NCBI RefSeq assembly: GCF_000025505.1
Contig: NC_013849.1
Span: forward strand, 1,410,001 to 1,442,000
Length of the DNA: 32,000 nucleotides
From: Ferroglobus placidus DSM 10642
Lineage (GTDB): Archaea > Halobacteriota > Archaeoglobi > Archaeoglobales > Archaeoglobaceae
Direction: 5' to 3'
Part shown: positions 1 through 32,000 of the stretch, piece by piece
How the letters are laid out: the number at the start of each line of letters is the position of its first letter
Position numbering within the stretch: position 1 is the first letter of the stretch
The notes under the pieces: model-generated
What the model was told of the DNA's origin: nothing
Databases searched by the model: none
Seen by the model: only the letters and a program-made list of their open reading frames with translations
Position numbers and translations under genes: made by a program

Positions 1-223
1 CCAAAGCGAGTTTCATTCTCCTCTCTGTTCCGAAAGCGTTCAAAAGCACAGGAATGTCGTAACCCTTTGGATTTTCGAAGAGTAAGGCTTTTCCTCCCCT
101 TTTTACGACTCTATCTGCTATTTCCGTCATTTCGAGAATCGGGCTGACCTCGTGCTTTATTCTTGCAAGCTCGTTCTCCTCTTCAAGCCTATCGATGAAC
201 TCCCTGAGGTCTTCGTACGGCAT
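1..223 (-). CDS. UbiD-family decarboxylase, N-terminal 74 codons only (gene runs off the window start)
   Basis: Own translation of the minus strand from ATG 223..221 gives MPYEDLREFIDRLEEENELARIKHEVSPILEMTEIADRVVKRGGKALLFENPKGYDIPVLLNAFGTERRMKLAL. This matches the conserved UbiD N-terminus (EITEIADR, ALLFENPKGY, PVL.N.FGT). It is absent from the ORF track because the window edge truncates it. Confidence 0.8.
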   Translation of the reverse strand, partial: MPYEDLREFIDRLEEENELARIKHEVSPILEMTEIADRVVKRGGKALLFENPKGYDIPVLLNAFGTERRMKLAL

Positions 224-496
224 GACAGTTTTTAAAGAAGGAAATGATAAAAAGCTTGTGTTATCGGAGTGGCTGACTTCTTTACGCGCGTCTTAATCTA
301 TCTGCAGCGAAGATAAATTAAATCTTTGACAGTTTGTCTGCGTTGATAGCTTTTGGACGAATTTACAGATGACCAGCACATTGTAAGTCAAGCATTGTTA
401 TACAACATGCCTGGAAAACTTTCTCCTACGTCTCCCCCGTATTTAAGCGTTGAAGAACAACGTCCAAATCCCCTTTAAACTTGTCAAACTTCTTCT

Positions 497-1132
497 TCAG
501 AACTCGAAAAGCTTCTTCTGTCCGAACTTCTTTCTGAGGTTCTCTACAGTCTTCCACCTCTTCCTAACTATCTCGGGAATTTTCCCTCTTTTAATCTGCT
601 CTTCGAGCCACCTTCTTGTCTTCTCATCAGAAGCGTAACCGCTTCCGAAGTCTCCGTACTCTCTTTTTAGTTCCTCGATTATCTCATCTCTCAGACACTT
701 GGCAATTATGGATGCGGCAGCGACGACAACTTCCCTTTCCCCTTCGTGCATCGCAACAACCTTTTTCCCCGTTAGCCGCTTCAGCTCTTCCTCAAGCCTT
801 TCCGGCTTTACGTCGAAGCTGTCCACGAAGACAACATCCGGATTTAGCTTGGAAATTATTTCCACGCAAGCTTCCTTTAAAATTTCGTTTATCGTCGTTT
901 TTTCCATTTTCGAGTTCAGTTCTTCTGGAGAGATTACGATCGTTTCATGTTCAACAATCTCTTTCAGCTTTTCCGCGAGTTCTTTCCTTTTCTCTGGACT
1001 TAGCCTTTTAGAATCTTTCACTCCGAGTTTTTTTAAAGCTTCAACATCCTTCTCCTCGCATGAGACTCCGCAAACGACTAATGGTCCGATGACAGGACCT
1101 TTTCCAGCCTCGTCTATCCCGGCGATTTTCAT
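497..1132 (-). CDS. rnhB: Ribonuclease HII
   Basis: 211 aa. The N-terminus MKIAGIDEAGKGPVIGPLVVCGV carries the RNase HII catalytic DEAG(K/R)G motif, followed by DSK and a later D. It starts 1 nt downstream of the srp54 stop. Confidence 0.93.
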   Translation of the reverse strand: MKIAGIDEAGKGPVIGPLVVCGVSCEEKDVEALKKLGVKDSKRLSPEKRKELAEKLKEIVEHETIVISPEELNSKMEKTTINEILKEACVEIISKLNPDVVFVDSFDVKPERLEEELKRLTGKKVVAMHEGEREVVVAAASIIAKCLRDEIIEELKREYGDFGSGYASDEKTRRWLEEQIKRGKIPEIVRKRWKTVENLRKKFGQKKLFEF

Positions 1133-1133
1133 C

Positions 1134-2429
1134 TCACAGTCCTAACTTCAGTCCCTTTATCGGCAGCTTACCCTTCTTCAACCTCTTCATCAGATTTTTC
1201 ATCGTGTTGTAGTAATTTAGAAGCTCCTTAACGTCCTGCGGCGTCGTTCCGCTTCCTATCGCTATCCTTCTAATCCTCGAGGAGTCGATTATCTTCGGAT
1301 TTAGCAGCTCTTCTTCCGTCATCGAGTCCATGATAACCTTGAACTTTTTCATCTTCTCCTGAGTCATTTCCAACGCCTCATCGTCAACCTTCAGCGAGAA
1401 GCCGAAGGGCAGCATTTCGAAGATCTTAGAAATGGGTCCCATTTTGTTCATCGCCTCAAGCTGCTTGTAAACGTCTTTCAACGTGAACTTTCCTTTCAAG
1501 AAAGCTTCGGGATCCAATTCCTCCTCTTTAACTATCCTTTCAACCTTCTCGAGGAGAGCTTTAATATCGCCCATTCCTAACAGCCTTGAAACGAAGCCGG
1601 CTGGATCGAACTTTTCGAAATCTTCTATCTTCTCTCCAGTTCCTATGAAGGCTATTGGAATTCCTATGAGCCTCGCAGCTGACAAAGCGCCACCTCCTTT
1701 TGCCGTTCCGTCGAACTTTGTTATGACTATAGCATCTATGCCGACGGCTTCGTTGAAAGCTTCGGCTTGCTTGCTTGCGAGCTGTCCTATGGAAGCGTCT
1801 AAAACTAAGAACTTGTAATCCGGTTTTGAAACTTCCGCAATTCTCTTCATCTCCTCTATTAGCTCTTCCTCCAACGCGTGCCTTCCGGCTGTGTCGATGA
1901 CGATTACGTCGTAGTCCTTAAGTGCTTCCAAACCTTCCTTGACTATCTTAACCGCATCTTTCTCCTCCTTTTTCCCGAAAAATCCTAATCCGGCTTGTTC
2001 AGCAAGCTGTTTTAGCTGTTCGTAAGCTGCCGGGCGGTGAGTGTCTCCGGCTATTACTGCTGCTTTCATACCTTTGTCTTTGAAGTACTTGGCAATTTTT
2101 GCCGCCGTTGTCGTTTTTCCGCTACCCTGCAAACCCACGAGCATGATCTTGCTCTTCTTCAACGGAATGTCGAAGCCTTCCCCAACTCCCCTCAGAATTT
2201 CTTCGTAAACTATCTTTATTATGTGCTCCCTCGGATTTAAGCCGGAAAGAACCTCTTCGCTTAGAGCTCTCTTTTTTATAGCGTCGCTTATCTCCTTAAC
2301 CTGCCTGACGTTTACGTCAGCCTTAATCAGAGCTCTTTGCACATCCCTCACAATTTCCTCAACGAGCTTCTTATCAACGCTGGATGATCTTGCAATCTTT
2401 TTCACGACATCCTTTAAGCTTGAAAGCAT
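1134..2429 (-). CDS. srp54: Signal recognition particle 54 kDa protein (SRP54/Ffh)
   Basis: 431 aa. SRP GTPase NG-domain motifs are present (GLQGSGKTTTAAKIA, DTAGR, TKFDGTAKGGGALS), with a Met-rich M domain at the C-terminus. Confidence 0.95.
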   Translation of the reverse strand: MLSSLKDVVKKIARSSSVDKKLVEEIVRDVQRALIKADVNVRQVKEISDAIKKRALSEEVLSGLNPREHIIKIVYEEILRGVGEGFDIPLKKSKIMLVGLQGSGKTTTAAKIAKYFKDKGMKAAVIAGDTHRPAAYEQLKQLAEQAGLGFFGKKEEKDAVKIVKEGLEALKDYDVIVIDTAGRHALEEELIEEMKRIAEVSKPDYKFLVLDASIGQLASKQAEAFNEAVGIDAIVITKFDGTAKGGGALSAARLIGIPIAFIGTGEKIEDFEKFDPAGFVSRLLGMGDIKALLEKVERIVKEEELDPEAFLKGKFTLKDVYKQLEAMNKMGPISKIFEMLPFGFSLKVDDEALEMTQEKMKKFKVIMDSMTEEELLNPKIIDSSRIRRIAIGSGTTPQDVKELLNYYNTMKNLMKRLKKGKLPIKGLKLGL

Positions 2430-2469
2430 ACAGCGTAAACGTTATACTACGAGGATAAAAACTTTCCGT

Positions 2470-3414
2470 ATGAAAATAGAAAAAATCAAGCTGCCGAGCC
2501 CCTTTCCTCCGAATCACACGAACTCTTATCTAATAAACGATCTCCTTTTGGTAGACGCTGGCGTGAATTCTGAAGAGAACGTGAAAATCCTCGAAAAATT
2601 TAGCGATGACGTTATTCTCTTCCTAACTCACCCCCACGCCGATCACTTTGGTGCAGCTTATCTCTTCAAATTCGCTTACGGGCACGAAATAACGTGCAAA
2701 AGGCTGAAAGATGCCGAAGAAGAGTACTTCGAGTTGGTTTACCACCACTTCATCTCCGAGGGATTGCCGGAAAGTCTCGCTAAAAAAATGCAGGAGAGAG
2801 CAAAAGAGAGGTATAGGGGATACGTAATTCCTTGCGATAACTGCAAGAAAGCTCCGGAGAGAATAAAAGTGGACGGAGACGTTTTCGAGGTAATTCACAC
2901 TCCCGGTCACTCTTTCGGACACCTCTGCTTGTATCACAAGGAGAAGAAGATTATTTTCTGCGGAGACATAGTTCTTGAGGACATAACTCCAAATCCTGTT
3001 ATAGAGCCGATAAACGAGGAGAAAAGGCTTTGCGTTCTCGAACAATACGTAGAGACTTTGAGAAAACTTTACAGATTGGAAGTTAGAAAAGCTTACCCCG
3101 GGCACAGGGAAATAAGGAGAAACTGGAGAGAGCTAATTTTAAGCTACGTCGACAACTGGAGGAAGAGGAGTTTAGAAGTCTGGAAGCTCGCCGAGGGGAA
3201 AACGGCTTTCGAAATTGCAACGACTCTCTTCCCAGATATAAGACAGATATTCCTTGCGATGACGGAAACCATAGCTCACGCGGACTTTCTCCTTTCCAAC
3301 AACTTAATAGAGAAGAGAGGAATGAGATACTTCAGGTGCTCCGAAAGGGAGGAAGTTGAAGAAATGTGGAAAAGAATAGAAGAGAGGATAACGAGAGGAG
3401 GGCGAGATCGATAG
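2470..3414 (+). CDS. MBL-fold metallo-hydrolase
   Basis: HxHxDH motif (THPHADHFG) plus downstream TPGHSFGH and a D/H. The track ORF begins at 2221, but its first 83 codons are antisense to srp54 and low-complexity. The ATG at 2470 (MKIEKIKLPSPF...) is the first start outside srp54. Confidence 0.8.
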   Translation: MKIEKIKLPSPFPPNHTNSYLINDLLLVDAGVNSEENVKILEKFSDDVILFLTHPHADHFGAAYLFKFAYGHEITCKRLKDAEEEYFELVYHHFISEGLPESLAKKMQERAKERYRGYVIPCDNCKKAPERIKVDGDVFEVIHTPGHSFGHLCLYHKEKKIIFCGDIVLEDITPNPVIEPINEEKRLCVLEQYVETLRKLYRLEVRKAYPGHREIRRNWRELILSYVDNWRKRSLEVWKLAEGKTAFEIATTLFPDIRQIFLAMTETIAHADFLLSNNLIEKRGMRYFRCSEREEVEEMWKRIEERITRGGRDR

Positions 3415-3976
3415 CTTTTGGTTTCCTAATCTCGTAGTAAGCTTTTTCGCTGAAACCCTTGCTGTAAAGAGTTTCTCCCAAGCTTAGAGATCTTATTATC
3501 ACCGCTGCCACGAAAGCTTTAAGCATCGAATAGTATTTTCTCGCCCCTCCTCCGTAAAGAAATTTCACGTTTTCGAGGTCGTTAACAACTGTTGGAAGCA
3601 AAGCTAAGGGTATTCCGACGTAGCTGGCGAACTTTTCCGGAAATTTGAAGTAAATCAGCGCTCCGACGATTTCTGAGTACTTTGAAGACGTTATCAAAGC
3701 TCCGGAACAGAGAATACCTACGAAAGCGATAAGGACGTTGAAGCCGGAGATGAGGGAAGAGATGAAAAGAAGTAATAGAACTGGAAGGAAACCGAGAATA
3801 AACCTTAGAACTTTCCCTTTGGAGAAAAATGCGGAAATCGCTACCGAGCATAGAGATGCTGGAATGCTGAATCCGGAGAGGTATATTGAGGAAGTTAAAA
3901 AGAGCGAAGAGAGTAGAACGCACCTTCCTTCGAGGTTTCCTTCTTTGAAACCCTCTTTTAAGTTTTCGATTATCAT
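3332..3976 (-). CDS. ECF transporter transmembrane (T) component, CbiQ/BioN-like
   Basis: Multi-TM protein directly downstream of the ECF ATPase and BioY. The track ORF starts at a TTG at 3997. The ATG at 3976 forms an ATGA overlap with the ATPase stop (3973-3975), which suggests translational coupling. The family call rests on context plus TM pattern. Confidence 0.7.
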   Translation of the reverse strand: MIIENLKEGFKEGNLEGRCVLLSSLFLTSSIYLSGFSIPASLCSVAISAFFSKGKVLRFILGFLPVLLLLFISSLISGFNVLIAFVGILCSGALITSSKYSEIVGALIYFKFPEKFASYVGIPLALLPTVVNDLENVKFLYGGGARKYYSMLKAFVAAVIIRSLSLGETLYSKGFSEKAYYEIRKPKAIDLALLSLSSLLFFSTFLQLPPFRST

Positions 3977-5058
3977 ACTTCCACGACTCTGTCGCAACTA
4001 CTTGCAAGCTTTAAATCGTGAGTCGCAATTACTGCCGTTTTTCTGTATTTCCTAAGAAGGTAAAGCAGCTTTTCTCTGAAATTCACGTCCAATCCGGCGG
4101 TGGGCTCGTCGAGGAGAAGGACTTCGTGCTTGAAAGCCTTCGCAATGGCGACTTTCCTCATCTGCCCGACGCTGAGGGATTGGGGGTGTCTATTCGCTAC
4201 CTTTTCAAGCTCGAATTCCGAGAGAAAGTTTCCAGCTTCATCCTTAACCCTTTTTTCAGTAAGGTGGTACGCGGGATTTTGAAGAACGATTCCAACGTCA
4301 AGCCTTCTCATCTCTTTCGCAAGCTTTTTCAACAACATCGTTTTCCCAGCCCCGTTTTCTCCGATAACAGCCACAATTTCTCCTTTTCTGATCCTCAAAG
4401 CTCCGTCGTGAATCACTTCACCGATCTCGCTTTTAAGCTCTGGATAGCTTTTTTCTTCGATTCCGAAGTTGACAATTCTTTCGAAGCAATCGGAAAACTC
4501 TATCCTGTGTTCCGCGACGACGACCTTCTCGTCTTTCAGAATTTCGATTACTCTTTTCGCACTCCTCTCGCTTAAATGAGCGAAAGGCTCATCGAGAGCG
4601 ATTAGCTTCGAACTCGAAAGAATTGCCGAAGCTATTTCAACGAGCTGTAGCTCTCCCGTGGATAACTCGAAGGTGTATCTCTCAAGTAGGTGTGAAATTC
4701 TAAGCTCTTCAGCCAGCTCCTCAGCCTCTTTCAAAGCTTCGGATTTTTTCCAGCCTCTCTGAATTAGGGGAAAAATCAGCTCCTCTTTCACCCTCGAACA
4801 GGTTATGCTTTCCTCGGGAATCTGCTTAACGTATGCAACATCCTTTGGATTCGGCTTTCCTCCGAAAATTTTCACCGATCCTCTAAGCTCTCCCCCGTAA
4901 AAGTTCGGGATTAAACCGTTCAAAAGCTTTAATAAAGTACTTTTTCCGCTTCCGGTCGAGCCAATTATAATTTCGTTTCCGTACAGTTCGAGCTTCAAAT
5001 TTTCCAACCCGACCTCTCCGTTCGGGTAAACGTATTTCTCTACGCTAAGCTCGATCAA
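3973..5058 (-). CDS. ECF transporter ATPase, fused tandem A/A' ABC domains (BioM-like)
   Basis: 361 aa with two full motif sets. Walker A: GSTGSGKST and GENGAGKTM. Signature: LSTGE and LSVGQ. Walker B: LIALDEP and LLLDEP. H-loop: ATHD. Confidence 0.85.
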   Translation of the reverse strand: MIELSVEKYVYPNGEVGLENLKLELYGNEIIIGSTGSGKSTLLKLLNGLIPNFYGGELRGSVKIFGGKPNPKDVAYVKQIPEESITCSRVKEELIFPLIQRGWKKSEALKEAEELAEELRISHLLERYTFELSTGELQLVEIASAILSSSKLIALDEPFAHLSERSAKRVIEILKDEKVVVAEHRIEFSDCFERIVNFGIEEKSYPELKSEIGEVIHDGALRIRKGEIVAVIGENGAGKTMLLKKLAKEMRRLDVGIVLQNPAYHLTEKRVKDEAGNFLSEFELEKVANRHPQSLSVGQMRKVAIAKAFKHEVLLLDEPTAGLDVNFREKLLYLLRKYRKTAVIATHDLKLASSCDRVVEV

Positions 5059-5689
5059 CTTCCACTCCCCTCTCTCTCAGCATTTCCCACACGTACTTAA
5101 AAACGAGTACCGCAAGTAAGTGATCCACGAAAAAGTCTTGGGGAATGAAAATTAGGACGGTCGAGAAGAACAATAGGACTGCTGGAGACGTCGATTCGAA
5201 GCCGAAGAACTCGGCAGCCTTCTCAGCCCAAGCCAGAAGTTTCTCGTTAGCCAGTGCGAATTTGTAGAACACGATAAATCCGAGAAGGTAGATGGGAATT
5301 GAAGCTAAGAACGTTGATAACCAAAGAAGAACGATCTCCCTTCTATCTCCTTTCTTCCAAATTACTTCTCTGAAAATTCCTGCGAGAAGTGCTGAAATGA
5401 CGAATCCGTAGAGGAATCCTGAGGTGGGTCCGAGGAGGACTCCCAATCCTCCGCCTCCTGCTGCGAAGGGCAAACCCAAGGCTATTAAGGCTAAGTATAA
5501 AATTACAGCGAGAAATCCTTGCTTTCCCAAGAGAAATCCAGCAAGCATAACTCCGAAGTTCTGCATCGTATAGGGAACCGGACCGAGTTTGAAGTTTATT
5601 TGCGCTGAAGCGGCGATTATCAAAGCTGAGGCGATTATGAACGACACTTTTTTATAGTCAACCATGTATGTAAAAAAGTTGACGAACAT
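5045..5689 (-). CDS. bioY: Biotin ECF transporter S component BioY
   Basis: 214 aa polytopic protein with BioY-family core PYTMQNFGVMLAGFLLG...GLPFAAGGGGLGVLLGPTSGFLYGF. It overlaps the ATPase gene by 14 nt. An alternative start is the ATG at 5665 (MVDYKK). Confidence 0.85.
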   Translation of the reverse strand: MFVNFFTYMVDYKKVSFIIASALIIAASAQINFKLGPVPYTMQNFGVMLAGFLLGKQGFLAVILYLALIALGLPFAAGGGGLGVLLGPTSGFLYGFVISALLAGIFREVIWKKGDRREIVLLWLSTFLASIPIYLLGFIVFYKFALANEKLLAWAEKAAEFFGFESTSPAVLLFFSTVLIFIPQDFFVDHLLAVLVFKYVWEMLRERGVEVDRA

Positions 5690-5718
5690 TTAAGTTTTTC
5701 GAAGCTGTCATCTAAGGT

Positions 5719-6294
5719 GTGCCGAGAGTGTTTGTAAATGCCGAGTTAAGTTCCATAAAAAGCATGATCGAGGAATTTTTGAAAAGTAAAAATATAAAAT
5801 TTAAAGTTAAAAATTTTAGGACGAGATTTGGAATTAGAATGGTCGAGTACAGGGTTGGCTTGCTGAGAAGAATTAAAATAGTCGTTTACGAGTGGGGAAT
5901 GCAAGTAAGTTTTCCGAAGAAGTTTAAAGAGCTTGAGAACGTGCTATCCATTTACAGGACTTATCCTCCAAAGTTGGAGAAAGACGAGTTTTTAGATCGG
6001 TTGATCGAGCTTCAAATTTACGAGAAAAAGTTGGAAGTTGCAAGAAAAGCTTTGGTGCTTAGAATTTCAATCTCGGCAGCAGCCTCAATTATTATAGCTT
6101 TTTATAGTTTTCTTGCGGCTCTTATGTTCTTTTTAACTTTTACGACTTTGAGTCTGATCTTCCCGGCATTTAGATATTATAGTCCTACTAATCCATTTTC
6201 AGAGCCCTCTAACTTTGCCGTTCCGGTTCTGTACTTTAAGTATAAATCGAAGGTCGAGGAACTCAAAAAGTACAAGTATTTGCTGCGGAAGTGA
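5719..6294 (+). CDS. Hypothetical membrane-anchored protein
   Basis: 191-aa ORF from a GTG at 5719 (alternative ATG at 5764). It has a soluble K/E-rich N-terminal half and two hydrophobic helices (ISISAAASIIIAFYSFLAALMFFLTFTTLSLIF). No family recognised. Confidence 0.5.
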   Translation: MPRVFVNAELSSIKSMIEEFLKSKNIKFKVKNFRTRFGIRMVEYRVGLLRRIKIVVYEWGMQVSFPKKFKELENVLSIYRTYPPKLEKDEFLDRLIELQIYEKKLEVARKALVLRISISAAASIIIAFYSFLAALMFFLTFTTLSLIFPAFRYYSPTNPFSEPSNFAVPVLYFKYKSKVEELKKYKYLLRK

Positions 6295-6345
6295 TGAATT
6301 CAAAACTCTTAAAAAGTTTTTAATCCGGACGGTAAGTGTTTCTTG

Positions 6346-7305
6346 ATGAAACTTAAAAGGCACAGAAAAAATCCTATTATAGAGCCGAGGGGAGACGACT
6401 GGGAAGCTTTGGCGACTTTCAACCCGGGAGTCGCTCTAAGAGATGACAAGATCTACGTTTTCTACAGGGCTGTTGGAGAATACGTTAACTACATCTCAAG
6501 GCTCGGGCTGGCGATTTTCGATAAAGAGCTAAACCTGATAGAAAGGAAGGGCGAACCTGTTTTCGCTCCAGATTTAAAGCTGTGGGAGCTGTCGATAGAG
6601 GATGCGAGAGTAACTCAGATAAACGGCTTTTACTACTTCACGTACGTAACGACGATAACTCCGGCACCTCCTTTCGGTGTAAGGAAGAAATTTGGAATTC
6701 CAAAGCCCGAGCAGGCTTTTTCAAAGTGTGCTGTGGCTGTTACGAAAGACTTTAACAGCTTTAAGAGACTCGGAATAGTTACTCCCCACGACGCTGAAGA
6801 GAGGAACCTCGTTTTATTCCCGGAAAAGTTTAACGGAAAATTCGCAGCTCTTCATCGACCGGCTAAGTGGCTGAGCGAAAATCTGGAGAAGCCAGAGGTA
6901 AGGTTCGCGATTCTCGACATTCCGGGGGTGATAAGGGAAAGCAGAAAAGTTCTGGAGCCCGAGGAGAAGTGGGAGGAGAAGAAAGTTGGAGCCGGACCGC
7001 CGCCGATAAAAACGGAAAAAGGTTGGCTTTTAATCTACCACGGAGTCGATGAGAGGGACGTGTACAGAGCCGGAGCGGCACTTCTCGACCTGGAAAAACC
7101 TTGGAAGGTTATTTCGAAGCTGGAAAAGCCAATTTTGGAGCCGGAAAAAGAGTACGAGAGGGAAGGAGACGTTCCTAACGTTGTTTTTCCGACCGGAGCC
7201 GTTAAGATCGAGGACGAACTTCTCGTCTTTTACGGAGGAGCCGACAAGGTTTGCTGTGTGGCGAGCTGCAACATTAACGATTTAATTGACGAGCTGATAC
7301 CATGA
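6346..7305 (+). CDS. GH130-family glycosidase/phosphorylase (DUF377, PH1107-related glycosidase type)
   Basis: N-terminus KNPIIEPRGDDWEALATFNPGVALRDDKIYVFYRA, later GAGPPPIKTEKGWLLIYHGV and VFYGGAD, all typical of the 5-bladed propeller GH130/DUF377 family. ATG at 6346 is preferred over the TTG at 6343. Confidence 0.8.
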   Translation: MKLKRHRKNPIIEPRGDDWEALATFNPGVALRDDKIYVFYRAVGEYVNYISRLGLAIFDKELNLIERKGEPVFAPDLKLWELSIEDARVTQINGFYYFTYVTTITPAPPFGVRKKFGIPKPEQAFSKCAVAVTKDFNSFKRLGIVTPHDAEERNLVLFPEKFNGKFAALHRPAKWLSENLEKPEVRFAILDIPGVIRESRKVLEPEEKWEEKKVGAGPPPIKTEKGWLLIYHGVDERDVYRAGAALLDLEKPWKVISKLEKPILEPEKEYEREGDVPNVVFPTGAVKIEDELLVFYGGADKVCCVASCNINDLIDELIP

Positions 7306-8330
7306 GGATAGCGATTCTCTCAAGATGGAACTCAGCATGCGGAGTTTCGCTTTTGGCTGAGCTCGTAGGAAGGGAGTTCGCTAAGAAGCACGAAGTCGTC
7401 GTTTTCGCTCCAACGGTTATAAGAAGAGTGAGAGAGGATGAGAACTTCGTTATAAGGTGTTACAGCGATGTGGAAAGTGAGGAGAAATTCTTCAATCCCG
7501 AACCATTCCTTGAGAAAGATTACGACGTTTTCGTAGCTCAGAGAATCGAATGGACGCCGATGGAAGAAATTCTTAAAATTTTCCCCGAGATAAGAAGGAA
7601 GGCAAAAACAGTCTACATAGTCCACGAGAGAAAGCCGCCCACAAATCCGATCTTTTATAAATTTGACTGGGACGCCGTCGTTTGCTTCGATGAGAGGTAC
7701 GTTAGGCAGTGGGAGAAGACGAAGTATGGGGATAAGCTAAAAATCATTCCTTATCCGACCGGACACCTCGTTAGAGGAGATAAAGAGAAGAGCAGGAGGA
7801 AGATTGGAATAAGCGATGAAAAAATTTTGCTCAGCTACGGCTGGAAACCCGAGCTTCACGTTCTTCCAGCTTTCCCCGCTTTGAAAGAGCTTAGCAAGGA
7901 AATCGATTACAAATTCTTACTCCTCGTCGATCCGGAATCGAAGTTCGAGTTGAAGGATGAATTCGTCGAAATCAGAAGGGAAAGACCTCCTTTAGAGGAA
8001 CTCTACGAATACTTGCATGCGGCAGATGTCTGCTTGATTCACAAGGAGAAGAGTGAAGTGAGAGAAGGGGAAGTCGTCGTTTCGAGCTCGGTTTTAATGT
8101 GCCTCGGAGCTTTAACTCCGATAGTCACTTCCGACACGGAGTTCGTGTCTTTTTTGGACAGGGAAGTTATAAAGTACAGAACTCTGGAAGAACTGAAGGA
8201 AATACTCAGGGGAATTTTTGAAGGAAAGTTAGACGTTTCAGAAACGATTTCAGCGGCTGAAGAGTACGTGAAGAGAAACTGTCCGGAAGTAATAGCTTCG
8301 AGGTACGTGGAGCTTTTCGAGGAGCTTTAA
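7302..8330 (+). CDS. Glycosyltransferase-like protein (GT-B/GT4-like), paralog of 30189..31223
   Basis: 342 aa. ATGA overlap with the GH130 stop. It shares blocks with the second copy (IA(I/V)LSRWN..CGV, VFAP, DE.FV.RCY, FDERYV, IPYP, VVVSS, C.GAL.P.V). The family assignment is tentative and based on pattern only. Confidence 0.65.
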   Translation: MRIAILSRWNSACGVSLLAELVGREFAKKHEVVVFAPTVIRRVREDENFVIRCYSDVESEEKFFNPEPFLEKDYDVFVAQRIEWTPMEEILKIFPEIRRKAKTVYIVHERKPPTNPIFYKFDWDAVVCFDERYVRQWEKTKYGDKLKIIPYPTGHLVRGDKEKSRRKIGISDEKILLSYGWKPELHVLPAFPALKELSKEIDYKFLLLVDPESKFELKDEFVEIRRERPPLEELYEYLHAADVCLIHKEKSEVREGEVVVSSSVLMCLGALTPIVTSDTEFVSFLDREVIKYRTLEELKEILRGIFEGKLDVSETISAAEEYVKRNCPEVIASRYVELFEEL

Positions 8331-8725
8331 AGTCTTTCCTGTTTGTATTTCCCTACAACTTCTTCGAAATCCTTTCCCAAGTGGTAGTTGCTTTCGTCAA
8401 TCTTGTAACCTCTTTCGGTCTCTACGAGGTCGGCGACTGTAAAAAATTTCCACTTCTTTCTCGGCAGTTTGAAAGCTACCAGAGGCTTAGCTCCGAAGAG
8501 GTTTGAGAACATCACGAGCTCTCTGATTTTTTCGCCTTCTATGTATAGCGGCAGCTCTTTTCTCATTTTAACTTCGAGCGCGTAAAACGTTTTCCCGTTT
8601 CCTACGATTAAATCCGGAGAGGGGTGAGAAGAAGAACCGCTTCCGGCAACTCTCACAGCGGCAAATCCGTTATTCCAGAAAAGTTCTAAAAGCTCTCGCT
8701 CGAATCTGCTGCCCTTCCTCTTCAT
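8327..8725 (-). CDS. hjc: Holliday junction resolvase Hjc
   Basis: 132 aa. KGSRFERELLELFWNNGFAAVRVAGSG...PDLIVGNGKTFYALEVK is the archaeal Hjc PD-(D/E)XK signature (E..., PD, E.K). Confidence 0.9.
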   Translation of the reverse strand: MKRKGSRFERELLELFWNNGFAAVRVAGSGSSSHPSPDLIVGNGKTFYALEVKMRKELPLYIEGEKIRELVMFSNLFGAKPLVAFKLPRKKWKFFTVADLVETERGYKIDESNYHLGKDFEEVVGKYKQERL

Positions 8726-9108
8726 ATCTCCTCAATTTCCACGAACTTCATCTCTCTTAAATAGCCAGTCTCCACTCCTTCCTCGTTCGCTCTCCTCCTC
8801 AAGTTTTTGTCGTTGGTTATTAGCGTCGCTTTAAATTTCTTGGCTACCTGCAAAAGAGCATCGTCCGTTCCAACGGCATTGCTTTCAACGATCTCGCAAT
8901 CTTTACAGCTTTCTATCAGCTTTATCGCAAGCTTAGCAGCTCTCTTCTCTTTTCCGGTTAAAGAAATGCTGAGGTTTTTCAACTCCTCGAAGACCTTATC
9001 GGGGATTAAAAATTTCTTAAATCCGAGTTCTCTTAGCTGATCGAGTATGTCAACTTTTTGGGTGAAAACGTAAATCAGAACGTTGGTGTCTAAAACAGCA
9101 GATTTCAC
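8722..9108 (-). CDS. PIN-domain protein, Fcf1/Utp24-like (COG1412 type)
   Basis: VLDTNVLIY...FEEL...TDDALL...[12 protein letters not shown] carries the PIN acidic residues and the TNDk.Lr motif of archaeal Fcf1 homologs. The track ORF starts at 9138 inside the aIF2-gamma gene. The GTG at 9108 gives a GTGA overlap with the aIF2-gamma stop. The protein's stop forms an ATGA overlap with the hjc start. Confidence 0.8.
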
Positions 9109-10331
9109 TTTATTCTTCCCGCCCCTATCAACCTCCATCTCGTTCCAACTCTCCTGCTTATAGCTACTCTATCTCCTATTTCAGCACAAACCGGTCTTTT
9201 CAGCTTCACTTCTACGATGTCGTCTCTCGCGGAAGTAACGACTCCAAGAGTTATCGCCGTTCCGACAGCGAGCATTAAGGGCTCGTTCATCTTTATCTTC
9301 TCGACCTTTATCTCCTCCTCGGTCCCGACGACCCTCTCAAGTAATTGAACTTCCATTGTAAACTCGTAAAGAACGTCCGGCAGCTCGTTTGGATGTCCGA
9401 GCACATTACCTACGAGCCCGTCGCTTTTTGTTAGGAACGGATCGAGTTTCGTTGCAACTCCTATAAGTCCTCCGGGGGTAGCTTCTTCGATTTGCCTTCC
9501 GGAAGCCATTATGCTCACGACTTCCGTGTAAATCGGATTGTAATTTCCTCTTTCGTCTTTAACTCCGGGACGAATCTCTATTTCGTCTCCCACTCTCAAC
9601 TTTCCCCTCGCTAAGCTTCCACCTACAACTCCTCCGAGAAGTTTATCTGGAGGAGTTCCTGGTTTGTTTACGTCGAAGCTCCTCGCTATGTGCATGAGAG
9701 GAGGAGAAGTTAGATCTCTTTCTGGAGTGGGTATCGTCTCTTCTATCGCTTCGATGAGGGCATCTATGTTAACCTTCTGCTGGGCAGATATTGGAATTAT
9801 CGGGGCGTTTTCCGCTATGGTTCCTTTAACGAACTCCTTGATTTCTCTGTAATTTTCGAGAATTCTTTCCTTCGGAACGATGTCTATTTTGTTCTGGGCT
9901 ATTACGATTTTGTCAACTCCTATTATTTCGAGAGCCATTAAGTGCTCTTTTGTTTGCGGTCGAGGACACTTCTCGTTGGCTGCGATGACTAAGACTGCAC
10001 CGTCCATTAAAGCCGCACCGCTTAACATCGTTGCCATCAACGTCTCATGCCCGGGACTGTCGACGAAACTCACTGTTCTGAGAATTTCCGTCTCTACGTT
10101 ATGTTTTGGGCAAGTGACTTCGACCGTGTAAGCTTCCGGAGGTTCGCAAAGGGGGCATTTTCTGAAGGTTGCGTCAGCGTAACCCAGCTTTATAGAAATT
10201 CCCCTCTTTAACTCTTCGCTGTGTCTGTCCGTCCAAACTCCGCTTAAAGCGGCAACAAGGGTTGTTTTTCCGTGATCAACGTGACCAACCATTCCTATGT
10301 TAACTTCTGGAAGAGGAACGTCTTTCGACAT
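9105..10331 (-). CDS. eif2g: Translation initiation factor aIF2 gamma subunit
   Basis: 408 aa. GTPase motifs [14 protein letters not shown] and NKID, plus the Zn-knuckle region CPLCEPP...CPKH typical of a/eIF2-gamma. Confidence 0.95.
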
Positions 10332-10498
10332 ATTTTAATGAGGGGATTCGAGGATATTTAAATCTTGATATTGGTCCTGATTCCCTTAAATAATGCGAAT
10401 GTTAGAACAACAATCCTCAACGTCTCATCTCCAAATGACCCAGACAGAGAGCTTCTTCTGTTTTTCTTGCAAAGTAGATGTGCTAAGAAGGTAAAAAA

Positions 10499-10505
10499 TT
10501 TATAT
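10499..10505 (+). promoter_or_regulatory. Archaeal TATA box (TTTATAT) with an A-rich upstream BRE-like stretch, serving the DUF2298 gene
   Basis: The sequence gtaaaaaaTTTATATcttaacg lies about 22-25 nt upstream of the in-frame GTG at 10527. This is the spacing expected for a leaderless transcript. Confidence 0.4.
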
Positions 10506-10526
10506 CTTAACGAAAAACTTTTCAAA

Positions 10527-12458
10527 GTGTTCGAAATCGTAGCTTTCCTGCTGGTTGTTGAGATAATAGGTTTCTCAGCTTACCCCCTCCTCAGAAAAGA
10601 GTTTGGGGAAGAGGCTTATTCTCTAAGCAAACCGTTTGGACTTGCAATTTTAACAGCTGTGGCTTTGTCTTTCTCTTTAGCAGGACTCAATTTTTTCCTC
10701 TCTTCACTTCTTGCTTTAATTTCTCTTGTGATTCTCGCAGTGATCAATCGGGATGGCTTTTACTTTGAAGGGGAAACTTTTAAAGAAGAGCTGGTCTTCT
10801 TAATTTCTTACTCCCTTTCTCTGCTTTACCTTTCACTCAAACCCGAAATTTACTTCGCTTACTCCGAAGACTTTACGGACTTCGCTTTTCTCAAATCCGT
10901 TTTACGTTTCGGAATTTTGAAGGACCCTTGGTTCGGAGGAGAGCAGATTTTTTACTACTTCTTCGGGCACGCTTTAGCGGCTTCTCTCATAAAGCTTTCG
11001 AGAGTTAAAGCTGAAGTCGGTTACAATCTGGCTGTGGCAGCCTATTACTCTCTTGCAGTAACGCTATCATACTCTCTCGGGAAAAGAACGACTAAAAAAG
11101 ACATTTACGGAATTCTTTCAGCTCTCTTCGTTTGCTTTGCAGGATTCTTCTCCGGATTTTTCCAGCTTGTCGCATTTCTCTTCAAAACACCGATTCTTGG
11201 TTATAAAGTCGCTAATACGACCCTTTTTCAATGGCTTCTCAATTTCGACTTTTCAGCAGCGACGAGAGTAATTGATGGGGCTGTTGTGTTTTACCCCTTC
11301 TTCACATTTCTTCAGGGGGATATGCATGCGCACTTCATGTCGATTCCATTTCAGCTTGCCATTCTTCTCTCATCTCTCTCCTTATACACCAGCTTTTCAT
11401 CGAAGAAGTTTGCAACGACGACTTTTCTCTTCACCTTTACCCTCGGAATTAACGCATGGTCGTTTGTATTGGCTTTTCTTCTCATCCCAATTCTCTTGCT
11501 TAAGAGTAAACGTTTTGCGATTCTTTCTGTTTTCTTGGCAGTTTTCATAACTTTGCTCATCCTTACTGGAATTTTGAAGTTCGTCGAGTCGAGAACCGAG
11601 TTTTTTGACTTTCTTCAGGTTTTTGCTCTCTTTTTAGCTTCCACGATCCTTTACACTGCGAAAAAATTAGATTGGAAAGAATTTCTTCTGATACTCTTCT
11701 TCATCCCTCTTGGCTTACTTTTAAACTTTCACTTGCTCTTTCTCTTCCCTCTTGCGTTTTTATTGCTGAGGGAGAAGAGCTTTGAGAACATCTTGCTCTT
11801 TGCTGGAACATTAACTATCCTTTTCTGCGAGCTTTTCTACTTCGACGACCCCCTCGGAAAGCCATTCGAAAGAATGAACACCGTCATGAAGCTTTACATC
11901 TCAGCTTGGATTTTCTGGGGAGTTGCTTCGGCAATTCATCTATCGAAGCTCGGAAGAAGTGCTTTAGCCGTTCTCGCCGTTTTCGCGTTCTCTCTACTTC
12001 ATCCCGTCGCATCCCTTATTGCCATGCCTAACAGCGAGTTGCTCGGAAATAGCGGCAAAGTCACTTTGGACGGAGCCGAGTGGTTGAAGGAAAAGCATTT
12101 AGAAGAGTACCTCGCCATAAAATGGCTTGAAAACAAAAGCGGAGTTGTTCTCGAAGCTCCGGGGGAGGCTTACACTTATTCTTCGAGAGTTTCGACTTTC
12201 ACCGGCTTGCCCACCGTGATTGGCTGGAGAACTCACGAAATCATGTGGGGAAGGAGTTGGGAGGAAGTGGAGGAAAGAATAAAAGAAGTGGACGAAATCT
12301 ACCTTAACGGGAGCTTGGAGCTGGCTAAGAAGTACGGAGTTAGATACGTGTTTTTCGGAGAAGTTGAAAGGATTAGGTACGATAAGAGCGAGCTCGACTA
12401 TCCTTGGCTAAAAGTTGTTTTTAAAAAAGGAAACGTCACGATTTACGAAGTTCCCTGA
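10527..12458 (+). CDS. DUF2298 (chlor_Arch_YYY-type) polytopic membrane protein, putative GT-C-like glycosyltransferase
   Basis: About 15 or more TM helices, then the conserved C-terminal block YTYSSRVSTFTGLPTVIGWRTHEIMWGR...KKYGVRYVFFGEVERIRY. The track start (TTG 10365) adds 54 non-hydrophobic codons upstream of a TATA box, so GTG 10527 (VFEIVAFLLVVEIIGFSAYPLL) is preferred. Confidence 0.7.
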   Translation: MFEIVAFLLVVEIIGFSAYPLLRKEFGEEAYSLSKPFGLAILTAVALSFSLAGLNFFLSSLLALISLVILAVINRDGFYFEGETFKEELVFLISYSLSLLYLSLKPEIYFAYSEDFTDFAFLKSVLRFGILKDPWFGGEQIFYYFFGHALAASLIKLSRVKAEVGYNLAVAAYYSLAVTLSYSLGKRTTKKDIYGILSALFVCFAGFFSGFFQLVAFLFKTPILGYKVANTTLFQWLLNFDFSAATRVIDGAVVFYPFFTFLQGDMHAHFMSIPFQLAILLSSLSLYTSFSSKKFATTTFLFTFTLGINAWSFVLAFLLIPILLLKSKRFAILSVFLAVFITLLILTGILKFVESRTEFFDFLQVFALFLASTILYTAKKLDWKEFLLILFFIPLGLLLNFHLLFLFPLAFLLLREKSFENILLFAGTLTILFCELFYFDDPLGKPFERMNTVMKLYISAWIFWGVASAIHLSKLGRSALAVLAVFAFSLLHPVASLIAMPNSELLGNSGKVTLDGAEWLKEKHLEEYLAIKWLENKSGVVLEAPGEAYTYSSRVSTFTGLPTVIGWRTHEIMWGRSWEEVEERIKEVDEIYLNGSLELAKKYGVRYVFFGEVERIRYDKSELDYPWLKVVFKKGNVTIYEVP

Positions 12459-12759
12459 GGCTCGAGCCGAAGAAAGCTGAGAGAATCGAGAGGATTAGCA
12501 GAAGAATTAAAGGAATTGCAGCCACCTCTGAAAACCTAACCCACGGCGGAAGCGAGGCTAAGAAAATCGCTGAAATTGCTGCGAAAGCAATTAAAGATAT
12601 CGAAATCGCTTTTAAGAGTTTTTCAGCAGCCAATCCTATTCCGGCGAAGGCTAAAATGAAGCCGACCCAGTGAAAGACAGAAATAACGAATCCGAAAGGG
12701 ATTAAAAGGTAAATTAGCTTTCTCACCAGCTCACCTCCTTGTAGTCGCAGTTTATCCAC
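12436..12759 (-). CDS. Small hypothetical membrane protein
   Basis: 107 aa with about three hydrophobic helices. No recognisable family. It overlaps both neighbours' ends. Confidence 0.4.
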   Translation of the reverse strand: MDKLRLQGGELVRKLIYLLIPFGFVISVFHWVGFILAFAGIGLAAEKLLKAISISLIAFAAISAIFLASLPPWVRFSEVAAIPLILLLILSILSAFFGSSLRELRKS

Positions 12760-14144
12760 ATCTCAAGCTGGTCGAAGTAGTGCTTCGAGGTAACTTTCCC
12801 CGAATTCCCACCCGGGATTACCGTGTATGCTTTTTCTCCTACCTCCACGATCATTCTAAAGCTGCTTCCCACTTGGGGACTTTCTTCAACTCTGAAGTTG
12901 TAGATCGTATATTCTGAGCCGTCCATCTGGTAGCTGGGGTAATTGAAAACTTTGAGCTTAACTCCGAAGGGATGCTCAATCTTAAGCCTGTTGTAGTCTC
13001 CGTAAACCTTCCAGCCTTCCCTTTCTATCTCCTCTGGAACCGTTGAAAACGATGTTTCCAGCCACTCTCTTTCCATCCACGTACCTTATCGGATACTTTC
13101 CTGCGGGATAGTAAGCTGTGCTTTTCTCGTCAGCAACCACGAGGTTTTGGGCGGGAACTCAGCCACTTCCCCTTGTAGAGGTATTTTCCACCTTTCCAAA
13201 CGTAGGCGTAGAAGTCTATGACATCAGCTCCAACGTTCGTGAATCCCCATGCTACGTGCTTGTTGTATCCTATTATCACGAACGGGATTCCGGGGAACGT
13301 CACACCTCTAACTTCGAAGTCTTTCGTTTTTAAGTGCATTTCATACCACACGGGTGGAGCTGTTAAAAGCAAGTGAGGGTCGTTGGCTAAAATCGGCTTT
13401 CCGCTCTCGGTAAACTTGCCGGAGATAACCCAGTTATTGCTTCCGATTCCTTCCAGATAACTTATACTTACATTCTCCACTTTTGCCGGAGATGAGTAGT
13501 TTTCGAGAACTTCGTAACCGTGACGAGCTTCGCTGGATACAATTCGAGAGCTTCTGGAAGCTTTCTCCTAATCTCCTCCCTCTTTAAATCCCAGAAGTTG
13601 CCAGTTAACCCCAAGCGATTTCTTTTGCTATCAACAGAGTATCTACAGGAGTCCACTTCTCCGGCTCGTAGTTCAAGAGAATGAACTCTATCGGCAAATT
13701 TCCCGAGTTTATGTAAGCGTTAACGCCTTCGCAGTAAGCGAGAATTGCATCTCTAACGCTTTTGTTCCTCTTCAAAACGTCCCAAGAGGCTTTCGCAGCA
13801 CTTTCGAAGTCCATTTCAACGTGAAACTTATCGCTCTCTAAGGTTTTCTCTCCAAAAATTTCGGAGAGCTGACCTTTCATGTACCTTCTGTGAAGATCCA
13901 TCTGGAAAAGCCGGTCTTTGGCTTGCAAATAGCCTACTGCAAAGAACAGAGCTTTTTCGTTTTCAGCGTAAATGTGCGGAACTCCGAACTCGTCGTAGTA
14001 GATTTCTACATTTCCGTAGGGTTTGTCCATCTTGATTTCATCTTTCCACAAGCTTCCGGAGAAGGGAGCAAAAGCGTTCAAGTACTTGCTCGTTGCAGCA
14101 ACGAACAGAACCAGGAGGAGCAGAGATAAGGCTGCGCGTTTCAT
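12723..14144 (-). pseudogene. Decayed penicillin amidase / peptidase S45 (Ntn-hydrolase) gene: at least 3 frameshifts plus a large internal deletion
   Basis: Four consecutive minus-strand ORFs in three different frames.
- 13605..14144: signal peptide plus alpha-subunit block FGVPHIYAENEKALFFAVGYLQAKDRLFQMDLHRR.
- 13468..13656: linker.
- 13130..13480: GSNNWVISGKFTESGKPILANDPHL, the Ser N-terminal nucleophile of the beta subunit.
- 12723..13076: C-terminal PGGNSGKVTSKHYFDQLEMW.
Together they span about 1.4 kb, versus about 2.2-2.5 kb for intact family members. Confidence 0.75.
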
Positions 14145-14181
14145 TAATTCGAGTATATTTTTAACTTTTTTAATTTTTTCG

Positions 14182-14526
14182 CTAAAATTTAATAGAATCT
14201 CTAAGTTCTTCGATCTTTCTCTCGAAAGCTTTTTCGGCTTCTTCGTAAACTTCGAGAAGTTTTTCTGCCAGCTCAGTTAAAGAGCTTTCTCCCCCCTTTT
14301 CTCCACCTCTTTTCGTCTCAACTATTCTCTTTCCGAGCTTTTCTTCCATCTTTTTTATATATCCCCAGACGTATCTGTAGGACATCTCCAATTCCTTAGA
14401 TGCTTTGGATATGCTACCGTGCTTTTTTATAGCTTTGAGAATTTCCGCTCCCCCCTTCCCCATTAAAAACTCTCCGTCCTTTTCTATCCATATTCTGAAC
14501 TTTAGCTCAATAATAGACATCACCAC
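14182..14526 (-). CDS. ModE-N-terminal-type winged-helix regulator (molybdate/tungstate-responsive family), lacking Mop/TOBE domains
   Basis: 114 aa. GKGGAEILKAIKKHGSISKASKELEMSYRYVWGYIKKMEEKLG matches the ModE N-domain HTH. It overlaps the tupC 3' end by 20 nt. Confidence 0.75.
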   Translation of the reverse strand: MVMSIIELKFRIWIEKDGEFLMGKGGAEILKAIKKHGSISKASKELEMSYRYVWGYIKKMEEKLGKRIVETKRGGEKGGESSLTELAEKLLEVYEEAEKAFERKIEELRDSIKF

Positions 14527-15220
14527 TCACGAACTTCTTAGTCAGTTCATTCTTCGGATTCTCAAAAATTTGTTTCGTTTCTCCGTATTCTATCAGCTTT
14601 CCGTTGTGGAGAAAGGCAACTTTGTCCGAGAGCCTCTTAGCTTGGAAGAGATTGTGGGTTGCGATAACTATCGTTTTTCCTGATTTTGCGAGATCTTTTA
14701 TGCACTTCTCAACTACTGAAGCGTTCTCAGCGTCGAGATTTGATGTGGGCTCGTCGAAGAGATAAACTTCTCTGTCGATAGCCAGAGCTCTCGCTATAGC
14801 CAATCTTTGCTTCTCCCCTCCGCTTAAATTCTTGGCTTTCTTCTTCGCAACCTCAAGAAGATTCAGCTTTTCTAAAATTTCTTCCGCCTTCTCTTTGCTC
14901 GAGTTTTCGTTCAAGGATAATGCGTAGAGCAAGTTGTCCAAAACGGTTCCTCTAAACACAACCGGCTGCTGAAAGACCATCGTAATTTTTTTCCTGTGCT
15001 TTTCGCTCGCTTTTTCTCCCATGAAGTAGTATTCTCCTTCAAAACTTTCGAGCAAGGCCATAATTCTTAGAAGAGTGGTTTTTCCAGCTCCACTACTTCC
15101 CAAAACGGTTGTAATTCCTCTGTCTATCTCAATACTCAAGCTCAGCTTAAAGTGTCCGTAATCCTTGCTTACATTTCTAAGCTCTATCACAGCCATTTTT
15201 TCACCAGATTCATTGTCCAA
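14507..15220 (-). CDS. tupC: Tungstate ABC transporter ATP-binding protein
   Basis: 237 aa. Walker A GSSGAGKTT, signature LSGGEKQR, Walker B YLFDEPTSNLD. It is the last transporter gene of the tupA-tupB cluster. Confidence 0.8.
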   Translation of the reverse strand: MDNESGEKMAVIELRNVSKDYGHFKLSLSIEIDRGITTVLGSSGAGKTTLLRIMALLESFEGEYYFMGEKASEKHRKKITMVFQQPVVFRGTVLDNLLYALSLNENSSKEKAEEILEKLNLLEVAKKKAKNLSGGEKQRLAIARALAIDREVYLFDEPTSNLDAENASVVEKCIKDLAKSGKTIVIATHNLFQAKRLSDKVAFLHNGKLIEYGETKQIFENPKNELTKKFVSGDVYY

Positions 15221-15909
15221 GAGATCGCGAATACCAACGATAGGAGGATTAATCCGAGAACTATTGCGATGTCTATTTCACCTCTCGCCACGTGCATTTG
15301 GATTGCGGTTGTTAAAACTCTCGTGTTCGCAAATCCTCCGTAAACGAACACGTTTCCGCCTATCATGAGAGCGATCCCTAACTCAGCCACCGCTCTGTTA
15401 AATGCGGCTATGGAGGATAGAATTATCCCCGGAAGCGCTTCGTTCAGAACCTTAACGATAGCCTGTGCTCTTGACGCTCCGAGAGTTAAAGCAAGCTCGT
15501 ATATCTCTTCACCAACTTGTTCAATTGAAGTGGCTGTTATGCTCACAACTATAGGCAGAACGAGGAGCATCTGTCCCAAGCTTATTCCCATTTCGGTGTA
15601 AAGTAAGCCGAGGAAGCCGAAGGGTCCTTTTGGAGCTAAGAGGAGGTAGAGGAATAGCCCCATCACGACCGTCGGAATTCCGAGGAGTGTGTTAAATATC
15701 GATTTTAAGAACTCTCTGCCGGTAAAATTGTACAAGGAAAGGAAAACTCCCACTGGAATTCCTATTACAGAAGCAAGTATCGCTGCCGAGCCAGAGACTT
15801 TTAAAGATCTAAGAGTTATCTCAGCCACAACTTCCCAATCTAAATCACCAAAAAGCGATATCATAATCCTCAGCCCTGTATCTGTACTCCTTTGGGCACT
15901 CGCTTCCAC
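15187..15909 (-). CDS. tupB: Tungstate ABC transporter permease
   Basis: 240 aa with about 5 TM helices and an EAA-like loop (LALTLGASRAQAIVKVLNEALPG). An alternative start at 15864 would reduce the overlap with tupA. Confidence 0.8.
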   Translation of the reverse strand: MEASAQRSTDTGLRIMISLFGDLDWEVVAEITLRSLKVSGSAAILASVIGIPVGVFLSLYNFTGREFLKSIFNTLLGIPTVVMGLFLYLLLAPKGPFGFLGLLYTEMGISLGQMLLVLPIVVSITATSIEQVGEEIYELALTLGASRAQAIVKVLNEALPGIILSSIAAFNRAVAELGIALMIGGNVFVYGGFANTRVLTTAIQMHVARGEIDIAIVLGLILLSLVFAISWTMNLVKKWL

Positions 15910-16822
15910 TTATGAATCCGTACTTTACAATCCAGCTGTAGTAAGGCTCTATCTTTTTCTCCAGAACTTCCGCAGCAGGATAGAAGAGAGGAATACCAAA
16001 CTCCTCTTTCCCGAAATCTTTCAAAACTTCCTGCCCTTCGGTTACGAGCCACTTCTCAAATCTCATAGCCAAATCGAAATTTTTGTTTCCCTTTTCCGGA
16101 TTCACGACTATTATCGAGTATACATTTATCAGCTCCTCTCCCTTATCAACAAGAGCTTCTAAATCTATTTTCCCGGCTTTTTTAAATCTCAGATATGTTC
16201 CGGTATCTGAGAGGGTATAAGCTTTCTCGTTGCTTGCGTAAAGCAAAGTTTGACCCATTCCAGCGCCAGTTTCCCTAAACCAGCTCTCCTTTCTTATTTC
16301 CTCGTAATCGAAGCCGGCTTTTTCCCACAAATACATCTCCTTAACGTTCGTCCCCGACAAATCACCTCTCGAAACCCAAATAGCCTTCCCTTCTCTCCCA
16401 GCCTCTGCTATTTTTTTCATAGCGTCAACGACGCTCAAACCTCTTATTTTCGCCGGATCGTCCTTTGGACCGACTATTACAAAGAAATTGTAGGCGAAGA
16501 TTTTTCTGTTCACTCCGTATCCCTCTTTCATAAATTCCTCCTCCTTACTTTTCGCGTGAACGAGTATTGCATCGCTAACTCCGAGCTTCGCATCGTTTAT
16601 AGCTGCTCCAGTTCCCTTCGCTATGAAGTGAATCTCGATCCCGTACTTCTCCTTAAAAATCCTTGCAACCTCGTCAAGAAAGCCAGTGTCGTATAAGCTT
16701 GTGGTAGTCGAGATAGTCAAAATATTCAGCCCTTCCTTTTTATTCTGCTCGTAAAAATAAAGCCCGAAGGTTATCGTCAAAATTGCTAAGGCTAAAATTA
16801 CTATTTTTTGAGCCATATGCAT
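15845..16822 (-). CDS. tupA: Tungstate-binding periplasmic/extracellular protein TupA
   Basis: 325 aa with an N-terminal signal/anchor. It has the TupA-diagnostic TTTS motif (ILTISTTTSLYDTGF). The second ATG at 16816 is probably the true (leaderless) start, given the TATA box at 16837-16844. Confidence 0.85.
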   Translation of the reverse strand: MHMAQKIVILALAILTITFGLYFYEQNKKEGLNILTISTTTSLYDTGFLDEVARIFKEKYGIEIHFIAKGTGAAINDAKLGVSDAILVHAKSKEEEFMKEGYGVNRKIFAYNFFVIVGPKDDPAKIRGLSVVDAMKKIAEAGREGKAIWVSRGDLSGTNVKEMYLWEKAGFDYEEIRKESWFRETGAGMGQTLLYASNEKAYTLSDTGTYLRFKKAGKIDLEALVDKGEELINVYSIIVVNPEKGNKNFDLAMRFEKWLVTEGQEVLKDFGKEEFGIPLFYPAAEVLEKKIEPYYSWIVKYGFISGSECPKEYRYRAEDYDIAFW

Positions 16823-16870
16823 GAACGTTCATAACGAATATAAATTGTTTTTGTTCGATGAATCGAACAA
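16821..16870 (-). promoter_or_regulatory. tupA promoter: TATA box flanked by two palindromes (candidate operator sites)
   Basis: A perfect 12-bp palindrome ATGAACGTTCAT (16821-16832) overlaps the start codon. The minus-strand TATA TTTATATT lies at 16837-16844. A 20-bp imperfect palindrome TTGTTCGATgaATCGAACAA lies at 16851-16870. Confidence 0.4.
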
Positions 16871-17292
16871 CTTACGAAAGACCTCGAACAGCTTGGAACT
16901 GCTCTCTTTTGACGAGGCTTTGAGGAAGCTTGGTATAGATAAAGCTGAAATTCGAAAGGAAATTTCTAAAGAAACTGAGTAAACTTCTCAGAGAAGATCA
17001 AGTCAGAATTCTTGTCAAACTGAAAATCTTCGAGGAAACTGGCAGAGGAGATTTTGAGAGAATACTTTGAGTTTGGGTTTCTATAGATGTTGAGAGATAA
17101 TGCAAAAAACAAACCGATCTTCTTAGTTGATAGAACTCCTTGATACAAAGAGTGCTGCCAAGAAGAGGATTAAAGTACGAAATAAAGACGAGAGGAATGA
17201 GAAACGCTGTTGATTCCTGGATTCTTTTATTCATAGCACCGTACAATTTGAAGAGGAGTTTGGCATGGTTTTTCTCGTGCTACAAAACAAAA

Positions 17293-17300
17293 TTTAAAAA
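17293..17300 (+). promoter_or_regulatory. TATA box (TTTAAAAA) for the DUF499 gene
   Basis: It lies about 25 nt upstream of the ATG at 17325 with no Shine-Dalgarno sequence in between, consistent with a leaderless mRNA. Confidence 0.4.
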
Positions 17301-17324
17301 TTTTAATGAAATAGCAATAATTTG

Positions 17325-20258
17325 ATGACAGGAAACTGGCGCGCATTTAACGAAATTGAAAACGGTGAAATTACTGACGCTTCTTTTGTAGCGAACATAT
17401 GGAGAGTATACAAAGGCGACGCGGACATCGACGAGAGGTATAAAGATGCCAAGAAGTTTTTCGAGAGGACATTCATTTCAGAGGGATTAGAAAATGTGTT
17501 AAAGACAGCTATTGGAAGAGTTTTCGAAGGTAAAGGTGAACCGGTAATTTTGCTTCGAACAACCTTTGGAGGAGGAAAAACTCACACTCTAATAGCTATA
17601 TATCACGCTCTAAAGAACCCACAAACGATCTCAAAATATATCCAAGTACCTGAAAAACGTTTTTCACCCACGTTTGTTGCGTTTGACGGAAGAGAGTTAG
17701 ATTCTCACCGTTTAAAGGAATATTATGGAGCAAATAACTTGTGGCAATTCCTGATGAATGAAATTGCAAAAAAGAGCGGATTTAAAGAGTTTGAAAAAAT
17801 TTGCAGCGATTATTCGAACCCAAAGGAACCTCCAGGAAGTGAAGTGTTAAGAGAAGCATTTAGAAAACTTGAAGACTACGGTCATCCAGTCGTCTTTTTA
17901 CTCGATGAAGTCCCGGACTACATCAACAAATTGCAGTTAAAAGACGAAACTGAAGCTACAGCAGTTATACACTTTTTGGACTCCCTCGCTAACGCTGTAT
18001 CTCATTGCAAATACTCGCTCTTAGTTTTGGCAATACCCGAAATAAAAATGCTAACACAAATTAACGAAGAGATCGTAAGCAATCTGACTGAAAGAGTTGG
18101 TAGAGTTGCTATACCGAGAAACATCGTCGGGAAAAAAGATGCGGCTCACGTGTTAATACGTGCGTTAATCAAAAAAGTTGAAAGTGAGAGTCACAGAGAG
18201 ATTGACTCGCTCTACGAAGTTTACAAGAACAACACCAGGAGTTTTCCAGCGAGCATCTCTACAGCTGACTACCTCGAAAAGATGAGAGCTTATTATCCGT
18301 TCCATCCCCAATATATAGAAGTCCTGTACGACAAAATCGCCAGCCTTGAAACCTTTCAAAGCACGAGAGACATCTTAAGATTGACTGCTCACGTTTTACA
18401 CGTTCTTTGTAGAAAAGACCAGAGAAGGATGGTCTTTCTTTCCGACATAAACATGGCTGAAAAGAGCATAATAGACGAGTTCCTCGATAGGCACGGTTTT
18501 GCAAATCTTAGGCGAGCGATTGAAGTAGACCTTGAGGTTGTGAAAAAGTTAGATGAGGAGAACGTTAGACGAAATCTTCCAGCTATCTTTGTCCCGTTAT
18601 ACTCTTCTATAGCAGTTTACAGCGTAGCCGGTGAAGCTGCCTCGGTTAAGGATTTAACACTCGCAACAATAAAGCCTGGATTGCATCCAAACTACGTGTT
18701 GGGTGCATTGGAGCAGATGATGGAGTCAGATGTAGCTTACGTTTACAAGCTGACGGTAGACGGTGAAACGAAATACACTATTAAAGAGAGAATAAGTTGG
18801 GTTAGACTTGTTGATATAAAATCAAGAGACGTCAGCAATGAAGATGCGAGACAAGAGTTCGACAGTAGGTTTAATGAAGCTTTGAGAAGGTGGGGACGAA
18901 GTATATTTTCGATAGTCTCGCTTGCGAAATCTCCAAGGGATGTTAAAGATGATGAGATTTTGAAGCTCGTATTCTTGGATCCAAACGTAGTTAGAGACGA
19001 AGAAGAAACTCTGAATTTCTTTGCGATCTATTTTGATCCGGCTAAACAAGAACTCAGGAAGTTCAGGAATTCTGTTGTGTTTGCATTACCGGACCAAAGA
19101 GTATACTCGAAGAGTTTAGAAATTGCAAAGAAAATAATTGCTGCTCTGAGAATCAGGGAAGCTAAAGAAACTTACGGATTATCAGAAGAGGACATTGAGG
19201 AGTTAACAAAGCAGATCAATAAATGGAGGGAAGAACTAAAAGAGCGTGCAGCAGCAATTTACAGCAGAGTGGCGTATCCAATAGGCGGAAAAAATGGCGG
19301 AATCCGATTTGAAATTAAAACTGTAAATCACACTAATCCGGTTGAAGCTGCGGCAAAACTTCTTGAAAGAGAAGAGAAGGTGATAAGAGACATATCTGAA
19401 ACGTATTTGTTCAGGTTAGTTAACGAGTATTATGCAGCGATGGGGGATGTTGAATTAAAAATTAAAGAACTTTCTGAGTTTTTTGCAAGGGATCCAGAAA
19501 AACCGTATTTGCTGAAAGCAGCATCAATAGTTTCCGATAAAATTGCCGAACTTGTCGAAAACGGGAAAGTCGTAGTTTTGAAGGGTGGGAAAGTTTATGC
19601 ATATCAGAGAGTTAAAGTCGAGGAAGACGATGTCGTCATTCCAGGGAAGATTGCTGAGCAAAAAGGATTGTGCGTTGAATACGATGGAAAATTCATACCT
19701 CCGCCACCCTCTGAATTAGCTAAGCCAGTATGGGACGAAAAAAGCAGAAAGTGGGTTGAAGGAGAAGTAACAGTGGAAGAAAAGGCTGAAGTTGAGGAAA
19801 GGGGAGAGGAGGTCGAGGAAAAAGTTGAGATTGAAAAACCTAAGAAATTGAAGTTAGAAAATATAAACCTGCCAGAACTAATTGACGCCATTAAAGGAGA
19901 AAGTGGGACGTTTTTAGGTTTTGAAATCAGTGGAGAAGCAACGAAGGATGTGCAGAATACTATTAACTTCTTGAAGTCTTTGAGTGTTCAGTTGAAGAAG
20001 CTCGAACCAGAATTTTCTATATCCGCTGAAGTTGGAGACGGAGACAACATAGATCTCAGATTGACTGGAGATGTGAAAGTTAGCGGAATTAAAGAGGTCC
20101 TCACAATGCTCGAAAGACTTGGCTGCAGAAACATTAGGTATGAGATCGTAATCAGCGAAGCAAAAGCCGAAGACTTGCTCGAAAGCTTGGATGTAAAATT
20201 GTTAAGAGAGAAGTATCGAAAAGAGAAATTCAGCGTGAGTGCAAGGGTGAAAGAATGA
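17325..20258 (+). CDS. DUF499-family P-loop ATPase (COG1483; BrxC/PglY-related, anti-phage-associated)
   Basis: 977 aa from ATG 17325 (track TTG at 17322). The N-terminal block FVANIWRVYKGDA...YKDAKKFFERTFISEGLENVL...ILLRTTFGGGKTHTLIAIYHAL (Walker A) and LLDEVPDY (Walker B) are characteristic of DUF499. Confidence 0.85.
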   Translation: MTGNWRAFNEIENGEITDASFVANIWRVYKGDADIDERYKDAKKFFERTFISEGLENVLKTAIGRVFEGKGEPVILLRTTFGGGKTHTLIAIYHALKNPQTISKYIQVPEKRFSPTFVAFDGRELDSHRLKEYYGANNLWQFLMNEIAKKSGFKEFEKICSDYSNPKEPPGSEVLREAFRKLEDYGHPVVFLLDEVPDYINKLQLKDETEATAVIHFLDSLANAVSHCKYSLLVLAIPEIKMLTQINEEIVSNLTERVGRVAIPRNIVGKKDAAHVLIRALIKKVESESHREIDSLYEVYKNNTRSFPASISTADYLEKMRAYYPFHPQYIEVLYDKIASLETFQSTRDILRLTAHVLHVLCRKDQRRMVFLSDINMAEKSIIDEFLDRHGFANLRRAIEVDLEVVKKLDEENVRRNLPAIFVPLYSSIAVYSVAGEAASVKDLTLATIKPGLHPNYVLGALEQMMESDVAYVYKLTVDGETKYTIKERISWVRLVDIKSRDVSNEDARQEFDSRFNEALRRWGRSIFSIVSLAKSPRDVKDDEILKLVFLDPNVVRDEEETLNFFAIYFDPAKQELRKFRNSVVFALPDQRVYSKSLEIAKKIIAALRIREAKETYGLSEEDIEELTKQINKWREELKERAAAIYSRVAYPIGGKNGGIRFEIKTVNHTNPVEAAAKLLEREEKVIRDISETYLFRLVNEYYAAMGDVELKIKELSEFFARDPEKPYLLKAASIVSDKIAELVENGKVVVLKGGKVYAYQRVKVEEDDVVIPGKIAEQKGLCVEYDGKFIPPPPSELAKPVWDEKSRKWVEGEVTVEEKAEVEERGEEVEEKVEIEKPKKLKLENINLPELIDAIKGESGTFLGFEISGEATKDVQNTINFLKSLSVQLKKLEPEFSISAEVGDGDNIDLRLTGDVKVSGIKEVLTMLERLGCRNIRYEIVISEAKAEDLLESLDVKLLREKYRKEKFSVSARVKE

Positions 20259-20284
20259 ACATCTACTAAAAATGCTCTATTGTT

Positions 20285-22903
20285 TTATTCGTTTATGAAC
20301 TCGTCGAGCGTTTTGATTCTATCTTTCTTTATTCTTATCCCGTTCGGTCTGATTGACAGCATTAGCAATCCTTGAATGGCCATTTTTTCTTCATCTTCCG
20401 GCTCGCCTTCCGCAAGGATTAGCTCGAGGAATTTCGTTGTAACTTCGTCGAGTTTATATCCATGATCCTCAAGAACTTTAATCGCCTCGTGGGGTCCGTT
20501 CGATAAGTATGCTTTGAGACTCGAAGCAATCGCGTCTACCAACCACTTCCCTTCTCCTTTTATCTCCGTAAGAGGCTTTATCTTGTAAGCTTTCGTGCCG
20601 TCCTTTTTCTTTGAAGCTGACGTGTATTTTTCGATGAATTCTTCGTGATCGTAGTTTAGTCCGTAGGCGAGGTAGCGAAGGGAGTCGTATTCTGGTTCGC
20701 CGTAAACTACCCTCGCCATGAGATACATCGCCGTTGCCTGATCGAGAGGGGCTGAAACAAGCTTTTCGAGAACGAGTTTCGAAACTTCGCTCGAAGCAAA
20801 TTGCAAGATTTCTTCGAGATCAACTTTCCGCCCGTCGTACGTGTAGAGGGGCCAGTGCTTCCCGACAACTTCGAAAGCAGCACCCATCCCCATGAGGATA
20901 GCGTCGGAGTAACTCAGGTTGTAGTTAATCGTCCTTTCCACTTCCTTTTCGATCGCTTTTCTGACTTCAGCTCTCAGATTAGCGTCCCAAATCCCTTCAG
21001 TCTCCTTCTCCTTCGGTTTTAACCCGAGGACGAGCATAGTCTTTACGGCGGCTTTTCCAACTATGTGAATACTCCTCGGCTGTTCACTGGCAAATCCCCA
21101 GACGGCGAAGGGGATAAAGCCAGCGTCTAAGGCGGCGTTGAGCATGACTTTCAATCCTTTGAGGCTCCTGTGAGCATACATGAAGACCGCTATTCCATCT
21201 GGCTTTAGCGAAGCTTTTACAAGTTCCAGAACTTCTTTAAGGCTCGACTCGAACCATTTCTCGTCTCTCTTTCTGGTTTTGTTTACTACTATTTCATCCT
21301 CTTTCGGAGTCAGCTCAGTGGAGAACGCCTCTGGATAAAGGTGTCCTATGCTCCTCTTGTGCCAAACGTAGAAGAAGTCAGCGAGCTCCGAATACTGGAC
21401 GTTCGCGTAATAGGGAGGATCTGTTACAACGTAATCGAACTCTCCGAGTTCGAGATACAAACTTGGATCTTTAGCGTTGCCGAGAACGACTTTGACGTCT
21501 CCTTTCGCATCTTTTAGAAGGTTTACGATCTTTTTGAGGGCTGAAACCACTCCTACATTACTTAGCAATGCCCATTCCAATAAACAGTTTTTAGATAATA
21601 AATCTCCTTCAGCAAAGTCTTGGCCCATTCTATAAGCGTGCCGATTAAAAGTATCTCTAATTGACCCTTTGTTATAGGAATCCCAAGAAGTTAAGACTGA
21701 GTTGTAATCAAGCAGCTTTCCGTGGGCTAAAGCCAGATACGTCACGACAGCCTTTGCGTATTCTTCGTCTTCTCCCTCGTTTAAGATTTTTTCGTAAGCT
21801 TCTCTGATGAGTTTAACGATTGTTGCATGAGTCAAAAGCTGTCGAGCGTTGAAGAGCTTGTAGAACTTGTTTATACTCCTCAAAAGAACTTCTCTCGTTT
21901 TATCACCTTCAGGAATTTCCTCTGTGGGGATTAAATCTTTTTCAACGAATTCCTGCCACCTTTCTCTCAAGACCTCCCCAGCTCTCTTAGTAGCTTCAAC
22001 CATTTCGTCTGTTGGCTCCACGAATCTTCCATCGGAAAGTTTGACAGCTGCTAATATTGCAGGATGGTGTCCGTACATTTCTTCCTTCTCCCACCTGTCC
22101 ATTTCCATCCTGTATTGAGCAGACATCTCTTTGGAGGTTAACGTGTGCCCGTCAGGACAGTTCAAACTCTTAACCCCAGTTCCGACTTTATCACCCTCTC
22201 CTTTCACAACCCTAACAACTGGTCTCTCTCCGTCATAATCAAGTTTCAAAGCATACTTGTTCTCTTTAGACAAGATGGGGTGAGAAATTGCTGGAACGAG
22301 TTTTCCGCAGCGACATCTGTAAACCCTGATCCAGATGTAGTTTGCTGGTTCACCTTCTGGGTGCCTCGGGTAGTATTCTGCGAGCTCTTCTCTAACTCTT
22401 TCCAGCAACCACCTGCCCCACTTTTCGACATCTTTAACGAGCTTTTCTCTATACTTTAGGGGGTATTCGAGCGTTGCTTTTAGCAAAATGTAAGCTATCG
22501 GGTTGTATTCGACAGCCACGACCTCCTTAAATCCGAGTCTAAGAGCCTCGAAGGGAATTGATCCACCTCCGGCGAAAACGTCAAGTAGTCTCGCACTCTT
22601 AACGTCCGCATGCTCAAAAACCCAGTCTAAGTTTGGAGAGTAATTGTAAGCTGGTCTGTCGGGGCGTTTGTTTCTGTAAAGTAGGGAGACTGCCTGTTTA
22701 AACTCTTGAAGGAACTTTTTGTCCGGCTCTTTCTCAACTTTAACGGTTGAAGCAGCTATTGTAACTCTCGAGCCTATTAGGGGGCGGCGAGCCCACCAGA
22801 GGTGAAGGTAAAACATTGGTGGGGAAATAACTGCCCGTTCTCTAATCGATTCTTCAGAAGTCTCGAACGTCGGGAAGTAGTATTTGATAAGCCTTTCTGA
22901 CAT
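20285..22903 (-). CDS. DUF1156-family DNA methyltransferase with internal Zn-ribbon (COG1743)
   Basis: 872 aa. DUF1156 hallmark HLWWARRPL, SAM motif I LLDVFAGGGSIPFEA, Cys-ribbon YRCRCGK...LNCPDGH, catalytic motif IV VVTDPPYYANVQY. Confidence 0.9.
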   Translation of the reverse strand: MSERLIKYYFPTFETSEESIRERAVISPPMFYLHLWWARRPLIGSRVTIAASTVKVEKEPDKKFLQEFKQAVSLLYRNKRPDRPAYNYSPNLDWVFEHADVKSARLLDVFAGGGSIPFEALRLGFKEVVAVEYNPIAYILLKATLEYPLKYREKLVKDVEKWGRWLLERVREELAEYYPRHPEGEPANYIWIRVYRCRCGKLVPAISHPILSKENKYALKLDYDGERPVVRVVKGEGDKVGTGVKSLNCPDGHTLTSKEMSAQYRMEMDRWEKEEMYGHHPAILAAVKLSDGRFVEPTDEMVEATKRAGEVLRERWQEFVEKDLIPTEEIPEGDKTREVLLRSINKFYKLFNARQLLTHATIVKLIREAYEKILNEGEDEEYAKAVVTYLALAHGKLLDYNSVLTSWDSYNKGSIRDTFNRHAYRMGQDFAEGDLLSKNCLLEWALLSNVGVVSALKKIVNLLKDAKGDVKVVLGNAKDPSLYLELGEFDYVVTDPPYYANVQYSELADFFYVWHKRSIGHLYPEAFSTELTPKEDEIVVNKTRKRDEKWFESSLKEVLELVKASLKPDGIAVFMYAHRSLKGLKVMLNAALDAGFIPFAVWGFASEQPRSIHIVGKAAVKTMLVLGLKPKEKETEGIWDANLRAEVRKAIEKEVERTINYNLSYSDAILMGMGAAFEVVGKHWPLYTYDGRKVDLEEILQFASSEVSKLVLEKLVSAPLDQATAMYLMARVVYGEPEYDSLRYLAYGLNYDHEEFIEKYTSASKKKDGTKAYKIKPLTEIKGEGKWLVDAIASSLKAYLSNGPHEAIKVLEDHGYKLDEVTTKFLELILAEGEPEDEEKMAIQGLLMLSIRPNGIRIKKDRIKTLDEFINE

Positions 22904-22930
22904 ATTCGAATTCCACCCCCGAAAAACGAC

Positions 22931-24073
22931 TTAAAGACTCTTTAAAAAGCTTATGAGGTCGACACTCTTTAACTGCTTGACTTTCGTGAGTATTTTCAGC
23001 TTGCTACTATTTGCAACGAGCCTTTTGTTTGATACGTATTTCAGCACGTCTTCTTCCAGCGCAATTCTCACCCTTTCAGTTTCTATACCAATCTGCTCGT
23101 AGTTGAATAGCTTTTGAGCAGCCATTCTTTTCTTCTTGGATTGGGAAGTTAAAGTTTTGAGAGGGACTGCCGTATCTTCCGGATAAATTTCCTCAACTTC
23201 CTTTAACCCAACTTTCTGATAAGCGTAATCGTCTTTGTTGAACAGCCTTAAGTCGCTAATTTTTTCCTCTACTCCGTAATCCCTCGTCCCAAGGTGATTG
23301 TCTGCGATTGCATCGAGACCCAAACCGAAAGACAGAACATCTTGAGCTAAGATCTCACTGCTCTTTTTGCTCGGCTTTCCGATGTTAACGTTTACGCTGT
23401 AAATAAAAGCGTCAACGTCTTTTTGGTGGAGCAGGTTCTGTATCTGAGATATCTGCTGGTAATGAGTAAAGGGTGTTCGTCCAGCAAAATCCAAGCAAAA
23501 AGCTTTGATACCATGCTCAAAATACAGATCAAGGAGTTCGGAAATTTTGACTGGCGGCAGAGTTATAGGAATCAAACCCATTATCGGTTTTCTCTGCTTG
23601 GACCCCTCAGCTTTTTCAAGAAAACTCTCTACTATCGAGAAATACCTCTCAATGTCCTTTACGGTTGCGACTTTGTGAACTCTCTCGACAGTAGGAGGAA
23701 CGTAAAAATCGAAGACGCTCTCGGTATCTCTGATGAAATCCAATTCGGAATCGGTAACTTCAAACGTTTTTAACGCGGGAACGAAAATAATCGGTGTGCT
23801 TTTAGAAGGGACATTGTGTAAAGCTCTCTTGATGTCCTTATTCAGTCTGTCTCTGCTTTCAACCTTTCCCGACACGAGTTCGATTAGTTTCTCCTTAGTG
23901 AATGTCTTGTAAACTTCTCCAACGTATTCCTCCCAGTTCAGCTTAATATCTGACTTAAAGTATCTGAGGTTAATAGCTTTGATCGGAGTTTTGAAGCTTT
24001 TACCTCTGATTTTAACCTTCTTGTGAGAATAGAACGTCTTCTCGTCTTCTCTTACAACTTCAATTTTTAACAT
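22931..24073 (-). CDS. Hypothetical 380-aa protein, first gene of the operon with the DUF1156 methylase
   Basis: A long ORF with protein-like composition, ending 27 nt upstream of the methylase start on the same strand. It shows regular alternation of hydrophobic beta-like and amphipathic helix-like segments (PIIFVPAL / VFDFYVPP / PIMGLIPITL / IKAFCLDFAG / AFIYSVNVN / LDAIADNH). No family recognised. Confidence 0.75.
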   Translation of the reverse strand: MLKIEVVREDEKTFYSHKKVKIRGKSFKTPIKAINLRYFKSDIKLNWEEYVGEVYKTFTKEKLIELVSGKVESRDRLNKDIKRALHNVPSKSTPIIFVPALKTFEVTDSELDFIRDTESVFDFYVPPTVERVHKVATVKDIERYFSIVESFLEKAEGSKQRKPIMGLIPITLPPVKISELLDLYFEHGIKAFCLDFAGRTPFTHYQQISQIQNLLHQKDVDAFIYSVNVNIGKPSKKSSEILAQDVLSFGLGLDAIADNHLGTRDYGVEEKISDLRLFNKDDYAYQKVGLKEVEEIYPEDTAVPLKTLTSQSKKKRMAAQKLFNYEQIGIETERVRIALEEDVLKYVSNKRLVANSSKLKILTKVKQLKSVDLISFLKSL

Positions 24074-24112
24074 CGAAATGTTTTATAACGACAACCCTTA
24101 AAACTTTTCCTA

Positions 24113-24706
24113 ATGGCTATTGAAGCGGATCATTTGAAACATCTGAGCCCAATACAAGCTCTTATTCTATTGCTGCTTGACAGCGAAAACGCTCAACCAG
24201 TTAAAGGAAGAACTTGGCTTCAGAAGGAGATGTTCCTAATATTAAGCAATGCTGGCAAAGAAATTGAAGAAGAGGCACAGTTCGAACCTCACCACTTTGG
24301 ACCCTACAGCGAGGTCGTGGAGTCAGAATTAGCGAATCTAAAATTACTTGGACTTGTGGACGAAAATAAAGAGATACGGATAACTAAGGCTGGTAAAAAG
24401 ATTGCAGCAGAACTGAGAAAATACGTCAGCCCGAAATTTCTTGAGTTCATATCCCAAGTGAAAAGAGAACTAAATGATCTTACCGAAGACGAGTTGCTCG
24501 CCTATATATACTTTACTTTCCCCGAAATGACGAGCGAATCGAAAGCCTTAGAGAGAATTTTAAAGAAGAGGAAGTGGCTTGCTTTATCGCTCTATCGAAA
24601 AGGAAAAGTCAGCTTATCTAAAGCATCACAAATCGCTGGCGTAAGTGTTAGCGAGTTCTCTAAATTTTTAAGAAGTAAAAATATTGGGGTCTCTCTGGGG
24701 TGGTAA
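24113..24706 (+). CDS. Composite antitoxin: N-terminal Panacea/DUF4065-like plus winged-helix region fused to a C-terminal UPF0175 (COG2886) antitoxin domain
   Basis: 197 aa. N-terminal part: WLQKEMFLIL...FEPHHFGPYSEVVESEL (LQK..F / F.p..yGPy pattern of the SocA/Panacea domain) and LKLLGLVDENKEIRITKAGKKI (wing). C-terminal part: ALSLYRKGKVSLSKASQIAGVSVSEFSKFLRSKNIGVSL, a typical UPF0175 domain. Confidence 0.65.
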   Translation: MAIEADHLKHLSPIQALILLLLDSENAQPVKGRTWLQKEMFLILSNAGKEIEEEAQFEPHHFGPYSEVVESELANLKLLGLVDENKEIRITKAGKKIAAELRKYVSPKFLEFISQVKRELNDLTEDELLAYIYFTFPEMTSESKALERILKKRKWLALSLYRKGKVSLSKASQIAGVSVSEFSKFLRSKNIGVSLGW

Positions 24707-25199
24707 CATCCCGGAGAGCTTAATTTTGGATACAAGCGTGCTTATTGCGTTTTATTCAGAGCTGGCTCGTCCGGAATTGCTGTTATCTCTCCACGATCAT
24801 GGTTTTCGCTTGTATGTCCCTAAAGCCGTGTATGAGGAATTTATGGATGACGTAAACTTCAAACATTTAGAGACTCACGTAAAAAACGGATATTATACGA
24901 TACTCGGGAATATTCCCGAAAACGATGTTTACAGACTTAAACTGAAGTTCCCAAGTCTTGGAGATGGCGAAATTGAAGTTATCTGGTGGGGGCTAAAGTT
25001 TGAGAACTGTTTTTGCGTGTTGGACGATAAAAAAGCTAACAAGAGCGCAAAAAGCATGGGCTTGAAAGTAACTGGAACAATAGGTATTTTGCGGATTTTG
25101 GCTGAAATGGGGGTTATAAGTGAGAGTGAAAAGCGAAAATTGTGTGTAGAATTAATTGAGCGCGGATTTCGATTTCCGAAAGAGAAGTGTTTCGAGTAG
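24684..25199 (+). CDS. PIN-domain toxin, DUF3368/COG2405 type
   Basis: LILDTSVLIAF, YEEF, GDGEIEVIWWG, CVLDDKKANKSAKSMGLKVTGTIGILRIL match the COG2405 PIN family that partners UPF0175. The start is ambiguous: TTG 24684 (23-nt overlap with the antitoxin) or TTG 24726. Confidence 0.8.
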   Translation: MGSLWGGNIPESLILDTSVLIAFYSELARPELLLSLHDHGFRLYVPKAVYEEFMDDVNFKHLETHVKNGYYTILGNIPENDVYRLKLKFPSLGDGEIEVIWWGLKFENCFCVLDDKKANKSAKSMGLKVTGTIGILRILAEMGVISESEKRKLCVELIERGFRFPKEKCFE

Positions 25200-25210
25200 T
25201 AATTTATTTA

Positions 25211-25246
25211 TCGATCAGATTTTGATTAATACATAATGCTGATCGA
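25211..25246 (+). promoter_or_regulatory. 8-bp inverted repeat TCGATCAG / CTGATCGA bracketing the start of the nuclease gene, just downstream of a TATA box
   Basis: Arms at 25211-25218 and 25239-25246. The TATA-like TTTATTTA at 25203-25210 lies about 27 nt upstream of ATG 25236. Confidence 0.3.
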
Positions 25247-26912
25247 AGACCACATTAAGAATCTGACAAAGCAAGAAGGTTGTGCTAAAGCAGCATCTGA
25301 AATTTTAAGTAGAACAGCACACTTGATAAAAGCAAGAAGTGTCGCTTACGGAGCTGCTCATTGTATTTTCAAGGCTCGTCTCGTCGAAGCGTTTGGGGCG
25401 AGTGGTTTCTTTCAGAGCATAATCCCCGGAAAAGGTAATCTCGTTCACCAAATCCTCGCTATTGCTTTTCCTCGAGCGTTCGTCGATAAAATAAAAAGAA
25501 ATTTGCAAGAACTCAAATACTACGTTGACGAAGCTGAAAAACTCTTAGAAGAATATGGAATGATTTCTGATCCTTCTCCAAATCTAATCTCTACAGCAAA
25601 AAATGAGTCTCTGACAATGCTAAAACACGCTTTAAAAGTCATTCCAGAAATAGCGGAAAAAATAGGATTGGAACTCGAGAGAGCGAGAGTTTACGCAGAA
25701 ATGCAGTTGATGAGTTACAAACTTCACGTTTGGGGTGTAATCGACGCACTCGTCGAAGATAGGATTAATAGAAAAGCAATCGTGATTGACTGGAAGACTG
25801 GGCATCAACTTGAAAGTAAGGCTGCACAAATAAGTGATCCAGACATAGCCCAGGTTTGCTGCTACGCGTTACTTGAAGCTGATAGACTCGAATTTGAAGA
25901 TCCAAGAAAACCAGTTTTAGAAGGAGAGATCGTTCCCTTAATTATCAGACCCCGCGGAAATATACCAGTGGCGAGTATAAGCCCAGTATACGAAACTATG
26001 AAGAGAAGGACAACCTTAGAGGAATACCTCAATAACATAATCTTGGCAGCAGAGCACCTGACTCTCGTCTTAAGTAACGTAAGAAGACTTATAGGACCAA
26101 CTTTCGAGAATATATGTAAATTTAAAACTCGGCAAGGCAGAAGAGCAAGCGCTTTTCGATATACTCCCTACAACCTGCCAAAAGGAAACCCAAAGACCAA
26201 TAGTTACCGATGCAAAATATGTGGATTAACTGAGGAATGTCTTTTCTACATAGGAAGCTACGAAGAACCCGAAGAGATTGATAGACTCGCTTGGAGGTCG
26301 AGATACGCAATTTATGCGATAAGAGAGAACGCACTAATGCCCTACAAGGAAATCCACGAAAAAATAAGTTACTATAATTTCGACGTTAGGAGTTTTGAGC
26401 AAGGAGAAACTTTCACACTCGAAAGTGGAAACAGAATAGACGTGTTTAGCGATGCTGAAGCATCTGAAGACGGAATAATCCTTAGAAGAGAAGTTAGAGA
26501 AAGAGAAATAAGAGAGGAGAGGATAATTTCGGTAAGAGAAGGTAGGCCAGTGGCAGTTTTTTTCTACGAGGACGTTAAAAGCCCCTTACTAAGGTTGAGC
26601 TTCGTCGGTAGGGTTGACGAATTTCAGCAGGAGGAAGATGAAGTCTCTATTCTTGTAAGCGCACCGAACATCCCCTCAAGGCTACACCATATCCTCTTCA
26701 AGTTTTACCTTGAAAATTGGAGAGATCTGACACTCAGCATACTGGCTGTCGAGACAAACGTAGATTTGACACAAATGGAACTCAGGGCGATAGACGCTTT
26801 TCAGAGAGGAACAAAAAGGATGAAAGAAAAACTCTATAATCTTGAAGAGAACTTAGAAAATCTCAAAAATGAAGCTCTTGCCATACTCTTTGGTTCTCTA
26901 CCTTTGAGGTGA
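25236..26912 (+). CDS. Cas4/RecB-family PD-(D/E)XK nuclease with Fe-S Cys cluster, plus a C-terminal beta-barrel/stalk-like region (N-terminal half of a split Dna2-like protein)
   Basis: 558 aa. Motif order: AAHC...R, GNLVHQIL, E(MQL), GVIDALVED, IVIDWKTG (D-x-K), QVCCYALL (QhxxY), then CKICGLTEEC (C-x2-C-x5-C). The remaining roughly 210 aa are strand-rich (ETFTLESGNRIDVF...RPVAVFFYED...LSFVGRVDEF...VSILVSAP) and end in a helical tail. Confidence 0.8.
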   Translation: MLIEDHIKNLTKQEGCAKAASEILSRTAHLIKARSVAYGAAHCIFKARLVEAFGASGFFQSIIPGKGNLVHQILAIAFPRAFVDKIKRNLQELKYYVDEAEKLLEEYGMISDPSPNLISTAKNESLTMLKHALKVIPEIAEKIGLELERARVYAEMQLMSYKLHVWGVIDALVEDRINRKAIVIDWKTGHQLESKAAQISDPDIAQVCCYALLEADRLEFEDPRKPVLEGEIVPLIIRPRGNIPVASISPVYETMKRRTTLEEYLNNIILAAEHLTLVLSNVRRLIGPTFENICKFKTRQGRRASAFRYTPYNLPKGNPKTNSYRCKICGLTEECLFYIGSYEEPEEIDRLAWRSRYAIYAIRENALMPYKEIHEKISYYNFDVRSFEQGETFTLESGNRIDVFSDAEASEDGIILRREVREREIREERIISVREGRPVAVFFYEDVKSPLLRLSFVGRVDEFQQEEDEVSILVSAPNIPSRLHHILFKFYLENWRDLTLSILAVETNVDLTQMELRAIDAFQRGTKRMKEKLYNLEENLENLKNEALAILFGSLPLR

Positions 26913-26916
26913 GCGT

Positions 26917-28428
26917 ATGGCAATCTACTATCTTGATGATGGCTTGAAAGAAGCTTTTAGATTGGCAAAAAGAAAAGAAAAGTGGGCACTACTTGAATCT
27001 CAGAAAAAAGCTACAGAACTCATGAAAAAGACTGTTGATGGTGAACTTAGCCTTGCAGCAGTTCAAGGACCTCCGGGGACAGGCAAAACAAGTGTTGTCG
27101 AAGCTTTTGCCAAGGAAGAGTTACCAGATTTCGTAACACAATCAGAAAACGAGCTAATTTTGTATATTGCTCCAACGAATCACCTCGTTTATGAAGCTTT
27201 CAAGAGAATTTCAGCCCAATTAATCAAAAAAGGATTTGATATCCAGTCTCTCTTGAGCGTTGTGCGAGTATACGGTTCGAAAATTAAACCTATGAAGGAA
27301 AAAGAGGTGATAATCGGAGATAAAAAACTCGAGAGAGACGATCTAAATAGACTCGTGAGCAACGTAGATAACAATGTCCGGATAATTTTTGCGACAGAAT
27401 TCCAGAGAGTTTCAAGTAGACTTGAAGTTGAACCAAAAAGGATACACATAGTTGCTGACGAGGCAAGTAAGTCTCCATATTTCAGAGTTTTTCTACCTTT
27501 AGCTGAAAAAATAGCTAAGAATCCAGAAGAATACTATCCTTACACTCTCCTCGTTCTTGGAGATCCACAACAGGCAATTACAGTTCCAGAGGAGTTTACT
27601 ATAATGGATGTCCCGCTTCTCATGAAATTAACAGAGAGAGTTCTCAAAGAGAACGACTTGAAAAAAGATTGTTGGGTTATGCTCGACACGACCTTCAGAC
27701 TACCACGTCCTTCAGAAGACCCTATAAGCCACGGATTTTATAGAGGAAAACTACATGCGCACTATACCTCAAGAGAACGATTAGAGATTATTAAAGACTC
27801 GATATTAGACAACATCAGCAGAATTACTTCTGCGCTTGACAAAGCGGGTGTTCGAGCAACTTCACTTGACGTTAAAAAGATCGTTGACGGAATAGAGGAG
27901 GCTATAACTTCTAACATTCCGATAGTCGTTGTAAAAACTCGTCCTTTTAAGAGTGGAGACACTTACGACGAAGAGCGCGTTAAAAAGGCATTTATAATTT
28001 CCTCTATTTTTCAATTGGCATCTCACTTTTCTGGATATAGTTTCAGCGTAACTACTACTGCTCCATACTGTGATATCGTTGATTCAATAGCATTTAAATT
28101 TCACAGAAGATTTCACAACTTTGGATCGATACGAGCACCGAGGGCAGTTACCGTGCAATCACTTATAGGGGGAGAGAGCGATGTCATTGTGGCTCCACTC
28201 GGTAAAGAGTGGTTACCAAGTGAGATTCGTTACCACCCTTCGGAAGAATTTACAACAATATACGCAAGAGAACCGGAATTGCTTAACGTTCAAATGAGCA
28301 GACATCGATCACTTATGGTTGTAATTGGCAATACTGACAGATTAATGAACCAGAGAGAAAGAAGGATTCAAAGGACTGTAGAAAGGTTGGAAGAGCTTGA
28401 AGGTAAAGGAACTTTAATTATCTCTTAG
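26917..28428 (+). CDS. SF1B helicase, Dna2/Upf1-like (AAA_11/AAA_12 type)
   Basis: 503 aa. Motifs: I VQGPPGTGKTS; Ia YIAPTNHLV; II IVADEASKS; III LVLGDPQQ; IV LDTTFRLPRPSEDPISHGFYRGKL; V VTVQSLIGGESDVIV; VI LLNVQMSRHRSLMVVIGN. A GAGGTGA Shine-Dalgarno sequence spans the upstream stop, and the gap is 4 nt. Confidence 0.9.
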   Translation: MAIYYLDDGLKEAFRLAKRKEKWALLESQKKATELMKKTVDGELSLAAVQGPPGTGKTSVVEAFAKEELPDFVTQSENELILYIAPTNHLVYEAFKRISAQLIKKGFDIQSLLSVVRVYGSKIKPMKEKEVIIGDKKLERDDLNRLVSNVDNNVRIIFATEFQRVSSRLEVEPKRIHIVADEASKSPYFRVFLPLAEKIAKNPEEYYPYTLLVLGDPQQAITVPEEFTIMDVPLLMKLTERVLKENDLKKDCWVMLDTTFRLPRPSEDPISHGFYRGKLHAHYTSRERLEIIKDSILDNISRITSALDKAGVRATSLDVKKIVDGIEEAITSNIPIVVVKTRPFKSGDTYDEERVKKAFIISSIFQLASHFSGYSFSVTTTAPYCDIVDSIAFKFHRRFHNFGSIRAPRAVTVQSLIGGESDVIVAPLGKEWLPSEIRYHPSEEFTTIYAREPELLNVQMSRHRSLMVVIGNTDRLMNQRERRIQRTVERLEELEGKGTLIIS

Positions 28429-29544
28429 CTCTTAGTCTAATTAAATATAGCCCTTTGCCCTTACCCCTCAATCCGAGCAACCTCAATTCTGCTTTTAAAC
28501 CGAAATCCTCAGCAATTCGTTTCAAAAATTCGTGTGTTGGGATGTATGTCCCTTTGAATATTGAATCTCCTATTGTATACCAAGCTTCCCATGCGAGTCT
28601 CTCCGAAACGAGTTCTAAATGTCTCTCCATATAGTAGAAGTATTGGGATAGAAACACATGGTATTTTCTGTCACTCCTGATCTCAAAAATTTTGTCTAAA
28701 ATCCATTTTCTTTCAGTCTTTTTTTCCATTTTCTCGCACTCGCTTCGCATGCCGGGATTTGCAAACTTCTGAGCATTCCAAGATCCTTGGAATCTTTAGC
28801 CAATCCAGCCCAAAGTATGTGTAGCTGTGTATGTCTTATGTAGTCTATGTTATTTGCAAATGGCGGACTTGTCAAAATACCGTCAAATGCTTTTGGTAAC
28901 CAAACGCTTGAGTCAGCTAAAACTAAATCAATATTTCCATCATTTCCGTAGCATTCCAAATCTGAATATGCCTGAAGAAACAACTCTTTGAACTCTTCGA
29001 AAATTTTATGCTTACTCGATTTACAAACAATCTTTCGATACCTTGGAGCGGGGGATTTCCTTAACCTTGAATATTTTTCAGCAACTTTCGCTAAAATCGT
29101 TAACAAAAGACTATCGTTCTTGAAATCGTTAATAAGGGATCTTATTTTGCCTAACGCTTCCAATTGGGTGGGTGAATGGTAGTTCTTTAATCTTTCTGAT
29201 GGGATTAACATCTTGTAGTCATCGATATTTGAGTAAGCTTCTAAGAACTCTTTTTTATCCAAACGAGGTTTGTCTACTTTTGATTTTGTTACAAGAAGTG
29301 ACCAAGGGTTCGAATCGATGCCTACACAATCAATACCTCTTTTTTTCGCCTCTACAGCGACAGTCCCTGAGCCGACAAAAGGGTCTAATACGAGATTGCC
29401 ACGACTTTTACTAAATTCTTGAAAAAATTCGTTAACCAATTGCTTAGTCATTCCATGTTCGCAGAATACTAAAATTCTGTGTATTCGTTCGTTTTTCCAA
29501 GGATTTCTTGGAAAACGGTTTTCTTGCATGAGGTCCCGTATCAC
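28418..29544 (-). pseudogene. DNA methyltransferase (motif I ... motif IV order, SPPF catalytic motif) split by a frameshift at an A7 tract; a pseudogene or a slippage-dependent gene
   Basis: ORF 28696..29544 (282 aa) starts at GTG 29544, preceded by GGAGGGTG. It carries VLDPFVGSGTVAVEA (SAM motif I) and ILTSPPFANNIDY (motif IV). ORF 28418..28750 (110 aa) reads like the missing C-terminal MTase core (RKYHVFLSQYFYYMERHLELVSERL...GDSIFKGTYIP...IAEDFGLKAE). The frames overlap at 28696-28750 around T7/A7 at 28719-28725. One extra A would fuse them into about 375 aa. Confidence 0.75.
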
Positions 29545-29804
29545 TTAGCACCCTCCATTAAACAATCAGTTTTTATTTATATTGCTTTCCCGTTCGAGTT
29601 TTAAGGATTAATGATACTATTTCCTCGCAACTCGTCTATTAAATTCCAAAGTTTAAATAAACACTAAGCAGTTCTTTTGACAGTTAGGGAATTCTCTGGT
29701 TACAAAGTAGAATTATCATAACAGCCTCCCAGCAATAATATTGTTCGAACCGTATGGGATTTGACGATTGCAAGCGAGATAAGTTTCTCAACACTAACAC
29801 CTAA

Positions 29805-29832
29805 CAATATATTTTTATCAATATATTTTTAT
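29805..29832. repeat. Perfect 14-bp tandem direct repeat (CAATATATTTTTAT x2) inside a 522-bp AT-rich non-coding spacer
   Basis: Read directly: 29805-29818 and 29819-29832 are identical. Confidence 0.9.
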
Positions 29833-30066
29833 CGTGACTGTCTGGCAAATAAATCTGCGAACTTTTCGAGTTCGTGTATTCTCAGGAACATCCCTCTCTG
29901 CATGTTCGAGTATGCACTCTCGGCATATATAGTACTTTTGGAAAATTTATATAAATTCATGAAAAATGCTCTAAATCTACAAACCTTAATTTCGCTTAAA
30001 TTTGGCAAATTAGCTCTCAAAATCACCAATTGGTTGAAAACAGGTAGGATTTACTCGAAATTTTGA

Positions 30067-30139
30067 TGGGTCCGCCCGGATTCGAACCGGGGACCTCCTG
30101 CGTGTGAGGCAGGCGTCATAACCACTAGACCACGGACCC
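30067..30139 (-). tRNA. tRNA-Val (anticodon CAC)
   Basis: The minus strand reads GGGTCCGTGGTCTAGTGGTTATGACGCCTGCCTCACACGCAGGAGGTCCCCGGTTCGAATCCGGGCGGACCCA. It folds as a cloverleaf: 7-bp acceptor GGGTCCG/CGGACCC, anticodon stem CCTGC/GCAGG with loop CTCACAC, T arm CCCGG-TTCGAAT-CCGGG, discriminator A. No CCA is encoded. Confidence 0.92.
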
Positions 30140-30164
30140 AGCAGTACTGTGTTTTACTCTTAGC

Positions 30165-30176
30165 TATATTTTTTTT
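30165..30176 (-). promoter_or_regulatory. TATA box of the tRNA-Val gene (minus strand AAAAAAAATATA)
   Basis: It ends 26 nt upstream of tRNA position +1 (30139). Confidence 0.5.
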
Positions 30177-30188
30177 ATGGTTTGCTTT

Positions 30189-31223
30189 TTAGCTATATTC
30201 GTTGAAGAGCTTGATGAATCTCTCCGCTATTTTCCTCGAATCGTTTTCCTCGACGTATTTCTTAGCATTCTCGACAACGCTTTTTCTGTATTTCTCATCT
30301 TCTATTAACCTTCTAATTTTTTCGGAGAGATCTTTTGCGTCGTTGAACTTTACAACCTCCTTCTCATGCATCTCAAAGTGCCTCGTGTTTGGGACGACTG
30401 TAGGGATTAAAGCGCCCATGCACTGGTAAAGTGTTGAGGAAACGACAACTCCATTCGTTTGACCTTTCGGAATCATGAAAATATCCGCTTTATGGAGCTC
30501 CTCGTAAACTTCTCTGTTGTCCCTTAACCTTTTCCTCTCCTGAATTAGCCATTTTCTTTCGTAGGGTAGCTCTCCGTTCGATCTAATCACTCTGTATGTA
30601 AATTCGTAATCTTTTTCGAGTGTTTCTAAAGCCTTAAAGAATGGATCGTACTCGTTAATTGGCTGCCTTCCGAAGCTGAAGAACTTTAATCCGTCTTCTG
30701 CGAACTTCCTCTTCGTCGGATTTAGCGGGTGGCACGGATAGGGAATCACGGTCGTTTTATCTCTGACGCTGTTTAACAACTCGTTAACGTATCTCTCATC
30801 GAATACCGCAAGCTTTTCGAAGTTGGAGAAATCGCTGTACCTCAAGTCTTTTTTATAACCTTCGTGGATAACGACGAACGTCTTTATGCCTTTCTTTTTC
30901 AACTCTCCAGCCAGTTTTTGAACTTCCAAATGAGGAACGCTGCCGTAGGATTCGACGAGAAGCACGTCGAAACTTCTTTTCAAAATTTCGTCGAAGTTTA
31001 TCTTTCCTCCTTCTCCCTCCGGCGAAACCTCTTCGTAACATCTGACGACGAAGTCTTCGTCCTTTCTCACGACTTTGTGGTGCCACCATCTACTTGCGGA
31101 TTCAACGTAGGGAGCAAAAACTGTGACATCGTGACCCATTTTCAGAAATTCGGGGACGATAAGCTCAGCATGCATCGCAACGCCGCAGGTAGCGTTCCAG
31201 CGTGAGAGAACTGCGATATGCAT
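30189..31223 (-). CDS. Glycosyltransferase-like protein (GT-B/GT4-like), paralog of 7302..8330
   Basis: 344 aa. MHIAVLSRWNATCGVAMHAELI..., VFAP, DEDFVVRCY, VFDERYV, VIPYP, VVVSSTLYQCMGALIPTVV are the same conserved blocks seen in the first copy. Confidence 0.65.
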   Translation of the reverse strand: MHIAVLSRWNATCGVAMHAELIVPEFLKMGHDVTVFAPYVESASRWWHHKVVRKDEDFVVRCYEEVSPEGEGGKINFDEILKRSFDVLLVESYGSVPHLEVQKLAGELKKKGIKTFVVIHEGYKKDLRYSDFSNFEKLAVFDERYVNELLNSVRDKTTVIPYPCHPLNPTKRKFAEDGLKFFSFGRQPINEYDPFFKALETLEKDYEFTYRVIRSNGELPYERKWLIQERKRLRDNREVYEELHKADIFMIPKGQTNGVVVSSTLYQCMGALIPTVVPNTRHFEMHEKEVVKFNDAKDLSEKIRRLIEDEKYRKSVVENAKKYVEENDSRKIAERFIKLFNEYS

Positions 31224-31254
31224 AAAAAAAGTTTTGCAAAAAAGAATATAACGC

Positions 31255-32000
31255 TTACCCTTTCATCTTGATTATCTCCACTAAGTTCCAGCAGAGTAAA
31301 AGCTTCGCCACTTCTATCGAATTCACGTATTCTCGAGCTTCCCATCTCACCTTGTATCCCGTTTCGTCCCTCAAAGCGTCGAGCAGAGATTCGAAAATTT
31401 CCACGTTGAGAAAACCGTCTATGTCGATGAAGCTTGCTCTTTTTCCGTAGTAATAATCGGAGAAAAAGGAGATGGCAAAATCCCTTTCACTCGCTTTTAT
31501 AAGCCGGGATAAATCTACGTTGAGGGTGACGTGATCGAGCTCGAAGGAGAGGTTCGTGAAAATAAGTCTAACCCGGTACATCTCTTCCATTCCGAGGAGT
31601 GTGGAAATTCTTTCCGTACTCTCCAACGAGCTCGGGTAAATTTTTATTACGACGTCAGCGTATATTTTTTGAAAGTCCACGTACCTCTTGTAATCGCTTT
31701 CCCTCTGAATTATCTCCTCTATTACCTCTTCTTTCCTGTACCCCCTTTTCTCCATGTCTCTTTTAATCTTCCACTTCCTCTTGATGATTCTTGCTGGATC
31801 GACGAAGATTTTGTAATCGAGTATCTCTCTGATTCCGTCGTAAAGAACGTGTAATCCTTCAGCGATAACTATCTTTTCCGGCTTAAAGATCTCGCAACAC
31901 TTCACTTCTCCTTTCTCGTGATCGTAAACAGGCTTCTCGAACTCTTTCCACTCCTTTATCAACTTTAAGTGTTCTCTAAACAGATCCAAATTTGTCATTT
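31255..32000 (-). CDS. prk: Phosphoribulokinase (PRK/uridine-kinase family, class II PRK-like), C-terminal about 248 codons; N-terminus with the P-loop lies beyond the window end
   Basis: LDLFREHLKLIKEWKEFEKPVYDHEKG...IVIAEGLHVLYD...DYKIFVD...KWKIKRDMEKRGYRKEEVIEEIIQRESDYKRYVDFQKIYADVVIKIYPS parallels the plant/cyanobacterial PRK core (EGLHP.YD, WKIQRDMAERGHS, DPQKQYADAVIEVLPT). The Met at 31998 is internal, not the start. Confidence 0.8.
   Translation of the reverse strand, partial: MTNLDLFREHLKLIKEWKEFEKPVYDHEKGEVKCCEIFKPEKIVIAEGLHVLYDGIREILDYKIFVDPARIIKRKWKIKRDMEKRGYRKEEVIEEIIQRESDYKRYVDFQKIYADVVIKIYPSSLESTERISTLLGMEEMYRVRLIFTNLSFELDHVTLNVDLSRLIKASERDFAISFFSDYYYGKRASFIDIDGFLNVEIFESLLDALRDETGYKVRWEAREYVNSIEVAKLLLCWNLVEIIKMKG

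What the first reader, a model, noticed from the sequence alone, without database searches (positions are those of the whole stretch)
16823..30139. A roughly 13 kb defence-type genomic island inserted between tupA and the 3' end of tRNA-Val(CAC)
Every gene between 17325 and 29544 is defence- or addiction-like: an ATPase, two methylases, a nuclease, a helicase, a TA pair and an unknown protein.

The block abuts the 3' end of a tRNA gene, a classic integration target. It is bracketed by two AT-rich spacers of about 0.5 kb.

By eye, most of its genes (DUF499, the TA pair, the nuclease, the helicase and the second MTase) prefer AAA/GAA/TTA/ATA codons. Flanking core genes prefer AAG/GAG/CTC/CTG.

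No integrase or transposase is present, and I could not find a direct repeat of the tRNA 3' half. Mobility, if any, is therefore ancient or used a lost or trans-acting recombinase.
Basis: partly seen in the sequence, partly recalled or inferred. Interest (0 to 1): 0.7.

Follow-up and report, generated by a model that had tools for sequence, protein, structure and literature searches.

The report
Archaeal defence island, Snf2-less Hma variant
A 13-kb strain-specific stretch of the Ferroglobus placidus chromosome, next to a tRNA gene, carries an antiviral defence system of a known family (DUF499/DUF1156, called Hma or BREX-related) in which the usual helicase-nuclease is replaced by a two-gene Dna2-like nuclease and helicase plus an extra methylase, with a small toxin-antitoxin-like module nested inside it.

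Summary
The window is Ferroglobus placidus DSM 10642. Comparison with its closest relatives fixes a strain-specific segment at 16856-30061. Homology stops about 30 bp upstream of tupA and 3 nt past the 3' end of tRNA-Val(CAC). The block is compositionally distinct (GC3 0.405 vs 0.504, p=2.5e-4). No integrase, att repeat or recombinase remnant was found.

The content is not a loose set of eight defence genes. Five genes form one recurring architecture: DUF499 ATPase -> <- DUF1156 methylase | PD-(D/E)XK nuclease -> SF1 helicase -> <- second methylase. Ten of 12 informative related loci keep the nuclease cassette next to DUF1156, and no Snf2 helicase was found at any of them. The nuclease model matches eukaryotic Dna2 (Foldseek E 7e-9). 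With the AAA_11/AAA_12 helicase it looks like a split Dna2-like effector replacing the Snf2-nuclease HmaA of Hma/BR systems.

The other three genes (unannotated TIM-barrel protein, DUF7317-UPF0175, DUF3368 PIN = PADLOC PDC-S70) form a conserved module. It fills the 62-88 bp DUF1156|nuclease gap, matching the known embedding of defences in Hma loci.

Verdict: a real island holding a new variant of a known kind. Function and mechanism are inferred, not tested.

The parts
16856..17324 (.). Left boundary spacer. It is AT-rich and non-coding. Homology to the Ferroglobus sp. MAG ends at 16855.
   Evidence: blastn homology ends at 16855; 35.3% GC and no similarity to any fetched locus; spacer ORFs give no Pfam hit at E<=0.1.
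17325..20258 (+). DUF499 / HmaC-like ORC/Cdc6-type AAA+ ATPase, 977 aa. Predicted sensor, scaffold and methylase loader.
   Evidence: PADLOC HmaC 7e-66. NCBIfam DUF499_antiphage 3e-28, far below that model's equivalog cut-off. P-loop GGGKT and Walker B VFLLDE are intact; 37-55% identical orthologues sit in the same position in L020, L027 and L030.
20285..22903 (-). DUF1156 / HmaB-like N6-adenine DNA methyltransferase, 872 aa. Predicted self-marking enzyme.
   Evidence: Pfam DUF1156, PADLOC HmaB 4.5e-54, NCBIfam DUF1156_antiphage 1.6e-46; motifs FAGGG and DPPY are intact; it is the best-conserved component, 58-77% identical in class A loci.
22931..24073 (-). Unannotated 380-aa protein (Ferp_1652) with a predicted TIM-barrel-like fold. 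It is the first gene of the embedded three-gene module and sits 27 nt upstream of the DUF1156 gene on the same strand.
   Evidence: no Pfam, NCBIfam or PADLOC hit; model pLDDT 71, pTM 0.73; only weak Foldseek hits to TIM barrels, with the best global match to tRNA-guanine transglycosylase at TM 0.45-0.50; the family has 551 cluster representatives; in the close subfamily it is always next to a UPF0175 and DUF3368 pair.
24113..24706 (+). Antitoxin-like protein of 197 aa, with an N-terminal DUF7317 / Abi_alpha-like domain and a C-terminal UPF0175 HTH.
   Evidence: Pfam UPF0175 4.6e-10 and Abi_alpha 4e-4. PADLOC PDC-M19A 7e-14 and PDC-S70 1.6e-6; 61-63% identical orthologues in L015 and L017.
24684..25199 (+). 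DUF3368 (COG2405) PIN-like nuclease, the PADLOC candidate PDC-S70. Predicted toxin or effector of the embedded module. The true start is uncertain: another annotation aa starting near 24843.
   Evidence: Pfam DUF3368 9e-8. PADLOC PDC-S70 1.9e-17; alternative gene call. PMC5499597 (UPF0175 is found exclusively with COG2405); PMC12988326.
25236..26912 (+). Dna2-like RecB-family PD-(D/E)XK nuclease with conserved Fe-S-type cysteines, followed by a beta-barrel/stalk region, 558 aa. Predicted nuclease half of the effector.
   Evidence: Pfam PDDEXK_1 9e-10; invariant D170, W186-K187, Q206xxxY210 and C326xxC329x5C335; model pLDDT 86, pTM 0.89. Foldseek top hits are Dna2 5eax/5eaw at E 6.6e-9 over about 570 columns, then SETX, AddB, MGME1 and Cas4.
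26917..28428 (+). SF1B (Upf1/Dna2-type, AAA_11/AAA_12) helicase, 503 aa. It starts 4 nt after the nuclease stop. Predicted motor half of the effector.
   Evidence: Pfam AAA_11 5e-11 and AAA_12 3.6e-5. GPPGTGKT, IVADE and GDPQQ are intact; it directly follows the nuclease in every related locus.
28418..29544 (-). Second DNA methyltransferase, 375 aa when intact. It is convergent with the helicase and overlaps its 3' end by 11 nt. In this assembly it is frameshifted at the homopolymer at 28726.
   Evidence: Pfam N6_N4_Mtase / MethyltransfD12 and PADLOC MTase_II 1.8e-21. FVGSG and SPPF motifs. T7 here vs T8 in L013; conserved in the same convergent position.
29545..30061 (.). Right boundary spacer. 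It is AT-rich and non-coding. Homology to relatives L040/L041 resumes at 30062.
   Evidence: homology covers 30062-30183; 33.3% GC. ORFs have no family hits.
30065..30140 (-). tRNA-Val(CAC). Its 3' end faces the block. It is conserved in relatives and marks the right junction.

Best explanation
Window 16856-30061 is a strain-specific, horizontally acquired segment of the Ferroglobus placidus chromosome. It lies in a variable site between the tupA promoter and the 3' end of tRNA-Val(CAC).

[quoted passage not shown] In this version the usual Snf2 helicase-nuclease fusion (HmaA) is replaced by a three-gene cassette:
- a Dna2-like PD-(D/E)XK nuclease with Fe-S-type cysteines,
- a tightly coupled SF1B helicase,
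- a second, small DNA methyltransferase.

Proposed mechanism, inferred by homology and not tested here:
1. The DUF499 AAA+ ATPase loads the DUF1156 N6-adenine methylase on DNA, so that host sites are marked.
2. When the complex meets unmodified sites on invading DNA, it recruits or licenses the nuclease-helicase pair.
3. That pair, like Dna2, threads and degrades DNA from ends or single-stranded regions.
4. The second methylase adds a further self-mark or protects against the cassette's own nuclease.

Nested in the divergent promoter gap between the DUF1156 and nuclease genes is an autonomous three-gene module: a TIM-barrel protein, a DUF7317-UPF0175 antitoxin-like protein and a DUF3368 PIN nuclease. 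It most likely acts as a toxin-antitoxin-type back-up (abortive infection) or as a stabiliser of the locus.
For: Shown here.

Island status:
- Sharp junctions at 16855 and 30062 against the closest relatives.
- Distinct codon composition.
- Housekeeping flanks.

Five-gene unit:
- tblastn mapping and gene tables give the complete layout DUF499 -> <- DUF1156 | NUC -> helicase -> <- MTase in L020/21, L027 and L030.
- L024, L026, L028 and L031 are truncated copies with DUF1156 directly divergent from the nuclease.
- L022 and L033 show a second order: cassette, then DUF1156 -> DUF499.
- Overall, 10 of 12 loci with informative flanks keep the cassette next to DUF1156.
- Identities of DUF1156 and the nuclease to the window co-vary across loci (Pearson r=0.90, p=9e-4; Spearman 0.68, p=0.04).
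- tblastn with an HmaA query finds no Snf2 helicase in the window or in any cassette locus, and no SNF2 Pfam hit occurs in the block.

Dna2-like effector:
- Foldseek E 6.6e-9 to Dna2.
- RecB-family and CxxCx5C motifs are invariant.
- The helicase is AAA_11/AAA_12.
- There is a 4-nt gap between the two genes.

Integrity: all catalytic motifs are intact.

Embedded module:
- The trio is conserved in six contexts. It also occurs standalone in L044.
- It fills a gap that is 62-88 bp in trio-less loci.

From the literature:
- 62.7-66.5% of Hma loci carry embedded defence genes (10.1101/2024.01.29.577857; PMC11232893).
- The DUF499 ATPase loads the methylase and triggers a helicase-nuclease in MANTIS, a BR Type-2 system (10.64898/2026.09.23.753747).
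- Nhi shows that a nuclease plus SF1B helicase can defend on its own (10.1101/776245).
Against: - No function was tested.
- The cassette also occurs without DUF499/DUF1156 nearby: L025 has SIR2 and TaqI-like neighbours and L032 has a DISARM-like context. It can therefore exist as a separate unit.
- The related loci are mostly short metagenomic contigs of uncertain independence. A Snf2 helicase further away cannot be excluded for the truncated ones.
- The Dna2 resemblance is structural only. A family profile finds nothing in PDB sequences.
- The second methylase is frameshifted in the reference assembly.
- DUF499 scores far below NCBIfam's equivalog cut-off (98 vs 1200 bits), so it is a divergent member.
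- No empty site, integrase or att was found, so the route of acquisition is unknown.
Confidence: 0.65

Rival explanations
1. The block is an ordinary defence island holding three independent systems that merely sit side by side. These would be a degenerate, helicase-less DUF499/DUF1156 pair, an autonomous nuclease-helicase-methylase restriction-modification-like system, and a PIN/UPF0175 toxin-antitoxin module with an accessory gene.
For: - The cassette occurs without DUF499/DUF1156 in L025 and L032, and the trio occurs alone in L044.
- HmaA loci lack hmaB or hmaC in 15-19% of cases, so the modules are separable (PMC11232893).
- Hma-type loci are known insertion hotspots (10.1101/2024.01.29.577857).
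- The cassette has its own methylase, as a self-contained R-M system would.
Against: - Ten of 12 informative loci keep the cassette directly next to DUF1156, in two different gene orders.
- The components have co-diverged.
- None of these DUF499/DUF1156 pairs has a helicase of its own. All described BR/Hma types have one (PMC12839542).
Confidence: 0.25
2. The block is the decayed remnant of a tRNA-integrated mobile element (virus, plasmid or integrative element). Its integrase and att repeat have eroded, and only the selectively useful defence cargo remains.
For: - The right junction lies exactly at the tRNA 3' end.
- The AT-rich, non-coding 0.5-kb spacers at both ends could be decayed element termini.
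- A related cassette in L019 sits beside two Phage_integrase fragments.
- Integrases neighbour 19% of hmaA loci (PMC11232893).
Against: - No integrase fragment appears in any frame of the spacers.
- No tRNA-derived repeat of 13 nt or more exists, and no terminal repeats.
- No relatives of the two block-specific families tested (the nuclease and the 380-aa protein) occur in viral contigs. The nuclease has none in plasmids.
- Relatives carry different DNA at the same two junctions. That also fits cargo exchange by homologous recombination between conserved flanks.
Confidence: 0.3
3. The block is ancestral to Ferroglobus and was lost or replaced in the sampled relatives. On this view its lower GC reflects gene-specific constraints, not foreign origin.
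For: - Only one or two related species could be compared, and only through short contigs.
- The DUF1156 and 380-aa genes have host-like GC3.
- The closest relatives of the system include Archaeoglobales sequences.
Against: - Six of the eight genes deviate strongly in GC3 and codon use.
- Both junctions are abrupt and lie in intergenic DNA.
- The same system occurs in hosts of 37-55% GC in unrelated genomic contexts.
Confidence: 0.08

Closest known systems
Hma system (HmaA Snf2-NOV_C helicase-nuclease, HmaB DUF1156 methylase, HmaC DUF499 ATPase), also called the Type-1 DUF499-centred BREX-related (BR) system
   Same: It has the DUF499 AAA+ ATPase and the DUF1156 N6-adenine methylase as core genes. 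It is R-M-like in logic, carries other defence genes embedded between the effector and the methylase, and occurs in archaea (PMC12839542, PMC11232893, 10.1101/2024.01.29.577857).
   Different: There is no Snf2/SF2 helicase and no NOV_C nuclease domain. In their place are a standalone Dna2-like Fe-S nuclease, an SF1B helicase and a second methylase. The genes lie on both strands in a fixed convergent/divergent layout, not in one co-directional operon.
MANTIS (Gao_RL; BR Type-2: MtsA DUF499, MtsB, MtsC methylase, MtsD SF2 helicase-PLD nuclease)
   Same: It has a homologous ATPase and methylase pair. Its experimentally shown logic, in which the ATPase loads the methylase and unmodified sites trigger a motor-nuclease, is the best available template for this system (10.64898/2026.09.23.753747).
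   Different: No block protein gives a Pfam hit to the small Type-2-specific protein (MtsB; named DUF3780 in PMC12839542 and DUF3870 in the MANTIS preprint) or to a PLD/HKD nuclease. The effector here is SF1B plus PD-(D/E)XK, split over two genes, and there is an extra methylase.
Dna2 nuclease-helicase (eukaryotic replication and repair enzyme)
   Same: It is the best structural match of the 558-aa nuclease (Foldseek E 6.6e-9). Shared features are a RecB-type nuclease with a CxxCx5C Fe-S-type cysteine motif, followed by a barrel/stalk region and then an Upf1-like SF1B helicase.
   Different: The nuclease and helicase are separate genes here. No sequence-level similarity is detectable. The context is defence, not replication.
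Nhi (nuclease-helicase immunity, Staphylococcus)
   Same: It combines a PD-(D/E)XK-type nuclease with an SF1B helicase, with Upf1 and DNA2 as structural homologues, and acts against phage DNA (10.1101/776245).
   Different: Nhi is a single polypeptide of the DUF2075 family that acts alone, without methylases or a DUF499 partner. Only a weak PADLOC hit links them (1.4e-4).
COG2405 (DUF3368 PIN) / UPF0175 type II toxin-antitoxin pair, the PADLOC candidate PDC-S70
   Same: The UPF0175 gene sits directly upstream of, and overlaps, the DUF3368 PIN gene. The family is archaeal-enriched and was picked up by guilt-by-embedding (PMC5499597, PMC12988326).
   Different: The antitoxin-like protein carries an extra N-terminal DUF7317/Abi_alpha-like domain. 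The pair is consistently linked to a divergently transcribed, unannotated TIM-barrel protein. The known three-component COG2405 systems use an HTH plus a DUF955 protease (PMC5499597).

Membership tests
Hma (PADLOC definition) | HmaC: DUF499 AAA+ ATPase | tested here: met
   PADLOC HmaC 7e-66 over residues 10-723. Walker motifs are intact.
Hma (PADLOC definition) | HmaB: DUF1156 DNA adenine methylase | tested here: met
   Pfam DUF1156 1e-8, PADLOC HmaB 4.5e-54, NCBIfam DUF1156_antiphage 1.6e-46. FAGGG and DPPY motifs are present.
Hma (PADLOC definition) | HmaA: Swi2/Snf2 helicase, usually with a C-terminal NOV_C nuclease | tested here: not met
   No SNF2, Helicase_C or NOV_C Pfam hit in any block protein. 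tblastn with an HmaA query (from L015) finds nothing in the 32-kb window.
Hma (PADLOC definition) | All hma genes on one strand, used as a curation filter by Payne et al. | tested here: not met
   DUF499 is on the plus strand and DUF1156 on the minus strand, convergent. The criterion is taken from 10.1101/2024.01.29.577857.
BR Type-2 (MANTIS) | Standalone small Type-2-specific protein (named DUF3780 in PMC12839542, DUF3870 in the MANTIS preprint) and an HKD/PLD nuclease fused to an SF2 helicase | tested here: not met
   No hit to such a family or to PLDc among block proteins.
BR Type-3 | Standalone PglZ and an inactive STAND protein, with a nuclease-less BrxHII-type helicase | tested here: not met
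   No PglZ or STAND hit in block proteins.
tRNA-integrated mobile element | Boundary at the 3' end of a tRNA gene | tested here: met
   Homology with relatives ends 3 nt past the tRNA-Val 3' end.
tRNA-integrated mobile element | Integrase gene, intact or split | tested here: not met
   No recombinase domain in any ORF of the block, the spacers or the flanks.
tRNA-integrated mobile element | Direct repeat (att) of the tRNA 3' part at the far end | tested here: not met
   No tRNA-region k-mer of 13 nt or more elsewhere in the window. No bracketing repeats.
Dna2-like nuclease-helicase | RecB-family nuclease motifs with four Fe-S-type cysteines | tested here: met
   Invariant D170, W186-K187, Q206, Y210, C294, C326, C329 and C335 across 22 sequences. 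Residue 185 is D in the window, giving DWK, and the CxxCx5C motif is present. Binding of an Fe-S cluster is inferred from the motif.
Dna2-like nuclease-helicase | Overall fold of the Dna2 N-terminal half | tested here: met
   Foldseek vs PDB: 5eax/5eaw at E 6.6e-9 and 3.3e-8, probability 1.00, about 570 columns; query model pLDDT 86. TM-score normalised to the query is only 0.44.
Dna2-like nuclease-helicase | Nuclease and SF1B helicase in one polypeptide | tested here: not met
   They are two genes separated by 4 nt. All 24 family members found are 311-631 aa and none is fused to a helicase.
COG2405/UPF0175 toxin-antitoxin (PDC-S70) | DUF3368 PIN gene preceded by a UPF0175 gene | tested here: met
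   Pfam and PADLOC hits. The ORFs overlap (24684 vs 24706).
COG2405/UPF0175 toxin-antitoxin (PDC-S70) | Toxicity of the PIN protein, neutralised by the partner | not testable with these tools
   This needs expression experiments.

The most novel reading that the evidence does not exclude
The five-gene layout (DUF499, DUF1156, split Dna2-like nuclease, SF1B helicase, second methylase) is a distinct, so far undescribed fourth subtype of DUF499-centred BREX-related defence. It would be found mainly in thermophilic archaea, with a Snf2 double-strand translocase-nuclease exchanged for an end-threading Dna2-type machine. The nested TIM-barrel protein would be a new enzymatic partner of PIN/UPF0175 modules, possibly a transglycosylase-like base-exchange enzyme.
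Probability: 0.4. Interest if true: 0.6.

Novelty: new variant of a known kind. Interest (0 to 1): 0.5.

Why it matters
DUF499/DUF1156 (Hma, BR, MANTIS) systems are among the more widespread methylation-based defences and are relatively abundant in archaea, where immunity is poorly charted. All subtypes described so far couple the ATPase-methylase core to an SF2/Snf2 motor-nuclease.

A recurrent variant that uses a split Dna2-like nuclease and an SF1B helicase would show that the effector slot is exchangeable across helicase superfamilies. It would give a compact archaeal model for how a Dna2-type enzyme is licensed by an epigenetic sensor. It would also add an unannotated protein family (about 550 sequence clusters) to the list of defence-embedded candidates.

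For genome annotation there is a practical point. Because PADLOC's Hma definition includes a helicase component (HmaA), rule-based callers are likely to miss loci like this one. This was not tested by running such a tool.

Tried and rejected
- Integrase remnants: six-frame ORFs of both spacers scanned against Pfam at E<=0.1; tblastx and blastn of the spacers against all fetched loci, including the integrase fragments in L019. Nothing found.
- att search: k-mers of 10-20 nt from 30000-30200 against the whole window and a repeat finder over the block gave only chance-level matches.
- RNA families in the block and spacers: only the tRNA itself.
- Bacterial promoter and terminator scan: not above the shuffled expectation, and not appropriate for an archaeon.
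- Empty-site search: the single genome-contig scan with TupA and context look-ups of the glycosyltransferase orthologues gave junctions but no contig spanning tupA to tRNA-Val. A more distant Archaeoglobaceae genome (L043) has no synteny here at all.
- TGT/DpdA-like reading of the 380-aa protein: Foldseek TM is only 0.45-0.50 at E about 3e-3. Profiles of 12 and 87 sequences find nothing significant in PDB sequences; ArcTGT appears at E=0.41. There is no Pfam hit in 87 members. I kept this only as a weak lead.
- Mobility via plasmids or viruses: no relatives in viral contigs. There is no nuclease relative in plasmids. One distant 380-aa homologue sits on a Haloarcula plasmid without PIN or UPF0175 partners.
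- My early impression that the 380-aa family is rare (12 hits) was wrong. The exhaustive profile search finds 551 cluster representatives.

Full report
Identity and setting. The window encodes eIF2-gamma, SRP54, RNase HII, Hjc and other archaeal housekeeping genes. The 380-aa block protein is 100% identical to Ferp_1652 of Ferroglobus placidus DSM 10642. An independent assembly (L013) matches window 7325-30102 at 99.987%. To the left of the block lie a tungstate/molybdate-type ABC transporter (tupCBA, ending with tupA at 15845-16822, minus strand) and a fragmented penicillin amidase. To the right lie tRNA-Val(CAC) (30065-30140, minus), a group-1 glycosyltransferase and a uridine-kinase-like gene.

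Check of the observation.
- The two spacers are 35.3% and 33.3% GC.
- GC3 is 0.405 for the nine block ORFs against 0.504 for 17 flank genes (Mann-Whitney p=2.5e-4).
- The pooled synonymous-codon chi-square is 198, against a maximum of 85 for 200 random splits of the flank genes.
- AAA and GAA are preferred as claimed. Leu codon usage as a whole is marginal, and ATA is not different.
- No tRNA-derived repeat of 13 nt or more exists, no repeat pair brackets the block, and no recombinase domain exists anywhere in the window.
- One detail differs. The second methylase is split here by a T7 homopolymer at 28726, whereas L013 has T8 and an intact 375-aa gene.

Is it an island?
- The closest genome available, a Ferroglobus sp. 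MAG (TupA 91% identical), aligns with the window at 86% DNA identity through tupCBA. The alignment stops at window 16855, about 30 bp upstream of the tupA start. The MAG then carries 1.36 kb of unrelated DNA with small AbrB-like ORFs before its contig ends.
- On the other side, metagenomic contigs of a close relative (glycosyltransferase 86% identical) align through the glycosyltransferase and tRNA-Val and stop at window 30062, 3 nt past the tRNA 3' end. One contig ends there. The other continues for 979 nt of unrelated DNA encoding a ribbon-helix-helix-like ORF and a Cdc6-lid fragment.
- The strain-specific segment is therefore 16856-30061.
- No contig spans the site, so no empty site was seen. 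The relatives hold different DNA at both junctions, which makes this a variable hotspot. A more distant Archaeoglobaceae genome has no synteny here.

What the cargo is: the five-gene system.
- PADLOC assigns 17325-20258 to HmaC/DUF499 (7e-66) and 20285-22903 to HmaB/DUF1156 (about 1e-54). [quoted passage not shown]
- The third Hma component, a Snf2 helicase fused to a NOV_C nuclease (PMC11232893), is absent. No block protein has such domains, and tblastn with an HmaA query finds nothing in the window.
- I looked up relatives of the 558-aa PD-(D/E)XK protein (24 found) with their contexts, and ran a metagenome scan that gave 16 more loci.
- Mapping all block proteins on these loci shows that nuclease -> SF1 helicase -> <- methylase is an invariant cassette. 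The nuclease and helicase are separated by at most a few nucleotides, and the helicase and methylase 3' ends overlap.
- In 10 of 12 loci with informative flanks the cassette lies directly next to DUF1156.
- Class A has the window's layout, DUF499 -> <- DUF1156 | nuclease -> helicase -> <- methylase. It is complete in L020/21, L027 and L030, and cut by contig ends in L024, L026, L028 and L031.
- Class B has the cassette followed by DUF1156 -> DUF499 (L022 and L033). In L022 an AAA_21 ATPase pair lies in between, like the insertions described in Halomonas hma operons (PMC11232893).
- Identities of DUF1156 and the nuclease to the window co-vary across loci (r=0.90).
- No Snf2 helicase was found in the sequence available at any of these loci.
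- Two loci, L025 and L032, carry the cassette in other defence contexts (SIR2/TaqI-like and DISARM-like), so the cassette is separable.

The effector.
- A family alignment of the nuclease shows invariant RecB-family motifs (D170, the (D/E)-W-K motif at 185-187, QxxxY) and cysteines C294 and C326xxC329x5C335. I recognise this pattern as the Fe-S motif of Cas4, AddB and Dna2; that attribution rests on my own knowledge.
- The AlphaFold model (pLDDT 86, pTM 0.89) matches mouse Dna2 far better than anything else in the PDB (E 6.6e-9 over about 570 columns). The accessory domains of the Upf1-like helicase SETX come next, followed by AddB, MGME1 and Cas4.
- The next gene is an AAA_11/AAA_12 helicase, the Pfam families of Upf1/Dna2-type SF1B enzymes, with intact Walker A and B motifs and GDPQQ.
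- The pair therefore reads as a Dna2-like nuclease-helicase split into two genes. This rests on structure and motifs, because profile searches find no PDB sequence relative.
- Nhi is a functional precedent for a nuclease plus SF1B helicase in immunity (10.1101/776245).

The embedded module.
- The 380-aa protein has no hit in Pfam, NCBIfam or PADLOC.
- Its close relatives (12 in the indexed search) always sit beside a roughly 200-aa DUF7317-UPF0175 protein and a DUF3368 PIN protein.
- The arrangement is usually divergent (window, L015/16, L017, L044/45, L046) and once co-directional (L018).
- In L015/16, L017 and L046 the trio lies between a canonical HmaA helicase and, where the downstream flank is available (L015, L017), the DUF1156 methylase. 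These three HmaA proteins are 75-86% identical, so they count as one lineage.
- In L044 the trio stands alone among metabolic genes.
- In trio-less class A loci the DUF1156|nuclease gap is 62-88 bp. In the window the trio fills it with junctions of 27, 39 and 36 bp.
- This is the embedding phenomenon reported for 62.7-66.5% of Hma loci (10.1101/2024.01.29.577857; PMC11232893).
- The PIN gene matches PADLOC's embedding-derived candidate PDC-S70, which is predominantly archaeal (PMC12988326).
- UPF0175 is the known partner of COG2405 PIN toxins. The published three-component versions use a DUF955 protease, not a TIM barrel (PMC5499597).
- The 380-aa model (pLDDT 71) is TIM-barrel-like. Its only resemblances are weak, to tRNA-guanine transglycosylases and other barrels.
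- An exhaustive profile search shows the family has 551 cluster representatives, with no Pfam domain in 87 sampled members and no significant PDB sequence match.
- A distant plasmid-borne homologue in Haloarcula lacks PIN and UPF0175 partners. The linkage therefore holds for the close subfamily only.

Mechanism (inferred).
- In MANTIS, a BR Type-2 system, the DUF499 ATPase and a co-factor load the methylase to hemimethylate asymmetric sites. Recognition of unmodified sites then triggers a helicase-nuclease (10.64898/2026.09.23.753747).
- By homology I propose the same sensing and marking core here, coupled to a Dna2-type effector that needs DNA ends or single-stranded regions.
- The role of the second methylase is open. 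It could add a further self-mark or protect against the cassette's own nuclease.
- The trio most likely provides toxin-antitoxin-type back-up or locus stabilisation.
- None of these steps was tested.

Comparison and novelty.
- The locus shares two of three defining components with Hma/BR Type-1. It fails the third (the Snf2 helicase-nuclease), and it lacks the hallmarks of Types 2 and 3 (a small Type-2-specific protein with HKD/PLD; PglZ with iSTAND).
- The main text of the BR survey describes only Swi2/Snf2 helicases. It mentions SF1 only in a reference title, and Ferroglobus does not appear in the supplement text that is held. I cannot exclude that such loci are listed in supplementary tables that I could not read.
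- I therefore rate it a new variant of a known kind, of moderate interest. The island itself is an ordinary phenomenon.

Noticed in passing
window 25611, 27758, 28726: The only three differences between this assembly and an independent F. placidus read set (L013) over 22.8 kb all fall inside the nuclease-helicase-methylase cassette, which is 19% of the span (p about 0.007 if the differences were placed at random). They are a synonymous change in the nuclease, A281V in the helicase at a position that is Ala in 12 of 14 family members, and the T7/T8 homopolymer that breaks or restores the second methylase. This could reflect lab-line evolution, phase variation or a homopolymer sequencing error.
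   Followed up: partly
window 12436-14144 (minus strand): The penicillin amidase gene is broken into at least three ORFs (117, 116 and 179 aa). It lacks about 0.8 kb that is present in the Ferroglobus sp. MAG (L001 5061-5270 and 5409-6011), so it is a pseudogene in F. placidus.
   Followed up: partly
L013 end (window 30102); L041 end (8 nt after tRNA-Val): Two independent assemblies break inside or right after tRNA-Val(CAC). This may reflect a repeat shared with other tRNA-Val genes, or population heterogeneity at this hotspot.
   Followed up: no
L019 4638-7718: In the locus with one of the two closest nuclease relatives (67% identical), the cassette is followed by an EVE-domain protein, two unknown genes and two Phage_integrase fragments (202 and 186 aa), and then by housekeeping genes. 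This is the only recombinase signal seen near any copy of the system.
   Followed up: no
L032 1-15892: Here the cassette sits between a PLD nuclease with an Lhr-like DEAD helicase on one side and an Eco57I-like N6 methylase on the other. That is a DISARM-like neighbourhood without DUF499 or DUF1156, so the cassette can also be embedded in other methylation-based systems.
   Followed up: partly
L020 7326-9949 / L021 4650-7273: The DUF1156 methylase of the otherwise complete five-gene locus is split into 648-aa and 230-aa ORFs. This is probably a frameshift or stop in that organism.
   Followed up: no
window 29806-29835: A short tandem direct repeat, AATATATTTTTATC twice, lies in the right spacer. 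It might be a pair of TATA-like elements. No function is assigned.
   Followed up: no
window 8722-9138 (minus strand): A 138-aa PIN protein (PIN_4/PIN_9, with a weak DUF3368 hit) sits between the Hjc resolvase and eIF2-gamma genes, with overlapping gene ends. It is a housekeeping-context PIN, distantly related to the toxin-like one in the island.
   Followed up: no
window 16821-16982 (plus strand): A 53-aa ORF is called as a gene in another annotation of this genome. It begins at the tupA start codon and runs through the left junction. It has no family support and is probably not a gene.
   Followed up: partly

Follow-up and report, generated by a model that had tools for sequence, protein, structure and literature searches.

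The window, a stretch of 32,000 nucleotides from Ferroglobus placidus DSM 10642, contains a pair of convergent genes. The first encodes an ORC/Cdc6-type AAA+ ATPase of the DUF499 family (HmaC/MtsA-like; 17325..20258, plus strand; ADC65797.1); its open reading frame (ORF) starts at 17322/17325, and its length of 977 aa is counted from the ATG. The second encodes an N6-adenine-type DNA methyltransferase of the DUF1156 family (HmaB/MtsC-like; 872 aa; 20285..22903, minus strand; ADC65798.1), and the spacer between the two stop codons, read directly from the sequence, is 26 bp (20259..20284). Farther to the right lie genes for an Fe-S PD-(D/E)XK nuclease (558 aa; 25236..26912, plus strand) and an SF1B helicase of the Dna2/Upf1 type (AAA_11 plus AAA_12; 503 aa; 26917..28428, plus strand; ADC65803.1). 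A first-pass annotation made from the letters and their ORFs had described the ATPase and methylase genes as tail to tail and had noted nuclease, helicase, and 380-aa ORFs nearby; we verified both convergent ORFs and their facing stops and found the other three in place. It overlooked a fifth conserved gene, which encodes a second, small DNA methyltransferase (28418..29544, minus strand; 375 aa when intact, by alignment with single-ORF homologues). A tRNA-Val(CAC) gene located with ARAGORN (30065..30140, minus strand) marks the right-hand edge of the island and lies outside the system. Elsewhere in the window there is a degraded penicillin-amidase gene.

The ATPase matches the PADLOC profiles HmaC (E = 7e-66) and DUF499 (E = 1.1e-22). 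It also matches the NCBIfam profile DUF499_antiphage (E = 3.2e-28), yet with 98 bits against an equivalog cut-off of 1200. Pfam PF04465 gave no match to the window ATPase even at E ≤ 10 but does match its homologues, including P0031 (45% identical; E = 1.7e-33) and the ATPase of the most distant cassette, L027 (E = 4.7e-32). The DUF499 assignment was supported by PADLOC and NCBIfam, whereas Pfam reached it only via homologues. The Walker A (GGGKTH) and Walker B (LLDE) motifs are intact and conserved. The F. placidus protein ADC65797.1 matches the window ATPase exactly, and a sequence search of the PDB returned nothing significant. Judged by sequence similarity, the ATPase belongs to a small, divergent archaeal subclade of DUF499: 13 clusters were recovered at E ≤ 1e-206, and canonical DUF499 follows only after a drop to about 1e-50.

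The DUF1156 assignment held up in direct searches, with a Pfam match (E = 1e-8) whose 35.6 bits exceed the gathering score of 24 and matches to PADLOC HmaB (E = 4.5e-54) and MTase_II (E = 8.4e-66); a profile search of the PDB gave nothing significant. The alignment shows no variation in motif I (FAGGGS) or motif IV (DPPY), and the two enclose a recognition insert that carries a degenerate Zn knuckle. The description of the enzyme as a Zn-ribbon methylase was upheld only in part: the window protein has C196-x-C198 ... C249-x3-H253, two relatives have Ser at the first two knuckle positions, and only C249 is invariant. Of the cassette genes, this methylase shows the strongest conservation (59 to 77% identity).

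With matches to the HmaC, HmaB, and DUF1156 profiles, the pair is, as first proposed, a BREX-related DUF499 plus DUF1156 module, and it belongs to the Hma/DUF499-centered BREX-related (BR)/MANTIS (Gao_RL) family. The further statement that such pairs are uncharacterized and that their mechanism is not established has been overtaken. In published catalogues the family appears under the name Hma and as BR types 1 to 3, with a Swi2/Snf2 helicase as a core gene of all three types (PMC12839542). HmaA has been tested experimentally in Halomonas, where it defended against T4 on its own and no effect of HmaB was detected; the authors raise separate HmaB and HmaC roles as a possibility (PMC11232893). 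A biochemical and structural mechanism for type-2 BR, the MANTIS or Gao_RL system of Shaw et al., is given in a 2026 preprint (bioRxiv 10.64898/2026.09.23.753747). In MANTIS, MtsC is loaded by MtsA and MtsB, and restriction falls to MtsD. Methylation depends on MtsB, and the mechanism involves two ATPases, ATP-dependent methylase loading, hemimethylated asymmetric 6-bp sites, and a methylase-directed motor-nuclease (same preprint). MtsB is called DUF3870 in the preprint and DUF3780 in PMC12839542.

The nuclease matches Pfam PDDEXK_1 (E = 9.4e-10). Its invariant residues include D170, a WK motif at 186-187 preceded by an acidic residue (D or E), and the cysteines C294 and C326-x2-C329-x5-C335, a four-Cys Fe-S pattern; the nucleases of the cassettes are all Fe-S PD-(D/E)XK proteins of 550 to 630 aa. 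The best Foldseek match of its AF2 model (pLDDT 86, pTM 0.89) is Dna2 (5eax_A; E = 6.6e-9 over 567 columns, with a TMq of only 0.44), and in this predicted fold the protein matches the N-terminal half of Dna2, comprising nuclease and barrel/stalk. The helicase matches Pfam AAA_11 (5.4e-11) and AAA_12 (3.6e-5), is named "DNA2/NAM7 helicase" in UniRef, and has intact GPPGTGKTS, DEASK, GDPQQA, and NVQxSRHR motifs; its match to PADLOC Nhi is weak (1.4e-4). PDB sequence searches with the nuclease profile and the helicase gave nothing significant. Both components of a Dna2-like enzyme, an Fe-S nuclease with barrel/stalk and an SF1B helicase, are present here but as two separate polypeptides.

The small methylase, found in every cassette at about 350 to 375 aa, has motif I DPFVGSGT and motif IV TSPPF, and when intact it matches Pfam N6_N4_Mtase (1.3e-8). 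In the window it is split by a frameshift into ORFs of 282 and 110 aa. The frame is set by a homopolymer (28719..28725, minus-strand gene) that reads T7 on the plus strand, or A7 in the gene, and T8 gives an intact protein. Exact "repaired" proteins are present in Logan assemblies: L029 (ERR15087784) and L030 (SRR071437) are 99.97 to 99.98% identical to the window, and T8 versus T7 is the sole gap. We considered the frameshift as proof of decay and rejected this because the intact T8 allele occurs in these two other read sets. The A7/A8 tract might act as an on/off switch for the second methylase.

No gene for Swi2/Snf2, DUF3780, PglZ, iSTAND, or HEPN was found with Pfam, PADLOC, and NCBIfam in the scanned ORFs of the 32-kb window, which comprised most ORFs of at least 80 aa and all plausible genes. 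The absence of the canonical helicase and DUF3780 that the first-pass annotation had pointed out was thus confirmed in those ORFs. SNF2, Helicase_C, and HmaA had no match in them or in L005-L009 and L027, and the sole helicase of the cassette is the SF1B protein (AAA_11/AAA_12). Among the island ORFs, Pfam and PADLOC gave no match to DUF3780 (MtsB) or PLD (MtsD) and none at E ≤ 0.01 to PglZ, BrxA, BrxB, BrxC, or BrxL. In L005-L009 the intergenic gaps of the cassette leave no space for an additional gene.

Between the DUF1156 methylase and the nuclease of F. placidus lie three more genes. Ferp_1652 encodes the 380-aa protein (22931..24073, minus strand), placed outside the cassette by the neighborhoods of its homologues. 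Next are a 197-aa protein with an Abi_alpha/DarG-C-like N-terminal region and a UPF0175 antitoxin-like C terminus (24113..24706, plus strand) and a 171-aa PIN-like/DUF3368 protein (24684..25199, plus strand). The 197-aa protein matches Pfam UPF0175 (4.6e-10) and PADLOC PDC-M19A (6.7e-14), DarG (4.4e-7), and PDC-S70 (1.6e-6); the 171-aa protein matches Pfam DUF3368 (9e-8) and PADLOC PDC-S70 (1.9e-17). Together they show the pattern of the PADLOC candidate PDC-S70, a small UPF0175 protein followed by a DUF3368 PIN-like protein. The 380-aa protein had no match in Pfam, PADLOC, or NCBIfam and only 22 homologues, all archaeal where the source is named. These adjoin a UPF0175 plus DUF3368/PIN pair in four of four other loci and never DUF499 or DUF1156, and the gene is absent from all other cassettes (L005-L009 and L014). 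It is therefore not the methylase companion for which it had been taken; in the neighborhoods of the subclade DUF499 plus DUF1156 pairs outside the window, the Dna2-like pair is present and the 380-aa protein is not. Its AF2 model (pLDDT 67) looks TIM-barrel-like, with a weak resemblance to TGT (Foldseek top matches at E = 1.8e-5 but a TM of only 0.40). We also considered it as a missing PglZ, iSTAND, or DUF3780 protein, since no other protein was of a suitable size for PglZ or the other type-3 and BREX proteins, and rejected this, given the lack of an HMM match and its UPF0175 and DUF3368 neighbors.

These three genes are a separate module inserted, in F. placidus only, into the divergent promoter gap of the cassette. 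At the flanks of the module and of the island, a search for direct repeats or target-site duplications gave only short, chance-level matches. The insertion places the DUF1156 methylase downstream of a co-oriented gene and keeps a TATA-like element of the nuclease, TTTATTTATC (25203..25212, plus strand), about 25 to 30 nt upstream of the ATG in the intergenic alignment. TATTTAT or TATTTAA stands at the same distance in the intergenic regions of L005, L008, and L011, so that TTTATTTATC appears to have been retained from the ancestral divergent promoter gap and may serve as a promoter element. Hma loci are often interrupted by other defense genes (PMC11232893), and a comparable embedding of defense genes is seen in the Halomonas Hma loci.

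All subclade loci with enough context (L005-L009 and L014) carry the same five genes, namely, those for the DUF499 ATPase, DUF1156 methylase, Fe-S nuclease, SF1B helicase, and small methylase, and lack a Snf2 helicase. The nuclease-helicase that had been noted merely as lying nearby is thus a conserved partner in the cassette (L005-L009, L014, and L027). The convergent layout, earlier singled out as departing from co-directional pairs, is conserved in all six other complete cassettes of closer relatives (L005-L009 and L014), where the ATPase and methylase genes are separated by up to 46 bp or overlap by as much as 17 bp, although they are co-directional in L027. In relatives' cassettes the methylase-nuclease gap is a tight 51 to 83 bp, which would fit shared control of the two divergent genes. 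When loci were sampled by their nuclease, a subclade DUF1156 gene stood immediately upstream in six of nine informative ones (L010, L011, L013, L014, L015, and L027). In L027 all five genes are present at only 30 to 52% identity with order and orientation changed, which points to selection for keeping the genes together and not to synteny passed down by descent. The hosts span Archaeoglobales and a Bathyarchaeota metagenome-assembled genome (MAG), with one short partial nuclease match, without context, in a Thermoprotei MAG. The sample covers about a dozen lineages, mostly as metagenomic contigs, some of which end at the cassette, and the pattern-based locus search recovers chiefly close relatives. 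A nuclease-profile scan of representative genomes matched one genome only, a Bathyarchaeota MAG, so the context evidence is mostly metagenomic.

The nuclease-helicase pair also occurs in other company. In L018-L023 it shares an operon, at 30% identity, with the gene for a DndC-like PAPS reductase and without a methylase or DUF499, which suggests that the pair behaves as a portable restriction effector joined to varied DNA-modification genes. The trio of nuclease, helicase, and small methylase occurs without DUF499 or DUF1156 in L012 (2.6 kb upstream and 2 kb downstream covered) and L028 (10 kb upstream and about 5 kb downstream covered). In L026 the trio lies 2.2 kb from a canonical-type DUF1156>DUF499 pair, with an AAA_15/21 gene pair between them, and the DUF1156 and DUF499 proteins there are only 28 to 36% identical to those of the window.

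The best explanation, to which we give slightly better than an even chance, is that the locus is a BREX-related DUF499/DUF1156 cassette in which the effector has been exchanged and into which a foreign three-gene module has been inserted. This reading rests on the genes present, their motifs, the similarity in fold, and the conservation of their linkage, with all activities and their coupling drawn by analogy. We hypothesize that the DUF499 ATPase would spend ATP to load the DUF1156 methylase on DNA, as MtsA does for MtsC in MANTIS, and that the methylase, through its DPPY center and variable recognition insert, would mark host DNA at short, probably asymmetric sites. At unmodified sites on incoming DNA, the ATPase-methylase complex would engage the effector. 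That effector, a Dna2-like enzyme in the form of two proteins (Fe-S nuclease and SF1B helicase), would replace the Swi2/Snf2 helicase-nuclease and would take up DNA at nicks or ends, threading and degrading it. The cassette lacks an equivalent of MtsB/DUF3780, which speaks against this reading, as MANTIS cannot methylate without MtsB. The small methylase most likely gives a second protective mark, the antidote to the effector, a proposal based on its accompanying the nuclease-helicase even without DUF499/DUF1156; the frameshift, if real, would fit poorly with an essential antidote role. In F. placidus, the three-gene module, with its own divergent promoter, would have landed in the promoter gap of about 50 to 80 bp between methylase and nuclease.

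The main rival, possible but in our judgment rather improbable, holds that two independent systems lie side by side, an R-M-like trio and a helicase-less DUF499/DUF1156 pair. The pair would then act on its own, for example by placing epigenetic marks at the expense of ATP or by blocking replication in a BREX-like way, or would merely regulate or back up the trio, and their adjacency would reflect defense-island clustering and joint horizontal transfer. The trio does stand alone in L012 and L028 and may be self-sufficient, L026 has it near a distantly related, canonical-type pair (28 to 36% identical to that of the window), and the nuclease-helicase can partner a DndC-like gene with neither a methylase nor DUF499. 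Moreover, Halomonas HmaA alone defends against T4, with no HmaB effect detected (PMC11232893). Against these observations stands the fact that seven of seven complete subclade pairs outside the window adjoin the nuclease-helicase (L005-L009, L014, and L027), at identities from 30% to 77%, in two archaeal phyla, and despite the rearrangement in L027, with methylase-nuclease gaps of only 51 to 83 bp. In addition, a nuclease effector is required in all BR, Hma, and MANTIS systems described so far, and these loci have no other one. We think it very unlikely that F. placidus carries only a decaying remnant without current defense function, which has lost Snf2, been interrupted, and had a methylase frameshifted. 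The insertion between methylase and nuclease and the small-methylase frameshift would fit such decay, and the degraded penicillin-amidase gene shows that the genome tolerates pseudogenes. However, the ATPase, DUF1156 methylase, nuclease, and helicase retain all their catalytic motifs, the TATA-like element of the nuclease is preserved, the methylase has been placed downstream of a co-oriented gene, and two independent read sets carry an intact small methylase. The Snf2-less architecture is common to all relatives and so does not reflect a loss peculiar to F. placidus.

Just short of an even chance, in our estimate, is the wider proposal of an undescribed fourth DUF499-centered BREX-related architecture in a few mostly thermophilic archaea, in which a split Dna2-like pair and a second methylase replace the Swi2/Snf2 helicase-nuclease and the pair is a portable effector that also combines with just the small methylase or with a DndC-like (phosphorothioation-type) enzyme. 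If this is true, a replication/repair machine that processes single-stranded DNA ends would have been co-opted as the destructive arm of epigenetic self/non-self discrimination. Mechanistic work on BREX-related systems is under way, and the coupling of the ATPase-methylase recognition complex to the effector is at issue; a natural variant with a wholly different effector would show that the recognition/modification half is modular and would offer a comparative handle on that step. The nuclease-helicase pair, in its combinations with a DndC-like gene or a lone methylase, would constitute a small, previously unnamed family of archaeal restriction effectors. Because F. placidus is hyperthermophilic and can be grown in culture, its methylome could be sequenced and its thermostable proteins studied biochemically.

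The five-gene architecture was not found among the published BR types 1 to 3. The supplements of the BR-classification paper make no mention of Ferroglobus or Ferp, and in its text SF1, Dna2, UvrD, and Upf1 occur only as a reference-list item; a limited literature search found no methylome or defense data for F. placidus. The cassette resembles BR and Hma systems in pairing an ORC/Cdc6-type DUF499 ATPase with a DUF1156-headed DPPY methylase that has a recognition insert, and also in its defense-island setting, archaeal abundance, and frequent interruption by other defense genes. It differs in lacking the Swi2/Snf2 helicase (HmaA/BrxHII-like), which is usually fused to a PD-(D/E)XK or HKD nuclease, as well as the DUF3780 protein of type 2, the PglZ or iSTAND protein of type 3, and any HEPN fusion. 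In their place are the separate Fe-S Dna2-like nuclease, the SF1B helicase, and the second small methylase. Furthermore, the ATPase and methylase genes are convergent here rather than in one operon, and the ATPase comes from a divergent subclade and escapes direct detection by Pfam DUF499.

MANTIS, the one system in which the mechanism of a DUF499 plus DUF1156-type pair has been worked out, needs MtsB, which is absent here, whereas the present cassette has an extra methylase. In MtsD, the MANTIS effector, a dimeric PLD nuclease is joined in one protein to an SF2 motor that moves along double-stranded DNA; the predicted effector here consists of two proteins, a PD-(D/E)XK/Fe-S nuclease and an SF1B helicase, of a type that in Dna2 acts on single-stranded DNA ends. 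Dna2, a nuclease-helicase of eukaryotes and archaea, likewise has an Fe-S PD-(D/E)XK nuclease with barrel/stalk followed by an Upf1-type SF1B helicase. Nhi, reportedly a Dna2-like enzyme serving as an antiviral effector, works alone without a modification gene, whereas the cassette here has methylases. In contrast with both Dna2 and Nhi, the effector here is encoded by two genes, inside a methylase-containing cassette. ATP-dependent restriction by R.H.M systems of the CglI/NgoAVII type also relies on separate genes; these systems, with separate methylase, nuclease, and helicase genes, follow the same logic as the trio of L012 and L028.

The DUF499 ATPase and DUF1156 methylase genes of the window belong to a five-gene cassette that recurs within a divergent archaeal group (subclade) of DUF499 ATPases. 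Of this subclade, five members found on long contigs were compared (three from JGI metagenomes, L005, L006, and L009; one from a Bathyarchaeota MAG, L007; and one from ENA, L008); the cassette is common to all five, and the window carries the same five genes. In L005 to L009, the ATPase gene (plus strand) converges with the DUF1156 methylase gene (minus strand), the two being at most 46 bp apart and, at the other extreme, overlapping by 17 bp. A divergent gap of 51 to 83 bp then separates the methylase gene from those for a PDDEXK_1 protein of 550 to 586 aa and an AAA_11/AAA_12 helicase of 492 to 529 aa (both plus strand), and a methylase of 346 to 369 aa (minus strand) completes the cassette. 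Two of these cassettes have, immediately upstream of the ATPase gene, a gene of the GmrSD type (type IV restriction; L005:7956-9617 and L006:6763-8424), which recalls the link between GmrSD and BREX described in PMC12839542.

In the window, the ATPase and methylase ORFs are convergent and 26 bp apart (20259-20284), as the first-pass annotation had described, and both of its family assignments were upheld by PADLOC, NCBIfam, and Pfam profiles together with motifs. The ATPase, the DUF1156 methylase, and the cassette helicase are exact matches to ADC65797.1, ADC65798.1, and ADC65803.1, respectively. These matches, with that of the 380-aa protein to Ferp_1652 (see below), place the window on the chromosome of Ferroglobus placidus DSM 10642. 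Judged by its sequence, the 977-aa ATPase is a divergent DUF499-family member; it matched PADLOC HmaC (7e-66) and DUF499 (1.1e-22), matched NCBIfam DUF499_antiphage (3.2e-28) far under the equivalog cutoff, and conserves GGGKTH and LLDE motifs. Pfam PF04465 did not match it even at an E value of ≤10, but it did match homologues that share 45% and 30% identity, the E values being ~1e-33. The homologues split sharply into 13 subclade clusters at 37 to 100% identity (E ≤ 1e-206) and, beyond these, canonical and HEPN-fused DUF499 proteins at ~25% identity (E of ~1e-50). One Logan assembly contains the F. placidus ATPase as two products, P0023 (760 aa) and P0246 (222 aa), on a single 3757-nt contig; the gene is thus broken in that assembly, through either assembly error or real variation. 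The DUF1156 head of the 872-aa methylase scored above the Pfam gathering score, PADLOC HmaB matched at 4.5e-54, and the FAGGGS and DPPY motifs are invariant. The “Zn ribbon” previously assigned to this protein is present as a CxC...Cx3H knuckle, but it is degenerate, and its first two cysteines are lost in two relatives. The reported lack of the canonical companions (a helicase and a DUF3780 protein) was borne out by Pfam, PADLOC, and NCBIfam scans of the window ORFs, which detected no Snf2 helicase, DUF3780, or PglZ.

The third and fourth genes of the cassette encode a split Dna2-like nuclease-helicase; the earlier “Dna2-like” label was apt. Alignment of the nuclease showed invariant D170, WK186-187 (preceded by D or E), C294, and C326-x2-C329-x5-C335, a pattern that, at the level of sequence, is the Cas4/AddB/Dna2 Fe-S signature. 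The best PDB match of its AlphaFold model (pLDDT of 86, pTM of 0.89) was mouse Dna2 (5eax_A; E = 6.6e-9, probability of 1.0, 567 aligned columns, TMq of 0.44), followed by the SETX stalk, AddB, MGME1, and Cas4. The helicase encoded downstream is of the Dna2/Upf1-type SF1B group, with motifs I, II, III, and VI intact. The nuclease family is rare, with 77 clusters recovered when 1.84 billion representatives were searched exhaustively. Nuclease-helicase pairs at about 30% identity also follow a DndC-like PAPS-reductase gene (PADLOC DndC, 3e-28 to 4e-31), with no methylase, in six loci, L018 to L023 (L018:319-5041 and L023:4550-9301; L019 to L022 are near-identical). These operons encode a PAPS-reductase of 407 to 408 aa, a Dna2-N-like nuclease of 634 to 651 aa, and an SF1B helicase of 484 to 528 aa, and they may represent a phosphorothioation-type modification-restriction system that uses the same effector family.

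The fifth gene, encoding the small second methylase (motifs DPFVGSGT and TSPPF), is broken in the window, where an A7 run (T7 on the plus strand, 28719-28725) shifts the frame and leaves ORFs of 282 and 110 aa. One additional A in the run yields a 375-aa protein, and the identical sequence was found in independent Logan assemblies. The F. placidus contigs L029 (ERR15087784) and L030 (SRR071437) are 99.97 to 99.98% identical to the window, their sole gap being T8 versus T7. The split products were likewise found in Logan data, so that both forms occur in public assemblies of F. placidus reads; either the reference may carry a homopolymer error at this point or the tract may vary in length (phase variation).

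The first-pass annotation counted a 380-aa gene that precedes the methylase gene toward a suggested variant architecture, a view that the comparisons contradict. The protein (Ferp_1652, 100% identity) had no HMM match in Pfam, PADLOC, or NCBIfam and only 22 homologues. In all four other loci examined, homologues adjoin genes for an ~195-aa UPF0175 protein and an ~166-aa DUF3368/PIN protein, and in none of the four do they lie beside DUF499 or DUF1156. The resulting three-gene module (window 22931-25199; L001:5288-7624; L002:4565-6852; L003:293-2580; L004:8870-11179) sits within type I restriction-modification islands in L002 and L004. The 380-aa gene is absent from every other cassette, and in F. 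placidus the module occupies the site of the 51- to 83-bp divergent promoter gap. Given its own characteristic neighbors, this absence, and the filling of the gap, we conclude that 22931-25199 is an inserted, separate module. A TATA-like TTTATTTATC is kept just upstream of the nuclease gene, past the insert, and 27 bp now separate the methylase gene from the 380-aa gene, which lies upstream of it in the same orientation. The UPF0175/PIN pair has a counterpart in PADLOC, candidate PDC-S70, and the ~195-aa protein combines an Abi_alpha/DarG-C-like region with UPF0175. The third partner (380 to 395 aa) lacks a family assignment and has invariant D195, D245, D254, H260, and D300. Its model (pLDDT of 67) is TIM-barrel-like, and the top Foldseek matches were tRNA-guanine transglycosylases at a TM of only about 0.4, a weak resemblance that we treat as a lead rather than a finding. 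The module is conserved in archaea, and this partner of the PDC-S70 pair appears to be undescribed.

The defense island spans ~17.0 to 29.6 kb of the window. To its left, housekeeping genes fill ~0.5 to 12.5 kb and encode RNase HII, SRP54, aIF2-gamma, Hjc, and a membrane protein with a YYY domain. Next come penicillin-amidase fragments and an ABC transporter, which reach as far as 16.8 kb. On the other side, beyond 30.2 kb, there are a uridine-kinase-like gene and one for a glycosyltransferase. A PIN_9-domain protein encoded between the aIF2-gamma and Hjc genes (8722-9138, minus strand) looks like part of the housekeeping context, outside the island. At 12436-14144 (minus strand), a row of three or four short ORFs (107, 117, 116, and 179 aa), each matching the next stretch of penicillin amidase (PF01804), looks like a fragmented pseudogene. 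A tRNA-Val(CAC) gene (30065-30140, minus strand) lies directly at the right-hand boundary; neither an integrase nor a flanking direct repeat was found.

We consider a single five-gene system related to the BREX-related (BR) systems built around DUF499 to be the best explanation of the cassette, and somewhat favor it. By analogy with MANTIS, the ATPase-methylase pair would mark self DNA, recognize unmodified DNA, and then hand over to the split Dna2-like effector, while the small methylase would supply the effector's own protective mark. We regard with more doubt, as a tentative alternative, the reading in which the nuclease-helicase-small-methylase trio is an autonomous restriction-modification-like system, with the DUF499/DUF1156 pair forming a layer that is separate from it or only assists it. 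The DndC-like variant of the nuclease-helicase pair favors this reading, as do two loci in which the trio stands without DUF499/DUF1156 amid other defense genes (L012:2626-7071, next to a SIR2-like gene and a type IIG fragment; L028:10001-14451, next to an Lhr-like helicase, an NgoFVII/PLD enzyme, and an Eco57I-type methylase). However, every subclade DUF499/DUF1156 pair is strictly tied to the nuclease-helicase, across phyla, deep divergence, and rearrangement, and these loci contain no other effector. A second sampling, which started from the nuclease and was therefore unbiased as to DUF499, with loci mapped by tblastn and further look-ups, placed a subclade DUF1156 gene immediately upstream in six loci (L010, L011, L013, L014, L015, and L027). 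All five genes are kept in L027 at 30 to 52% identity, in changed order and orientation. The same work also yielded the two trio-only loci, the DndC-like variants, and L026, in which the trio lies 2.2 kb away from a canonical-type DUF1156 > DUF499 pair. That the F. placidus cassette is a mere remnant is very improbable, since its architecture is common to all relatives and the catalytic motifs are all intact. Carried by a cultured hyperthermophile, the cassette is a natural experiment that is useful for studying effector modularity.

The component families and the ATPase-methylase logic are already known. A COG1743 > DUF499 > Swi2/Snf2 helicase-nuclease operon was predicted in 2020 to be a restriction system (PMC7641849). 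PADLOC names it Hma; in a Halomonas study, HmaA alone conferred T4 defense, and about two-thirds of hma loci carried inserted defense genes (PMC11232893). In MANTIS/Gao_RL (BR type 2), an AAA+ protein, MtsA, acts with MtsB to load the methylase MtsC, which hemimethylates asymmetric 6-bp sites; the effector, the PLD-SF2 protein MtsD, is afterwards directed by MtsABC (September 2026 preprint, bioRxiv 10.64898/2026.09.23.753747). Because these tests and this mechanism have been published, the earlier description of the pair as “experimentally uncharacterised” is outdated. The cassette is rare, has support from comparative genomics only, and is less mysterious than was supposed. As far as could be searched, the published BR/Hma/MANTIS classification does not include the split Dna2-like effector, the second methylase, or the convergent layout. 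BR types all have a Swi2/Snf2 helicase, to which type 2 adds DUF3780 and type 3 adds PglZ and iSTAND (PMC12839542), whereas the window cassette has the split Dna2-like effector in place of this defining SF2 helicase; for that reason, we file it as a variant apart from BR types 1 to 3 rather than as a member of them.

Follow-up and report, generated by a model that had tools for sequence, protein, structure and literature searches.

The gene at positions 22,931 to 24,073 of the window, by which we mean the whole 32,000-nucleotide stretch of Ferroglobus placidus DSM 10642 DNA analysed here, encodes a protein whose predicted structure places its family among derivatives of the tRNA-guanine transglycosylase (TGT) fold. 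To judge from the family alignment, the structural zinc site is lost, the catalytic aspartates are probably lost as well, and the active site is remodelled. We regard this protein as the third component, and probably the effector, of a tripartite toxin-antitoxin-like module lying within a DUF499/DUF1156 (Hma/BR) island. Known roles of the TGT fold are the insertion of queuosine and archaeosine into tRNA and, more recently, the 7-deazaguanine modification of DNA (DpdA); to our knowledge, all known enzymes with this fold share the zinc site and the pair of aspartates. The whole model, namely a double toxin-antitoxin-like unit with a zinc-less, TGT-derived third component embedded in an Hma/BR island, is proposed tentatively, with slightly less than even confidence. 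The features concerned are arranged in the window as follows:

17322..20258, plus strand: DUF499 AAA+ ATPase (HmaC/BR ATPase), convergent with the methylase gene (PADLOC HmaC 7e-66, DUF499 1e-22)
20285..22903, minus strand: DUF1156 N6-adenine DNA methylase (HmaB/BR-MTase), 872 aa, downstream neighbour and island component, not a universal partner
22931..24073, minus strand: TGT-fold zinc-less protein, 380 aa from an ATG start, third gene of the module
24074..24112: divergent spacer of 39 bp, with two back-to-back TATA-like boxes as read from the sequence
24113..24706, plus strand: extended UPF0175 protein (UPF0175-ext), 197 aa, with an N-terminal DarG-C/Panacea/Abi_alpha-like domain and a C-terminal UPF0175 HTH; predicted fused antitoxin/regulator
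24684..25199, plus strand: DUF3368 (COG2405) PIN-like nuclease, predicted toxin; longest ORF 171 aa from a TTG, 118 aa according to the gene caller
25236..28428, plus strand: PD-(D/E)XK nuclease (558 aa) and SF1 AAA_11/AAA_12 helicase (503 aa) (Pfam PDDEXK_1 9e-10; AAA_11 5e-11, AAA_12)

The original prediction had described the 380-codon frame, 27 nt upstream of the methylase, as encoding a protein with no recognised motif, a single cysteine and a lysine-rich tail. This description was confirmed: the frame lies on the minus strand, a point that the prediction had left unsaid, and begins at an ATG, and the protein has no match in Pfam, NCBIfam, PADLOC or PHROGs, contains one cysteine, has a pI of 9.1 and ends in a helical, Lys-rich tail. 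A single-sequence search of the PDB returned noise only. An exhaustive profile search recovered homologues in approximately 550 clusters at 50% identity, and because these clusters retain near-invariant polar residues (see below) the frame is taken as a true gene. A chance ORF is ruled out by the size and conservation of the family, which is large, unannotated and apparently mostly archaeal. The alignment used for modelling and for all residue counts comprises 136 sequences, and a word-indexed search with a deep alignment gained one further protein. No viral copies were found by tblastn against phages or by a scan of IMG/VR, the latter covering the close clade.

The AlphaFold (AF2) model based on the 136 sequences is a (beta/alpha)8 barrel of high confidence (pLDDT 94.7, pTM 0.92), in line with the beta/alpha alternation and the TIM barrel that had been guessed from the sequence. 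The structural comparison proposed at that time has also given a clear result, since the best 50 Foldseek matches of this model are all tRNA-guanine transglycosylases (TGT, QTRT1 or ArcTGT), with E-values from 9e-9 to 3e-7, TM scores of 0.52-0.66 and about 400 aligned columns; one of them, 7ovo_C, is the catalytic QTRT1 subunit. An earlier model based on 12 sequences (pLDDT 71), now superseded, had produced weak matches (E ~3e-3) to mixed TIM barrels (aldolase, RuBisCO, DHODH and TGT) and uninformative viral matches in BFVD. The target shares with bacterial TGT, eukaryotic QTRT1 and ArcTGT (PF01702) the full-length (beta/alpha)8 barrel, the N-terminal three-stranded lid (DSSP strands 2-9, 16-22 and 25-29 of the model, before barrel strand 31-35), the Ins8 hairpin/subdomain and the terminal helix. 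Several motifs are echoed collinearly, such as TP, FD...P, G-h-I-(Q/P) and G-h-D-h-h, with xN in the target for the HN of TGT. It differs from these enzymes in lacking PF01702 or any other sequence-level match, and in a genomic context that is toxin-antitoxin-like and not related to translation.

By sequence, homology to TGT has no statistical significance. The best match of the family profile (A2) in the PDB was ArcTGT 1iq8 (E = 0.74), with ETP and HNL among the three collinear pieces aligned. Local greedy hhalign of the family profile with a 7-sequence TGT alignment, which is not a diverse TGT/ArcTGT/DpdA profile (DpdA lies beyond the reach of tblastn with E. coli Tgt), was collinear over 309 columns with E = 0.07 and a probability below 1%. 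Global mode yielded nothing against the same alignment, and the comparison with E. coli Tgt alone reached a non-significant probability of 1%. These alignments are used as a guide to motif mapping only. A Pfam scan of 125 members at E-values up to 10 detected neither TGT nor any recurrent family.

The partners that remain constant across the family point to an undescribed three-gene toxin-antitoxin-like module. The target gene stands beside a DUF3368 PIN gene and a gene for a UPF0175-ext protein of about 200 aa in 23 of the 24 informative loci (those with enough flank), the single exception being a truncated copy. In the window, UPF0175-ext matches UPF0175 (4.6e-10), Abi_alpha (4e-4) and SocA_Panacea (0.05) in Pfam, as well as PDC-M19A (7e-14) and, over the N-domain, the C-half of DarG (4e-7) in PADLOC. 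The weak Panacea and Abi_alpha matches recur among the UPF0175-ext proteins; those to SocA_Panacea, seen in three of eight at E 0.02-0.05, score about 15 bits against a Pfam cut-off of 25.7 and are therefore sub-threshold. The two-domain architecture of N-domain plus UPF0175 is present in at least 309 clusters. The product of the DUF3368 gene matches DUF3368 (9e-8) and PIN (0.007) in Pfam and PDC-S70 (2e-17) in PADLOC, and conservation of the acidic motifs of the PIN domain (D, E, GE.E and DD) extends over 13 loci. The three genes often make up a single operon, with overlaps of 4 bp at L031 and L033. The trees of the three genes mirror each other (r = 0.96, 0.90 and 0.93; none of 2000 permutations as high), a correlation for which shared host phylogeny accounts in part. 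In the clade of the window the target gene and the antitoxin-PIN pair are divergently transcribed. Spacers of 39-50 bp like that of the window occur at L001, L004, L008, L011, L014 and L016; with its TATA-like boxes, the 39-bp spacer probably serves both sides as a control region from which leaderless transcripts start. Other copies of the target gene lie beside an IS605 OrfB gene (L057) or in a defence island (L031).

UPF0175 has been described as a small HTH antitoxin that occurs exclusively with the COG2405 PIN (PMC5499597 and PMC2701414). The module has in common with these COG2886/UPF0175-COG2405/DUF3368 type II pairs the adjacency of both families, usually antitoxin before PIN, and the conserved PIN acids. 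It differs from them in the additional N-terminal domain of some 140 aa on UPF0175 and in the third gene, of 380-400 aa and TGT fold, neither of which is described in PMC2701414 or PMC5499597. The "three-component COG2405 systems" (PMC5499597) were ruled out as the same module, given that their components are an HTH protein and a DUF955 protease. With regard to the N-domain, Panacea is a promiscuous toxin-binding antitoxin domain, and the domains of PanAT (Panacea/DUF4065) and DarG neutralise toxins by direct binding (PMC8832971). The resemblance of UPF0175-ext to these systems consists of the PADLOC match to the DarG C-terminal domain together with the weak SocA_Panacea/Abi_alpha matches; neither a fusion to UPF0175 nor a TGT-fold protein as partner was found in PMC8832971 or in the other literature compared.

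The zinc site is conserved in all TGTs and in DpdA (PMC10164549). In the target family, its motif (CxCx2Cx22H) is found in none of the 136 members, and 37 of them contain at most one cysteine. The positions of the zinc ligands in the aligned segment are x295, Y/F297, D/E300 and F323, with the TGT spacing kept in the window protein. The nucleophilic aspartate of TGT (D264 in E. coli, D256 in DpdA) aligns, in the weak alignment mentioned above (E = 0.07), with G257, which is a glycine in 129 of 136 members; a G-h-D motif is aligned just before it, and D254, three residues upstream, is conserved. The general acid/base aspartate that follows beta3 (E. coli D89, DpdA D95), mapped by secondary-structure order only, would correspond to the end of strand 95-101, where no acid is conserved (position 99 in the family: E31/S20/P14/A13/D13). 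Since both catalytic aspartates are missing by the best alignment, TGT-type chemistry is unlikely and the protein is possibly non-catalytic. Nonetheless, the near-invariant polar residues (E53, D122, D195, N228, D254, H260, R276, Y283, Y285 and K350) argue for a functional pocket. Among them, N228 is present in all 136 members and D122, which aligns with the base-recognition aspartate of TGT (Ec D143), in 120. E53, D195, N228, H260, R276 and K350 belong to an invariant set that is the family's own and is not that of TGTs. The hairpin that matches Ins8, the element by which TGT contacts tRNA (PMC10164549), retains R276, F278, Y283 and Y285, and the basic pI and Lys-rich tail fit nucleic-acid binding.

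According to the proposed mechanism, the UPF0175 half would neutralise and/or autoregulate the PIN nuclease, a pairing already predicted in the literature, while the extra N-terminal domain of UPF0175-ext would neutralise the TGT-like protein. Once released, the latter may target a base flipped out of tRNA or DNA and, for instance, excise or exchange it by a non-canonical chemistry. The TGT-like gene would be read from its own promoter, probably together with the methylase gene, and in the genome and clade of the window the module may serve as an accessory or backup effector module of the Hma/BR island; BREX/BR loci have been reported to carry PIN and other RNases embedded as backup effectors (PMC12839542). 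In the most specific form of this proposal, which we consider possible but doubtful, the family would be the first toxin or immune effector to have arisen from TGT. It would be an enzyme independent of zinc that removes or exchanges a base of tRNA or DNA and is restrained by a Panacea-like domain fused to the PIN antitoxin, in a two-toxin, one-antitoxin module that is also plugged into Hma/BR islands. The enzyme's active site would have been re-invented from E53, D122, D195, N228 and H260 together with the R276/Y283/Y285 hairpin. The sub-threshold Panacea matches, the non-significant sequence homology to TGT and the share of host phylogeny in the mirror-tree weigh against our model, and the divergent gene beside the methylase in the window's clade leaves room for a clade-specific Hma/BR role.

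The same residues can be read in another way. The target may be a non-catalytic, TGT-derived subunit that binds nucleic acids or bases, with a role like that of the accessory subunit QTRT2, and that would target or trigger the PIN nuclease upon sensing a tRNA, a modified base or a ligand resembling a nucleobase. The glycine at the nucleophile position, the absence of a conserved general acid, the conservation of D122, the Ins8-like hairpin and the tight linkage to an active-looking PIN would all suit such a subunit. However, the loss of the aspartates is read from an alignment of weak statistics, the set of E53, D195, N228, D254 and H260 resembles a catalytic or metal site more than a simple binding surface, and the best structural matches are catalytic TGTs, QTRT1 included. 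On balance, we consider this explanation rather unlikely and retain the effector of a toxin-antitoxin-like module as the preferred one.

The surroundings of the module in the window are those of an Hma or DUF499-centred BR system, with which the window shares a DUF499 ATPase, a DUF1156 methylase and a nuclease/helicase. The island has a low GC content and a tRNA gene at its boundary. The methylase matches DUF1156 (1e-8) and MethyltransfD12 in Pfam, HmaB in PADLOC (4.5e-54) and, below the curated cut-off of that model, DUF1156_antiphage in NCBIfam (1.6e-46). The PD-(D/E)XK nuclease and the helicase are likely the nuclease/helicase arm of the island, and relatives carry SNF2+NOV_C helicase-nucleases. 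The target is neither a core nor a described component of these systems: no PADLOC match identifies it with the DUF499 ATPase, the DUF1156 MTase or the helicase, and most of its family lacks these genes nearby. Co-transcription with the methylase, as originally predicted, is plausible in the window given the common strand, the 27-nt gap and the Shine-Dalgarno-like element GGGGGTGG about 10 nt before the methylase ATG, but the pairing does not extend across the family. A survey of co-occurrence found DUF499/DUF1156 linkage at nine loci (the window, L001, L004, L010, L012, L014, L039, L040 and L046), all in the clade with 34% or more identity to the window protein, and neither gene beside more distant members (L003, L008, L016, L020, L030, L031, L033, L047, L052, L054 and L057).

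This context bears on the earlier speculation that the protein is transglycosylase-like and modifies DNA, of which the fold has stood and the role is weakened. A DpdA-like DNA transglycosylase, or other DNA modifier, would mark self DNA in the Hma/BR system jointly with the methylase. Its TGT fold, its position directly upstream of a methylase with which it is probably co-transcribed, the repeated occurrence of the module within DUF499/DUF1156 loci and the recruitment of TGT homologues to another BREX-related system (PMC12839542) are consistent with that role, and DpdA (PDB 7ui4; PMC10164549) likewise presents a TGT fold in a defence or R-M-like context. DpdA, however, has both catalytic aspartates and the zinc motif; the target family lacks this motif throughout and, by the best alignment, does not conserve the aspartate pair. 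The beta-sheet lid at the N-terminus is found in TGTs and not in DpdA (PMC10164549), and the target, having it, resembles the tRNA-type enzymes. Furthermore, none of the window ORFs covered by the Pfam scan corresponds to the partners of DpdA, i.e., DpdB, DpdC and the preQ0 synthesis genes, and the methylase is absent near most of the family. A DNA-modifying role is therefore improbable. That same lid, typical of tRNA-acting TGTs, would suit a housekeeping enzyme of tRNA modification or 7-deazaguanine salvage that lies in the island by chance, an explanation made very improbable by the low-GC, tRNA-bounded island, the strict linkage to a toxin-antitoxin-like pair, the copies beside IS605 OrfB and in a defence island, and the lack of a zinc site in the family. 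Finally, the main claim of the original prediction, namely that the protein is the restriction endonuclease or effector with which the DUF1156 methylase is paired, had only the same-strand position beside that gene in its favour and is rejected as hardly credible, since the target has no nuclease motif or fold, the island has a nuclease and helicase of its own, and the family-wide neighbours are PIN and UPF0175-ext and not the methylase.

A family of approximately 550 clusters with the TGT fold but without the features shared by its known enzymes, and linked with both a PIN toxin and a fused antitoxin, would give this fold a new role as a toxin, effector or sensor in archaeal conflict systems, and the module would define an undescribed tripartite toxin-antitoxin architecture. 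For annotation, several hundred archaeal "hypothetical" proteins would become recognisable as parts of one module, to which proteins of about 200 aa named "UPF0175 family" or "predicted HTH domain antitoxin" would also be assignable. In the same way, the extra genes of some Hma/BR islands would be understood as an inserted accessory module and not as core restriction-modification partners.

The gene considered here encodes a protein with one cysteine, a pI of 9.1 and a helical tail rich in lysine. As stated in the original prediction, it lies 27 nt (GTCGTTTTTCGGGGGTGGAATTCGAAT) upstream of a DUF1156 methylase gene on the same strand and lacks any known motif; zero matches were obtained in Pfam, PADLOC, NCBIfam and PHROGs, and a PDB sequence search gave no match. 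The predicted co-transcription with the methylase is plausible because the short gap holds a Shine–Dalgarno-like element (GGGGGTGG) about 10 nt ahead of the methylase ATG, but a T5 run is also present there. The protein proved to resemble tRNA-guanine transglycosylases (TGTs), and it is called TGT-like in the following list of window features:

DUF499 ATPase, first gene in the island order (PADLOC HmaC, 7e-66)
20285..22903, minus strand, DUF1156 N6-adenine methylase, next gene on the same strand (Pfam DUF1156; PADLOC HmaB, 4.5e-54)
22931..24073, minus strand, TGT-like ORF, ATG start, 380 aa
24074-24112, divergent spacer of 39 bp with two TATA-like boxes back-to-back
24113-24706, plus strand, UPF0175-ext, 197 aa, UPF0175 HTH at the C-terminus
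24684-25199, plus strand, DUF3368/COG2405 PIN-like protein, longest ORF 171 aa from TTG
25236-28428, plus strand, PD-(D/E)XK protein (558 aa) and SF1 AAA_11/AAA_12 helicase (503 aa)
30065-30140, minus strand, tRNA-Val(CAC), bounding the low-GC stretch

The TGT-like protein is a zinc-less, TGT-fold member of a large unannotated family. A word-indexed search recovered 12 clusters of homologues, and an exhaustive HMMER search with their profile yielded 551 representatives (50% identity clusters) at E <= 1e-3, 159 of them reaching E <= 1e-30. The members are, in nearly every case, 360–420 aa long and without fused domains. Across 136 aligned members, P30 and N228 never vary; conservation reaches at least 90% at T29, E53, P127, G166, P169, Y184, D245, G252, D254, G257, H260, F278, Y283, N324 and K350, and is also strong at D122, D195, R276, Y285, E331 and K162. 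Where named or recognizable, the sources are archaeal (Archaeoglobus, Nanoarchaeota and Njordarchaeota MAGs), and some loci carry archaeal-type genes such as MCM, PolB/NurA or prefoldin/aIF-2B; the window itself encodes aIF2-gamma, SRP54 and RNase HII. No viral copies were found by phage tblastn or by an IMG/VR scan with the close clade.

An AlphaFold model built from 12 sequences was mediocre (pLDDT 71) and gave weak Foldseek matches to mixed TIM barrels. The model from 136 sequences was confident (pLDDT 94.7, pTM 0.92; all five models at least 93.9), and all of its top 50 PDB matches in Foldseek are TGTs (E 9e-9 to 3e-7, TM 0.52–0.66, about 400 columns aligned), including mouse and human QTRT1, Zymomonas TGT and Pyrococcus ArcTGT; 165 matches reach E <= 1e-3, the best being 7ovo_C, the catalytic subunit QTRT1. 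The model carries an N-terminal three-stranded beta lid, a feature present in TGTs and absent from DpdA (PMC10164549). When the family profile was compared with 177,635 PDB sequences, the best match was ArcTGT 1iq8, at a non-significant E = 0.74, in three collinear pieces, one spanning the 'GK.IETP' hairpin and another running from the zinc-motif region to the 'HNL' helix. Greedy hhalign against a shallow 7-sequence TGT profile aligned 309 collinear columns (E = 0.07, probability <1%), pairing TP/TP, FD..P/FDECTP, MGxIP/FGIIQ, AKD/PED, G-h-D/G-I-D and xN/HN (family/TGT). This sequence evidence agrees with the fold independently, but weakly. Therefore, kinship with TGTs can be taken as established for the modelled fold and as probable but unproven by sequence statistics. 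At the fold level, both the TIM-barrel or alpha/beta guess and the speculative transglycosylase-like idea of the original prediction were right.

In the window, the TGT-like gene is divergent from two genes encoding UPF0175-ext (about 200 aa, with an extra N-terminal domain before the UPF0175 HTH) and the PIN protein. The spacer contains TTTTATAA at 24082-24089 and, read on the other strand, TTAAAA at 24098-24103, both at a distance of about 25 nt from the respective ATG; by the general features of archaeal promoters, both boxes are likely promoters. From their placement, both transcripts may be leaderless and share an operator to which the UPF0175 HTH would bind. At six further loci the spacer measures 39–50 bp. 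Exact-protein look-ups, together with scans of genomes and metagenomes, supplied 35 further loci, which were scored with HMMs. Of the 24 distinct loci with enough upstream sequence, 23 have both partner genes, the lone exception (L051) being a truncated TGT-like copy adjoining a hydrolase. The linkage persists at 21–28% identity (P0040, P0060, P0090, P0150, P0155); in the distant clade the order on a single strand is UPF0175-ext, PIN, TGT-like, with 4-bp gene overlaps at L031 and L033. Pairwise distances over 20 loci correlate (UPF0175-ext and TGT-like, r = 0.96; PIN and TGT-like, r = 0.90; UPF0175-ext and PIN, r = 0.93), values reached in 0 of 2000 permutations. The three genes are co-inherited.

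COG2886/UPF0175 proteins are small HTH antitoxins found exclusively with COG2405 PIN toxins (PMC2701414, PMC5499597); our literature search found no paper pairing a TGT-like gene with COG2405. The PIN proteins retain the acidic motifs lDtS, P..V..E, GE.E and DD..A, and the nuclease is probably active. Its start in the window is ambiguous: the 171-aa ORF from TTG shares 23 nt with the upstream gene, and the 118-aa version of the gene caller would drop the N-terminal catalytic Asp motif (lDtS); the alignment of relatives favors a longer form in which the motif is retained. In every UPF0175 protein of the trios, a conserved stretch of about 140 aa (G..WLQKE.F; ND....E.L...Y) forms an N-terminal domain that matches PADLOC PDC-M19A (7e-14) and, in its C-terminal half, the DarG antitoxin model (4e-7 in PADLOC, 1e-4 in NCBIfam; the half is that of DarG). 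Sub-threshold matches with full-domain coverage were to SocA_Panacea (three of eight proteins) and Abi_alpha (two of eight); Panacea is an antitoxin domain that binds toxins promiscuously (PMC8832971). A profile of this domain recovered at least 309 clusters. Among the matches listed, all 120 are 179–225 aa long and most have a precomputed UPF0175 (PF03683) match, some adding PF24001 (DUF7317), which no paper found in our literature search mentions. Those with names ('predicted HTH domain antitoxin', 'YwgA', 'UPF0175 family protein') originate in Asgard and Nitrososphaerota MAGs.

Two catalytic Asp residues and a CxCx2Cx22H zinc site are conserved throughout TGTs and DpdA (PMC10164549). Unlike canonical TGTs, the family has no zinc site: such a motif occurs in none of the 136 members, 37 of which have at most one Cys. 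In the HMMER alignment to 1iq8, Y297-P298-x-D300 faces C281-P-x-C284 and F323-N324 faces H307-N308, with the 22-residue spacing unchanged in the window protein; the subdomain is retained and its metal site lost. In a statistically weak alignment, read without 3D superposition, G-h-D254-h-h-G257-x-x-H260 pairs with TGT G-I-D261-M-F-D264-C-V (E. coli numbering), which would put Gly at the nucleophile position in 129 of 136 members and would leave the expected general-acid site after strand 95-101 without a conserved acid. The base-recognition Asp, E. coli D143, aligns with D122, and the hairpin equivalent to the tRNA-contacting Ins8 retains R276, F278, Y283 and Y285. Its members are not canonical TGTs.

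The reading that we favor, tentatively and at somewhat short of an even chance, makes the module a double toxin-antitoxin-like unit, in which the PIN toxin would be handled by the UPF0175 half and the TGT-like protein by the extra DarG-C/Panacea-like half. The TGT-like protein may use a non-canonical chemistry on a flipped base of tRNA or DNA. With both the Gly aligned to the nucleophile position and the retained D122 and hairpin residues in mind, we give roughly one chance in four to a non-catalytic subunit that would serve the PIN nuclease in sensing or targeting.

The trio and the methylase gene lie in a low-GC stretch (about 17.3–30.1 kb; GC 0.37–0.41 versus 0.44–0.46) that is flanked by an ABC-transporter operon and tRNA-Val, contains all defence-type genes and looks like an island integrated at a tRNA gene. 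Its order is DUF499 ATPase, DUF1156 methylase, trio, PD-(D/E)XK nuclease with SF1 helicase, and a second DNA methylase. The combination of DUF499, DUF1156 and helicase is known as Hma, renamed 'DUF499-centred BREX-related (BR)' in a 2026 survey, where RNases including PIN are embedded in BR loci as backup effectors (PMC12839542); the TGT homologues of that survey are ordinary TGT/DpdA relatives in a different, HerA-centred system (PMC12839542). The related loci L001 and L014 have a SNF2+NOV_C fusion (the 1114-aa ORF of L039 left out), whereas nuclease and helicase are separate in the window, so the island may be a variant BR/Hma architecture; its SF1 helicase arm gave weak PADLOC matches to Mokosh MkoA/MkoC. 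In the second N6/N4 methylase gene (28418-29544, minus strand), an A-run (ARKWKKK|TERKW) has lost 1 bp, which splits the gene into ORFs of 110 and 282 aa. In L005, an independent assembly 99.98% identical, the gene is whole (375 aa); the split reflects either an error in sequencing the homopolymer or a true frameshift, possibly a phase-variable one. A penicillin amidase gene (PF01804; 12723-14144, minus strand) seems to be split into three short ORFs (117, 116 and 179 aa) and is likely a pseudogene because L005 shows identical fragmentation.

Family-wide co-occurrence with DUF1156 is absent. DUF1156 or DUF499 is in reach at only nine loci (window, L001, L004, L010, L012, L014, L039, L040, L046), at all of which the TGT-like protein shares at least 34% identity with that of the window; the methylase link is confined to one clade. 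The arrangement differs among them, with the trio between the DUF499 and DUF1156 genes in L014 and L046. A DNA-modifying partner of the methylase, to which the 27-nt gap would point, is accordingly improbable, at about one chance in ten. Some non-linked trios stand among housekeeping genes. The fold would suit a housekeeping tRNA enzyme, a reading that the missing zinc site and the constant PIN and UPF0175 partners leave very unlikely. The 'restriction/effector slot' beside the methylase is unsupported, and a restriction endonuclease is the least credible reading.

At L031, the defence island around the trio is of another make-up and includes GmrSD, a type I R-M system and a Schlafen/AlbA_2 protein. 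In L057, a high-GC metagenome contig, the trio is followed at about 0.9 kb by an IS605 OrfB/TnpB-like transposase gene (11417-12727, minus strand), with a single gene, for an undecaprenyl diphosphate synthase, in between; this hints that the module is mobile. At a distant member's locus (L016, 3150-3821; also L017-L019), a DUF5131 gene (PF07505, phage Gp37/Gp68-type) directly follows the TGT-like gene, with a phage-integrase gene further along. Under the double toxin-antitoxin-like reading, the module in the window island would be an accessory or backup effector. We rate both family and module as new, the one as a TGT-superfamily branch and the other as a PIN-UPF0175 toxin-antitoxin system in tripartite form. 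Both are sizeable, clean and testable, with a chemistry and role that we infer.

Follow-up and report, generated by a model that had tools for sequence, protein, structure and literature searches.

A split nuclease-helicase pair of Dna2-like architecture as a candidate effector of modification-based defence in Ferroglobus placidus and related archaea

BR systems are BREX-related defence systems centred on a DUF499 protein and carry the name Hma in PADLOC (PMC12839542, 10.1101/2024.01.29.577857, PMC11232893). They consist of HmaA, a Snf2 helicase-nuclease, HmaB, a DUF1156 methyltransferase, and HmaC, a DUF499 ATPase. HmaA is a Swi2/Snf2 helicase of superfamily 2 (SF2), in most cases as a fusion with a REase or HKD nuclease, and the published survey of BR systems contains Snf2 helicases only (PMC12839542). 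Embedded genes are typical of Hma systems (62.7%; 10.1101/2024.01.29.577857). Such systems are widespread, and in all described subtypes the motor is a Snf2 helicase, to which a nuclease may or may not be fused.

We analysed a window of 32,000 nucleotides from Ferroglobus placidus DSM 10642 (NC_013849.1:1410001-1442000) that contains two of these parts side by side. A DUF499 AAA+/STAND-type ATPase of 978 aa is encoded on the plus strand at 17322-20258 (PADLOC HmaC 7e-66, DUF499 1.1e-22), and a DUF1156 N6-adenine methyltransferase of 872 aa on the minus strand at 20285-22903 (Pfam DUF1156 1e-8, PADLOC HmaB 4.5e-54, MTase_II 8.4e-66). A Snf2-type gene, the canonical HmaA, was found neither in the window nor in any related locus. 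Two further plus-strand genes, which the first-pass annotation had already placed at 25236-28428, are NUC (ORF1, 25236-26912, 558 aa) and HEL (ORF2, 26917-28428, 503 aa); a small DNA methyltransferase (Pfam N6_N4_Mtase/MethyltransfD12) faces them on the minus strand at 28418-29544. Between the BR core and NUC lie an orphan gene of 380 aa (22931-24073, minus strand), a UPF0175/Abi_alpha antitoxin-like gene (24113-24706, plus strand) and, overlapping it, a PIN/DUF3368 toxin-like gene (24684-25199, plus strand). The latter two form the PADLOC candidate PDC-S70, and all three genes (22931-25199) are missing from homologous loci. The whole set lies in a low-GC island (17.3-30 kb; GC 0.35-0.42 versus 0.44-0.46 in the flanks), at whose right edge a tRNA-Val(CAC) gene found with ARAGORN (30065-30140, minus strand) is a possible candidate for the integration site; an att repeat was looked for and not found. 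The defence-island setting claimed earlier is thus borne out by HmaC/DUF499, HmaB/DUF1156, the PDC-S70 toxin-antitoxin pair and a further methyltransferase nearby.

NUC consists of an Fe-S nuclease of the RecB/Cas4-type PD-(D/E)XK class (approximately residues 1-345), a putative stalk helix, a beta-rich, possibly barrel-like domain and C-terminal helices. Pfam PDDEXK_1 matches it with E = 9.4e-10 (39.3 bits, cutoff 22). The residues E155, D170, D/E185-x-K187 and Q206-xxx-Y210 are invariant in 22 family members, as are C43 and the triad C326-x2-C329-x5-C335, and the same catalytic and cysteine residues are kept in distant homologs from Thermoplasma and the Sulfolobales; their invariance extends to family members at approximately 27% identity. 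On the plus strand of the window the catalytic motifs span 25743-25865 (D170 at 25743-25745, D185-W-K187 at 25788-25796, Q206-xxx-Y210 at 25851-25865), the cysteine triad 26211-26240, and C43, the fourth predicted ligand, 25362-25364. From this pattern, which matches the Fe-S motif of Cas4, AddB and Dna2, C43, C326, C329 and C335 are predicted to be the ligands of a 4Fe-4S cluster. An AF2 model of NUC (pLDDT 86, pTM 0.89) places seven beta-strands at residues 400-506, with long helices at 347-380 and 512-552 on either side. Using Foldseek, the top solved-structure match to the model over its whole length was Dna2 (5eax_A, E = 6.6e-9, 567 aligned columns); the next were SETX (a Upf1-like helicase), AddB, MGME1 and Cas4. 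As modelled, NUC appears to be the counterpart of Dna2's N-terminal half. CRISPR Cas4 was considered as an identity for NUC and rejected (TIGR00372 17.9 bits versus a cutoff of 65; 558 aa versus approximately 200 aa for Cas4, which is encoded with cas1/cas2). No cas genes were found in the window or in the related loci.

HEL is an SF1B motor of the Upf1-like type and contains two RecA domains. Pfam AAA_11 matches it clearly (E = 5.4e-11, 43.2 bits, cutoff 27), and AAA_12 falls slightly under its cutoff (E = 3.6e-5, 23.9 bits, cutoff 27). Motifs I (GPPGTGKT, residues 51-58), Ia, II (DEAS, 181-184), III (GDPQQA), IV (R261), V and VI (NVQxSRH, 457-463) are invariant or nearly so in an alignment of 61 members; motif I is encoded at 27067-27090, motif II at 27457-27468 and motif VI at 28285-28305, all on the plus strand. 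The AF2 model (pLDDT 93.9) had as its top Foldseek match the helicase half of Dna2 (5eaw_A, E = 6.9e-16), with SETX, IGHMBP2, Sen1 and Upf1 among the further fold matches (E values from 1e-13 to 1e-16). When the family profile of HEL was compared with the PDB it matched Upf1 (1.7e-13) and also Sen1, SETX and Aquarius, with no Dna2 at E<=1e-3, and the NUC profile gave no PDB match at E<=10. As judged from the models, the likeness to Dna2 is one of fold and architecture only, not of sequence. These results agree with the first-pass annotation, which had read in ORF1 a Cas4/RecB nuclease motif series with Fe-S cysteines, then a strand-rich region and a helical tail, and in ORF2 an SF1B helicase with motifs I-VI and two RecA domains. 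Since Dna2 is the top structure match of both modelled halves, the Dna2 domain order that it proposed across the two ORFs also appears to hold.

NUC and HEL are in different frames, with a stop codon plus 4 nt between them. Direct reading of the junction (26904-26919, plus strand; ttg agg TGA gcgt ATG) recovers the described Shine-Dalgarno-like sequence GAGGTGA across the NUC stop codon (TGA, 26910-26912) and the 4-nt spacing to the HEL ATG at 26917. The gap between the two genes ranges from -20 to +12 nt in 20 of 21 loci, an SD-like core is likewise present in 20 of 21, and HEL directly follows NUC in every locus that reaches far enough. Upstream of the pair, a region at 25200-25235 (plus strand) reads as a putative operon promoter: an A/T-rich TATA-like box, TTTATTTA, at approximately 25203-25210 lies about 30 nt before the NUC ATG and may be the operon's own promoter, and, on the usual layout of archaeal promoters, this spacing suggests a leaderless or near-leaderless mRNA.

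Fused NUC-HEL proteins were absent among 1.84 billion (1.84e9) representative proteins. The search of this set returned 100 matches (clusters), the full-length ones being 535-736 aa, and all 108 helicase homologs were 575 aa or shorter with none fused, in keeping with the earlier description of the pair as two polypeptides. The pair is rare and patchy, its loci are non-syntenic variable islands, and their flanking genes vary from locus to locus, indicating horizontal mobility.

The gene most constantly found with the pair is the small methyltransferase, whose motifs I (FVGSGT) and IV (TSPPF) are recognisable. A methyltransferase of approximately 370 aa follows HEL in convergent orientation in 18 of 18 informative loci, and the two 3' ends overlap by 4-23 nt in 13 of 17; the overlap in F. 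placidus is 11 nt. The methyltransferase family is itself small, and at least 19 contigs are common to its matches and those of NUC/HEL. In relatives it is a single ORF of 366-434 aa. The F. placidus copy carries a -1 frameshift in an A7 run (approximately 28716-28728) that leaves pieces of 282 aa (28696-29544) and 110 aa (28418-28750). In Thermoplasma, Stygiolobus and Sulfurisphaera, DndC-like genes occupy the position of the methyltransferase (E values from 2e-23 to 1e-34). Stygiolobus and Sulfurisphaera, the two Sulfolobales among them, also have SspD-like genes beside the pair (1.6e-16 in Stygiolobus). The functional unit exceeds the coordinates of the pair, which is one conserved part of a cassette that also comprises a dedicated methyltransferase and, in most cases, a DUF499/DUF1156 core. 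This partnership with modification genes had been missed in the first-pass annotation.

Because the pair is always accompanied by DNA-modifying enzymes, its most likely role is that of restriction arm in a BREX-related variant so far undescribed, as opposed to that of a replication enzyme, and because every BR core found here is without the canonical Swi2/Snf2 HmaA, the split pair is the most likely occupant of that role. Our preferred reading is that a two-subunit enzyme of Dna2 architecture probably serves as the effector of modification-based defence, replacing HmaA, and that it is linked to BR/Hma in most loci of the Ferroglobus clade; the substitution for the Snf2 effector is suggested by gene content. 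NUC and HEL would be co-translated from one operon and assemble into a heterodimer in which an Fe-S PD-(D/E)XK nuclease, a stalk/beta-barrel and an SF1B motor of presumed 5'->3' polarity follow one another in the Dna2 order. This complex would be the DNA-degrading effector of a cassette that tells self from non-self by modification, its obligate genetic partner being the convergent modification gene, either the approximately 370-aa methyltransferase (Ferroglobus clade) or a DndC-like PP-loop enzyme (Sulfolobales, Thermoplasma). One or more methyltransferases would mark the host DNA. Unmodified invader DNA would then be recognised by the DUF499 ATPase and/or a methyltransferase, and NUC-HEL, perhaps cooperating with the DUF499 and DUF1156 proteins, would be loaded. 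Its motor would move 5'->3' on single-stranded DNA, the likely substrate, and feed the nuclease so that the invader genome is destroyed. A point against the effector reading is that Dna2-type enzymes require free 5' single-stranded ends, which would first have to arise on the invading double-stranded DNA. The frameshift in the F. placidus methyltransferase, if real, the loci in which the triad has no visible BR core, and the survey of BR systems with its Snf2 helicases only (PMC12839542) also count against it.

The strongest competing explanation, which we consider unlikely, is that the pair and the small methyltransferase form a self-contained, Type III-like restriction-modification system, with the methyltransferase as Mod and the split pair as Res, and that the DUF499 and DUF1156 genes are mere neighbours. 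The methyltransferase is indeed the most tightly linked partner, and the triad stands without visible DUF499 or DUF1156 genes in L008/L021, where 10 kb upstream and approximately 5-6 kb downstream could be surveyed, and in L014, a contig of 8.9 kb, so that the BR link is frequent and not obligatory. The placement of the DUF1156 gene also varies: some loci have it upstream and divergent, others downstream. Against this, the DUF1156 methyltransferase adjoins the triad in approximately 14 of 17-18 informative loci, most of them with a DUF499 ATPase, which is far above the level expected from island co-occurrence. DUF499 homologs are present in the window and in L001, L003, L005, L007, L009, L016, L019 and L029, and they belong to two divergent lineages (scoring approximately 90 bits in one and above 340 bits in the other against the window's protein), so that the association spans two BR lineages whose cores all lack the helicase-nuclease that published BR/Hma systems require. 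Other defence genes separate the triad from the BR core, namely the toxin-antitoxin pair in the window and, in L001, an OLD-ABC/TOPRIM pair, matching the embedding described inside single Hma systems (10.1101/2024.01.29.577857) and for BR systems (PMC12839542). In F. placidus, moreover, NUC and HEL are intact while the methyltransferase is frameshifted, and if the frameshift is real, a simple restriction-modification logic with a sole host-protecting methyltransferase is hard to reconcile with it.

We think it improbable that the pair is a stand-alone module like Nhi, which would by itself sense and degrade viral replication intermediates with the modification genes irrelevant. In domain content, a nuclease plus an SF1B helicase, it is like Nhi, a protein that acts on its own (10.1101/776245), and PADLOC gave weak matches to Nhi/AbiO (1.4e-4 and 5.8e-4), the Nhi model reaching 18.7 bits on ORF2 over residues 22-203 only. 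However, a modification gene is strictly conserved beside the pair across approximately 27-100% identity, and this holds even where a DndC-like gene has taken the methyltransferase's place. The comparison with Nhi offered by the first-pass annotation did not hold up, since Nhi, which occurs only in bacteria, carries a DUF2075/Dda-like motor and an HsdR-like nuclease and lacks both the Fe-S cluster and the barrel/stalk (10.1101/776245); DUF2075 (PF09848) was rejected as an identity for ORF2 (E = 0.038, 13.7 bits versus a cutoff of 24). Finally, Dna2 being the best fold match of both halves and the L003 locus having NurA-HerA-Mre11-Rad50 and Cdc6 genes a few kb away might suggest that the pair does housekeeping work as an archaeal Dna2-type enzyme, processing Okazaki fragments or the ends of double-strand breaks, and is in a variable region by chance, but this is very improbable, and the pair is not the sole, conserved, syntenic Dna2 ortholog that the earlier annotation had held up as an objection, because the family is so rare and patchy, its islands are non-syntenic, the F. 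placidus island is low in GC and beside a tRNA gene, the link to DNA-modification and defence genes is constant and a sequence-level relationship to Dna2 is lacking.

Beyond the effector reading for the Ferroglobus clade, we tentatively propose, as a possibility somewhat short of probable, that the never-fused pair is an ancient, portable archaeal "restriction motor" that plugs into chemically different modification modules, these being a dedicated methyltransferase and DUF499/DUF1156 core in the Archaeoglobales and Desulfurococcales and DndC/SspD-like enzymes in the Sulfolobales and Thermoplasmatales. In that case it would stand for a new subtype of BR/Hma, with the pair in place of the Snf2 effector, and possibly for a new defence of phosphorothioation type. 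If the effector swap is true, the DUF499/DUF1156 sensing and modifying core can drive interchangeable effectors, and because the replacement would be of a structurally well-understood kind (Dna2-like, SF1B, Fe-S nuclease) the effector step becomes experimentally accessible. The DndC/SspD-like link in the genetically tractable Sulfolobales points to an uncharacterised modification-dependent defence in model archaea, and a prokaryotic two-chain pair with the full Dna2 domain order would bear on the origin of eukaryotic Dna2.

The pair belongs to none of the Dna2, Nhi and Cas4 families. With Dna2 (mouse; PDB 5EAX, 5EAW, 5EAN) it shares a RecB-type nuclease with a four-cysteine Fe-S motif and, after it, an SF1B motor of two RecA domains; the beta-rich region between them may correspond to the beta-barrel and stalk of Dna2. 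Membership in that family was rejected, however: Dna2 is one polypeptide, universal and replication-linked, whereas the F. placidus version is two chains without sequence homology to it, patchy and defence-linked, and has no OB or RPA-interaction region. Nhi (SERP2475) likewise serves in defence and combines an N-terminal PD-(D/E)XK nuclease and an SF1B helicase, but as a single chain of 606 aa that acts without modification genes (10.1101/776245). Type III restriction-modification resembles the locus in its genetic coupling of a methyltransferase with an ATP-dependent helicase-nuclease and in the presumed logic of modification protecting self DNA; identity with Type III Res was rejected, as Res joins an SF2 helicase and a C-terminal nuclease in one protein, whereas the F. 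placidus motor is SF1B and a separate upstream gene encodes the Fe-S nuclease with its putative barrel and stalk. Also comparable are the Cas4-like (pfam12705) nuclease-helicase defence pairs, in which an Fe-S Cas4/RecB nuclease and a helicase are paired or fused and associated with restriction-modification (PMC5704561), although their helicases are UvrD-like SF1A (3'->5') or YprA-like SF2 proteins and often fused, whereas HEL is SF1B and Upf1-like, the pair is never fused and it may carry a Dna2-type barrel/stalk. A resemblance to Dnd/Ssp is confined to relatives, where the Sulfolobales and Thermoplasma pair lies beside or between DndC-like and SspD-like PP-loop genes; DndFGH, SspE or Pbe (PbeABCD) restriction components were not recognised at these DndC-linked loci, and NUC-HEL would be a different restriction partner. 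The likeness to BR/Hma comprises the adjacent DUF499 ATPase and DUF1156 methyltransferase, an effector that combines a helicase with a PD-(D/E)XK nuclease, and defence genes embedded among the core genes. The F. placidus cassette differs from BR/Hma in having an SF1B, Upf1-like motor without TUDOR or inactive-REase domains in place of a Swi2/Snf2 motor, a Fe-S nuclease of Cas4/RecB type on its own polypeptide, an extra dedicated small methyltransferase, and a triad that can occur without the BR core.

The upstream gene of the coupled pair (NUC or ORF1, 25236-26912 on the + strand, 558 aa) matched at 100% identity an entry annotated as a 'conserved hypothetical protein' of F. placidus, and archaeal housekeeping genes, eIF2-gamma and SRP54 among them, occupy the flanks. 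Pfam assigned it above threshold to PDDEXK_1 (E = 9.4e-10), and matches to Cas4 and AddA were weak. Across 22 aligned family members, E155, D170, K187 of the (D/E)185-x-K187 motif and Q206-xxx-Y210 were invariant, as were cysteines C43 and C326-x2-C329-x5-C335. The same residues are kept at approximately 27% identity in homologs from Thermoplasma, Stygiolobus and Sulfurisphaera, whose alignments cover residues 15 to 547 or thereabouts and thus the nuclease, the beta-rich domain and the helical tail. Two cysteines beyond the four of the Fe-S motif, C16 (25281-25283) and C294 (26115-26117), and histidines H29, H71 and H164 are also invariant, even in the most distant homologs; H274 is invariant within the closer family and is Y in Sulfolobales. 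These additional residues hint at a second metal site or a structural feature outside the Cas4 motif set.

Neither the single sequence nor the family profile of NUC matched any PDB entry by sequence. In the AlphaFold2 model, which was confident (pLDDT 86.2, pTM 0.89), the nuclease core is accompanied by a long helix at 347-380, seven strands within 400-506 and C-terminal helices at 512-552. Using Foldseek to search the PDB with this model, we found that mouse Dna2 provided the only strong matches (5eax_A, E = 6.6e-9, probability 1.0, 567 aligned columns, query-normalised TM 0.44). Weaker matches, with E values of about 3e-3 or worse, were to AddB, MGME1, Cas4 and senataxin, a Upf1-like helicase with a barrel and stalk.

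The downstream gene (HEL or ORF2, 26917-28428, + strand, 503 aa) had Pfam hits to AAA_11 (5.4e-11) and AAA_12 (3.6e-5), and helicase motifs I-VI were invariant or nearly so across 61 homologs. Its structure model (pLDDT 93.9) also had Dna2 as the best PDB match (5eaw_A, 6.9e-16, TM 0.61), followed by SETX, IGHMBP2, Sen1, nsp13 and Upf1. The sequence profile reached Upf1, Sen1, SETX and Aquarius in the PDB but did not reach Dna2. The Dna2 domain order proposed in the first-pass annotation therefore stands for fold and architecture and does not extend to detectable sequence homology. A contig scan with the helicase alignment was dominated by the generic P-loop pattern and returned only irrelevant bacterial loci (L010-L012). 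One related locus (L001) carries, divergent and upstream of NUC, a second, canonical Upf1-like SF1 helicase of 596 aa (2539-4329, - strand; AAA_11 6e-41, AAA_12 1e-49).

The junction of the two genes reads ttg agg TGA gcgt ATG, so that GAGGTGA bridges the NUC stop codon and HEL begins after a gap of 4 nt, exactly as first described, and the gene coordinates were likewise reproduced. HEL lies directly 3' of NUC in every fetched locus that reaches past NUC. In 20 of 21 loci the NUC stop and the HEL start are -20 to +12 nt apart, and HEL is preceded by an SD-like core in the same proportion (20/21). An A/T-rich TATA-like box approximately 30 nt 5' of the NUC ATG suggests that NUC-HEL may be transcribed from a promoter of its own, with a leaderless first cistron. 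On the Pfam, conserved-residue and fold evidence, the first description is confirmed: NUC is a Cas4/RecB-type nuclease with a predicted Fe-S site, a putative barrel-like domain and a helical tail, and the gene coupled to it encodes a bare SF1B motor. An exhaustive HMMER profile search of 1.84 billion representative proteins recovered only 100 relatives of NUC; none contains a helicase, and full-length matches were 535-736 aa. All 108 HEL homologs were 575 aa or shorter, and the search for fused forms thus came back empty on both sides.

The functional unit is larger than the originally proposed 25236-28428, since a small methyltransferase gene (MT) and a two-gene BR/Hma core are conserved beside the pair. 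In the closer clade, an MT of about 370 aa is convergent to HEL in all 18 informative loci, and its 3' end overlaps HEL by 4-23 nt in 13 of 17. It has N6_N4_Mtase/MethyltransfD12 domains, with FVGSGT as motif I and TSPPF as motif IV. The MT family is small and sharply bounded, like those of NUC and HEL, and at least 19 contigs with MT-family members coincide, judged by identical length, with contigs of NUC or HEL matches. MT is a single ORF of 366-434 aa in all relatives. The F. placidus gene (28418-29544, - strand) carries a -1 frameshift at about 28716-28728, which divides it into pieces of 282 and 110 aa; the poly-A run there has A7, and A8 would restore the W-K-K-K-T-E-R-K-W-I-L of the relatives. 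Sequencing error in the homopolymer could account for this, as could slippage during transcription or phase variation, or real decay that inactivates the gene. If it is decay, either the DUF1156 methyltransferase of the core must suffice for protection, or loss of the MT mark alone does not trigger the effector.

In the window the core consists of a DUF1156 methyltransferase (HmaB, 20285-22903; PADLOC 4.5e-54) and a DUF499 ATPase (HmaC, 17322-20258; PADLOC 7e-66). The DUF1156 gene adjoins the NUC-HEL-MT triad in about 14 loci, and the DUF499 gene is beside it wherever the contig extends that far. Two divergent DUF499 lineages are represented, one scoring >340 bits and the other about 90 bits against the protein of the window; the association of triad and core is therefore not one inherited accident. 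In L008/L021 and L014 the triad stands without the core as far as the sequence can be seen. In some metagenomic relatives, the DUF1156 gene is broken into 648 and 271 aa (L003/L004; L003 7326-9949, - strand) and NUC into 147 and 350 aa (L026 377-1872, + strand), reflecting errors (of assembly, or frameshifts) or else cassettes that often decay.

DUF499 and DUF1156 form the core of what PADLOC calls 'Hma' and Rakesh & Krishnan (NAR 2026, PMC12839542) have renamed 'DUF499-centred BREX-related (BR) systems'. Each of the three BR types described there has a Swi2/Snf2 SF2 helicase as its third core part: type 1 carries it as a fusion with a PD-(D/E)XK REase, type 2 as a fusion with an HKD nuclease, and type 3 together with PglZ. 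No Snf2 protein was found in the window or in the related loci, and the SF1B/Fe-S-nuclease pair is the sole helicase-nuclease there. Neither Ferroglobus nor Staphylothermus is listed in the searched supplements of that paper.

Unrelated defence genes are embedded between core genes in 62.7% of Hma systems (Payne et al., bioRxiv 10.1101/2024.01.29.577857). Between the core and NUC in F. placidus lie a UPF0175 gene with an Abi_alpha-like region (24113-24706, +) and a PIN/DUF3368 gene (24684-25199, +), which overlap by 23 nt, are toxin-antitoxin-like and correspond to PADLOC candidate PDC-S70; the pair is missing from related loci. In L001, an OLD-type ABC ATPase and a TOPRIM-like gene (9446-11327, +) separate the triad from DUF1156/DUF499. 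Such embedding would be the expected pattern if triad and core form one system. For a 380-aa ORF between the DUF1156 gene and NUC (22931-24073, - strand), Pfam, PADLOC and PHROGs gave no match and none of approximately 30 related loci has a homolog; the ORF is a defence candidate through 'guilt-by-embedding'. With HmaB, HmaC and the PDC-S70-type pair all called by PADLOC beside NUC-HEL, the defence context first assumed for the pair holds.

HEL homologs of about 30% identity occur in Thermoplasma acidophilum, Stygiolobus caldivivus and Sulfurisphaera ohwakuensis, each preceded by an overlapping or abutting NUC homolog. The convergent partner there is not MT but a DndC-like PAPS-reductase/PP-loop protein (PADLOC DndC, 2e-23 to 1e-34). 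In both Sulfolobales, a 260-aa gene for a related PAPS reductase lies divergent and upstream of NUC-HEL, and in Stygiolobus this gene scores as SspD-like (1.6e-16). The rest of the Sulfolobales cassette consists of the convergent DndC-like gene (398 aa) and three unknown genes, two of them of 361 and 589 aa and the third of 474-495 aa. In Thermoplasma, NUC-HEL is accompanied by an unknown 403-aa gene and the DndC-like gene. These Sulfolobales and Thermoplasma cassettes (L031 3736-14621, L032 3566-14424, L030 8095-14030) may constitute an undescribed phosphorothioation-type defence system. A DNA-modification gene is thus linked to NUC-HEL across its whole known range while the modification chemistry varies, and this is the strongest argument for giving the pair the restriction or effector role in a self/non-self discrimination that is based on modification.

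A housekeeping role, as the Dna2 of the organism, would be in keeping with the fold, but several observations speak against it. The family is extremely rare, its flanking genes differ in every locus, and in F. placidus it lies in an island of about 17.3-30 kb with a GC content of 0.35-0.42, versus 0.44-0.46 in the flanks. The right edge of the island is a tRNA-Val(CAC) gene (30065-30140, - strand) with its 3' end towards the island, which suggests tRNA-targeted integration; a search of the left border for a partial copy of tRNA-Val or for att repeats was negative. In L003, a NurA-HerA-Mre11-Rad50 operon and a Cdc6/Orc gene (16831-21656) lie a few kb from the cassette, a proximity that is probably coincidental because it is unique to that locus. 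A viral or plasmid origin was rejected for lack of evidence, with no tblastn match in phages or plasmids and with PHROG and BFVD matches only to generic Cas4-type exonucleases, over the nuclease core.

Taken as a whole, NUC-HEL is probably a co-translated, Dna2-architecture effector of a modification-based defence cassette. NUC and HEL would be made together, the stalk and barrel of NUC docking on RecA1 of HEL as occurs in cis in Dna2. The methyltransferase or methyltransferases would mark host DNA; the DUF499 ATPase and/or a methyltransferase could then detect unmodified DNA and license the enzyme, whose SF1B motor would travel 5'->3' along single-stranded DNA and feed the Fe-S nuclease.

Compared with known systems, the pair would work like Dna2 but is not a member of that family, being split, without sequence homology and not housekeeping. 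It is not CRISPR Cas4, as NUC scores 17.9 bits to TIGR00372 against a cutoff of 65 and no cas genes are nearby. The suggested kinship with Nhi fails, since Nhi combines an HsdR-like nuclease and a DUF2075 motor in one chain, lacks Fe-S and barrel, and is found only in bacteria (10.1101/776245). The PADLOC hit of HEL to Mokosh MkoA (2e-16) reflects the shared Upf1-like motor only, with no PLD or MkoB partner, and a PADLOC match to MADS mad8 (1e-4) is marginal. An earlier paper (PMC5704561) described, in R-M contexts, Cas4-like nucleases with links to helicases of the UvrD or YprA type, and the general theme of nuclease-helicase pairing is therefore already known; a never-fused SF1B pair of Dna2 architecture with BR and DndC-like associations was not found in the literature searched. 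Of the three components that define BR/Hma, the window has two and fails on the Snf2 helicase, which makes the system a candidate new BR/Hma variant, in effect a fourth BR subtype.
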